Of a stretch of DNA of 42,792 nucleotides, positions 1 to 42,792 are shown piece by piece; position 1 is the first letter of the stretch, and each line of letters begins with the position of its first letter. A model generated the notes under the pieces. That model made no database searches. It was not told the DNA's origin and saw only the letters and a program-made list of their open reading frames with translations. The position numbers and the translations under genes were made by a program. This stretch comes from a virus (taxonomy: Duplodnaviria > Caudoviricetes): the IMG/VR virus record IMGVR_UViG_3300038393_003169, positions 1 through 42,792 of that record, one strand, 5' to 3'.

Positions 1-44
1 TCATAACCCGAAGGTCGCAGGTTCGAATCCTGCCCCCGCTACCA
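1..44 (+). tRNA. 3' half of initiator tRNA-Met(CAT), probable att site; 5' half would lie outside the window
   Basis: TCATAACCCGAAGGTCGCAGGTTCGAATCCTGCCCCCGCTACCA: CAT anticodon at 2-4, T-arm GCAGG-TTCGAAT-CCTGC, acceptor strand ending CCA; matches bacterial tRNA-fMet 3' half. Confidence 0.92.
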
Positions 45-1551
45 CGTTTATATGCTTTTCCGATCCGGCGATCTCTGCGAAGAGGTCGCCGTTTTCGTTT
101 TGCACGACCGGAATCTTGTCGCCCAGCAGGTCGCGAAGCGCAGTGCGAGCGGCGGGCAGGTCTCGGGCGTGGTCGGCCAGGTGGTCGACGATGCGGCGCC
201 ATACTTCGCGAGCGCGCGGCAGGAACTGGGCGGGCTGGTAGTTGCGCAGCTGCGCGAGCTCGGCCTTGGCGGTGGCGACGTCACGCTCTGCCGCGAGCAG
301 CTCGGCCTTCGTGCTCGCGGTGATGATGCCGGCCTTGATGGCGGTCATCAGGTTCGCTTGCACGCGCTCGGCGTCGGCCAGGCGCCGGCGGGCACCAGCT
401 TCGTCCGGCGCGGCGCTCTTGAGGGCAGCGGCGGCTGCGCGTTGGAACTGTTGGAAAGCGGCCTCGCTCAGCAGATCGCGCTGGATGGTGGTCAGCAGCG
501 CCGCATCGGTGCGTTTGATCTGCAGGCGGATCCGCGAGGGGCAGGCAGCGTCGCCTCGGTCCTTGTGCCTGGCGCATCCGTAGTAGCGATCGATGACCAC
601 CAGCGGGCCGCCACAGTGGCCGCAGCGCAGGATGCCGCTGAGCAGGTAGCGTGAGGGGCGACCCGGGCCGCCACGCTTGTCAGTGCCGGTGCGCTTCACC
701 GCCGCACCGCGCATGCGCGCCTGGGCGGCGTCCCACGTCGCCTGGTCGATGATGGCCAGCTCCGGCACGTCGGTGATGATCCATTCGCTCTCTGGGCGGT
801 CCTGCCGCACGCGGCGGCCGGTTTCCGGGTGCTTCACCCAGTGGCTCTTGTTCCAGATCTGGCGTCCCACGTAAATCGGGTTGGCGAGGATGCCGATGCC
901 GCGGCGCTGGTCGGGGTACACAGCGGTCATCGACCAGGTGCCGCCGCGCGTGGCGGCAATGCGGTCGCGGTTGAGGTTCGCCACGATCTGGCGCGGGCTG
1001 CTGCCTGCGATGTATTCGGCGAAGATCCGGCGCACGATGGCCCCTTGGGCTTCGTCGATCGCACGCTGGCCCACTTCCGTGACGCGGTACCCGTAGGGCA
1101 GGCCGCCGGCGCTGGCGCCCGCGAGCGCGCGCCCAGTGAGCCCGCGGTGCGTTTTCTCCGCGAGGTCGTCCAGGTACAGCTCGGACATAAGCCCGCGCAG
1201 GCCCACGTCTGCCTTGTGGTTCTTGCGCGCGGTGTCCACGCCGTCGCTGACGCCGATGAGGCGCACGCCGGCGAAGGTGAGGCGCTTGACCGCGCGGTGG
1301 CATTCGGCCTGGTCGCGGGACAGGCGCGAAATATCGTCCACCAGCACGACGTCGAAGGCGTCGGCCTGGTCGAGCAGCTGCAGGTAGCTCACGCGATCGC
1401 CACGCGAGCCGCTCACCGCAGCATCGGTGAACACCACGGGCGCTGGCCAGCCCTGCCGCTGGCAGTAGGCGCGGCAGTTGCGCAGCTGGTCGTCCAGGCT
1501 GGCGTCGCGCTGGTTGTCGCTCGAGTAGCGAGCGTAGGCGGCAGTTCGCAT
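1..1551 (-). CDS. Large serine recombinase (integrase)
   Basis: YARYSS catalytic Ser motif, DDISRLSR, recombinase domain (LPYGYR, ILANPIYVG), zinc ribbon LLSGILRCGHCG, coiled coil. Confidence 0.96.
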   Translation of the reverse strand: MRTAAYARYSSDNQRDASLDDQLRNCRAYCQRQGWPAPVVFTDAAVSGSRGDRVSYLQLLDQADAFDVVLVDDISRLSRDQAECHRAVKRLTFAGVRLIGVSDGVDTARKNHKADVGLRGLMSELYLDDLAEKTHRGLTGRALAGASAGGLPYGYRVTEVGQRAIDEAQGAIVRRIFAEYIAGSSPRQIVANLNRDRIAATRGGTWSMTAVYPDQRRGIGILANPIYVGRQIWNKSHWVKHPETGRRVRQDRPESEWIITDVPELAIIDQATWDAAQARMRGAAVKRTGTDKRGGPGRPSRYLLSGILRCGHCGGPLVVIDRYYGCARHKDRGDAACPSRIRLQIKRTDAALLTTIQRDLLSEAAFQQFQRAAAAALKSAAPDEAGARRRLADAERVQANLMTAIKAGIITASTKAELLAAERDVATAKAELAQLRNYQPAQFLPRAREVWRRIVDHLADHARDLPAARTALRDLLGDKIPVVQNENGDLFAEIAGSEKHINVVAGAGFEPATFGL

Positions 1552-1560
1552 CGCGTGGAT

Positions 1561-1719
1561 TTACGCAGCCTTGTGAATTTGGTGCAACGGGACGTGATCC
1601 GAGCGCTTGCCGGGCTCATCCTCGTTTGATGCGGTTTTGGCCGTCAGATATTCGTCGGCGGCCTGGCGGGCAAGGGCTTCGATCAGCGGCGCGAGGGCAG
1701 GGTGCAAGGTATCAGCCAC
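1561..1719 (-). CDS. 52-aa protein not in the ORF track (MADTLHPALAPLIEALARQAADEYL...KAA); candidate recombination directionality factor
   Basis: GTG start with GGAGG RBS, overlaps the stop of the upstream gene and ends 10 bp before the integrase ATG; function is positional inference. Confidence 0.65.
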   Translation of the reverse strand: MADTLHPALAPLIEALARQAADEYLTAKTASNEDEPGKRSDHVPLHQIHKAA

Positions 1720-2482
1720 GGGTAGCCTCCACGCGACGGAAAGCCACGACCCAAACCCACGGGTTCGCGTCCCAACTGCCGGCGCCGTTGATCGACTCGA
1801 ACAGTCGACGGAACGCCTGCCGCGCGGAGACGTTGCCGCCCGCAGCTACGGGCCCGGTTGGGTCGCTTTCGAGCTGCTCCGGGATGAAGTATTCCCGTGT
1901 GCCGTCGTAGTTGAAGGCAGCGGCGCCTTCGCGCGTGATGAAGCCCTCGGCGAGCACGTCCGCCTCGCTGATGTCCTGCAGGCGCTCCACGCGCACGCCG
2001 GTCACCTCCAAGGTGAGGCGACTGGCCCAGCGGGGCATGAAAAGCGGCGTTACGTCGCCACGGTCGGCGGCCTTGGGCAGCGTCCAATCCGGGCTGGCTT
2101 CGTTGATCGTTGCGTCGTGGAAGTAGCGCTTTTCTCCGTCGGCGCGGTATTCGATCTCGACGTCGCCGCAGTCGCAGGCATCCAGCGCGCAGCTGTGGGC
2201 GACGTAGGGGCGCCAGCGTTCTTTCACCCACAGACGGTCGCCGGCCCGACCGTAGGGGCACAGATAGCCAAGGCCGGGTGTTGCCAGCGCACGAGGGAAG
2301 CCTTCAGCGAACGGATGCCAGGCGACGTTTTGCTCGGTGATCAACACGCCCTTGTGGCACCACTCCATCCAACGGCCCTTCATCGTGGGCTGCGGCTTGA
2401 TCACCCGACGCGTCTGCGTCTTGCGGCCGTCGAGGATGGCGCGGACCATGGGCGCACTGAACAGGATCGGACGCTCACGCAT
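1712..2482 (-). CDS. ASCH/PUA-like conserved phage protein
   Basis: N-terminus MRERPILFSAPMVRAILDGRKTQTRR, CPYGxxGDRLWVKE, MPRWASRLTLEVTGVRVERLQDISEAD, WDANPWVWV. Confidence 0.8.
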   Translation of the reverse strand: MRERPILFSAPMVRAILDGRKTQTRRVIKPQPTMKGRWMEWCHKGVLITEQNVAWHPFAEGFPRALATPGLGYLCPYGRAGDRLWVKERWRPYVAHSCALDACDCGDVEIEYRADGEKRYFHDATINEASPDWTLPKAADRGDVTPLFMPRWASRLTLEVTGVRVERLQDISEADVLAEGFITREGAAAFNYDGTREYFIPEQLESDPTGPVAAGGNVSARQAFRRLFESINGAGSWDANPWVWVVAFRRVEATRG

Positions 2483-2966
2483 GGCAGGTCTCCTGGGGAG
2501 CATCGGCTTCGGTCGTGCTGAGCAGAGCGAGGCCGCCGCAAATGTCCAGGAGCATCATCGACATGTTCGCCACGTCGGCGGCGTGCTCACGGATGCCATC
2601 GGCGTCATCGTTCTTGACCGCCCTCTGGAGCTTCGCGGCGTGGTAGTAGATTTCCAGCATGCCAATGGCCGGCGTCATGGTCAGCCAGCCGGGACGGTCG
2701 CCCTTGCCAGAGTTTGCATGCAGCTCCTTTGCCATCTGGCGTGCGAACGGCACAAGGACATCGTCGTACTTGGCGTCGATCACCGCACCTGCGGAACGTG
2801 AAGCCACTGCCAATGCAACGGCGCGCACGCCGGCCTCGATCGAGGCGTCAAGTTGATGATTGGTAGGTTCGCCATCCATGCCGACCATTTGAGCCAAGGC
2901 CGCCACGCAGGTGACTTTGTACTTGCGTACCAGCGCGTCCATCTGCTCGTCCGAAAAAGAGTTCAT
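2475..2966 (-). CDS. Phage hypothetical protein, C-terminal half MazG/all-alpha NTP pyrophosphatase-like
   Basis: ATG overlaps RT stop (ATGA); motif FARQMAKEL..N.GKG..GW...REHAADVANMSMML; family call tentative. Confidence 0.6.
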   Translation of the reverse strand: MNSFSDEQMDALVRKYKVTCVAALAQMVGMDGEPTNHQLDASIEAGVRAVALAVASRSAGAVIDAKYDDVLVPFARQMAKELHANSGKGDRPGWLTMTPAIGMLEIYYHAAKLQRAVKNDDADGIREHAADVANMSMMLLDICGGLALLSTTEADAPQETCHA

Positions 2967-4321
2967 GCGTGCGTGGTCCTCACGGTGATGCGCTGACCGC
3001 TGAGTCGGTGGTGGAAGCGGCGGCGTGGGTTGGTGAGCGCGGCCAGCCAGGGGCGGCGGCGCAGGAGGCGTTGCTGCAGGCGCCAGCTGTTGGCGTGGGC
3101 GAAGTGGCCCTGGTAGCTGGCCCAGATGGCGTCGAGGCGCTGGAAGTCTTCGGGCGTGGCGCGGAAGCTGCTGCCGCTGGCGTGCGCCTGGTGCCACTGC
3201 TGCAGGCTATCGGCGGCATGGCGCAGCACGCGCGGGCGAACCCGGGTGTGCGTGGGATAGACCACGTAGCCGAGGAAGTCGATGCCGGCGGAGAGCGGGC
3301 GCAGGCGCTGGTCGGCCTTGAGGCCCAGGTGCAGCTCGCGGCCGAGGAAGCGCTCGATCTGCTGGCGCCACTGCTCGAGCTGGGCGCGGTCGCGGTGCAC
3401 CAGCACGAAGTCGTCGACGTAGCGCAGGTAGCGCTTCGCCTTGAGGGTGTGCTTGACGAAGTGGTCCAGCGCGTCGAGGTAGACGTTGGCGAAGAACTGC
3501 GAGGACAGATTACCGATCGGCAGGCCGCAGCCCGGCGGCGCATTCTCCAGGCGCTTGTGCGGCGGCACCAGCGCGCGCTGGTCGGGCGGGGCACGATGGA
3601 TGACGCCCTGGCGCTGCACCGGGTGGCGCAGCAGGGCATGCACGGTGCGCAGTGCCACCTCGCCCAGCCCCGCGCGCGTGAGGCGCGCCTTGAGCATGCG
3701 GTAGAGCGTGGGGCGGTGGATCGAGTTGAAGAAGTTGTGCACGTCCAGCTGCAGGTACCAGCCGCCGCGCTGGCCGCTGTGCACCTGGCGCACGTACTGC
3801 TTGAGGCGCCGCACGGCGGCATGGGTGCCCTTGCCTTTGCGGTTGGCATAGCTGTCGTGGATGAATCCCGGTTCCCAGATGGCTTCCAGCTGCGGCACCA
3901 GCCAGTGGTGCACCACGCGGTCGCCGAAGTCGGGGGCGTGGATCTCGCGTGCCTTGGGGCGGGTGGCCACGAAGCAGGTGGTGGGCGCCGGCGACCAGGT
4001 TCCGGCGTTCAGGCGCTCCTGCAGGTCGAGCAGGCGATCGATGGAGCGCAGTTCGAAGGCCAGCTGGTTGGCGCTGGGCCGTTTCTTGCGGCGGGCTGCC
4101 TGCCACGCCTGGTACAACGCCCGCAGGCTCACTTCACCCTGACACTCACCGGCCGGCGACGACACGCCACGCACAGCCCGGACGAACGCCCGGTTGTTGC
4201 GGTTGTTGTTGTTCACGTTGCCGTTGTTGAAGTTGACGATCCACGCGCAGCCCGAAGACCACGCCTCCCCGCGCACTTGCGACCCGGCCGTGCATCCATG
4301 CGGGTAGCGCGGCGTCGTCAT
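2963..4321 (-). CDS. brt: DGR reverse transcriptase; N-terminus includes the template repeat (alternative GTG start at 4132)
   Basis: KAREIHAPDFGDRVVHH, DSYANRKGKGTH, YLQLDVHNFFNSI, GLPIGNLSSQFFANVYL (DGR-type SQ motif), YLRYVDDF, GIDFLGY; adjacent avd and TR. Confidence 0.97.
   Translation of the reverse strand: MTTPRYPHGCTAGSQVRGEAWSSGCAWIVNFNNGNVNNNNRNNRAFVRAVRGVSSPAGECQGEVSLRALYQAWQAARRKKRPSANQLAFELRSIDRLLDLQERLNAGTWSPAPTTCFVATRPKAREIHAPDFGDRVVHHWLVPQLEAIWEPGFIHDSYANRKGKGTHAAVRRLKQYVRQVHSGQRGGWYLQLDVHNFFNSIHRPTLYRMLKARLTRAGLGEVALRTVHALLRHPVQRQGVIHRAPPDQRALVPPHKRLENAPPGCGLPIGNLSSQFFANVYLDALDHFVKHTLKAKRYLRYVDDFVLVHRDRAQLEQWRQQIERFLGRELHLGLKADQRLRPLSAGIDFLGYVVYPTHTRVRPRVLRHAADSLQQWHQAHASGSSFRATPEDFQRLDAIWASYQGHFAHANSWRLQQRLLRRRPWLAALTNPRRRFHHRLSGQRITVRTTHA
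4148..4265 (-). repeat. DGR template repeat (TR), 118 bp
   Basis: Reads AWSSGCAWIVNFNNGNVNNNNRNNRAFVRAVRGVSSPAG; 21 adenines, confined to ten AAC codons and one ATC; near-identical to 4786-4903 and 6397-6513. Confidence 0.98.
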
Positions 4322-4752
4322 CGATTGGCCTCATACGTCGAGGCGGCGTGGGTGCTCAGTGTCTTGGCACGCTGCCCGGGCGCTCGCGCCTGGGCATTCT
4401 GGCCTTGAGGGTGATGCTGCTTGTGCCAGCCGCCGACCTGACGCCCCATCGCGGCGGCGGCACGCGCCAAGGCTTCGAACTGGCCGAAGCTGGCGAACAC
4501 TCGCAACTGCTTGCCCAGCTGCAGGGCGAGCTTGAGCTCATCGACCTCCCACACCAGCCGCTCCAGCCAATGCGCTTGGTGCGCGCGGTCACGCGCAGCG
4601 CGGTTGGCGGTGGAGAACACGGCCCACGCGCACGCACGGAGCTTGGCCCCGTACGTATAGCGATAGTCGCGCTTGAACCGGGCCACGGCTTGCTCGATGT
4701 CTCGGGCAAGGCCTTCGGCTTGGCGCACGGCGGGTGGGAGTGTGAAGTTCAC
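4318..4752 (-). CDS. avd: DGR accessory variability determinant (Avd-like four-helix bundle)
   Basis: 144-aa basic helical protein between VR1 and TR/RT; RFKRDYRYTYGAKLR and GRQVGGWHK motifs. Confidence 0.9.
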   Translation of the reverse strand: MNFTLPPAVRQAEGLARDIEQAVARFKRDYRYTYGAKLRACAWAVFSTANRAARDRAHQAHWLERLVWEVDELKLALQLGKQLRVFASFGQFEALARAAAAMGRQVGGWHKQHHPQGQNAQARAPGQRAKTLSTHAASTYEANR

Positions 4753-4765
4753 GGTCGGGAACTCA

Positions 4766-4777
4766 GGCCAAGAGGCC
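4766..4777 (-). promoter_or_regulatory. Short hairpin (GGCC-TCTT-GGCC) 3' of VR1, candidate DGR target-recognition element
   Basis: Identical 12-mer at the same distance 3' of VR2 and absent 3' of TR; stem is only 4 bp. Confidence 0.6.
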
Positions 4778-4779
4778 GA

Positions 4780-5313
4780 TCACTGACCGGCCGGCGACGA
4801 CACGCCACGCACAGCCCGGACGAACGCCCGGTCGTGGCGGTTGCCGTAGTCCACGTAGCCGCCGTCGAAGTGGACGATCCACGCGCAGCCCGAAGACCAC
4901 GCCGTGGGCGTGCGGGTCCAGGTCCAGCCAGCGTTGCTCTTGAAGAACGCCGTGTCGATGCAGGGGTTATGGCGAGTCAAGTCGCGGAGGGATTCCAGCT
5001 CTTCCAGATCCGGGAGGCGCCAGTCTTCGAAGCCGCCAAGGCGAAGCTCGGCGCAATGCTTTTCGGCATCGGCGAACGTGAGTTCCTTCGCGCTTTCCTC
5101 GGCGGCCCACTGCAGGCCAGTCTTGTGGTCGGTGACGGTGGTGCCGTCGCTCGACCGTTCGAATCGCTCGGTGGTGTCGGCGGTGGCTGTGACGGTTTCG
5201 GCCTCGGTCGAGATCGCGCGTGCCAGCGCGTCCAGGCCCTGCATCGAGAACATTCGCGGCTGAGGTTGCAGGTTGATGGTGAGGCGCTCGATATGGATGG
5301 CAGGTGTGTTCAT
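4780..5313 (-). CDS. DGR target 1, DUF1566 (Lcl/C-type lectin-fold) protein, 177 aa
   Basis: VTDHKTGLQW, LGGFEDWRLPDLEELESL, IDTAFF, WTWTRT motifs; VR1 at C-terminus; AGGA RBS before ATG 5313. Confidence 0.92.
   Translation of the reverse strand: MNTPAIHIERLTINLQPQPRMFSMQGLDALARAISTEAETVTATADTTERFERSSDGTTVTDHKTGLQWAAEESAKELTFADAEKHCAELRLGGFEDWRLPDLEELESLRDLTRHNPCIDTAFFKSNAGWTWTRTPTAWSSGCAWIVHFDGGYVDYGNRHDRAFVRAVRGVSSPAGQ
4786..4903 (-). repeat. DGR variable repeat VR1
   Basis: 118-bp match to TR with 11 mismatches, all at TR adenines. Confidence 0.98.
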
Positions 5314-5326
5314 GGTTGCCCTGTTC

Positions 5327-5566
5327 CTATGGGTGGGAGCCGGCGGCGCCGGCGGGGTGTGAGTCGTCGTTGGGCACGCCGAGCGCGGCCCAGGTGACCG
5401 GCCGTTTGTTCCGGCGAAGGGCGTGCACGCGGGCGCGGGCCTTGTCCTGGTCGACGCCCATGCGCGCAGCAATCTCGGTATAGGTGTGCGCCTGGCCGCT
5501 AACGCGGACCAGGTGCGTTTGCTTGCGCCGCTGTTGCGGCGTGGTGGGATAGAGCTTCACGGGCAT
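5327..5566 (-). CDS. Small basic HTH-like protein
   Basis: GGAGG RBS; TYTEIAARMGVDQDKARARVHALRR resembles an HTH. Confidence 0.65.
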   Translation of the reverse strand: MPVKLYPTTPQQRRKQTHLVRVSGQAHTYTEIAARMGVDQDKARARVHALRRNKRPVTWAALGVPNDDSHPAGAAGSHP

Positions 5567-5874
5567 ACCGCCTCCATCGCCTCGGCGAGGGACTGCGCGG
5601 CGAAATCGAGGCGGGCGCGTTCCAGGTCGTCTTGGATTTCGCACCAGCCCACGCTCGGCCGCTTGCGGTAACGGGCGATGATCTGGTGAGGCACGACGCG
5701 CTCTATCGAGCGGGCAACAGGGTGCGAGGCCGGCTCGAGGTAGAGACACCCGTCGTCGCCGCGCCAGCACACATGGATGGTGCCCTCCGGCGCGAAGCGG
5801 ACGCGGTAGCGGATCGCCAACGCGAGCATGGGCAGATTGGCCGCGACGTGGCCGATGGGGCGAACCTCGCTCAT
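5557..5874 (-). CDS. Hypothetical protein
   Basis: Overlaps neighbours at both ends within the leftward operon. Confidence 0.7.
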   Translation of the reverse strand: MSEVRPIGHVAANLPMLALAIRYRVRFAPEGTIHVCWRGDDGCLYLEPASHPVARSIERVVPHQIIARYRKRPSVGWCEIQDDLERARLDFAAQSLAEAMEAVCP

Positions 5875-6149
5875 GCTGCTACCGCCTTCAAACGCGGCAT
5901 GACGGGTAGCATCAGCCCGGCCTGATCCCAGGCCATTTCGTTCAACAGGTCTAGCAGGCGTTGCTGGTCCCCATCGAAGATGGCTAAGCGGATGGCCTGC
6001 CAGCGTTCGGCGCAGGTTTGTTCGCGAGCGAGCGGGCCTGCCGCGCGGTAGAGCCCCACCTTGGCAAGGTCGGCGTCGCTGATGTCAAGAAGATCTTCGG
6101 CGTCGATGTCCACATCGACGTAGACGGTTTTTTCTACGGAGATTCCCAT
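5871..6149 (-). CDS. Hypothetical protein (MGISVEKTVYVDVDID...)
   Basis: GGGGA RBS; stop overlaps the next ATG. Confidence 0.72.
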   Translation of the reverse strand: MGISVEKTVYVDVDIDAEDLLDISDADLAKVGLYRAAGPLAREQTCAERWQAIRLAIFDGDQQRLLDLLNEMAWDQAGLMLPVMPRLKAVAA

Positions 6150-6162
6150 TGTTTTTCCCCTA

Positions 6163-6360
6163 TCAGGCGGGCTGCGAGGCGTTGGCCGGCAGGTCGGGAT
6201 AGCTGCCCCACGGGGCGTGCACTTCCTTCCAGACGCTGCCTGTGTGACCAACGCAATCGCGGCGCACGTAGCGGCACATCCGGCCGCCTTGCCAGATCTC
6301 GCGCTGGTTGGTGGCGCGGTTGTCGAAGACGCCTTCGAAGAGGTCGGGCGTTGTGGGCAT
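6163..6360 (-). CDS. Hypothetical protein (MPTTPDLFEGVFDNRAT...)
   Basis: GGGGGA RBS; fills the gap between target 2 and the next gene. Confidence 0.65.
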   Translation of the reverse strand: MPTTPDLFEGVFDNRATNQREIWQGGRMCRYVRRDCVGHTGSVWKEVHAPWGSYPDLPANASQPA

Positions 6361-6376
6361 GGCGTTCCCCCTGCCG

Positions 6377-6388
6377 GGCCAAGAGGCC
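6377..6388 (-). promoter_or_regulatory. Short hairpin (GGCC-TCTT-GGCC) 3' of VR2
   Basis: Same 12-mer and spacing as 4766-4777. Confidence 0.6.
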
Positions 6389-6390
6389 AA

Positions 6391-6825
6391 TCACTGACCG
6401 GCCGGCGACGACACGCCACGCACAGCCCGGACGAACGCCCGGCTGTTGCGGTTGCCGTAGCCCACGTGGCCGTAGTAGAAGGCGACGAGCCACGCGCAGC
6501 CCGAAGACCACGCGCTGATGGTGCTGCTCCAGTACCAGTCGCTCTTGCAACCGGGGAAGGCGTTGGTGTCGATCGCCGGTAACCTGCGGCTGTGGTCGAC
6601 CAGGCCGAACAGCTCCTGGATGGTGGGCAGGCGCCAGTCGTCGAAGCCAAGGAAGCGCTCGGCATTGAGGGCGGCGATCTTGGCCTCGGCATCAGCATGC
6701 GTGATCTCGCCCAGTTCGCCGGCGGTCCACATCAGCGCCGTGCGCGTGTCGACGACAGCGGCGTGGTTCTTGGCGTTGGCGCGGGCAGGCTTGCCGCTGG
6801 CGGCAATCTTGGAGAAGTGCGACAT
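6391..6825 (-). CDS. DGR target 2, DUF1566 (Lcl/C-type lectin-fold) protein, 144 aa
   Basis: VVDTRTALMW, LGFDDWRLPTIQELFGL, IDTNAFP, WYWSST motifs; VR2 at C-terminus; AAGGA RBS. Confidence 0.92.
   Translation of the reverse strand: MSHFSKIAASGKPARANAKNHAAVVDTRTALMWTAGELGEITHADAEAKIAALNAERFLGFDDWRLPTIQELFGLVDHSRRLPAIDTNAFPGCKSDWYWSSTISAWSSGCAWLVAFYYGHVGYGNRNSRAFVRAVRGVSSPAGQ
6397..6513 (-). repeat. DGR variable repeat VR2
   Basis: 117-bp match to TR with 12 mismatches, all at TR adenines. Confidence 0.98.
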
Positions 6826-7042
6826 GGTCAGTCCTTGTCGGTGGCGGCTTTGGCCGCGTGGAGTGCGCGCAGGCGCGGGTAGGCTGGACTCAACAGCGCC
6901 CTGCTGGCCGCAGGGGGACGGCCCACGCCGAGGGGTGGCGTGTGCAAGGCGCTGATGGGTGCCGCCTGTGGGGCTTCCGAGGCGGCGGCGGTGACTTCGG
7001 CGCACAGCGCGGCGCTGCCGTCCAGGTCGATGCACCAGGTGG

Positions 7043-7342
7043 TCACGGCTTGCACGTGGCCGGCCGTTCCGCCGGGCCCTTCCGGCCTTCGGCGATGGCC
7101 CCTTCGGACCAATCAAAGGCCGGGCGTTCCATGACCGGCGTCGTGTCCTTGACCTGCAAACGGTTCACGTCGAACCACTGCGAGTCGCGGATAGCGCCTG
7201 CTTCGCCGACGCCTGGATTGACGATGGCCTGGATGCACCCATACAGGTCGAAACTGATCGAGGTCACGACCCCGGCAAAGCCAGTCACGCGGTCTTCGAC
7301 GCGAAGGCCGAGCAGGTCGAGGTGCTGCTTCAAGTTCACCAT
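7043..7342 (-). CDS. Conserved phage hypothetical protein (small beta-rich)
   Basis: AGGAG RBS; LLGLRVEDRVTGFAGVVTS...LYGC...WFDVNRL pattern. Confidence 0.75.
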   Translation of the reverse strand: MVNLKQHLDLLGLRVEDRVTGFAGVVTSISFDLYGCIQAIVNPGVGEAGAIRDSQWFDVNRLQVKDTTPVMERPAFDWSEGAIAEGRKGPAERPATCKP

Positions 7343-7371
7343 TGGATTGCTCCTGTTGTGGATCGAGGTGG

Positions 7372-7725
7372 TCATGCCGGCTGGTCCTGGCGAAAGAAGC
7401 CGGCATGTCGGCGGGCCCCATCGGCACGTGGACGTGACCGAAGTAGCGCCTGCAGGTGATCCCATGCGGCCTGGGTATCGGCGTCGTCGGCGGGATGCAG
7501 ACCAGCCTGAAGACGGACGACGGCGTGCACGCGCGCGCGTCGAGCGCGATCCTGGTCGGCCGCGGTGATGGCTTCATGCTCGCGGTGCAGCGCATGCACC
7601 AGGTCGCAGGTGGCGCGGTTGACAACCGCGACCTCGCCGGCGAGATCTATGTCCCCTTGTTCGGCAAGGGCGTCGACGACACGGTTGGCCACCGCGCAGG
7701 CGTAGGGCAGGGCGCGGTCGGTCAT
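7372..7725 (-). CDS. Hypothetical protein
   Basis: ATGA overlap with the upstream gene. Confidence 0.62.
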   Translation of the reverse strand: MTDRALPYACAVANRVVDALAEQGDIDLAGEVAVVNRATCDLVHALHREHEAITAADQDRARRARVHAVVRLQAGLHPADDADTQAAWDHLQALLRSRPRADGARRHAGFFRQDQPA

Positions 7726-8027
7726 GGCGTCCACCAGCCGAAATAGAGGGCGAGCAGGGCGCCGTCGGCGGCGCCGATCAGGACGGCGAACAGGATCCAC
7801 ACCGGGCGCATGCTGTCGTGCGCACGCCACAGCGCATCGACCAGGCGATCGAGACGGCTGGGGAGAGGCGGCTTGACCAACGCGAGCATCGGCTTCGGGT
7901 CTGCGCGCCACTCCTGTTCGCGCACGCGCAGGGAACGGCGCTCGCTGTGGAAGATGGCGTCGGCCTGGGCGGCGCTGTAAGCGGCGATGCCATGCCGCTG
8001 GCGTAGGTTCTGGGTGGGGGCGCTCAT
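7722..8027 (-). CDS. Hypothetical membrane protein
   Basis: C-terminal hydrophobic segment VWILFAVLIGAADGALLALYFGWW; coupled to neighbours. Confidence 0.7.
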   Translation of the reverse strand: MSAPTQNLRQRHGIAAYSAAQADAIFHSERRSLRVREQEWRADPKPMLALVKPPLPSRLDRLVDALWRAHDSMRPVWILFAVLIGAADGALLALYFGWWTP

Positions 8028-8233
8028 GCGTGACCGCCAGAACTCAGCCAGCCCACCCAGCGGAACGCGTTCTCGCTATGGAAGGCTGCCATCTTGCGCA
8101 GGCCTTCGGCGATGCCGATGGAGAGGCTCGGTTCGTCGGCCGCGAACGCTGCCATGCGCAGCGCGTCCTCGCAATTCTTCGCCTCGTGGACGATGCCGGC
8201 CTTGGCGCGCTCGCTGCGCTCTGCCGTGTTCAT
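8024..8233 (-). CDS. Hypothetical protein (MNTAERSERAK...)
   Basis: ATGA overlaps at both ends. Confidence 0.68.
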   Translation of the reverse strand: MNTAERSERAKAGIVHEAKNCEDALRMAAFAADEPSLSIGIAEGLRKMAAFHSENAFRWVGWLSSGGHA

Positions 8234-8508
8234 GCGGCCGCCTGGCGCGACTGGCGCGCGGGCAGGCGCAGCGACAGCTGCGGGAAGCTGCGCCACTCGG
8301 CCTCGGCATCGGCGAGGGACGTATGAAGGCCGGTGCTATGACCGCAGTCGCGGGTGGTGCACTGGACGGCATGGCGTTCGCCGCTGGGGGCGAACTGCAC
8401 CGGTTCGTTGATACCGCGGCCACGGGCGATCACGTGGCGCGGTTCCAGGCCGCACCGCGGGCATGCGGTGAACCGACCGGGTTCGTGCTGGACGACTCGC
8501 TGGAGCAT
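8230..8508 (-). CDS. Zinc-ribbon protein, Lar (restriction alleviation)-like; first gene of the leftward operon
   Basis: AAGGAGG RBS; CPRCG...VQCTTRDCG...AEAEW pattern; Lar similarity tentative. Confidence 0.7.
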   Translation of the reverse strand: MLQRVVQHEPGRFTACPRCGLEPRHVIARGRGINEPVQFAPSGERHAVQCTTRDCGHSTGLHTSLADAEAEWRSFPQLSLRLPARQSRQAAA

Positions 8509-8544
8509 GGTCCCCTCCTTGCCCCGTGGTAGGGGCGTGAAGGG

Positions 8545-8573
8545 ACGTTAGCGCTCAGCTAAACGTGTGTCAA
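8545..8573 (-). promoter_or_regulatory. Leftward early sigma70 promoter (PL-like)
   Basis: TTGACA-17 bp-TAACGT on the minus strand, 37 bp upstream of the first leftward gene. Confidence 0.85.
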
Positions 8574-8587
8574 TAGCTAACAGCTAA
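8548..8587. promoter_or_regulatory. Left operators: TTAGC-GCTCA-GCTAA (8548-8562) and ATAGC-TAACA-GCTAA (8573-8587)
   Basis: 15-bp dyads overlapping PL; same consensus recurs between cI and cro. Confidence 0.82.
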
Positions 8588-8609
8588 ATCGTTTAGCGGG
8601 CAATCTCTG

Positions 8610-8996
8610 CTACGTCGCACGGCCAGCAAGGGCGGCGGCATCCAGGACCCGCCGGACGGCTTCGGATGCTGCGCGGTAGTTGTCGATGAGTGCCAGCTCG
8701 CGCCGTGTAAGCGCGATTGACGGCGGATCTGGCATGTAGTGCGGGGATGGCTCCGCGACTTTGCCCTCATCCCACAGCGGGCGATCCATTGCGCCCCGGT
8801 CGAAGCCCAGTCCGGACTCGATTTTTCGCGCGGTGTCGTCGCCCATCTTCTTGCCAGCCTTTAGCTGGCTGAGGTACGAGGCGCCGATGCCGCCGAGTGC
8901 TTGGCCGGCATCCTTGTGTTTCGTGACGCCACGGCCCGGCAGCACCTGGTTAAGCAGATGTAGCAAGTTTCGGTGCCGTATCTGGTTGACGTCCAT
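8610..8996 (-). CDS. CI-like XRE-family repressor without a peptidase S24 domain
   Basis: IRHRNL...ASYLSQLKAGKKMGDDTARKIESGLG..GAMD HTH pattern; divergent from cro. Confidence 0.87.
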   Translation of the reverse strand: MDVNQIRHRNLLHLLNQVLPGRGVTKHKDAGQALGGIGASYLSQLKAGKKMGDDTARKIESGLGFDRGAMDRPLWDEGKVAEPSPHYMPDPPSIALTRRELALIDNYRAASEAVRRVLDAAALAGRAT

Positions 8997-9005
8997 GCGC
9001 GAATT

Positions 9006-9070
9006 TTAGCCTTTGCCTAATTTTCAGCGGTTAGCTGAGGGCTTTACAGAAACCTTTAGCTGTGCGCTAA
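9006..9070. promoter_or_regulatory. Right operators: 9006-9020, 9024-9038, 9056-9070 (consensus TTAGC-N5-GCTAA)
   Basis: TTAGCCTTTGCCTAA, TCAGCGGTTAGCTGA, TTAGCTGTGCGCTAA in the AT-rich cI-cro spacer. Confidence 0.82.
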
Positions 9071-9079
9071 ATACGCTCC

Positions 9080-9340
9080 ATGGACCAGACGCCCGCCACT
9101 GAGACCCCTACAGGCATCGCTGCGTTGGATTTGGCGTGTCGCCTATTGGGAAGCCAGGACAGCCTGGCAGACACGCTTCAGATCAAGTCGCCGTCGATTA
9201 CCGGCTGGCGGGACCGCAACCGCGTTCCAGCTGAGCGTTGCCGGGAGATCGAAGCAGCGACCCACGGCCGCGTGACCCGCTATCAACTGCGGCCCGACGT
9301 TTTCGGGCCCGCCCCGCAACCCGTCCAGCAGGCCGGCTGA
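9080..9340 (+). CDS. Cro/YdaS-like regulator
   Basis: GSQDSLADTLQIKSPSITGW...VPAERCREIEAATHGRVTRYQLRPDVF. Confidence 0.9.
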   Translation: MDQTPATETPTGIAALDLACRLLGSQDSLADTLQIKSPSITGWRDRNRVPAERCREIEAATHGRVTRYQLRPDVFGPAPQPVQQAG

Positions 9341-9424
9341 CATGGCCGGCTTTCGCATGGGTTTCGCGGAACAGGGCAGGGCGGTCTTCATCCGCTCACG
9401 TTCTCATCACATGGGCGAGCGCGC

Positions 9425-10027
9425 ATGAACCCGAATTCTCATATTTCGCGACCGCTGCTGCTGATGGACATCACCGAGCGGGCCGTTCGCGAGACGCGGG
9501 GTGGTGTCATCGCCTTCGCTGACCGCGTTGCCGACTTCTACCTGGAATCGGTGCCGGCCGAGCAGCGACGGGCCAAGATCAAGCCAGTGGTGGGCGACAT
9601 CGCGCAGATGTCCGCGGCGCAGCGTGCGAACCGGCAAACGGTGGACCGCTACATCAAGGGCGACGTCAAGGCGTTCCCCGCGGACCTCGAGGAAGCCTGG
9701 GTTCGCGCCTTGCAGGAACCGTATCAGGGCGAGGCATTGCGCGAGCTCTCGGCGCGCTATGGGTTGCTGCCGGCGCGGGTGCGCTTGGATCAGGCACCCA
9801 TCGCCACGCTAGGTGACCTCACGGCACGCGTCGGCGATTTGCTGACGCGCACAGCGCCGATCGTCTCCGACAACAAGATCGATGCGGCGGACCAGCCGTT
9901 CATCAAGCCGGCATTGGCGGCGATCGTTGAACTACAGGCGCAGCTGGCCAGCCTCGAAGCGCAGCTCATTGCTGCGCTGCCCGACGCCGGCGCGACGGTG
10001 CATCCACTGGTTCGTTCGAAAAGCTAA
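9425..10027 (+). CDS. Phage regulatory protein, CII-like by position
   Basis: Directly after cro; helical, with a DNKIDAAD motif as in CII-type proteins. Confidence 0.7.
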   Translation: MNPNSHISRPLLLMDITERAVRETRGGVIAFADRVADFYLESVPAEQRRAKIKPVVGDIAQMSAAQRANRQTVDRYIKGDVKAFPADLEEAWVRALQEPYQGEALRELSARYGLLPARVRLDQAPIATLGDLTARVGDLLTRTAPIVSDNKIDAADQPFIKPALAAIVELQAQLASLEAQLIAALPDAGATVHPLVRSKS

Positions 10028-10091
10028 GGCCCGGCCCGCGAGGGAAGGGTGGATAGGTGTGATCGCGGCTCGGCCGCGCAGGGGGTTGGAA

Positions 10092-10313
10092 GTGGACGCG
10101 ATCGATCTGGCGCAAGCCAGGCAACAGGACGACATCGACCATGCCTTGGCGGCGCGGAAGGTGTCCGGGCCGGGTGCCGACTTCTGCACGATGGAGGATT
10201 GTGGCGAGCCGATCTCAGAGCAGCGTAAGGCCATGGGTGCGACGCGCTGCGTCGACTGCCAGGCTGACCACGAACGGGAGGCGCTGCGGTGGGCACCGCG
10301 CGCGTACGCCTGA
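10092..10313 (+). CDS. TraR/DksA C4 zinc-finger protein
   Basis: MDAIDLAQ N-terminus; CTMEDCGEPISEQR...RCVDCQ. Confidence 0.88.
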   Translation: MDAIDLAQARQQDDIDHALAARKVSGPGADFCTMEDCGEPISEQRKAMGATRCVDCQADHEREALRWAPRAYA

Positions 10314-10483
10314 CATGCCCGCTCAACTCTCGCGAGCGCGCCTTGCTGCAGCAGGCGCGGGAACAGGTGTCCCGCTTGCTGACGGAGGGAGTGACGCCGG
10401 AACAGGTGGCCGAGGCGCGCTCAGCGCTGGACGCTCTCAATTTACCTCGCCAGCCGTCGCTGGCCTTCCCCCCTTCACGGTAG
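10289..10483 (+). CDS. Small hypothetical protein, start uncertain
   Basis: Helical-looking ORF filling the gap in the rightward operon. Confidence 0.45.
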   Translation: MGTARVRLTCPLNSRERALLQQAREQVSRLLTEGVTPEQVAEARSALDALNLPRQPSLAFPPSR

Positions 10484-10491
10484 CGCCGCAA

Positions 10492-10809
10492 ATGTCCGGG
10501 GCCTGTGCAGGGAATGCAAACGAGACCGTCACGGGCACATTGCCTGTGGCAGCACGCATAGCGCGGGTGTACGCGGCTGGTGCCGACCTTCGACGGGTGG
10601 CCTCAGACATCGCCGAGCGCGCTTGGGCGACGAAGGGCGTGCGGGTGTACCGCTGGCCCAACGGGATGCTGGCGCTGGTGGTACCGGGCAGCAATGCCGA
10701 CCAGGCGTTGCTCAAGTACTGCGAGCGTTTCCTGCTCGCGACCTGGACGCGCGGCACCACCTGCGGCCGGGTGCTCGACGAGCTGCGTGCTGCGGGGCGG
10801 AAGGCATGA
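10492..10809 (+). CDS. Hypothetical protein
   Basis: ORF in operon orientation; start uncertain. Confidence 0.55.
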   Translation: MSGACAGNANETVTGTLPVAARIARVYAAGADLRRVASDIAERAWATKGVRVYRWPNGMLALVVPGSNADQALLKYCERFLLATWTRGTTCGRVLDELRAAGRKA

Positions 10810-10995
10810 CCGCCCGCCCGCCTTTCCCCGTCTCCCCGGGGGTGATTGAAGGGCGCGAGGGGCAGGCGACGGCCACCCCTTGGCCTCGCGGCGGCGTCGA
10901 GCAGCCCTGTCCGGTCGCGGGTCCTCCTGGCCCCTGCCGCATGCGGGTAGCACGGCCGCAATTCCTGGGTAGTTAGCGAGCACGGAAGTTATTGA

Positions 10996-13389
10996 ATGGC
11001 AGCAAGCAACTACTCGGACGTCCTCGACCAGCTGCGTGCGGCTGGCTTGCAGGTCGATCACCTGGACGTGGGCCGCATGGTCCGCTGTCGCGTGGAAGGC
11101 GATCGCGAGCGCCGCGGTTGGTACGCCCTGCACGAGCTGCAGGCGCAGGGTGGCGATCTGCTGCTGGTCGGCAGCTTCGGCGTGTGGCGCGGCCAGGACA
11201 ACGGCGCGCAGAAGATCGAGCTGAGCAAGACCGCGTTCTCAACCGAGCAGCGGGACGCGATCCGCAAGCGCATGGTCGAGGACCGCAAGCGCGCCGACCG
11301 CTTGCGGGCAGCCGAGGCAGAGCGCGCCGCGGTGAAGGCCGCGAAGGCGTGGTCCGCCTGCGCACCCACCGGCGATTCGCAGTACCTGGTGCGCAAGGGC
11401 GTCGGAGCGCACGGCCTGCGGTTCTCGCCATCGGGTGCATGCGTGGTGCCGATGCTGGACACGGCCGGCAAGATCCATGGCCTGCAGGTGATCCGTCCCG
11501 ACAAAAAACAGGGTGGCAGGGATAAGGACTTCTGGCCGGCCGGCTTGGCCAAAAAGGGCCACTTCCATTTGATCGGCACGCCGACGTGGATCGTGCTGGT
11601 CGCCGAGGGCTATGCCACTGGTGCGACGCTGCACGAAGCCACTGGCCTGCCGGTGGCGATCACCTTCGATGCCGGCAACATCGGTCCCGTCGTCGCCTCC
11701 CTGCGCAAGCGGTACAAGCAGGCGAAGATTCTGATCGCAGCCGACGACGACATCCTGGCCAAATGCCAGCATTGCCGTGAACGGCTCATCCTGCCCGACC
11801 ACCCTGAAACCTGCCCGGCGTGCGAGAAGCCGCACGGCAAGGCCAACGCCGGCGTCACCTGTGCCAGCGCCGCGGCGCTTGAGGTCAGCGGCGCCTGGTT
11901 ACGCCCCGCCTTCGCCGATGAGGCGGGCCGGCGGGCCAAGTTCCTGGCCACCGGCGCCAAGCCCACCGACTTCAACGACCTGCACGCCGCCGAAGGCCTG
12001 CATGTCGTGCGCACGCAGGTCGAAGCCCGCCTCACGGAATTGGGTTGGTCCGCCACCGCGGCGCGGCGGCGTTCACCCAGCGCCGGGGGGAAGGGGAGCG
12101 ACGAACTTCGCCCCATCGAAACCCTCGACGAACTGCTCGAGCGCTTCGCCCTGGTGTACGGGCAGGGCGGCACGGTGTTCGATCGCCAGGAGCATTGCCT
12201 GCTGTCGCTGGGTGACATGCGCGATGCCTGCATGAGCCGCGAGATCCACCGCGCATGGGCCGAACACCCCGACCGCAGCATCGTGCGCGTGCGCGAGGTC
12301 GGCTTCGATCCGGCCGGCGAAGACCCGGCCATCAAGTGCAACCTCTGGTCGGGCTGGCCGACGACGCCCAAGGCCGGCAAGTGCGACAAGCTGCTCGACC
12401 TGTTGCGCTACATGTGCAGCGGCGATCCGGCGCCGAACGCGCTCTACGAATGGGTGCTCAACTGGCTGGCCTACCCGATCCAGCACCCGGGCGCCAAGCT
12501 CAAGACCACGCTGGTGCTGCATGGCCCACAGGGCACCGGCAAGAACGTGTTCTTCGAAGCGATCATGGCGATCTACGGCCACTACGGCCGCGTCATCGAC
12601 CAGACCGCGATCGAGGACCGCTTCAACGACTGGGCTAGCCGCCGGCTGTTCCTGATCGCCGACGAAGTGGTCGCCCGCTCCGACCTCTACCACGTCAAGA
12701 ACAAGCTTAAGGCGTTCATCACCGGCGAATGGATCCGCATCAACCCGAAAAACATGGCCGCCTACGACGAGCGGAACCACGTGAACGTGGTGTTCCTCTC
12801 GAACGAGGCCATGCCGGTGGTGTTGGAAGAGGACGACCGCCGCCACGCGGTGATCTGGACTCCCGAGAAGCTCGGCCCCTACGTGTACGACGAGATCTTC
12901 GCCGAGCTGGAAAACGGCGGCGTGGCAGCCCTGCACCACTACCTGCTGCACCACGACACCAGCTACTTCAAGCCCGGCACGCTGCCACCCTACACCGACG
13001 CGAAAGACGAGCTGATCGGCCTTAGCCTGGACAGTCCCACGCGCTTCATCCGCGACCTGCGCGCCGGCGACATCATCGGCGTCAGGGCCCGCCCGGCGCT
13101 GGCCACCGAGGTCTACGACCTCTACCGCGTCTGGTGTGGGCGAACCGGCCGCCGCGACGTGCGCAACATGCCACACCTGGTCAACACGCTCACCCGCAAG
13201 TGCAAGGTGCGGGAGGGGCGCAAGCGCTACATCGACGCCATGGGCAACACCAAGGGACCGCACAGCGTGTTGTTCCTGGGCGACGAAGAGTGCCCGCCAG
13301 GCGAGAGCGAAACCGGCTGGCTCGGCCAGCAGATCGACGGCTTCCGCAAGTCGGTCGGCATCTACCGGGGCGACAGCTATGACGGCTGA
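10996..13389 (+). CDS. Primase-helicase (TOPRIM plus C-terminal SF3/DUF5906-like P-loop)
   Basis: VAEGYATG, FDAGN, AADDD, DFNDL TOPRIM motifs; Walker A GPQGTGKN, Walker B LIADE, FLSN. Confidence 0.93.
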   Translation: MAASNYSDVLDQLRAAGLQVDHLDVGRMVRCRVEGDRERRGWYALHELQAQGGDLLLVGSFGVWRGQDNGAQKIELSKTAFSTEQRDAIRKRMVEDRKRADRLRAAEAERAAVKAAKAWSACAPTGDSQYLVRKGVGAHGLRFSPSGACVVPMLDTAGKIHGLQVIRPDKKQGGRDKDFWPAGLAKKGHFHLIGTPTWIVLVAEGYATGATLHEATGLPVAITFDAGNIGPVVASLRKRYKQAKILIAADDDILAKCQHCRERLILPDHPETCPACEKPHGKANAGVTCASAAALEVSGAWLRPAFADEAGRRAKFLATGAKPTDFNDLHAAEGLHVVRTQVEARLTELGWSATAARRRSPSAGGKGSDELRPIETLDELLERFALVYGQGGTVFDRQEHCLLSLGDMRDACMSREIHRAWAEHPDRSIVRVREVGFDPAGEDPAIKCNLWSGWPTTPKAGKCDKLLDLLRYMCSGDPAPNALYEWVLNWLAYPIQHPGAKLKTTLVLHGPQGTGKNVFFEAIMAIYGHYGRVIDQTAIEDRFNDWASRRLFLIADEVVARSDLYHVKNKLKAFITGEWIRINPKNMAAYDERNHVNVVFLSNEAMPVVLEEDDRRHAVIWTPEKLGPYVYDEIFAELENGGVAALHHYLLHHDTSYFKPGTLPPYTDAKDELIGLSLDSPTRFIRDLRAGDIIGVRARPALATEVYDLYRVWCGRTGRRDVRNMPHLVNTLTRKCKVREGRKRYIDAMGNTKGPHSVLFLGDEECPPGESETGWLGQQIDGFRKSVGIYRGDSYDG

Positions 13390-13446
13390 GCGCCCCCGTA
13401 ATTACTGCACTGGACCAGCTGCGTTCAGTACAAGAATGCCCGCCAC

Positions 13447-13674
13447 TGTGCGGCATGTGCGGCACCAGTGCGCCATCGTGTGCGGCGTCAAAGCCTTGCC
13501 GCGCCTCACTGTGCGGCATGTGCGGTATCTCCCCTATACATGCGCCCGCGCCTGCATGCACCCGCCCGCGCGCACATGCGCGCACGCCTCCCACCCGCAC
13601 ATGCCGCACATGCCGCACACCCGCGCCGCTGCGCCATTTCATCCCGCACACGATGGCGCACAGCATCCCGCACA
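13447..13674. repeat. Converging heptamer array, candidate replication origin
   Basis: Five TGTGCGG (13447, 13456, 13479, 13510, 13519) facing five CCGCACA (13595, 13604, 13613, 13644, 13668); perfect 18-bp inverted repeat 13468-13485/13644-13661. Confidence 0.8.
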
Positions 13675-13743
13675 GCCCCACGCGCGCGCGCTTTTTTCTC
13701 GCTTCACGCCCGTCCCGAAAGGAAAAATGGGGGAGATTCTCCT

Positions 13744-14334
13744 TTGAACGCCGCCGCGTCGACCGAAGAAACCGCCAGCCTCGCCGGCTTCGCCCGGCTG
13801 CTAGGCGTCAAGCCCAGCGCCGTCACCGCGCTCAAGCAGGCCGGCCGCCTGGTGATGACCGACGACGGCAAACGCGTGCGCATCGACGCCAGCCGGCTGC
13901 GCATCGCCGAGACGGCCGACCCCAGCAAAGGCGGCGTCGCTGCGCGTCACGCCGCCGAGCGGGCCGCGAAGGTCGGCGAAGCGCCGGCGGAATCCTCCAC
14001 CCCCGAGGGGGAAGGGCAGGAAGACGACGCAGGCACGCCCGGCTACCAGGCCAGCCGTGCCAAGCGCGAGCACTACGCCGCGCTGGCTGCTGCCCGCGAC
14101 TACGAGGTGAGCATCGGCAAGTTGCTGGACGCCGCCGAGGTCACGCAGGCCGTTGCGCAGGCGGCGACCACGCTGCGCACGCAGCTCGAAGCGCTGCCCG
14201 ACATCTTGGCGCCGCAGCTCGCTGCGATCGCCGACGAAGCCCAGGTGCGCGCCACCCTCGCCGAAGCGATCGAGCACGCCCTGGAAGAAACCTCCCGCCA
14301 GTTCTTCGCCATCGCCCGACAGGGGGACGCGTGA
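13744..14334 (+). CDS. Terminase small subunit (Nu1-like)
   Basis: TTG start after GGGAG; N-terminal HTH SLAGFARLLGVKPSAVT; C-terminal AKREHYAA...GKLLDAAEV...LEALPDILAPQL. Confidence 0.75.
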   Translation: MNAAASTEETASLAGFARLLGVKPSAVTALKQAGRLVMTDDGKRVRIDASRLRIAETADPSKGGVAARHAAERAAKVGEAPAESSTPEGEGQEDDAGTPGYQASRAKREHYAALAAARDYEVSIGKLLDAAEVTQAVAQAATTLRTQLEALPDILAPQLAAIADEAQVRATLAEAIEHALEETSRQFFAIARQGDA

Positions 14335-15077
14335 GCACCGCACCTGCTGCGCTTGACCAGCGCATCCTCGACGCCCTCACCGAGAGCGCCGACACCCTCG
14401 CCGATCTGTCCACGCGGCTGCGCGCCGATCCCGCCGACGTGCTGCGCACCCTGCAGCAGCTCGGCTCGCTCAAGCGCGTCGCCTGCCGGCGAGAGGATGG
14501 GGCCCTGCTGTGGGACTTGGCCGAGGCGGTGACCGCGCTCGAGCCGAAGGCGCTGCCTGTGCCCGCCACGTGTGCCACGGCCCCCGCTGTGGCGCCGGTG
14601 GTTCGGGCCAAGCCGCGCCGGCGGCCCAACCGTGCACGCGACACCAGCGGCATCACCGACCGCCTGCGTGCCATGGTCCGTGCCGAGCCGTGGCTTGTCG
14701 CCGGCGACCTGTTGACCCGGCTGCCAGACGCCAAGCCCTATGTGATCTACGCCCTGCTCAGCCAGCGGGTGCAGGCGGGCGAGTTCATCGCCCACCCGCC
14801 CATGGGGCGCTTCCGCCGTTACGCCGTGACCGGTACCCCGATCCCTGCGACCGTCGCGAAGTTGCCCGCCAAGCGCGTGCGTGCCGAGCGAAGCCATCCG
14901 CAGATCCACGGCGTGACGACCGCCTTTGAGCTGTGCCTGCGCTTCGTCGTCTGGGCCAACGGCTTGGATGGCGAGCCAGCCGCGGAGCTGATCGCGAAAG
15001 AGTTCGGGGTCAGCCTTGTCACCGCATACCGCTGGCGCGGCGCCTGGCATGCCGCGCGGGAGGCGCTGGCCGCATGA
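14331..15077 (+). CDS. Hypothetical multi-HTH DNA-binding protein
   Basis: GTGA overlap with terS; N-terminal wHTH-like segment and C-terminal IAKEFGVSLVTAYRW. Confidence 0.65.
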   Translation: MSTAPAALDQRILDALTESADTLADLSTRLRADPADVLRTLQQLGSLKRVACRREDGALLWDLAEAVTALEPKALPVPATCATAPAVAPVVRAKPRRRPNRARDTSGITDRLRAMVRAEPWLVAGDLLTRLPDAKPYVIYALLSQRVQAGEFIAHPPMGRFRRYAVTGTPIPATVAKLPAKRVRAERSHPQIHGVTTAFELCLRFVVWANGLDGEPAAELIAKEFGVSLVTAYRWRGAWHAAREALAA

Positions 15078-15301
15078 GTGAGGTCCTCAGCCATGCCGAC
15101 GAGCGTGCCCTGTACGAAAGCGACGCGGCGGCGTGGCGCGTGTACGCAGCGCCCCGCATTGCGGCGTCACTCGCGCGGTCCACCGATGTGGGCCTGTCCT
15201 GGTCGCTGCTGATGCGCGAAACGCAGGTCGCGGTCTGGCCACTGATGGACGAAGCCACCCAGGCGCGGGTGCGCGCTGCCCGTGAGGACCTTGCCGCATG
15301 A
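15074..15301 (+). CDS. Hypothetical protein
   Basis: ATGA overlaps at both ends; GGAGG RBS. Confidence 0.7.
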   Translation: MSEVLSHADERALYESDAAAWRVYAAPRIAASLARSTDVGLSWSLLMRETQVAVWPLMDEATQARVRAAREDLAA

Positions 15302-15489
15302 ATCTTCCGACGAAGCCGCAGGTGTGCGTCATCGACGGCCGCCTGGCCGTGTTCATGGGCACCGACTACAAGTTCCTCGAGCTGGAGGTCGCCGAGCGGT
15401 TCTGCCGGCTGGTGCAGTCCCAAACCGACAAGCTGCGGCGCGAACATCGGCGGGCTCTACGTGCTGCTGCCAAGAGGGCAGGGGTATGA
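15298..15489 (+). CDS. Hypothetical protein
   Basis: ATGA overlap; GAGG RBS. Confidence 0.68.
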   Translation: MNLPTKPQVCVIDGRLAVFMGTDYKFLELEVAERFCRLVQSQTDKLRREHRRALRAAAKRAGV

Positions 15490-15594
15490 AAGTAGCTGCC
15501 GCATCGCGTGAAGTTGTCAGCCATGTCTCGGCATCTGGCAGTCCGTGTAATGTGGACGCGACGAAACCCATCCATGCAATGCAGGAGAGCGTTG

Positions 15595-15813
15595 ATGTCT
15601 CAATGGAGCGAAAGTTCGAAGGTTATTGGCAAAGCTCGGTTTTTGGCGCACATCGACTCCGCAGCCTTCCAAAAGGCCGCGACGGGTCGGGTCGTGGACG
15701 ACATTGTTCTGTTGGACGATGGCGGGGACAGGCAGTCTGCATTAGCCGAGCTTGCGAGGCTCAAGGCTTTGTTCGTGGGCAAGCCATACTCAGACTGGGC
15801 GACTCTCAGCTAG
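15595..15813 (+). CDS. Small hypothetical protein in a lower-GC insert
   Basis: AGGAG RBS before ATG 15595; MSQWSESSKVIGKARFLAHID... Confidence 0.55.
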   Translation: MSQWSESSKVIGKARFLAHIDSAAFQKAATGRVVDDIVLLDDGGDRQSALAELARLKALFVGKPYSDWATLS

Positions 15814-15886
15814 CGGCCGGTCCCACTGGCAAGGAATCCGGTGGCGCGATTTTCGTGGCGCGCCTTTCGTGCTTGGCGGTGGTTGC

Positions 15887-17809
15887 ATGACCGCCGCCGC
15901 TGCCCCCCGCATCGCCACCGCCGTCGCCCGCGCCCTCCAGCCGCGCCGGCCGGTCACTGTCTCGCAGTGGGCTGACGGCGAGCGCGTGCTCAGCGCCAAG
16001 GGCAGCGCCGAGCCGGGCCGCTGGCGCACCAGTCGCAACCCGCCGTTGCGCGAGCCGATGGATTGCCTGTCGGTGCGCAGCACAGTGCAGGACGTGGTGC
16101 TTAAGTTCCCGATCCAGTTCGGCAAGACCGAGGTCGCGGTCAACTGGCTGGGCTACACCATGGATCACGACCCGGCGCCGATCATGGTGTGCCTGCCCGG
16201 CGAAGTGAGCATGAACAAGTGGGTAGCGCAAAAGCTCAACCCCATGCTCGAGGAAACTCCGGCCGCGCAGCGGGCGCTCACCAGCACGGCAAGCCGCGAC
16301 TCTTCCAACACGCGCACCTTCAAGGATTTCGCCGGTGGGCAGCTCTATCTGGAACACGCCGGCAGCCCTTCGCGCTTGAAGTCCACCACGGTCAAGAAAC
16401 TCATCGTCGATGAGGTCGACGAGTTCGCCGGCAATCTCGTCGGCGGCGACGACCCGGTCGACATGCTGGAAGGTCGCACGTCCTCGTTTCCGTTCACCGG
16501 AAAGCGGCTGTATATCTCCACGCCTGGCGTGCAGGGCGTCTCCCGCATCGACTACCTGTGGGAAAAGTCCGATCAGCGGCGCTACCACGTACCGTGCCCG
16601 GACTGCGGGCACGAGCAGCCGCTGGAGTGGGGCGGCCTGCACTGGTCGCCCGATGGTGCCCAGTGCTGGTACGTGTGCCGCGAATGCGGTGTGTGCATCG
16701 ACGAGCGGCACAAGCCGGCCATGATCGCTGCCGGTCGCTGGGTGCCCGAGCACCCGGAGCGCAAGATTCGCGGCTACCACATCAACTGCCTCTACTACCC
16801 GATCGGCCTGGGCCCGCGCTGGCTCGACCTGGTCGACAAGTGGCGCAGCGCGCAGGGTGACCCGGCAAAGCTCAAGACGTTCGTCAACGACCGCCTGGCT
16901 GAGACGTGGGAAGACCCCGCCATGCGCGCGGTCAAGCACAACGTGATCGAGGACCGCGCCGAGCCGTACAAGCTGCGCAGCGCGCCCGCTGGCGTGCTGG
17001 CCATCACCGCCGGCGTCGACACGCAGGACAACCGCCTGGCCGTGCACATCACCGGATGGGGCAGGGGCCTGGCCTGCTGGACGCTGGACTACGTGGAGAT
17101 CCCTGGCGACCCGTCGGACGATGCCGTGTGGGTCGCGCTGACGGACCTGCTCAATCGCCCGATCGAATATGCGCCCACCGGTGCGCTGATGACGATCGAG
17201 GCCGCCGCGATCGACGCCGGCGGCCACCGCACTGAGGACGTCAAAGCGTTCGTGCGCCGCCGCGTCATTCGCCGGCCGCTGTGCATTTTCGGCGCCGTGC
17301 CGAACAACGCGCCGGTGCTGGGCAAGGGTCGCCTGCAGGACGTCAACTGGCGGGGCAAGCTGGACAAGCGCGGCGTGATGATCCATCAGGTGGGCACCGT
17401 CGCCATCAAGCATTGGCTCTACGCCCGCCTTTCCACCGACGCCGAAAAAGAGCCCGAAGACCGCCTGGTCCACCTCTCCGGCGATCTGCCGACCGAGTAT
17501 TTCGGCGGCCTGGTGGCCGAAACCTACAACCCGACAAAGAACCGCTTCGAAAAGCGCAAGGGCGCGCCGCGTAACGAGCCGCTCGACACATGGGTCTACA
17601 GCTTCGCCGCCGCGCACCACCCGGAGTTGCGCCTCCACCGGCTGACCAAAGCCGAATGGGACGCGCGCGAGGCGCGCCTGCGTGGCCCCGCACCGGGTGC
17701 GCCGCCGCCGGCGACCCCGCCGGCCGCGCAGGCACCCGCTTCACGTGGAACCGCCGCACCTGGCGCGCCCAACCCCTTTGCCTCTTCCGATTGGCTCACG
17801 CGGAGGTGA
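15887..17809 (+). CDS. Terminase large subunit, lambda GpA family
   Basis: PGRWRTSRNP, IQFGKTE, LIVDEVDE, ISTP, VPCPDCG, AGVDTQ, IDAGG, RNEPLD. Confidence 0.96.
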   Translation: MTAAAAPRIATAVARALQPRRPVTVSQWADGERVLSAKGSAEPGRWRTSRNPPLREPMDCLSVRSTVQDVVLKFPIQFGKTEVAVNWLGYTMDHDPAPIMVCLPGEVSMNKWVAQKLNPMLEETPAAQRALTSTASRDSSNTRTFKDFAGGQLYLEHAGSPSRLKSTTVKKLIVDEVDEFAGNLVGGDDPVDMLEGRTSSFPFTGKRLYISTPGVQGVSRIDYLWEKSDQRRYHVPCPDCGHEQPLEWGGLHWSPDGAQCWYVCRECGVCIDERHKPAMIAAGRWVPEHPERKIRGYHINCLYYPIGLGPRWLDLVDKWRSAQGDPAKLKTFVNDRLAETWEDPAMRAVKHNVIEDRAEPYKLRSAPAGVLAITAGVDTQDNRLAVHITGWGRGLACWTLDYVEIPGDPSDDAVWVALTDLLNRPIEYAPTGALMTIEAAAIDAGGHRTEDVKAFVRRRVIRRPLCIFGAVPNNAPVLGKGRLQDVNWRGKLDKRGVMIHQVGTVAIKHWLYARLSTDAEKEPEDRLVHLSGDLPTEYFGGLVAETYNPTKNRFEKRKGAPRNEPLDTWVYSFAAAHHPELRLHRLTKAEWDAREARLRGPAPGAPPPATPPAAQAPASRGTAAPGAPNPFASSDWLTRR

Positions 17810-17813
17810 TCGC

Positions 17814-18137
17814 ATGGCCTACCTAGACCTGGTTGCAGACCTGCTGGAACGGGTTTCGCGTCGCACCGGAACGCCAAAGCAGGTGCTGCAGGACATCGAG
17901 CGGGAGGCTCGGGCGGAGTGGGGCGGCTCGCGCCACTACGTGGCCAAAGGTGGGGAGTGCGCGAAAGTACAGCTCATGCAGCGCGATGCGCGCATCCGAG
18001 CAGACCATCGCCAGCTGGTCGCGGCTGGAATGGACCCTTCGGACGCGGACGAATATTTGGCGCGGCGGCATTCATTGGGTGTGCGGCGGATCCGCCAAAT
18101 TCTGGGAGGAGGGGAGCCATCCCGAGCCCCTGCCTGA
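17814..18137 (+). CDS. Mor/C-like transcription activator (candidate late activator)
   Basis: GGAGG RBS; EWGGSRHYVAK...RDARIR...LARRHSLGVRRIRQIL resembles the Mor domain. Confidence 0.75.
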   Translation: MAYLDLVADLLERVSRRTGTPKQVLQDIEREARAEWGGSRHYVAKGGECAKVQLMQRDARIRADHRQLVAAGMDPSDADEYLARRHSLGVRRIRQILGGGEPSRAPA

Positions 18138-18206
18138 TCCATTGGCACGTCTGGCCCAATCCGAGGCAGAATTCCGCTGCCAGGGATCGGGATCACAGGG
18201 GATCGG

Positions 18207-19283
18207 GTGAAGGCTAGAAAACGCCGGAAATTGAAGGCGCGCCGCTTTGAGGCGTCGCGGAGGGCTAAGCGCGCGCGGCAGCGTCAGCGTCGCCAGAGGT
18301 CGCGGGCGCGCCCACCTTCGCCTCTCAGGTACTCGTTAATTCGGTCTGGTGAGTGCACTGTCCGGGTGCCAGCGTCGATCACCATCGTCGGGCGGCCTTA
18401 CCATCGCGCGCTGACCGGCTTTCTGACGGAGTTGCGGCGTGCGTTCGCCCAGCAGTCCCGCGCGGTTTGCGTCGACTTCTCCGCAACCCAAAAGCTATTT
18501 CCCGAAGGCATGCTGCTGCTCTACTCGGAGCTTGACCGCCTTCGGACCCTTTTCCCCGCGAAGGAGGTCCGTTGCATTCCCAGCCCGAACAAGACGGTCG
18601 ACGGGGTGCTTCAGCACCTGGGCGTTTACGCTATGGTCAACCACCTGAGCGAGAGCGCGCCTGAGGGTGACGACGTAGTGGGCTGGAAAGTCCACTACGG
18701 CATGGACGTCAACGGAGATGTCTTTGGGCCGCCGATTGAGGCCCTAGGCCTCAAGACGGAGCACACGAGCGGCCTATTTAAGGGCGTTTCCGAGGCGGTC
18801 ACCAATGTCCGCCACCATGCCCATCTCGCGGAACGCAAGGACGGGTTACAATTACCTGGACCACGCAAATGGTGGATGTTCATCCACGAGTCGGAACAAC
18901 GACTCTACGTGGCGGTCTGCGATCTTGGCATAGGCATCCCCCGGTCCCTGCCGCTTTGGCATGGGCCTGAGGCCGTTGCCCATGCGCTTCGCGTCATGTT
19001 TGGACGTCGGCGGTACAACGATGGGATGCGGATTAAAGCCGCCCTAAGGTTGCGCCGATCACGAACTGATGCCGGGAACCGTGGTAAGGGTTTCTCCGAC
19101 ATCATCGCGGCGCTCAACACGATGCCTGAGAGCAGAATGACGATCTTCAGTAACCACGGCGCACTCCGGTACAACCCGAGCGATCGGCTGCCTGCGATCA
19201 AGGTACGGACGTTTGAAAACTCGATACTTGGCACCATCATTGCTTGGCAGTTCCCTGCAAGGGGCAAAGACCATGGCCATTGA
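18207..19283 (+). CDS. GHKL/HATPase_c protein with N-terminal STAS-like region (moron)
   Basis: N-box SEAVTNVRHHA, G1 CDLGIGIP, G2 RGKGF, terminal GT; VCVDFSATQKLFPEGMLLL is STAS-like; start uncertain. Confidence 0.8.
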   Translation: MKARKRRKLKARRFEASRRAKRARQRQRRQRSRARPPSPLRYSLIRSGECTVRVPASITIVGRPYHRALTGFLTELRRAFAQQSRAVCVDFSATQKLFPEGMLLLYSELDRLRTLFPAKEVRCIPSPNKTVDGVLQHLGVYAMVNHLSESAPEGDDVVGWKVHYGMDVNGDVFGPPIEALGLKTEHTSGLFKGVSEAVTNVRHHAHLAERKDGLQLPGPRKWWMFIHESEQRLYVAVCDLGIGIPRSLPLWHGPEAVAHALRVMFGRRRYNDGMRIKAALRLRRSRTDAGNRGKGFSDIIAALNTMPESRMTIFSNHGALRYNPSDRLPAIKVRTFENSILGTIIAWQFPARGKDHGH

Positions 19284-19593
19284 AATCATTTCGGTTGCTC
19301 GAGACTTCAGCAGATTCCCTGCTGGTCGATTCATCGATGACGGCCCGTACAGTGGACAGGCCTTCCGTGATCGGCTGCTCGCCCCCTTGCTGGAGCAAGG
19401 CAAGGATGTGGAGATCGATCTCGATGGCGTTCTTGGCTACGGATCCTCGTTCCTCGAGGAAGCGTTCGGTGGGCTCATTCGTCGAGGCTTTCGAGCCGAC
19501 CAGCTTCTTGCCCGGCTGCGATTCAAGTCGTCTTCGGACCCGACCGTCGAGCGGGAGATTAAGGGCTACATCAAGCACGCCGCAGCGGCCTAG
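19273..19593 (+). CDS. Stand-alone STAS-like (DUF4325-like) protein
   Basis: FSRFPAGRF.DDGPYSGQAFR...IDLDGVLGYGSSFLEEAFGGL. Confidence 0.87.
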   Translation: MAIEIISVARDFSRFPAGRFIDDGPYSGQAFRDRLLAPLLEQGKDVEIDLDGVLGYGSSFLEEAFGGLIRRGFRADQLLARLRFKSSSDPTVEREIKGYIKHAAAA

Positions 19594-19604
19594 GCTGTGG
19601 CTGC

Positions 19605-20189
19605 ATGGGACACGTCCTTGGGCAGGTATTGCACGCGGTAGGTCAAATAGTTACGTGGTTACTGGTGATCCTTGGTTGGGTGGTCGTTAGCAACCTGCAG
19701 GACTACCGCGAGCTGCGTAAGGACCGTGTTGCCAGGGTGAGTGAGGTGCGCAAGCGCCTTCACGAGTTCGAACAGGAAGCTTTGGACTTCCATACGTCCG
19801 AATTCCAGATGCAGAAGGTCCTTTCGGTTGTAGGCTCTTTGTCGACTTTGGGTCGCGAGCTGCACTTCCTGCAGGCGTGCGAGTACATCGCATTCGAGTA
19901 CCAAGAGCCCTTTGTGGCCTTGCGAAAGGCATGCACCAACTTGAACTTTGACAAGCAGGGCCACCAGGTGCTGGACCACGCCGATCCGCTATGTCTGGTG
20001 ATCAGGTCGGCAAGAGACACGCTCGATGCAGCGCTAATGGAGGCCCAAATCGCTGCTGCTCGCGATGGACGCACGCCAACCGACGTCGTCGTCTCTGTGG
20101 TCAGAGGCCTCCGCAATTCGGTTGGTCCGCTTGCCAGTACATTCATGCAATGGGTGCGTTCAAAGCTCCGCCGCAAGTCCGACGACTGA
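19605..20189 (+). CDS. Hypothetical protein with an N-terminal TM helix (moron)
   Basis: IVTWLLVILGWVVV followed by a helical domain; lower GC. Confidence 0.75.
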   Translation: MGHVLGQVLHAVGQIVTWLLVILGWVVVSNLQDYRELRKDRVARVSEVRKRLHEFEQEALDFHTSEFQMQKVLSVVGSLSTLGRELHFLQACEYIAFEYQEPFVALRKACTNLNFDKQGHQVLDHADPLCLVIRSARDTLDAALMEAQIAAARDGRTPTDVVVSVVRGLRNSVGPLASTFMQWVRSKLRRKSDD

Positions 20190-20257
20190 GCTTTGGTAGC
20201 CGGCGACGCGCCGGCCTTCCTCCGGTAAGCCAGGCTGCGCTGGCCTGCCTTACTGGG

Positions 20258-20282
20258 AAACGGTTTGCCTTATTGATTTCCG
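20258..20282 (+). promoter_or_regulatory. Candidate late-promoter element, copy 1
   Basis: AAACGGTTTGCCTTATTGATTTCCG identical to 38976-39000; 22 nt before the first head gene. Confidence 0.8.
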
Positions 20283-20304
20283 TGCGGCTTGTGATTCTGG
20301 CCGC

Positions 20305-20526
20305 ATGTCTACCGCCACCGACATGCGCGACAAGTACTTGGCCGCCGAGGCAGCGATCCTCGGTGGGCAGTCTGTTGCGTGGGGCGACCGCACGCTGACC
20401 CGCGCCAACCTCGCCGAGGTACGCGAGGGGCGGGCGGAGTGGGAGGCCAAGGTTGCTGCCGAGGCGCGCGCCGCCGCCGGTGGCGGGCGTTTCCGTCTGG
20501 CGGACTTCAGCGGGTGCGGCCGGTGA
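20305..20526 (+). CDS. Head completion protein, gpW-like
   Basis: YLAAEAAILGGQSVAWGDRTLTRANLAEVREGR; precedes portal. Confidence 0.85.
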   Translation: MSTATDMRDKYLAAEAAILGGQSVAWGDRTLTRANLAEVREGRAEWEAKVAAEARAAAGGGRFRLADFSGCGR

Positions 20527-22049
20527 GCGCGCCGGTGCTCAACCGCCTCGAGCGCGCCATGCTTGCCGTGGCGCCGAACTGGATGGCCAAACGCGCTTCG
20601 GCGCGCCTGCGCGTGCAGGCCATGCAGTCGGCCTACGACGCCATCGGCCCCAGCCGCCTGCGCCGCGGCCGCCGCGACATGGGCAGCGGCAACACCATTG
20701 CCGACTACGCCCAGCGCCCACTGCGCGACATCGCGCGCGACCTGGACCGCAACCACGACCTGGCGCGCGGCACGCTCAACGTGATGGTGCGCAACATCGT
20801 CGGCGCCACCGGCATCGGCGTGGAGCCGCAGCCGCTGGGCGCGGATGGCACCGTCGATGCCGCGCTGGCCAAGCAAATGGCGGACCTGTGGGGCCGCTGG
20901 TCGCGCTACCCGGAGGTCACCGCCGAGCTCAACTGGGCTCGCAGCGAGCAGCTGCTGTGCCGCAGCTGGCTGCGCGACGGCGAGTGCCTGTGGCAGTACC
21001 TGGACGGCAACGTGCCGAAGCTGACGCACGCCAGCGGCCTGCCATACTCGCTCGAGCTGCTGGAGTGCGATCTGTTGCCGGTGGACTACAGCGACCCGCT
21101 GCAGAACATCAGCCAGGGAATCGAACTGGATAGCTGGGGCCGGCCCAAGGGTTACTGGGTCTACAAGCAGCACCCTGGCGACCCCTTTGTGGGCATGCCG
21201 TCCATGAAACGCGTGCCGTCCGAGCGCATCGGCCACCTTAAGCTGGTCGACCGCATCGGGCAGCGCCGCGGCGTGTCGCTGTTCGCCGCCGTGCTCAATC
21301 GCCTTGACGACCTGAAGGACTACGAAGAGAGCGAGCGGATCGCCGCCAAGATCGCCGCGAGCCTCGCTGCCGTCATTAAGAAGGGCGCGCCCGACGATTA
21401 CAGCAGCACCGAGGGCGCGCCCAACCCGGCGCGCAACATGGCGTTCCAGCCCGGCATGGTGCTCGACGCCCTGAACCCGGGCGAAGACGTCTCCATCATC
21501 GACAGCAAGCGCCCGAACCCGAATGCGCTGCTATGGCGCAACGGCCAGCTGCGCGCGATCGCCGCCGGCACCGACGCCAGCTATTCCAGCATCAGCCGCA
21601 ACTACGAAGGCAGCTACAGCGCCCAGCGCCAGGAGCTGGTGGAAACGTTCCAAGCCTACTCGCTGCTTAGCTACGCCTTCATCGACCAGTGCACGTCCGA
21701 GGTCTACCGACGCTTCGTGGCGGCGATGGTGCTTGCCGGGCAGGTCAAGCCCGCCCGGGGCGTCAGCTTCGATCAGTTGTGCCAGTGCATCTACATCCCG
21801 CCGTCGATGCCCTGGATCGACCCGGCGAAAGAAGCCGACGCCTACGCCACGCTCGAGGACCGCGCGTACATCAGCGGCCCCGAGATCATCCGCAAGCAGG
21901 GCCGCAACCCGCAGGACGTGTTGCGCGCCCAGAAACAGTGGCTGGCCGACAAGGCCGCCGCCGGCATCCCGCCCGCGCCCAGTGGCAGCGCCTCGCCGGC
22001 GCCCGTCGATGAGCCGGCCGCGCCGGCCCCCACCCAAGAGGCCGCCTGA
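20523..22049 (+). CDS. Portal protein, lambda family
   Basis: ARDLDRNH, LRDGE, GIELDSWGRP, QRRGVS, SYSAQRQE, WIDPAKE. Confidence 0.95.
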   Translation: MSAPVLNRLERAMLAVAPNWMAKRASARLRVQAMQSAYDAIGPSRLRRGRRDMGSGNTIADYAQRPLRDIARDLDRNHDLARGTLNVMVRNIVGATGIGVEPQPLGADGTVDAALAKQMADLWGRWSRYPEVTAELNWARSEQLLCRSWLRDGECLWQYLDGNVPKLTHASGLPYSLELLECDLLPVDYSDPLQNISQGIELDSWGRPKGYWVYKQHPGDPFVGMPSMKRVPSERIGHLKLVDRIGQRRGVSLFAAVLNRLDDLKDYEESERIAAKIAASLAAVIKKGAPDDYSSTEGAPNPARNMAFQPGMVLDALNPGEDVSIIDSKRPNPNALLWRNGQLRAIAAGTDASYSSISRNYEGSYSAQRQELVETFQAYSLLSYAFIDQCTSEVYRRFVAAMVLAGQVKPARGVSFDQLCQCIYIPPSMPWIDPAKEADAYATLEDRAYISGPEIIRKQGRNPQDVLRAQKQWLADKAAAGIPPAPSGSASPAPVDEPAAPAPTQEAA

Positions 22050-22051
22050 TC

Positions 22052-24202
22052 ATGCCGCACGCCCACTCCATCGCCCTGTCGCCTCTCGCCGCTGTGCTCG
22101 CTCTGCGCTCCACCGCGAAGGCCAGCGAGTACGAACTGCTCATCTACGGACAGATCGGTGCCAGCTTCTGGGAAGAGACCGTCACGGCCGCCGACGTGAT
22201 CGCGCAGCTCGACACGCTGCCGGCTGCTGCCGCCGTGGTGCACGTGCGCATCAACAGCATCGGCGGCAGCGTCCCGGATGGCCTTGCCATTTACAACGCG
22301 CTCAAGCGCTGCCCGGCGCAGATCATCGTCACAGTCGACGGCGTCGCGGCCTCTATTGCTTCGCTGATCGCCATGGCCGGTGACGAAGTCCGCATGCCGG
22401 CCACCAGCATGATGATGGTGCACGACCCGCGCGTGTCCTGGATGGAACTGGCCAACGCCGACGCCCTGCGCGAAGCGGCCGACATGCTCGACGCCTGGGC
22501 CGTCAGCATGGCCGCCGCCTATGCCGCCAAGACGGGCATTTCCACCGACGAAGTGATCGCTCAGCTGCTCGACGGCAAGGACCACTACTACACCGGCGAG
22601 CAGGCTGTGGCGGCGCACTTGGCCGACACCCTCGAAACCTTCGAACCAGTGGAGGCCGACCCGGCCCTCACCGCCACGCTTGAGCGCCTGGTTGCCCAGG
22701 CCCCGGAACAGATCCGTCACCTGGTCGTGGCTTCCGCCGCGCGCCAGCCCGTGCACGCCCCTTCTGCGCCTCACGTTGCAGCACCCGCGGCGGCTCCCGC
22801 CGCCACCACCACCGGAGCACACACCATGCCGAACCCCAACAACGCGGCCCCGCAGGCCGAGCCGGCGGCCAACGCGGCCACCATCACCGCGCAGGCGCAC
22901 ACCGCCCTGCGTGAGCGCAACGAGTCCATTCTCGCCACGCTGGAGCCGTGCATGGCCCGCGAGGGCATCCGCGAGTTGTACGTGCAGGCGCTGGGCGACC
23001 CCGACATGACGCTCGCCCAGGTGCAGGCCAAGGCGCTGACGCTGGTCGGCGCCCAGGCGGAGCCGCTCGCGCGCGGCATGCACGTGGAGCTCGGCGCCGA
23101 CAGCCGCGACAAGATGCGCGCCGCCGGCGAGCAGATCCTGCTGGCTCGCGCCGGCGTGATCACCGGCGCCGATGCCGAGCGCGCCCGCCAGGGCAATCCG
23201 TTCGCCCGCGCCACGCTGGTCGGCATGGCCGAAAGCCTGCTGATCCAGGCCGGCGTCGACACCCGCGGCATGAGCCGCGAGGACATCGCCCGCCGCGCGC
23301 TGGCGGTTGGCCAGTCCACCGGCGACTTCCCGGTGCTGCTGGAGAACGTCCTCCACAAGACCCTGGTGGGCGCCTACAACACGGCCGCCTTCACCTGGAA
23401 CCGCTTCTGCAGCACCGGCACCCTGAGCGACTACCGCCCGCACAACCGCTACCACCTGTCCAGCTTCAGTGACTTGCAGGAAGTGGGCGAGGGCGGCGAG
23501 TACAAGGCCGGCACGCTGGGCGACGGCGAGAAGGAAACGATCACCGGCAAGCGCAAGGGGCGGATCCTCAACATCACCCCGGAAGTGCTCATCAACGACG
23601 ACCTGGGCGCGTTCATTCGCCTCACCCAGACGCTCGGCCAGGCCGCAGGCCGCACCATCGAAAAGGACGTCTACGCGCTGCTGGCGCTCAACGGTGGCCT
23701 CGGCCCGGTGATGAGCGACGGTCTGACCCTGTTCCACGCCGACCACGGCAACATCGCCGCGACTCCGGCCGTGCCGACCGTCACCAGCGTCGATGCCATG
23801 CGCGTGGCGCTGGGCAAGCAGATGGACCCCGGCGGCAACGACTTCCTCGACCTGATGCTGGCCATCTGGCTTGGCCCGTTGGGCATGGATGGCGACGTGC
23901 GCGTGCTCAACGAAGCCCAGTACGACGTCAGCGTCGCCAACAAGTTCCAGGTGCCCAACAAGTCGCGTGGCCTGTTCCGCGACGTGGTTGGCACGCCGCG
24001 CCTCACCGGCAACGCCTGGTACGGCTTCGCGGACCCGGCCATCGAGCCGGTCATCGAGGTCGCGTTCCTCGACGGCGTGCAGACCCCGACGCTGCAGCAG
24101 GAAACCAAGTTCGCCACCGATGGCTTGGCGTGGAAGGTCGTCCACCGCTACGGCGTGGGCGGCGTGGGCTGGCGTGGCGCCCAGCGGAACGCCGGCGCCT
24201 AA
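22052..24202 (+). CDS. ClpP-like prohead protease fused to major capsid protein
   Basis: RINSIGGSV, GVAASIASLIAMAGD, MMMVHDP; capsid part STGDFPVLL, LINDDLGAF, IEVAFLDG. Confidence 0.95.
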   Translation: MPHAHSIALSPLAAVLALRSTAKASEYELLIYGQIGASFWEETVTAADVIAQLDTLPAAAAVVHVRINSIGGSVPDGLAIYNALKRCPAQIIVTVDGVAASIASLIAMAGDEVRMPATSMMMVHDPRVSWMELANADALREAADMLDAWAVSMAAAYAAKTGISTDEVIAQLLDGKDHYYTGEQAVAAHLADTLETFEPVEADPALTATLERLVAQAPEQIRHLVVASAARQPVHAPSAPHVAAPAAAPAATTTGAHTMPNPNNAAPQAEPAANAATITAQAHTALRERNESILATLEPCMAREGIRELYVQALGDPDMTLAQVQAKALTLVGAQAEPLARGMHVELGADSRDKMRAAGEQILLARAGVITGADAERARQGNPFARATLVGMAESLLIQAGVDTRGMSREDIARRALAVGQSTGDFPVLLENVLHKTLVGAYNTAAFTWNRFCSTGTLSDYRPHNRYHLSSFSDLQEVGEGGEYKAGTLGDGEKETITGKRKGRILNITPEVLINDDLGAFIRLTQTLGQAAGRTIEKDVYALLALNGGLGPVMSDGLTLFHADHGNIAATPAVPTVTSVDAMRVALGKQMDPGGNDFLDLMLAIWLGPLGMDGDVRVLNEAQYDVSVANKFQVPNKSRGLFRDVVGTPRLTGNAWYGFADPAIEPVIEVAFLDGVQTPTLQQETKFATDGLAWKVVHRYGVGGVGWRGAQRNAGA

Positions 24203-24209
24203 GCGCCGC

Positions 24210-24238
24210 GGTGCCGGCGGCAGCGCGCCGCCGGCACC
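24210..24238 (+). other. 12-bp GC hairpin after the capsid gene (mRNA stabiliser or partial terminator)
   Basis: GGTGCCGGCGGC-AGCGC-GCCGCCGGCACC; no U-tract. Confidence 0.6.
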
Positions 24239-24269
24239 AACTTGACCCCTTCGACTTCGGAGCAATCCC

Positions 24270-24620
24270 ATGAAGAACTTCGTACAGCCGGGCGAGATTC
24301 GCGATTACACGCCCGCCGCCGACGTCGCCAGTGGCGCCGTCGTGATCATCGGCACGCTGGTCGGCGTCGCCGCCTCGGCGATCGCCGCCAACCAGCTCGG
24401 CGCCGTGGCGATCGAAGGCGTGTTCGACCTGCCCAAGAAGGCCGGCACCGCCATCACCGACGGCGCCAAGCTCACCTGGAGCGTGGCCGACAGCGCATTC
24501 ACCGTCGGTGCCGGCGTCACCGGCGACACCCTCGGCGGCGCGGTGGCCATCGCGGCGGCCGCGAGCGCCGACACCGTGGTGCACGCCAAGCTCGTGCCCG
24601 GTACCGGCAGCACGGTCTGA
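24270..24620 (+). CDS. DUF2190-like capsid cement/decoration protein
   Basis: MKNFVQPG, GVFDLPK; follows capsid. Confidence 0.9.
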   Translation: MKNFVQPGEIRDYTPAADVASGAVVIIGTLVGVAASAIAANQLGAVAIEGVFDLPKKAGTAITDGAKLTWSVADSAFTVGAGVTGDTLGGAVAIAAAASADTVVHAKLVPGTGSTV

Positions 24621-24622
24621 CC

Positions 24623-24925
24623 ATGACTGACGGGCGCGCCGCCTTCGTCGATGCCCACGCGTCCCTGATGGACGCGCTGGGCACCGACGCCACCGTGCAA
24701 CGCGGCAGCGATGCCGCGGTGCCGGTGCGCGTGGTGGTGCGCGACGGCGTCTCGAGGCTAGGGCAGTACGGGCAGGTGGTCGGCCGCAACACCGTGGTCA
24801 GCTTCCTGCGCAGCCAGTGGCAGCCCAAGCGCGAGGACGTACTGACGCTCGACGGCGTGGCCCGCAAGGTGGAAGCCATCGACGAAGACGACGGCATCGC
24901 CGTCACGGTGGTGCTCCATGGCTGA
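24623..24925 (+). CDS. Head-tail joining protein
   Basis: Size, position and beta-rich pattern. Confidence 0.7.
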   Translation: MTDGRAAFVDAHASLMDALGTDATVQRGSDAAVPVRVVVRDGVSRLGQYGQVVGRNTVVSFLRSQWQPKREDVLTLDGVARKVEAIDEDDGIAVTVVLHG

Positions 24926-25367
24926 GTCCAAGAGCTGGGCCATCATCCTCGCGCTGCAGACGCAGCTGCAGACGATCACCCAGGCCAACGGCTTCATCAC
25001 CGATGCCGGTCTCAATGTCTGGACCACCGACCACCAGCGCTCGAGCGACGACGCGCTGGGCCTGATGATCTACAGCGAGCCGATTATCGGTCCGGGGCTG
25101 GACAACGAGCGCCCCCGCCAGCAGGTGCGCATCCTCAGTCTTCTGGTCGAGGCCATCATCAGCACGGACCTGGACAGCGCCCAGCAGCAGATCCACGCGC
25201 TGATCGAGGACGTGGAAAACTGCATGGCCGCCTACGGCAAGGGGACGGCCAAGCTGCCGCCCGGCTCCACGAGCGTGCACGTCGCCGACATCGCGATTCT
25301 GGATCGCCCGGAGGGCGCGGCGCAGATCGCCATGGAAGCCCGCGTTGTCGTGAGGTACTTCCGGTGA
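24918..25367 (+). CDS. Tail terminator-like protein
   Basis: LQTITQANGFITDAG motif; position. Confidence 0.7.
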   Translation: MAESKSWAIILALQTQLQTITQANGFITDAGLNVWTTDHQRSSDDALGLMIYSEPIIGPGLDNERPRQQVRILSLLVEAIISTDLDSAQQQIHALIEDVENCMAAYGKGTAKLPPGSTSVHVADIAILDRPEGAAQIAMEARVVVRYFR

Positions 25368-25903
25368 GCCGCTACAGCAGCTTCAGTGTGGAGCTGGAGG
25401 GGGCGCTGAACGTCGCCCAGCAGCTCTCGACCGTCCCGGGCCGCATCCTGCAGGCCCAGCGGCGCGCGTTGGGAACCATGCGCCGCCGCCTCGCCACCGA
25501 GGCGAGGCGCGACATCCAGGCTGAGTACAACCTCAAGGCGGGCCGCATCGCCGAGGGCCTGGCCGTCCGCGATACCGCCGACGGCGTCAAGCTGATCGGC
25601 CGCAGCCGTGGCATCAATGCGGCGCAGTTCGGTGCGACGTGGTCCAAGCGGATGAAGGGCGCCCGCTTCGCGATCAAGCGGGGTGGCGATCGATCCGCAC
25701 ACGAGGGCAGCTTCATTGCCACCGGCCGCAGCGGCAACCGCCTGGTGTTCGAACGCCAGGGCAAGGCGCGCCTGCCATTGCAAGCCGTCTACGGCCCGAG
25801 CGTGGGCCAGATGCTCAAGCACGGCCGCCGCCCGGAACGCCTGGCGGAGTTCGCCGTCCGCGTGCTCGAAGCCGAGCAGCGCCGCCTGCTGGGGAGTCGC
25901 TGA
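25364..25903 (+). CDS. Tail completion protein, lambda gpZ-like
   Basis: Basic; VFERQGKARLPLQAVYGPSVGQM. Confidence 0.8.
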   Translation: MSRYSSFSVELEGALNVAQQLSTVPGRILQAQRRALGTMRRRLATEARRDIQAEYNLKAGRIAEGLAVRDTADGVKLIGRSRGINAAQFGATWSKRMKGARFAIKRGGDRSAHEGSFIATGRSGNRLVFERQGKARLPLQAVYGPSVGQMLKHGRRPERLAEFAVRVLEAEQRRLLGSR

Positions 25904-25904
25904 A

Positions 25905-26108
25905 ATGCGCCAGATCCGCGTACGCCTGACCGAACCGCACACCCACGCCGGCAAGGATCACCTGCCCGGCGCCGAGCTCACCCTGGCCGAACACGATGCC
26001 ATCTGGCTGACCGACCGCCGCAAGGCAGTCCTCGTGCGTGGCCGCCGTACCGAAACCCTCGACACCACTGACGGCGCCGACCGCCGCACCGGAGACCACC
26101 ATGAGTGA
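25905..26108 (+). CDS. Small virion-associated hypothetical protein
   Basis: VRLTEPHTHAGKDHLPGAEL...AIWL pattern; GGGAG RBS. Confidence 0.72.
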   Translation: MRQIRVRLTEPHTHAGKDHLPGAELTLAEHDAIWLTDRRKAVLVRGRRTETLDTTDGADRRTGDHHE

Positions 26109-26883
26109 CCAGGAACGCTTTTTCTACGGCCAGGGCCGCGTGTCGCTGGCCGAGCTCGATGCCACCACCGGCTTGCCCGGCAAGTTCGACTACCTAGGCG
26201 ACGTGAGCGCGCTGGCGCCGAAGTTCGCCACCGAAAAGGTTCAGCACAAGGAAAGCAACAGTGGCCAGCGTGGTCTGGCGGCGAGCTTCGACATCGACAA
26301 GACGCTCACCCTCGACATCACCATCCACAAGCTGGATGCGGACAACGTCGCCAAGTTCACCCGCGGCTCCGTCACGCAGACCGCCGCGGGTACGGCGACC
26401 GCCGAGGCGCTGGAAGACGAACTGGTCGTCGGCGACTACGTTTACCTCGACAATCCGGGCGTGAGCGACGTGGTCATCACGGACAGCGCCGGCACCCCGG
26501 CCACGCTCGTGGAAGGGACCGATTACAGCGTCGAGGATGCCAACTTCGGCCGTATCAAGATCCTCAACGTCGGCACCTACGTGCAGCCCTTCAAGGCGGC
26601 CTACAGCTACACCGCGTGCCGCAGCGTCGGACTGCTGAAGGCGGCGCAAAAGAACTATGCCCTGCGCTACGAAGGCATCGACCTGGCCAACAACGACGCG
26701 GCCGTGATGGTCGACTTCTACAAGGTCGCCCCGAGCGTGTTGCAGCAGCTGGACCTGATCACCTCGGGCAACGATGTGGCGGGTTCCCAGGTGACCGCTG
26801 ACGTGCTGCAGGACACCACCCGTTCGGCGGCCAGCGCCCTGGGCCAGTTCGGTTCGATCCGGTACGTCGGGGTCACGGCCTAA
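26101..26883 (+). CDS. Major tail tube protein
   Basis: FYGQGRV, LGDVSAL, HKESNSGQR, LRYEG; position. Confidence 0.87.
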   Translation: MSDQERFFYGQGRVSLAELDATTGLPGKFDYLGDVSALAPKFATEKVQHKESNSGQRGLAASFDIDKTLTLDITIHKLDADNVAKFTRGSVTQTAAGTATAEALEDELVVGDYVYLDNPGVSDVVITDSAGTPATLVEGTDYSVEDANFGRIKILNVGTYVQPFKAAYSYTACRSVGLLKAAQKNYALRYEGIDLANNDAAVMVDFYKVAPSVLQQLDLITSGNDVAGSQVTADVLQDTTRSAASALGQFGSIRYVGVTA

Positions 26884-26886
26884 GCC

Positions 26887-27369
26887 ATGAGCGAGCCGAA
26901 GGCAGCAAAGGATGCCCAGGACGACCTGGGCATCCTCTACCCCGAGCGGGAAGCGCAGATCGGTGGCCGCGCGATCGTCATGCGCGAATACGGCTTTCTG
27001 GAGGGCATGAAGCTCAACGCGCTGATTCAGCCGCTGGTCGACGGCATCGCTGCCCTGGCGCTCAGCGATCAGATCCCGGACCCCGACGCCCTGCGCCCGC
27101 TGTTCGCCGAGAACGCGGAAGCCGTGGTCAAGCTGATCGCCAAGGCATGCGACCAGCCGGAGGAATGGGTCGAGCGGCTGGACGACGAAGCGGGCCGCGC
27201 GCTGCAACTGCTCTGGTGGGGTGTCAACAACCATTTTTTCGGTCGGCGGGTGCTGCAGGCCGTGCTGCTGGACGGGGTCAAGGCGTCCGCTGGGTTGATG
27301 TCTTCGTTGCCCTCGGCGGCGGCGACTTCGACCACGAGCGCCTCGGCCGGCTCACCCGCCGCCAACTGA
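26887..27369 (+). CDS. Tail assembly chaperone (G-like)
   Basis: DDLGILYPER...REYGFLEG...LLWWGVNNHFF; between tube and tape measure. Confidence 0.82.
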   Translation: MSEPKAAKDAQDDLGILYPEREAQIGGRAIVMREYGFLEGMKLNALIQPLVDGIAALALSDQIPDPDALRPLFAENAEAVVKLIAKACDQPEEWVERLDDEAGRALQLLWWGVNNHFFGRRVLQAVLLDGVKASAGLMSSLPSAAATSTTSASAGSPAAN

Positions 27370-27494
27370 TCCTGCGATTCGAGGCTGTCAGCCGCGCGCG
27401 CCGAGCCGAGCGGCGCGATCGGATTTCGGACATCAACGCTGGCCACCACGGCGGCGACTTCGCCAAAAAACTGCTGAAGATGCTGGAGAACTGA
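27234..27494 (+). CDS. Tail chaperone T-like extension, probably made by -1 frameshift
   Basis: In-frame slippery heptamer T TTT TTC at 27234-27240; the -1 frame is open to 27494, 7 bp before the tape measure ATG. Confidence 0.6.
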   Translation, partial: FFRSAGAAGRAAGRGQGVRWVDVFVALGGGDFDHERLGRLTRRQLILRFEAVSRARRAERRDRISDINAGHHGGDFAKKLLKMLEN

Positions 27495-27501
27495 TCCCGT
27501 C

Positions 27502-30036
27502 ATGGCCGTCCAGGACTACGAGCTGCTGCTGCGCGTACGTGCGGACATGCTCCAGGCCATCAGTGGACTGGATGGCGTGCGCAAGCGCCTCGACAGCGTA
27601 GGGACGGAAGCAGAGCGAACCGGCCGCCGCACCGCCAGCGCGGTCGATGGCATCAACGGCAAGCTGGAGGCGGTCAAGCATGTGCTGGCGGGCCTGGCGA
27701 TCGCCGAGGGCTTCAAGGCGGTGCTCGATGCCGTCACCGAATCCCAAGATGCCATCGCCCAGCTCGACGCACGCCTGCGCTCGACGAAAGGCGCGGCCGG
27801 CCTGACCCGCGACGAGCTGATCGACCTGTCCGGCGCGATGCAGCAGCTCACCACCTACGGCGATGAGGCCGTGCTGGGGGCGGAGAACCTGCTGCTGACC
27901 TTCACCCGGATTCGCGGGCCGGAATTCAAGGAAGCCATCGCCACGGTGCTCGACATGAGCACGGCGCTGGGGCAGGACCTTAAGTCCTCGGCCACCCTGG
28001 TCGGCAAGGCGCTCAACGATCCCATCGCCGGCCTGAGCGCGCTCAGCCGTGTGGGCGTCACGTTTACCGACCAGCAAAAGGAACTGATCAAGGCGCTCGC
28101 CGAATCGGGGCAGACCGCCGAGGCGCAGAAGGTCATCCTGCGCGAGCTGCAGACCGAATTCGGCGGTGCGGCGCAGGCCGCCGCCGGCACGTTCGGCGGC
28201 GCGCTCAAGCAGCTGAAGAACGCCGCGGGCGACCTGCTCGAGGGTGACGGTGGCAACCTCCCGGAGACCGCCCAGTCGGTGCAGGAGCTCACAAAGACCC
28301 TGCAGGACCCGCAGGTGAAGGAAGGCTTCGCCACCCTGGTCAATGGCCTGGTGCAGCTCATTGGCCTCGCTGCGAAGGCTACGGCGGCATTTGCCGGTTT
28401 CGGTCGGGCGGTCGCCGACGCGTTCAAGGATGACGCGGACAAGTCGCTCGACGGCTTGTTGCAGAAGCGTGTAAGGCTCGAAGAGGAATTGTCCGACCGC
28501 CAGAAAATGCACCAGGACGAAGCGGTCGCCCGGATCAAGCAGGAGATCAAGGATCTCGACGCGCTTTACAACGCGCGGCTGAAGGCGAGCCGCGCGAGCG
28601 TGGCGCCCGTGCCGGCACCGGGCGCAAATGCGGCTGGCGCTGGGGCAGGGAAGGCGCCCGATGTCGAGACGATCACCGTCTACGCCCCGAAGGCCAAATC
28701 CAAGGCCGGAACGGCGGGGGCTGACAAGAGCAGCCAGTACCTGGCCGCCGCCGATGCGTTGCGCCAGAAGCTGATCGACCTGCAGGCGGCCTTAGACCCC
28801 ACGGCCGCCGCATGGGCCAGCTACAACAAGGCGGTCGATGAGGCGAACCGGCAGGCCGATCTCGCCAAAAAGGCGCCCGGTGCCAACGCTGCCGCGATCG
28901 ATGCCGAGCGGAACGCCATCGTCCAACTCGCGCAGACGCAGCGCGATGCGGCGCTTTCGAAGCTTTCCGACCAGGACCGGCAGGCCTACGAACGGCTGCG
29001 CGAGGAACTGCGCACGCCCACGCAGGTCGCCATGGAAAATGCGATCGCGCAGATCAAGCAACTGAACGCCGCACTGGATGCCGGCATCATCAAGGGCCCC
29101 GAGTACCAGCAGCAGCTGGCGCGCATCGGCCAGAACAGCGTGGTGGCCGCGCCGCAGTACCAGGGCGTCGATGCTGCCGTGGGCGGCCCCTATGGCGAGC
29201 TGATGAAGAACTTCCAGGCCGGCACCGACCTGGACGCGTGGCACCAGCAGCAGCTGGAAGCGAATGAGCAGTTCCGCCAGCAGGACCTTGCCAACGAAGA
29301 GGTCTACCAGGCGCGGCGCGCGGAGATCGATCGCCAGTACAAGGAACAGAGCACAAAGATCGAACAGTCGCGCCAGCAGCTCACGTTGACGTCGACTTCC
29401 GATTTCCTTGGGCAGCTGTCGGTGCTTCAGTCCAGCCACAACCGCAAGGTGGCCGCTCTGGGCAAGGCGGCGGCGATCGCCAAGGCCATCATCGACACGT
29501 ATCAGGCCGCCACGGGCGCCTACGCGGCGCTGGCGTCCATCCCCTACATCGGGCCAGCCCTTGGCGCGGCAGCGGCCGCAGCGGCCATTGCCGCCGGCCT
29601 GGCCAACGTGGCGCAGATTCGTTCGCAGCCGACCGGGTTTGCCGAGGGCGGATACACCGGACCGGGCGGCAAGTACCAGCCCGCCGGCATCGTGCACGCT
29701 GGCGAGGTGGTGTGGTCGCAGGATGATGTGCGGCGCGCGGGCGGCGTCTCGATCGTCGAAGCGCTTCGCCTCGGTCGGGCAGGGTACGCCGACGGCGGTC
29801 TGGTTGGCCCGATGGCCGGTACCAATGACATCGCCAGCCGGGGCACGCCGGTGCCGAGCGGCAGCGACCTGGCGCGCTCGGTGGGAGCCGGTGGCGGTGG
29901 CGACAGCACGCACATCCACGTTTGGAGCATCGAGGAAGCCGCGGAGAGGCTGGCAGAAGTGCCGAGCTTCCAGAAGGCGGTCATCCACATCGCGGGGGAG
30001 AACCCCACGGCGATCCAGGCAGGGTGGAACCGCTGA
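27502..30036 (+). CDS. Tape measure protein
   Basis: 844 aa Ala-rich helical; GKALNDPIAGLSALSRVG; GFAEGGYTGPGGKYQPAGIVHAGE. Confidence 0.95.
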   Translation: MAVQDYELLLRVRADMLQAISGLDGVRKRLDSVGTEAERTGRRTASAVDGINGKLEAVKHVLAGLAIAEGFKAVLDAVTESQDAIAQLDARLRSTKGAAGLTRDELIDLSGAMQQLTTYGDEAVLGAENLLLTFTRIRGPEFKEAIATVLDMSTALGQDLKSSATLVGKALNDPIAGLSALSRVGVTFTDQQKELIKALAESGQTAEAQKVILRELQTEFGGAAQAAAGTFGGALKQLKNAAGDLLEGDGGNLPETAQSVQELTKTLQDPQVKEGFATLVNGLVQLIGLAAKATAAFAGFGRAVADAFKDDADKSLDGLLQKRVRLEEELSDRQKMHQDEAVARIKQEIKDLDALYNARLKASRASVAPVPAPGANAAGAGAGKAPDVETITVYAPKAKSKAGTAGADKSSQYLAAADALRQKLIDLQAALDPTAAAWASYNKAVDEANRQADLAKKAPGANAAAIDAERNAIVQLAQTQRDAALSKLSDQDRQAYERLREELRTPTQVAMENAIAQIKQLNAALDAGIIKGPEYQQQLARIGQNSVVAAPQYQGVDAAVGGPYGELMKNFQAGTDLDAWHQQQLEANEQFRQQDLANEEVYQARRAEIDRQYKEQSTKIEQSRQQLTLTSTSDFLGQLSVLQSSHNRKVAALGKAAAIAKAIIDTYQAATGAYAALASIPYIGPALGAAAAAAAIAAGLANVAQIRSQPTGFAEGGYTGPGGKYQPAGIVHAGEVVWSQDDVRRAGGVSIVEALRLGRAGYADGGLVGPMAGTNDIASRGTPVPSGSDLARSVGAGGGGDSTHIHVWSIEEAAERLAEVPSFQKAVIHIAGENPTAIQAGWNR

Positions 30037-31235
30037 TGGGCTACGCCGCCGACACGCCTGTTCTCTGGCCCGCGCCGCCCAACTGGGCGAACGCCGTGCG
30101 GGAGACGTTGGCGTTCCTCACGGACGTCATGCAGGCCCCTACCGGCGGCCAGCAGGTGCGGGCGCTGCGCAATGCGCCGCGGCGCAGCTTCAGCTTCCAG
30201 GCGGTGATGGCAAACGACGCCCGCCGGATCGTGGACGCCATCCGATTCGACGTTGGCGCGCGACAGTTGCTGTGCCCGATCTATCCGGATGTGCAGTTTC
30301 TGACGTCGCCGCTGGCCAGCGGCGCGGTCAGCGTGCCTTGCCGCACCGCCGGCTTCGACTTCGTCGCCGGCGGCCAGGCGGTGCTGTGGGCCGGCATCAA
30401 TGCATGGGAGCTGGTGACGATCGACACGATCGCCGCCGATGCCATCACCCTGACGGCGGCTACCGCCCAGGCCTGGGGCGTGGGGACGCGCCTGTATCCG
30501 GTGCGTAAGGCGCGCTTGCAGAACGTGCCCAGGGTCGCCTCGCACAGTGGGGCGGTAGGGACGGTTTCGGTCCAGCTGTTGATCGACGAGCCGTGCGACT
30601 GGCCAGCCGCATGGCCCAGTGAGGCCACCTATCGCGGCGTGCCCGTGCTCGAGTGGCGCAACAACGAGGCGACCGAGCCATCGGACCAGTACGACCGCAT
30701 CAGCAGCGCCGCCGATGAGGACGTGGGCCCCGTGTTCTACACCGACCTGCCGGGCATGCCGTTCCGCTCGCAGTCGCAACTGTTCACGCTGATGGGCCGC
30801 GATGCCCACACCGCGTTCCGTTCGCTGGTCTACGCCCTCAACGGGCGCGTGGGGCAGGTCTGGGTGCCAAGCTGGACCGCCGACGCCGCTCTGGTCGCCG
30901 CGGTCACTGATACGGCGACGCAGATTCAGGTGCCGTGGATGGGCTACACCCAGTTCGGATATCTGCAGGCGAACCGCCGCGATCTGCGCATCGAACTTTA
31001 CGACGGCACCGTGCTGTATCGGCGCGTCACCGGCAGCGCCGAGAGCGGTGCCAACGAAGTGTTGCAGCTCGACAGCGCCCTTGGCGTGGCCATCGCTCCC
31101 GGCGATGTGCGCCAGATCAACTGGCTCACCCTGTGCGCGCTGGCCACCGACACCGTGCAGCTGGACCACGCCACCGACGCCGAGGGCGTGGCCCAGTCCA
31201 CGCTTACCTGGCAGGGGCTGAAAAGCGATGTTTGA
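30036..31235 (+). CDS. Distal tail/virion structural protein
   Basis: PPNWANAVRETLAFLTDV...RNAPRRSF; internal two-fold similarity; follows tape measure. Confidence 0.8.
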   Translation: MGYAADTPVLWPAPPNWANAVRETLAFLTDVMQAPTGGQQVRALRNAPRRSFSFQAVMANDARRIVDAIRFDVGARQLLCPIYPDVQFLTSPLASGAVSVPCRTAGFDFVAGGQAVLWAGINAWELVTIDTIAADAITLTAATAQAWGVGTRLYPVRKARLQNVPRVASHSGAVGTVSVQLLIDEPCDWPAAWPSEATYRGVPVLEWRNNEATEPSDQYDRISSAADEDVGPVFYTDLPGMPFRSQSQLFTLMGRDAHTAFRSLVYALNGRVGQVWVPSWTADAALVAAVTDTATQIQVPWMGYTQFGYLQANRRDLRIELYDGTVLYRRVTGSAESGANEVLQLDSALGVAIAPGDVRQINWLTLCALATDTVQLDHATDAEGVAQSTLTWQGLKSDV

Positions 31236-32103
31236 TGCCCTCGAAACCAGCGCCCGCGGTGGCCGGCCGGTCCACCTGTTCATCTTCACCCGGCAGGGGG
31301 TGTCCTGGCGCTACGCCAGCGGCGACCGGGACGTGGTTCTCGGCACCGGTACCGCCGCCAGAACCTACCTCGCCGCGCCCATCTCGCGCAGCGAGATCAA
31401 GCAGACAGTCGAAAAGGCGCAGGACAACATCACCATCGCGTTCCCTTACGTTCGCGATCCGAACGCCTTCCAGGTTCCCGTCACGCAGCCCTTGGGCGAC
31501 AACTGGCACCCGTTCATCCCCAGCGACCCGATCACCGTGACGTGCATGGCCTACCACGCCAATGACACGGACGGCCAGGCGGTAGTCGAGTGGATGGGCG
31601 AGGTGGCGCAGCCACGCTTCACCGACGGCAAGATGCAGCTCACCTGCCAGCCGGTGGGCGCGGCGGACCGCAGCAAACGGCAAGGCCCCAAGTTTGGCCG
31701 CGCCTGCTGGAAGACGACTTACAGCGTCGGTCTGCGTGGCTGCAACCTGGTGCCGGCCGATTTCCAGATAGGGGGCACGTTGAGCGCTGTCGATGGCTTG
31801 GTGCTCACGGCGTCCGCCTTCGCCACGTCTGCGTTCTCCCTGGCCGGAGCCTCCCTGAGTTGGACGCGCGCCGACGGCGTGATCGAGTCGCGCCCCGTCA
31901 TGTCGCACACGCTCGGCAGCAGCAGCGTCACGTTGCTCTACGGCGGCGCGGAGCTCGCGCCCGGTCTGGCCATCACCGCGCTGCCCGAGTGCCCCAAGAA
32001 CTGGCAGGCCTGCGCCGATCGCAACAACACCGACAACTATGGCGGAGCCATCTACAAGCCGGTCAAGAACCCATACCAAGGGCAGAGCATGACATGGGGC
32101 TGA
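31228..32103 (+). CDS. DUF2163/BR0599-like tail tip protein
   Basis: GGRPVHLFIF; Cys pattern RAC..YS...C...ECPK....C...NN..NYGG. Confidence 0.85.
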   Translation: MFDALETSARGGRPVHLFIFTRQGVSWRYASGDRDVVLGTGTAARTYLAAPISRSEIKQTVEKAQDNITIAFPYVRDPNAFQVPVTQPLGDNWHPFIPSDPITVTCMAYHANDTDGQAVVEWMGEVAQPRFTDGKMQLTCQPVGAADRSKRQGPKFGRACWKTTYSVGLRGCNLVPADFQIGGTLSAVDGLVLTASAFATSAFSLAGASLSWTRADGVIESRPVMSHTLGSSSVTLLYGGAELAPGLAITALPECPKNWQACADRNNTDNYGGAIYKPVKNPYQGQSMTWG

Positions 32104-32531
32104 AAAAAAACTTCGCGCGCTGGCGTTACAAGTACGGATGGCGGCTGCGCCACTGGTGGTTCGACACCCGCGAGGGCGCGCAGGCACGCGTGCTGGCGTG
32201 GTGTGTTGGGGTGCTGGTGGCCATCGTCATGCTGGTCCGCCATGTGGTGGCTGGAATGGCGCCGCCGGCGCCGGTGGATCCATTGCACCCTCAGCAGGCA
32301 ATCATCGTCGCGGTGGTGATCCTGATCGTGGCCCTGATCGTTGGTCTGGCCGTCGCGCTCACCATGAACAACAACAGCCCGCAGGTGCCCGAGGGCAACG
32401 CCAACACGCCCACGACAGAGGATGGCCAGAGCGTGCGCCACCACTTCGGCACGGTGTGGGAGGACGACACCTTCCTGCTGGCGTGGAAGATCGTCGGCAA
32501 GGATCCGATCAAGGCGGATGGCGGCAAATGA
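32094..32531 (+). CDS. Tail assembly protein with hydrophobic segments; start uncertain
   Basis: PTTEDGQSVRHHFGTVW motif of small tail-tip proteins. Confidence 0.7.
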   Translation: MGLKKNFARWRYKYGWRLRHWWFDTREGAQARVLAWCVGVLVAIVMLVRHVVAGMAPPAPVDPLHPQQAIIVAVVILIVALIVGLAVALTMNNNSPQVPEGNANTPTTEDGQSVRHHFGTVWEDDTFLLAWKIVGKDPIKADGGK

Positions 32532-32764
32532 CCACCGTCACCACCCGCCATCTGTTCACCATCCCGGGGTTCAGTAAGCGCCAGGGCTTTTGCCGCGGCC
32601 AGTCACGCGAATGGGCGCGGCGGCAGGGGATCGACTGGGCGGCCTTTGTCCGGGATGGCATCGACGCCGAAAAGCTCGAGGCCACGGGCGATCCGTTCGC
32701 ACTCGCACTGGTGCGCTGGGCGCGCGAGTGCGAGGCAAACGAGCAGGGAGCGCGCCATGGGTAA
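32528..32764 (+). CDS. Small tail assembly protein
   Basis: FCRGQSREW...IDWAAFVRDGIDAEKLEATGDPFA. Confidence 0.8.
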   Translation: MTTVTTRHLFTIPGFSKRQGFCRGQSREWARRQGIDWAAFVRDGIDAEKLEATGDPFALALVRWARECEANEQGARHG

Positions 32765-35432
32765 GGGCAGCAAGCCGACCATCGGGTACTGGTACCGCGT
32801 GCTGTTCCACGCGGGGCTTGGTACCGGCCCGATCGATGCCTTCCTTGAGTTTCGCGGGGGCGACCAGACCGCCTGGTCAGGCGAGCTCACGGCCAGCGGT
32901 TCCCTGAGCATCAATGCGCCCTATCTGTGGGGCGGCGAAAAGGACCAGGGTGGCATCGTCGGCGATGTCGACGTGCTGTTCGGCGAGGCCAGCCAGGTGC
33001 CCAACACCTACCTGCAGTCCATGCTTGGCTCGCAGGTGCCAGCGTGGCGTGGCCTTTCGACGCTGGTGTTCAAGGGCGGCCGCTACGGCGCCATGAACCC
33101 CTACCCGCAAAAGCCCGGGTTCAAGTTCCGCAAGATCACGAAGGGCTGGGAGGGTGACGCCTGTTGGTACCCCGAAAAGGCGCCCATCGGGCTCTCCAAC
33201 ATCACGACCTTGCCGGCTACCGCGAGCGGATGGTCTTACCAGGTGCGGGCGCAGCAGTCCAATCCGGGATTCGACGACTTGGCCATTCCGGCAAGTGGGT
33301 GGCTGGAGGATGCGCAGGGACCCTTTGGTGGTGGAACTACCGCGGCGGGCACGAATACCAGCTGGCCGATCAAGACGGTGCTATGGGTTCGCCGCTCGAT
33401 CACGGTAGGCGCCGGGGCCGGCCAGAACCTCGTGGTGACCGCCGAAAATGGCTGTCTGATTTTCATCAACGGCGCGATCGCAGGGGCTATCAACCGCGAA
33501 AATGCCGACATCCCCAACAACCAGAACAACGTTTTCATCTTTCCGGTTACCGCCGGGCAAACGTATGACCTGGCGATCAAGGCGTTCGACGAGATACTCC
33601 CGACAGGCGGCGGTACGTACCTCAGCGTGGAGGTGAAGGCTCCGGGCCTCACGGCCATGAACCCGGCGCATATCCTCTACTACGCGCGCACGCACAGCGA
33701 GCTCGGGCGCGAGCCGACCGCCAGCATGAACGACGCGAGCTTCCGCGCCGCCGCTGACTGGTTCTACAACCAGGCTTTCGGCCTGTGCACTGCATACGAT
33801 CCAGCCAACGAAAGCGTGGATCAGTTCATCCAGCGCGTCGAAAAGGTGGCGGGTTGCAGCATGGACCGAAGCCCGGTCGACGGGCAGTGGTACCTGGATG
33901 TCGCCAACGGCGTTTACGACCTCGATGCGCTGCCGATCCTCACGGACGATGACATTCTGGAGTTCGGCGAAACGCCGACCACGTTCGACGACGCGATCAA
34001 CAGCGTCAGCATCGAATTCTTCGACCCGCAGACCAAGCAGACCGTGGTGACGCCGCCGTTGCAGGCGCTGGCGCTGGTCAATGCCTACGGCCAGAACCCG
34101 GTCGTCACCACCTACCGCGAGCTGCCGTCCAGCGAACTCGCGCTGCGCGTGGCGCAGCGTGACCTTCTTGCCAGTATCACCCCCTCGCGAGCCTTCGAAC
34201 TGACCACGACGCGCAAGCCCTACGCGTGGCGTCGCAATACCTATTTCCGCCTGCAGGCACCCAAGCGCGGCATTGCCGACATGGTGTGCATCCTGGCCGG
34301 CTCGCAGAGCGGCACGCTCAAGAGCGGCGCGATGAAGATCACCGCGGCGCCAGACATCTACAGCCTGCCCGACAGTAGCTTCGTCGCGGTGGAGCCGGGC
34401 GTCGACACGCGTCCCTCGCCAATCCCGCTCGGGATCGTCAACCAGGCGGTGTTCGAGGCGCCCTACCTTGAGGTCGTGCAGCGCCTGAGCCGCGCGGACC
34501 TGGCCGCCTTGCCCGATGACGTTGGATACCTGATGGCGGTGGCGACTGATCCGTCGACCACCGGGAGCCGCGACTTCAGCCTCACCGTCTCGACTGATGG
34601 CGGCACCACTTATGCATCCACCGCCAACGGTGATTTCTGCCCGAGCGCACTGGTTGTCGAGGGAGATGCCCTGAGTGATGCCGCGCCGCGCACGAACTTC
34701 ACCCTCACTGGTGGCGCGGCGCTGTCCAGCATCGAGGTCGGCCAGGCCGCCATGTGGGGCAGCGAATGGTGTCGCGTGGACGCGATCGACGCCACGGCGG
34801 GCACGATCACCCTGGGGCGCGGATGCGCGGACACCGTTCCACAGGTGCAGGCGGCCAATTCGCGCATTTGGTTCTATGACGTGGCCGCCGCAGCCGATCG
34901 AACCGAGTACACCGGCGGCGAGTCCGTCGACATCGAACTGCTGACCAACACGGGCACCCAACAGCTCGACCCTTCGCTATCGACCTCGCTGTCCCTGACT
35001 TTTGACCAGCGGCAGTTCCGCCCCTATCCGCCGGCCAACCTCACGATCAATGGCAACCGCTACCCGTCCAGCGTGTCGGCCAGCGTGGCGCTGGCGTGGT
35101 CCCACCGTGACAGGGTTCTGCAAGCCGACCAGCTGATCGACACCCTGCAAGGCGACGTAGGTCCTGAGGCTGGCACCACCTACACCGTGCGCGTCTACCT
35201 GGACGGCGTGCTGGATAGTGAAACGACAGGCATCACCGGCACCGCAACGACTCCCGTGCTGAGTGGTGACGGCGACGTCGTCATTGCCATCAGCGCGGTA
35301 CGCGACGGCATCGAGAGCCAGCAGGCGTTGAGCGCGGCCTTCGCCTACACCGTCAGCCCAACCTCCCAACGCATCACTGAAGCCGGCGATCGCCGAGTCA
35401 CCGAGGCGGGCGACGCCCGTGCCCTGGAGTAA
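32757..35432 (+). CDS. Tail tip/hub (host-specificity) protein
   Basis: MGKGSKPTIGYWY, WGGEKDQGG, PAWRG, MNPAHI, RGCADTVP, RPYPP. Confidence 0.9.
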   Translation: MGKGSKPTIGYWYRVLFHAGLGTGPIDAFLEFRGGDQTAWSGELTASGSLSINAPYLWGGEKDQGGIVGDVDVLFGEASQVPNTYLQSMLGSQVPAWRGLSTLVFKGGRYGAMNPYPQKPGFKFRKITKGWEGDACWYPEKAPIGLSNITTLPATASGWSYQVRAQQSNPGFDDLAIPASGWLEDAQGPFGGGTTAAGTNTSWPIKTVLWVRRSITVGAGAGQNLVVTAENGCLIFINGAIAGAINRENADIPNNQNNVFIFPVTAGQTYDLAIKAFDEILPTGGGTYLSVEVKAPGLTAMNPAHILYYARTHSELGREPTASMNDASFRAAADWFYNQAFGLCTAYDPANESVDQFIQRVEKVAGCSMDRSPVDGQWYLDVANGVYDLDALPILTDDDILEFGETPTTFDDAINSVSIEFFDPQTKQTVVTPPLQALALVNAYGQNPVVTTYRELPSSELALRVAQRDLLASITPSRAFELTTTRKPYAWRRNTYFRLQAPKRGIADMVCILAGSQSGTLKSGAMKITAAPDIYSLPDSSFVAVEPGVDTRPSPIPLGIVNQAVFEAPYLEVVQRLSRADLAALPDDVGYLMAVATDPSTTGSRDFSLTVSTDGGTTYASTANGDFCPSALVVEGDALSDAAPRTNFTLTGGAALSSIEVGQAAMWGSEWCRVDAIDATAGTITLGRGCADTVPQVQAANSRIWFYDVAAAADRTEYTGGESVDIELLTNTGTQQLDPSLSTSLSLTFDQRQFRPYPPANLTINGNRYPSSVSASVALAWSHRDRVLQADQLIDTLQGDVGPEAGTTYTVRVYLDGVLDSETTGITGTATTPVLSGDGDVVIAISAVRDGIESQQALSAAFAYTVSPTSQRITEAGDRRVTEAGDARALE

Positions 35433-35440
35433 CCATACCC

Positions 35441-35863
35441 ATGACCGACAAGAAATTGAGCGACATCCGCAGCACCAACCCGGCATCGCCGCTCGACGGT
35501 ACTGAACTGGTGGAGTTCACCCAGGCCGGTGTCACCGTCGCCGGCACAGCGGCGGACCTCAAAGGCGCGCCCATGGGCATCAATGACCAGACGGGTAGCG
35601 CCTACACCCTGGTGCGTTCCGACGCAGGCAAGGACATCGTTTGCACCAGTTCGGTGGCCGTAACGCTCACGGTTCCGCCCAATGCGAGCGTGGCCTTTCC
35701 GGTCGGCACCGTCATCCACTTCTCGCAAGGGGGCACTGGCGCCGTCACCGCGGCCGCCGGCACGGGCGTCACGCTCGAGGCGCTGAACGGATTCACGACC
35801 ACCGCACAGAACGACGTGCGCGCTCTCCAGCAGGTTGCAATTGACGTTTGGAGGGTTTTATGA
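35441..35863 (+). CDS. Tail-associated adaptor-like protein
   Basis: MTDKKLSDI N-terminus; YTLVRSDAGK...TLTVPPNASVAFPVGT domain. Confidence 0.75.
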   Translation: MTDKKLSDIRSTNPASPLDGTELVEFTQAGVTVAGTAADLKGAPMGINDQTGSAYTLVRSDAGKDIVCTSSVAVTLTVPPNASVAFPVGTVIHFSQGGTGAVTAAAGTGVTLEALNGFTTTAQNDVRALQQVAIDVWRVL

Positions 35864-35909
35864 CGAGCCCGGCAGGAACGGCCTGGTGCTTTCCGAGCGG
35901 GTGCCGGGC

Positions 35910-37652
35910 ATGACGCTGTTCACCAGTCAGATCGCGGCCCTGCATCGGCCTGCTCCCGATTATCTGGACGCGCTCGCGGTTCAGCCCAAGGCCGTGTACT
36001 CGCTCAAGAAACTGGTCAGCACGGCAACGAAGTCCATCCGCGTACGCCGCTCCAGCGATAATGCCGAGCAGGATATTGGATTCACGCGCAATGAGCTGGA
36101 CGTATCCGCGCTCCTGGCATTCGCCGGGTCGTCTTCCTGCTACGTCACCACATTCTACGACCAGACCAGCGGCGCGAAGCATGCCGCGCAGGCTACTGCT
36201 GCGAACCAACCCCGCATCGTCAATGCCGGTGTCTATGACCGTAGGCTGATTTTCGACGGAGCCAATGACTCGCTGAAGATCACGAGCCTCGCAAATGGCA
36301 CGCCGCAGCTTGGTATCTACACCAAGATAAAGCAGGCGTCATCGTCCACCAATAAAATCATTATTGAAGCATCCACCAACTTCAACACAGCGGCGCAAGC
36401 GTTCCTGATGTTTACCGGCTTTGATTCGACCACTGGCTTTTATATCTGGTCACTCAATTCCAGTAACGCGGCAGGTAGTTCTCGCGGCAATCAGTCGAAC
36501 CTTTATTCTCTCGATCGACCGGCACTACTGACCGGGCTCTGGAACCGCGCCACGACTGGTGTGGGAGAAATCACGCTATACGCCGAAGGGCGGAAAATGC
36601 CGGTGGATCATGCCACGCCAAGCCCGGTGGAGCAGACAGGCAACTTCGGCACTTTCGACATCTACATCGGTGCTCGCGCCGGCACGTCTCTGTTTGCTGA
36701 TATGGAGATGGAAACGCTGGTGTTCTACGCTGCCGACACTGCCTCTATCCGCGCCTCGGTAGAGGGTGTCGTCGGTTATGGTGATTTCTTCTGGACGGCC
36801 AGGATGAACACGCCGACGACCTTCACCAAGATCGGAAGCACCTATTTCTGCGTCGATTGCTGGCATGCACGCGTGCTCTATTCGGACAACGTCAACAAGC
36901 CGATCACGCAATGGTCGCTGATGGACAACACCCTGAGGGGCCCTCACTCCATCGCCTATGACGGCTACATGTACGTCATTGAAGACACCGAAAACGGCGG
37001 CATCCGCACCTTCAAGTCCGACGGCGCAGGCGGATTTACCGCGATCACCACGCTGAGCAGCATTGGTACGCGCACTCACCGCGTGCAGTACGACAGCGCA
37101 ACGTCTTCGTTCTACGTCATTGGTGGAACGTCGCAGACCATGGCTCGCCTGACCCGATCCGGCGACACGCTGACCCTTCAGAGCAAGATCACATTGGCTT
37201 TCCTCTCGGGCCAATACAGTCGCGGGTTCCGCATCTACGACGGCAAGATGTACATCGTCTGCGAGCCGGGCAAGGTCTTCGAGGTTTCGTTCGATGGTGC
37301 CAGCACCTACACGCTGCTTAACACCTACAACACCCCCACGGGCTTCAGCTCGCCCAACGACATCTTTCGTGACTCGACCGGCAAGTGGTACCTGACCGGT
37401 ACAAACCAAGCTATGTGCCGCTTCGACCGCCTGGCAGACATGCATGCGGGCCTCGTTGAAGATGTCTACGACCTGTTCCGGCTTGGCGGCACGCCCTACT
37501 ACCTGGGCGAGTTCGACGGGTACCTCTGGATCCCCGAGATCATCGAACGAAGCGGCCTAACGCGGATCCTCAATGACGTGCCGGTGCTGGTTCACAATTT
37601 CGGGGCTGAGAACGCCAGCGACCTTGGCCGGCATACGGCGGCAGTCGGGTAG
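35910..37652 (+). CDS. Candidate receptor-binding protein: LamG/ConA-like N-terminal part plus beta-propeller-like C-terminal part
   Basis: VYSLKKL...IRVRRSSDNAEQDIGF, YDQTS, QPRIV; C-terminal short beta repeats (GPHSIAYDG, SPNDIF); last tail gene; start may be 35835. Confidence 0.7.
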   Translation: MTLFTSQIAALHRPAPDYLDALAVQPKAVYSLKKLVSTATKSIRVRRSSDNAEQDIGFTRNELDVSALLAFAGSSSCYVTTFYDQTSGAKHAAQATAANQPRIVNAGVYDRRLIFDGANDSLKITSLANGTPQLGIYTKIKQASSSTNKIIIEASTNFNTAAQAFLMFTGFDSTTGFYIWSLNSSNAAGSSRGNQSNLYSLDRPALLTGLWNRATTGVGEITLYAEGRKMPVDHATPSPVEQTGNFGTFDIYIGARAGTSLFADMEMETLVFYAADTASIRASVEGVVGYGDFFWTARMNTPTTFTKIGSTYFCVDCWHARVLYSDNVNKPITQWSLMDNTLRGPHSIAYDGYMYVIEDTENGGIRTFKSDGAGGFTAITTLSSIGTRTHRVQYDSATSSFYVIGGTSQTMARLTRSGDTLTLQSKITLAFLSGQYSRGFRIYDGKMYIVCEPGKVFEVSFDGASTYTLLNTYNTPTGFSSPNDIFRDSTGKWYLTGTNQAMCRFDRLADMHAGLVEDVYDLFRLGGTPYYLGEFDGYLWIPEIIERSGLTRILNDVPVLVHNFGAENASDLGRHTAAVG

Positions 37653-37686
37653 GGTGGCGGGTTGCCTTCATTGCGCGGCCATCGAT

Positions 37687-37716
37687 TTGGCACCCCGGGC
37701 CGATGCGGTCTAATCT
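37687..37716 (+). promoter_or_regulatory. Possible sigma70 promoter for the acyltransferase moron
   Basis: TTGGCA-18 bp-TAATCT about 30 bp before ATG 37748. Confidence 0.45.
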
Positions 37717-37747
37717 CGCTAGCACCGGGATCAGGGACGGGGGGCGC

Positions 37748-38863
37748 ATGGTCAGCGCAGCGGCTGCACCGATCGGCCAGAAGCACATCTATACGGGCTT
37801 TATTGACGGGCTGCGCGGGATCGCCGCCATCTGGGTGGTGGTTGCCCACTGCCTCATTTGGGGCGGCTATCGAGGATGGATTCCTGACCCGAAAGTCGCC
37901 GTTGACGTCTTCATGGTCATTTCGGGGTACCTGATAGCCCTGACCTACAGCTCAGCAGAAGGCGCCATCGCCTTTTACCTGCGTAGGGGCTTCCGTTTGC
38001 TGCCCGTCTATTACCTGGTGCTGAGCGTGGCGTTCGCCACCTTCGATGCCTACGGTGCTGGTTACACCAGCCTGCAGGCGTTGGACCCGCTTCGGTGGGC
38101 CCGATCGGTGCATCGACCGTCCGAGTACGTCGCCGACCTTCAGAGCTACCTCGCTCACCTCACGATGCTGTTTGGCCTGGCGCCACGCTATTCCATCGGC
38201 TCGATGCTCCCGGACTGGAGCCTCACCCTGGAATGGCAGTTCTATCTCGCTTTTCCGTTCCTGCTGCCCGTGCTCTTGAGGCGGCCTGCCCTGATGGCTG
38301 CGATCGCGTTCGTAGCTGCGCTTCTCATCTGGCCGGTCTCGCGGTACCCAGAGCCTTCGTTCTTGCTCTTGAAGCTCCCTGTCTTCTTGATCGGTTGCCT
38401 TTGTTACCTGTACCACCGGTCCGGCGGCTTGCTCTATTTGCTGGCCGGCTTGATGTTATTGGCCGGCCATGTGTGGCTCTCGTTCCGATTCCTCTACGGG
38501 AGCCAAGTGGTGCTGTTCCTCGCCCCTGTGTCGGTGTTTTACCTTGGCACGGGGCCGTGGCGCTGGGGCCGCCGCCTACTCGGCATCAGCGCTTTCAAGT
38601 TCTTTGCCAACGCGTCCTACAGCGCTTACCTGACACATGGCTTCTTCATCGCCTTCGTCGGCAGCCGGATCCTTGGTGCTTCGCCTACCGGATCGCATGC
38701 GCTGGATCTAGCGATGATGGTCGCCGCGGTGCTGGCTGGAACCTACGCGGTCGCAGGAGCCTTATTCGCAGGCATCGAGCGGCCGCTGACGGCGAAGGGC
38801 AGACTGCTGGCCAAGCGCTTTGTGGCAGCGCGGCAAGCGAAGTTGTTGCGCAACGCGGTCTAA
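37748..38863 (+). CDS. Acyltransferase-3 (OafA/Oac-like) membrane O-acyltransferase
   Basis: IDGLRGIAAIWVVVAH, AVDVFMVISGYLI, FYLRRGFRLLP, WSLTLEWQFY, SYSAYLTH, IERP. Confidence 0.93.
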   Translation: MVSAAAAPIGQKHIYTGFIDGLRGIAAIWVVVAHCLIWGGYRGWIPDPKVAVDVFMVISGYLIALTYSSAEGAIAFYLRRGFRLLPVYYLVLSVAFATFDAYGAGYTSLQALDPLRWARSVHRPSEYVADLQSYLAHLTMLFGLAPRYSIGSMLPDWSLTLEWQFYLAFPFLLPVLLRRPALMAAIAFVAALLIWPVSRYPEPSFLLLKLPVFLIGCLCYLYHRSGGLLYLLAGLMLLAGHVWLSFRFLYGSQVVLFLAPVSVFYLGTGPWRWGRRLLGISAFKFFANASYSAYLTHGFFIAFVGSRILGASPTGSHALDLAMMVAAVLAGTYAVAGALFAGIERPLTAKGRLLAKRFVAARQAKLLRNAV

Positions 38864-38975
38864 GTCCTTTCTCCCCGAGGGTCGCTGTATCGCATCAGGC
38901 CCTCGATCGGACGTTCCACCCAGCGGCGGTTACACCAGAAGACGTCGACGGGCCTTTTGACCGCGGCCTAGGCGA

Positions 38976-39000
38976 AAACGGTTTGCCTTATTGATTTCCG
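38976..39000 (+). promoter_or_regulatory. Candidate late-promoter element, copy 2
   Basis: Identical 25-mer to 20258-20282; 23 nt before the endolysin ATG. Confidence 0.8.
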
Positions 39001-39023
39001 CGTGGATGGGCACGCTGGCCCAC

Positions 39024-39527
39024 ATGAGCCAGCTGCCCCTGCCGATCTCGCCCGCCGACGCGCTTGCGCACATCATCGGGCCGGCCTTGCGCCTGCTCCC
39101 GCCGGCGCTCACCTGCGACCCTGCCATGGTGCTGGTGCTGGCCATCTTCCTGCAGGAATCCGGCCTGCGGGCCCGGGTGCAGGCCGGCAATGGCCCCGCC
39201 CGTGGCTTGGCGCAGTTCGAACGCGGCGGCGCCGTGGTGGGCGTGCTCCAGCACCATGCCACCGAGGCTCTGGCCCGCGCCCTGTGCGCAGTTCGGGGCG
39301 TGCCGGCCACCAGCTACAGCGTCTACACCAGCCTCGCCGGCGACGACCTGCTCGCCGCCGGCTTCGCGCGCCTGCTGCTCTACACCGATCCTGCGCCGCT
39401 GCCGCCCTTGGGGGCGGTCGATGCCGCGTGGGCCTACTACGAACGCAACTGGAAGCCCGGCAAGCCTCGCCCGGCTGACTGGCCCGACCACTACGCAACG
39501 GCGCTGGCCTGCGTCAGGGGAAAGTAA
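39024..39527 (+). CDS. Endolysin (lysozyme-like fold, putative)
   Basis: AIFLQES...RVQ..GPARGLAQFE...WKPGKP; precedes holin and spanins. Confidence 0.8.
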   Translation: MSQLPLPISPADALAHIIGPALRLLPPALTCDPAMVLVLAIFLQESGLRARVQAGNGPARGLAQFERGGAVVGVLQHHATEALARALCAVRGVPATSYSVYTSLAGDDLLAAGFARLLLYTDPAPLPPLGAVDAAWAYYERNWKPGKPRPADWPDHYATALACVRGK

Positions 39528-39529
39528 CC

Positions 39530-39802
39530 ATGCACGACTCCGAGCGCAGCATCCTCGGGCTGATCTTCCTCGGCGCGATGATCGCGGTGGGCAAACTGCT
39601 GGCCAGCAACGAAGTGCTGACCGTGCGGCTGATTGCCGGTCGCACCATCCTTGGCTGCGCCACCTCGCTGGTGGCCGGGGTGGTGCTCATTCAGATCCCT
39701 GATGTGCCCCCGCTGGTGCTCTACGGGATCGGCTCGGCACTCGGAATCGCCGGCGCCCAGGTGATCGAGGGCTATTTCAAGCGCAAGGCGTCAGGCTCGT
39801 GA
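39530..39802 (+). CDS. Holin
   Basis: 90 aa, about three hydrophobic helices, basic C-terminus. Confidence 0.85.
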   Translation: MHDSERSILGLIFLGAMIAVGKLLASNEVLTVRLIAGRTILGCATSLVAGVVLIQIPDVPPLVLYGIGSALGIAGAQVIEGYFKRKASGS

Positions 39803-40197
39803 ACCCGAAGCTCTACGGCTATGCAGCCGCGCTGCTCGGCATTGCCCTGGCGCTGGGTGGCGCGGCCTGGTGGGGCCACCGCAAGGGCAGGGTGGCACAG
39901 GCCGCCGATGATGCCGCGCTGATTGCGCGCAAGAATGCGGCCCTTTTGGCCGCCTCCGGCTCGCTGGCCAACGCCGCCGGCGCCCTGCGCTCCGTGAGCG
40001 TCCAGACGCGTGCGAATGCCGCAGCCGCGGCACAGGCACAAGCCAGTGCCCAAGCGGCAAGCGAAGATGCCGCACAAGCGAAGAAGGCGTTCTCGGCAGC
40101 CCAGGCAACTTGGCAGCGCCGCTATGCCAACGCACGACGACAGCCCGACTGCCGCACTGTGCTGGAGATGCACCTATGTCCTGCCGTCTCGGAATAG
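39799..40197 (+). CDS. Rz-like inner-membrane spanin
   Basis: N-terminal TM then Ala-rich coiled coil ending with Cys residues. Confidence 0.8.
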   Translation: MNPKLYGYAAALLGIALALGGAAWWGHRKGRVAQAADDAALIARKNAALLAASGSLANAAGALRSVSVQTRANAAAAAQAQASAQAASEDAAQAKKAFSAAQATWQRRYANARRQPDCRTVLEMHLCPAVSE

Positions 40198-40448
40198 CAG
40201 CCCTCACGCTGCTTCTGGCCAGCTGCTCGAGCGGGCCGCCGCAACCGCAGCTGCCCAAGGTGGTCTACGTCCAGGTCGATCACTTCGTGCCGATCGATCC
40301 CTCCCTGCTGGGGGACTGTCCCATCGACGAGCCGGCCGACGATACCGTCGGCGCCCGGGTCGAGGTGGCCAAGCTGCGAAAGACGTCCCTGCAGCGCTGC
40401 AACGCCGACAAGGCCGCGATTAGGGCCTCGCAGCCGGTCGTTCATTGA
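40176..40448 (+). CDS. Rz1-like outer-membrane lipoprotein spanin
   Basis: Lipobox LLLASC, Pro-rich, LQRCNADKAAIR; overlaps Rz. Confidence 0.87.
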   Translation: MSCRLGIAALTLLLASCSSGPPQPQLPKVVYVQVDHFVPIDPSLLGDCPIDEPADDTVGARVEVAKLRKTSLQRCNADKAAIRASQPVVH

Positions 40449-40538
40449 TGGCCTGGGTCTTTCTCGCCATCTTTGCAGCCTGCGCAGCGGGCCTTGCATG
40501 CTTGCTCCTGAGCGACTGGGGAGCGCCAAGCGCCAGGC

Positions 40539-40565
40539 AAAAAGAGAGCCCCTTGCGGGGCTCTC
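40539..40565 (-). terminator. Rho-independent terminator for the small minus-strand gene
   Basis: GAGAGCCCC-TTGC-GGGGCTCTC with a T-run on the minus strand. Confidence 0.8.
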
Positions 40566-40569
40566 CTGG

Positions 40570-40773
40570 TCAGCTGCCAGATTTGTCGTCTGGCTTCTTT
40601 TCGTCCGGTACCCAGATTGGCCAAGCCTTCAGGCCGTAGTGCTTGGCCCAGAGCGTCTTGCCCGTGCGAGGATCAACCCGGTAAGGGCGGAACTCGAAAT
40701 GTCCAGACTGGCCGGCGCGTTCGCCGCGGTGCTGGTGCTTCTCCGAGGTACTCGGTTTCTTACGATCTGACAT
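40570..40773 (-). CDS. Small basic protein (MSDRKKPST...FRPYRVDPRTGKTLWAKHYGLKAWPIWV)
   Basis: Compact aromatic motif; ends immediately before a terminator. Confidence 0.72.
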   Translation of the reverse strand: MSDRKKPSTSEKHQHRGERAGQSGHFEFRPYRVDPRTGKTLWAKHYGLKAWPIWVPDEKKPDDKSGS

Positions 40774-40939
40774 GGTGGTGTACCAATGAAGTGCATTGGA
40801 ACACGACCGTGATGCGCCCCTTACGATCGTCAATTGGGTCTTGACCCAAGTAACTTTGAAGGTTACAAGGAGCGCATCACGTGGCCCCCCGGTAAAAGCG
40901 GACCCGTGTCGGCAGCTTTGCACGTTGGCTGCCTACCCC

Positions 40940-40976
40940 GAAACGGTCGGTGTTCTAGCACCGGCCGTTTCTTTTT
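40940..40976 (+). terminator. Rho-independent terminator-like hairpin
   Basis: GAAACGGTCGGTG-TTCTAG-CACCGGCCGTTTC then TTTTT. Confidence 0.7.
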
Positions 40977-41231
40977 GCAGCTTCACCATCCCTTGGGTGA
41001 GGAATGGCTAACCCGCACAACATCTTGGTGCGAGGGTTGCTGTCGGAAACGGACGGTATCGCTGGCCTGCGTAGGCGTCAACAGAAATTTCCGTAGCCCA
41101 TGAATGGCTTGGAACCTAGCTGTCGCAAGGGCTGACACAGCCCGCACAGTTTCCGACCTGCATCCGGCGGGCGTGTACCAGCCGCCTGGTACACCGGTTG
41201 GTGGCCCTGGCGCGTGCTATTTCGCCCGGAC

Positions 41232-41501
41232 CTATCGCGGCTTCCGATCAGGCGGCGGATAGGTCGGCTTGAAGTCCAGCACGATTTCGCCGGTGTCGGC
41301 CATCACGTCCGGCTCCCGGCGTTCGTGGCGTTGCCAGTTCGCGAGCCGCAGCACTCGACCGCAGAGGCTGTCGAGGTTCGGGTCGCACGCCAGGTAGAGG
41401 TCGCCTTCAGGGTCGCGCAGGATCAGGCCGCTCGCGCCAGATTGTTTCAGGTGTTCGCGTAGCAGACGGAACAGCTCTCGCGCGTCAGGTGCTTCGGGCA
41501 T
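41232..41501 (-). CDS. Small hypothetical protein, paralog of 41513-41713
   Basis: AAGGA RBS; shares motif with its neighbour. Confidence 0.75.
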   Translation of the reverse strand: MPEAPDARELFRLLREHLKQSGASGLILRDPEGDLYLACDPNLDSLCGRVLRLANWQRHERREPDVMADTGEIVLDFKPTYPPPDRKPR

Positions 41502-41512
41502 GGTCCTTCTAC

Positions 41513-41713
41513 TCAGTCGTTGCCCGCATACGGGGTCAATTGATCAGGTCGCGTGGTCACCATGTGGGCGATCATCTCCTTGCTCTCGTCCACGGCGACG
41601 TAGTAGCCACCGGCTTCATCGTGCAAAACGAAGCCGGTCGCCCGCGACCGTCTCAGGTGCTCGCGGATCGCCTCAAACATGGGCTCAGGATCAGGGGTCG
41701 GATCGTTGCTCAT
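41513..41713 (-). CDS. Small hypothetical protein, paralog of 41232-41501
   Basis: MSNDPTPDPEPMFEAIREHL...; shared motif. Confidence 0.7.
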   Translation of the reverse strand: MSNDPTPDPEPMFEAIREHLRRSRATGFVLHDEAGGYYVAVDESKEMIAHMVTTRPDQLTPYAGND

Positions 41714-41817
41714 TGTCGCTTTATCTCGCGCTGGCGGTGATCGGCTCGTCACGGCCTCACATGCCGCCAACCTGCCGCCGTGGCACCATCAGGGCCCGAC
41801 CTGAGCCGCCGCCATCC

Positions 41818-42792
41818 ATGTGCTACTCCGCCCAGATCAAGGCTGACTACAACAAGTTCCAGCGCGTGTATGGCGCTGTCCTCGACCTGCGCGAGTTCGT
41901 GCGGCTGTTCTGGGAGAAGCGCCGAGATGGCAGCTGGACGAAGATTCCCAAGGCGATGCGCGAGCCATTCCGCACGCCATCCAGCGAGGCGGGCTTTGAG
42001 CTGGCCAAGCTTGTGGCCGAGGGTGACAGGGATCTGGCCGGCACTTATGAGGCGGAACTCGACGCCCAGCAGGCGCGACTGGCCGCGGCCGAGGCCAAGC
42101 TGGCCAGCCCGAAGCCGACAAAGGCGGCCGCGAACGACAAGCGCATCGCCACCAACAAGATCGCCGCGGCCCAGCGCAACCTGGACGACCTTGCGCGTCG
42201 CGAGATTGTTGACCGCGACCGGCGCATCTTCCCCGACTGGTACGCACCGGTCATGCTGGTCGAGAACGGACAGCGGGTGGTGCGCCCGATGCGCTACCAC
42301 TGCCGGCCCTGCGGCATGCCCAAGACGAGCGACCGCACCAAGGAGGGAAAGGTCAGCGGCAAGTACAACGCCCGGCGCGACAACCTCGAGCGTTTCTGGA
42401 GCAATCTGTTCGGCCACACGCACTGCGTGATGTTCGCCGATGCGTTCTTCGAGAACGTGCCGCTGCACAAGTACGAGCATCGCGACCTGCGGCCCGGTGA
42501 GCGCGAGCAAAACGTGGTGCTGAAGTTCGACCCATCGCCAGCGCAAGAGATGCTGGTGGCCTGCCTCTGGTCGCCATGGACCGAGGGCGAGGAGCAGCTC
42601 AACTCCTTCGCGGCGATCACCGACGAGCCGCCGCCTGAGGTGGCCGCGGCCGGTCACGACAGGTGCATCATCCCGATCAAGCCCGAGCACCTGGACGCCT
42701 GGCTCAACCCCGACCCGAACAACCTGGCCGCGCTGCACGCCATTCTGGACGATCGCGCCCGGCCGTACTATGAGCACCAGCTCGCTGCGTAG
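41818..42792 (+). CDS. SOS response-associated peptidase (SRAP/HMCES-like abasic-site protein)
   Basis: N-terminal MC, YNARRDNL, FFE, SFAAITDEPP, GHDRCIIP. Confidence 0.93.
   Translation: MCYSAQIKADYNKFQRVYGAVLDLREFVRLFWEKRRDGSWTKIPKAMREPFRTPSSEAGFELAKLVAEGDRDLAGTYEAELDAQQARLAAAEAKLASPKPTKAAANDKRIATNKIAAAQRNLDDLARREIVDRDRRIFPDWYAPVMLVENGQRVVRPMRYHCRPCGMPKTSDRTKEGKVSGKYNARRDNLERFWSNLFGHTHCVMFADAFFENVPLHKYEHRDLRPGEREQNVVLKFDPSPAQEMLVACLWSPWTEGEEQLNSFAAITDEPPPEVAAAGHDRCIIPIKPEHLDAWLNPDPNNLAALHAILDDRARPYYEHQLAA

Follow-up and report, generated by a model that had tools for sequence, protein, structure and literature searches.

The prophage sequence analysed here (42,792 nucleotides; hereafter, the window) carries an intact two-target diversity-generating retroelement (DGR). 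On balance, we favour the view that its targets, two small soluble lectin-fold early proteins, bind host proteins inside the cell through variable surfaces, with the blunting of host defences as their most likely purpose. Phage DGRs are generally read as tropism switches, and a widespread clade in which early proteins without export signals are hypermutated would widen that reading to intracellular conflicts.

The cassette consists, as the first-pass annotation had described it, of a reverse transcriptase (RT), avd, one template repeat (TR) and two variable repeats (VRs), all on the minus strand. The RT frame (2963-4321) encodes 452 aa, matches PF00078 (60.5 bits) and phrog_1423 (E 1.9e-101), and keeps the catalytic motif YVDD intact at residues 301-304; its nearest cultured relatives are DGR RTs. 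The avd gene (4318-4752; 144 aa), whose stop overlaps the RT start (ATGA), matches PHROG 3206, 'Avd protein of DGR' (E 4.9e-16), and scores 32.1 bits against PF22296 (bAvd), under the cut-off of 40. The TR (4265-4148) is 118 nt long with 21 adenines, contains ten AAC codons and one ATC, and has a coding capacity of ~2.3e12 protein variants per target. VR1 (4903-4786) differs from it at 11 positions and VR2 (6513-6397) at 12, and all 23 differences fall at TR adenines, exactly as had been claimed (hypergeometric P 3.7e-10 and 3.8e-11, respectively). This adenine-only pattern and its recurrence in relatives rule out a chance repeat or an assembly artefact. When both strands of the whole window were scanned with the 94 non-A positions of the TR, 94/94 matches were found at TR, VR1 and VR2 only and the next best site reached 48/94, which confirms that the tail genes contain no VR. 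The 3' flank of the TR (4141-4147, minus strand) is the IMH* side, with a role that we infer from the BPP-1 structure, and the point where VR and TR diverge (distinct IMH and IMH* 3' ends) is conserved across all loci listed.

Adenine-specific variation among relatives, whose absence the first-pass annotation would have taken as a sign of inactivity, was found, as close relatives differ almost exclusively at adenine columns. Between two related loci (L034 and L035), the TR is identical over 80 nt and the VRs show 9 and 12 differences among 19 A columns but 0 among 61 others; the window differs from L001 at 14 of 22 A columns and at 1 of 50 others. The family total (1857 versus 28) is partly so by construction, because the VR finder penalises non-A mismatches. 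Judging from the adenine-restricted divergence between close relatives, the DGR family is active, a conclusion drawn from the relatives and not from this copy. Among the assembled contigs of the likely source run we found the TR, VR1 and VR2 alleles and no extra VR allele. RNA libraries of one study (X2-X4) hold relatives at ~90-93% identity, which is no proof of transcription.

Both targets are stand-alone Lcl_C/DUF1566 proteins (PF07603, cut-off 34.9 bits) encoded on the minus strand. Target 1 (4780-5313; 177 aa; 95.5 bits) has a beta-rich leader (residues 1-18) and a helix (24-45), followed by the Lcl_C domain with its C-type lectin fold. Target 2 (6391-6825; 144 aa; 107.8 bits) is a bare Lcl_C domain, identical to target 1 at 69 of 117 aligned residues. 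The VR forms the C-terminus of the lectin-fold target, the model of which (pLDDT 89.6) matches 8q4e. The best solved-structure matches of the domain are the C-terminal domain of Legionella Lcl and a domain of a Bdellovibrio protein, and the viral proteins that resemble it include tail-fibre and collagen-repeat ones; searching the PDB by sequence gave no significant match. By hydropathy and pattern, neither target shows a signal peptide, transmembrane segment or lipobox (best 19-residue hydropathy 0.45 and 0.87), in agreement with the earlier description. The same holds in the family, where by these measures a lipobox pattern occurs in 0 of 114 targets and hydropathy exceeds 1.6 in one. All 120 complete targets are 85-237 aa long, none exceeding 250. 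An Atlas search with residues 1-48 of target 1 returned no matches, and a search for relatives of target 1 fused to informative domains gave two longer matches only, one of them a large Ig/PKD/fn3 protein. We discarded the idea of a leader motif common to a neighbouring effector, as in amyloid-like signalling: of the 1756 called proteins and the window ORFs, the profile matched the targets alone.

The placement of the targets in an early operon is well supported. A predicted sigma70-like leftward promoter (8545-8573, minus strand) has a perfect -35, a 17-nt spacer and a weak -10 (3/6). This pattern has a single match in the window (0.07 expected) and was found in 7 of 100 shuffles; a generic promoter scan, whose -10 rule needs 4/6, had no match. 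Operator-like palindromes overlap this promoter (8548-8562 and 8573-8587) and lie between repressor and cro (9006-9020 and 9056-9070), four sites in total versus 0.21 expected and 0 of 100 shuffles. The repressor gene (8610-8996, minus strand) is divergent from cro (9080-9340) and a CII-like gene. Co-oriented, often overlapping genes span from 8508 to a serine integrase (1-1551, minus strand), which ends the leftward operon. The window starts within a tRNA 3' end (att) and has no second att copy; a tRNA-Val called by ARAGORN at 7587-7677 was treated as spurious, being in a coding region and without Rfam support. The phage also carries an acyltransferase moron.

Relatives share this gene context. 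Early-gene markers are present in 52 of 58 non-redundant loci, with integrase or excisionase downstream in 40 and regulator, replication or recombination genes upstream in 43, and the placement is kept in lambda-like, P2-like (L026) and Mu-like (L056) phages. A structural gene lies within 10 kb in 7 of the 58 loci, the nearest at 3.2 kb and adjacent in none; gene labels cover 280 representatives (881 clusters and singletons in all), so that some structural neighbours may have been missed. In 33 of 34 whole phage records, every Lcl_C match is no more than ~7 kb from the RT; remote VRs in tail genes were found neither in the window nor through the Lcl_C search of the 34 phage records. The first-pass annotation had put the targets more than 25 kb from the tail-tip genes. 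Linearly this stands, the central tail gene being 25.8 kb away; in the circularised phage, however, the last tail gene is ~9.9 kb from target 1, across lysis genes, att and integrase. Its main point, that the DGR does not serve tail tropism, is well supported by the early promoter and operators, the placement in the family, the lack of remote Lcl_C matches, and a separate tail-tip receptor-binding module that has no VR.

The targets might instead be accessory virion adhesins, made early and later docked on capsid or tail, possibly via the beta-rich leader of target 1, in which case the DGR would tune attachment. Surface and fibre proteins carry Lcl_C at their tips, most targets of viral DGRs are structural (Roux), many loci have one target that is extended N-terminally, and host-range change is among the options offered in the Magia paper (PMC7883833). 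We nevertheless consider this unlikely: lambda-, P2- and Mu-like phages, whose virions differ, share these small proteins and always encode them away from the structural operon, the leader motif was seen in no further protein of either the window or the loci, and the phage owns its separate tail-tip module. A literature search for virion proteomics of cultured relatives found none.

Because they are encoded behind a predicted repressor-controlled early promoter and not among tail genes, the targets likely act within the infected cell, as their timing and absent export signals suggest. Counter to such a role, the Lcl_C domain is usually extracellular. At 1110 AAY codons of the family, VR residues are Y (21%), G (17%), D (14%), S (13%) and R (0.9%), and the median pI is 5.2, a mix and a charge that suit protein better than nucleic-acid ligands. 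A host defence is a plausible ligand; counting against it, a gut-virome survey reported no DGR aimed at known anti-defence proteins, and neither target had a PADLOC match.

The earlier interpretation was right about an early operon and a non-tail role, but competing phages, which it also named as ligands, have become less credible. Targets that sense or block competing phages or mobile elements, and so shield the lysogen or the induced cell, would make sense of a variable binder facing variable invaders, and immunity built on DGRs has been suggested for other sets of domains. The operon, however, is expected to be off in the lysogen, which weakens this role, an effector domain is neither fused nor conserved nearby, and PADLOC has no match for target 1 or target 2; we regard it as rather improbable. 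We give similarly little credence to regulatory or host-takeover adaptors that track divergent host proteins outside counter-defence, for instance in the lysis-lysogeny decision, recombination, or protease or RNA polymerase binding. The neighbours in related loci (regulators, recombination genes, ParB-like proteins and methyltransferases) and the diverse hosts of relatives (Dyella, Rhodanobacter, Lysobacter, Marinobacter and Rheinheimera) fit such adaptors, but conserved housekeeping ligands need no continued, near-saturating VR turnover. It is very improbable that the targets are freed at lysis as extracellular soluble lectins or decoys that act on cells nearby, on biofilm or on other phages. 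Their lectin fold has two to three cysteines and the acyltransferase moron points to surface-level conflicts; a diffusing variant, however, would be of little benefit to its own genome, and expression is predicted to be early, not late.

Absent from the earlier reading was the position of the TR within the RT reading frame (2963-4321). The conserved RT core begins at 4132, and the 63 codons before it traverse the TR and a predicted helper RNA. The frame is continuous through the TR in 52 of 56 loci, and the gap from TR to RT core is 15 nt here and 4-33 nt in 56/56 loci; the RT is likely translated through the TR. Since the TR lies in the RT frame, detection tools that filter TR-RT overlaps would discard the clade.

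The helper RNA (4268-4395) is a conserved structured element 5' of the TR, inside the avd and RT frames. Its predicted parts, all on the minus strand, are a hairpin (4395-4374), a primer strand (4363-4358) followed by G4357, a stop-like helix (4352-4346 with 4274-4268, with one A-C mismatch in the window), a short stem-loop near 4343-4329 and a stem-loop at 4313-4287. In the predicted priming duplex, 4146-4141 would serve as template strand, and G4147 would be the first base to be templated. Across the alignment, 96.8% of cells are paired versus 82.5% when shuffled (slid controls 26-51%), and double changes number 103 versus 20, matched by 0 of 500 shuffles, with a shuffle that ignores relatedness and a structure derived from the same alignment. 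The variable column of the long-range duplex is paired in 56/56 (shuffle mean 31.5, maximum 40), and an invariant G opposite G follows the duplex, as in BPP-1. The support for the RNA structure is this covariation alone, because single-sequence folding of 4125-4405 was no better than shuffles (z 0.07). Within positions 1-10000, no covariance model of the Rfam RT-associated motifs (RT-1 to RT-19) matched, and a tRNA fragment alone appeared at E <= 1.

Upon derepression, a single transcript would carry targets, avd, helper RNA, TR and RT, with RT translation coupled to the avd stop and proceeding through the TR. The RNA would fold as a circularly permuted version of its BPP-1 counterpart, with an upstream strand that pairs with the TR 3' flank to prime cDNA, and the mutagenised cDNA would home to VR1 or VR2 via their common 3' element. 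Each phage lineage could thus sample up to ~1e12 binding surfaces per protein, and the binders would act just after infection or induction. More tentatively, temperate phages of Gammaproteobacteria may carry an antibody-like intracellular counter-defence repertoire of small lectin-fold binders, switched on with the earliest lytic transcript and re-randomised by a DGR through a permuted template RNA that doubles as RT coding sequence. If so, selection on single phage genomes would pick the variants that neutralise the defence protein or immune signal of the current host.

The element resembles that of BPP-1 (mtd-avd-TR-Sp-brt) in its order target-avd-TR-RT, AAC-rich TR, adenine-only changes and C-terminal VR in a C-type lectin fold, as well as in the predicted priming duplex with G opposite G, the stop helix and a short stem-loop with adenines. 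Its RT, however, is 35% identical, and two small early proteins, with no VR in tail genes, replace the single 381-aa tail protein that BPP-1 diversifies. The 140-nt spacer of BPP-1 is 3' of the TR, and such a primer-supplying spacer (~140 nt) is absent in 56/56 loci; the equivalent RNA is predicted to lie in front of the TR instead of behind it, its elements ordered as in BPP-1. This predicts a second wiring of DGR priming. Among 278 Avd-bearing DGRs, downstream elements were found in 207 and none was reported for 71 (Handa et al.), some of which an upstream helper RNA may account for.

The layout is common, and one cultured published example is the short-target DGR of Magia (Burkholderia cenocepacia phage, MT701587; PMC7883833), which has the same position. 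Magia, Haboob (Pseudomonas) and QDWS (Shewanella), the latter two with unannotated cassettes, are likewise temperate phages with avd-TR-RT, a TR that abuts the RT, and short lectin-fold targets, one extended and others bare, between repressor region and integrase. Their mismatches are adenine-only (15, 11 and 8 in Magia, 13 and 18 in Haboob, 12 and 15 in QDWS). They differ in forming a sister clade, with RT 43% identical and targets distantly alike, and our RNA model (R1) has no match in the upstream region of their cassettes. The Magia paper names two targets, of the three present in the record, and states neither early placement nor intracellular role (PMC7883833); the Haboob paper does not mention the DGR. 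Members of the present clade occur in cultured environmental hosts (Rhodanobacter glycinis, Arenimonas caeni, Rheinheimera soli, Luteimonas and Marinobacter), which makes the proposed role directly testable.

The target domain is also that of DUF1566/CLec2 category 'd' DGRs of the Legionella LdtA type; LdtA is a surface lipoprotein, unlike the targets described here. In the parts of Wu et al. 2018 available to us (PMC5758913), short DUF1566 proteins that stand alone make up about half of the category d targets, 13% of DGRs have two targets, and the short targets are not tied to phage early operons. Finally, Xylella phage Xfas53 (MT084350) encodes a 156-aa protein that is related to target 1 (31% identity), stands alone and has small non-structural genes as its neighbours. 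With no RT in the 9.6 kb shown, nor among the matches listed (40 of 143 RT matches), it appears to be a non-diversified copy.

By gene content, the window is a temperate siphophage-like prophage, with a tRNA 3' end and a serine integrase at its left end, repressor/cro/CII-like genes at 8.6-10 kb, and primase, terminase, portal, head, tail and lysis genes in its right part. The diversity-generating retroelement (DGR) cassette reads along the minus strand as target 2 (6825-6391), four small genes, target 1 (5313-4780), avd (4752-4318) and the RT frame (4321-2963). The template repeat (TR, 4265-4148, minus strand) has adenines at 21 of its 118 positions. As claimed in the first-pass annotation, all mismatches between TR and variable repeats (VRs) fall on TR adenines, 11 out of 11 in VR1 (P-value 3.7e-10) and 12 out of 12 in VR2 (P-value 3.8e-11). 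VR1 and VR2 were the only VRs detected on either strand of the window, confirming that the tail genes carry none, and both targets exceed the Pfam cut-off for Lcl_C/DUF1566. In the AlphaFold model of target 1 (75-row alignment, pLDDT 89.6), confidence is high for the domain that begins at residue 50 and lower for the leader. The model's top solved match is the C-terminal domain of Legionella Lcl (E 3.3e-5); other C-type lectin folds come next. The cassette is a real and intact member of the DGR family. Between close relatives, VR divergence is also almost confined to adenines: 9 and 12 of 19 adenine columns differ between the VRs of L034 and L035 (0 of 61 others), 11, 13 and 16 of 22 between L015 and L054 (1 of 58), and 14 of 22 between the window and L001 (1 of 50). 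The VRs of identical genomes show no differences.

The gene block from 8508 to the integrase has one orientation with frequent ATGA overlaps; around 7.4-7.7 kb, the gene caller assigned one gene to the plus strand in error. Allowing one mismatch, the palindrome TTAGC-N5-GCTAA is present in four copies (expected 0.21; 0 of 100 shuffles). Two copies overlie a predicted promoter, TTGACA-17-TAACGT, that points into the cassette operon, and the other two lie between repressor and cro. The proposed early-operon placement is thus well supported, with co-oriented genes behind a predicted promoter carrying operator-like palindromes. Lambda PL serves as the analogy for timing, and it predicts that the cassette stays off in the lysogen and is expressed with the earliest genes upon infection or induction. 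In the favoured reading, a working DGR would use this early lytic phase to provide variable binders inside the cell. Defence against other phages and a role as regulatory adaptors are two rival readings, each of which we consider improbable.

To survey the gene context of relatives, we collected 43 viral and 32 genome loci through RT searches and left out eight distant loci (L063-66, L070, L073-75) and 10 near-duplicates, which gave 58 loci including the window. Neighbours were labelled by PHROGs scans of 149 and 131 representatives from 881 clusters and singletons. Integrase or excisionase lies downstream in 40 loci, and early regulators, replication or recombination genes lie upstream in 43; overall, 52 of the 58 have early-gene markers on either side, in lambda-like, P2-like (L026) and Mu-like (L056) genomes alike. 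The remaining six lack labels, derive from short contigs or are Mu-like fragments. Structural genes come within 10 kb in only seven loci, at 3.2-9.2 kb, where they lie behind the integrase, behind a Mor/lysis block or on the opposite strand. Lcl_C was found in 33 of 34 whole phage records (17 of 17 near-complete ones), always within approximately 7 kb of the RT by coordinate comparison, two records wrapping round their ends.

Among 55 loci with complete targets, eight have one target, 36 two, 10 three and one four. The 120 complete targets, counted before removal of the final three duplicates, span 85-237 aa (median 143.5). At 1,110 AAY codons the residues that VRs carry are chiefly Y, G, D, S, N and L, with R and C rare. 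In the 47 multi-target loci, the beta-rich leader of target 1, ahead of Lcl_C, occurs in exactly one target in 13 and in two targets in none, while N-terminal extensions of at least 25 residues occur in exactly one target in 24, in two in seven and in none in 16. Two targets (L051:3303-3794 and L057:8397-8882) have a CxxC motif in the extension in place of the leader. In the closest relative (L081:100-910 in G001, RT 89%), an extended target precedes two bare targets in tandem, which are nearly identical and have different VR alleles.

With the targets in the early operon and the phage's own tail-tip genes (35441-37652) free of VRs, the cassette is not of the BPP-1 tropism type, in agreement with the first-pass annotation. 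We slightly favour the reading that the targets are early intracellular binders of host proteins, with host defence components as the favoured class. Against it, viral DGR targets are mostly structural, with one kinase target, proposed to manipulate the host, as an exception (Roux et al., bioRxiv 2020.04.01.020958, accessible part); accessory virion adhesins are accordingly a rival, albeit an unlikely one. The Lcl_C domain is also usually extracellular. We regard a further rival, extracellular lectins, as very improbable. Cassettes with two targets and DUF1566 targets that are short and stand alone have already been catalogued (Wu et al. 2018, PMC5758913), and most prophage DGR targets have no known function (Benler et al. 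2018, PMC6199706), as far as the accessible parts of both papers go. None of the known anti-defence proteins is DGR-targeted in the accessible part of the Lifelines NEXT preprint. Burkholderia phage Magia carries a DGR with short targets between its repressor region and integrase (announcement PMC7883833 and genome record). Its three VRs (L077:501-881, 6510-6872, 6903-7367) have mismatches at adenines only, and gene 46, annotated as hypothetical, is a third target unnamed in the Magia paper. In Xylella phage Xfas53 (L076:1135-1605), a stand-alone Lcl_C-like gene sits in a group of small genes that are not structural, and no RT lies close by. The cassette represents a common but uncharacterised DGR variant.

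In 49 of the 50 loci where avd was called, its stop codon overlaps an ATG. The RT core can be reached without a stop from an in-frame ATG in 52 of 56 loci (11 and 1 for the other frames), including all five that read TR out of frame; four lack such an ATG. Since 27 of 48 loci also lack an alternative start near the core, RT is likely translated through TR. TRs are described as mostly intergenic (Roux et al., bioRxiv 2020.04.01.020958), and TR-RT overlaps were considered inconsistent and filtered out elsewhere (PMC11661182), both in the parts accessible.

Where both flanks are present (56 loci), the distance from the end of TR to the RT core is 4-33 nt, which leaves no room for a BPP-1-type 140-nt spacer. 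Approximately 130 nt upstream of TR are instead conserved at the nucleotide level. Covariation supports three helices (pairing in 96.8% of cells versus 82.5% in shuffles; 103 double-sided changes versus 20; slid controls 26-51%). The bases immediately 3' of TR form a predicted 6-bp duplex with an upstream GAYACT-type strand. The variable column of this duplex is paired in all 56 loci (C-G 24, U-A 13, A-U 12, U-G 7; mean of shuffles 31.5, maximum 40), covariation is seen at the next column in three loci, and an invariant G lies opposite an invariant G beside the duplex. For a hairpin further upstream, z falls below -1.5 in 30 of 56 loci; a control window within avd does so in none of the 56. 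In BPP-1, the spacer 3' of TR comprises, in order, an Avd-binding hairpin, a primer strand ending at A56, G57 opposite TR G117, a stop duplex formed with the stretch directly 5' of TR, a short adenine-containing stem-loop, a single-stranded ring and an RT-binding stem-loop (Handa et al., bioRxiv 10.1101/2023.10.23.563531, accessible part). Because the order of elements is the same, the upstream RNA may be a circular permutation of the BPP-1 RNA; by this analogy, its elements may serve in Avd binding, priming, stopping and RT binding. The covariance model matches nine clade loci or regions outside its training set (eight loci and L082) and six of the eight distant loci (L063, L064, L066, L070, L073, L074), with no match in BPP-1, Magia, Haboob or QDWS; the RNA has no Rfam match. 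The matched distant loci belong to assemblies of Polaromonas, Methylococcaceae, Rubrivivax and Moraxellaceae, and in one of these loci the target is 855-918 aa long. Neither an upstream priming RNA nor early placement with an intracellular role was found in print in the accessible literature (including parts of PMC10053308, PMC11846083, PMC5737381, bioRxiv 2024.10.15.618418 and 2025.08.18.670894), whose supplementary tables may list clade members.

Directly downstream of RT (1712-2966) lie an ASCH-like phrog_874 gene, with ASCH-like genes in 12 loci, and a 163-aa gene with no database match that looks MazG-like by its motif. Three genes (358, 148 and 194 aa) form a moron-like insertion between terminase and portal (18207-20189); the first matches phrog_3364 (unknown), and none matches Pfam or PADLOC. 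A 45-nt direct repeat, identical over its first 26 nt, precedes the head-tail/portal genes (20258-20302) and the lysis genes (38976-39020) and is likely a late-promoter or activator site. The region 35441-38863 encodes a 140-aa tail-tip adaptor, a 605-aa likely receptor-binding protein and an O-antigen acetylase-like acyltransferase (PF01757) that could modify the host surface. An SOS-response-associated peptidase (SRAP) gene occupies the right prophage end (41780-42792), and Magia also has one beside its integrase.
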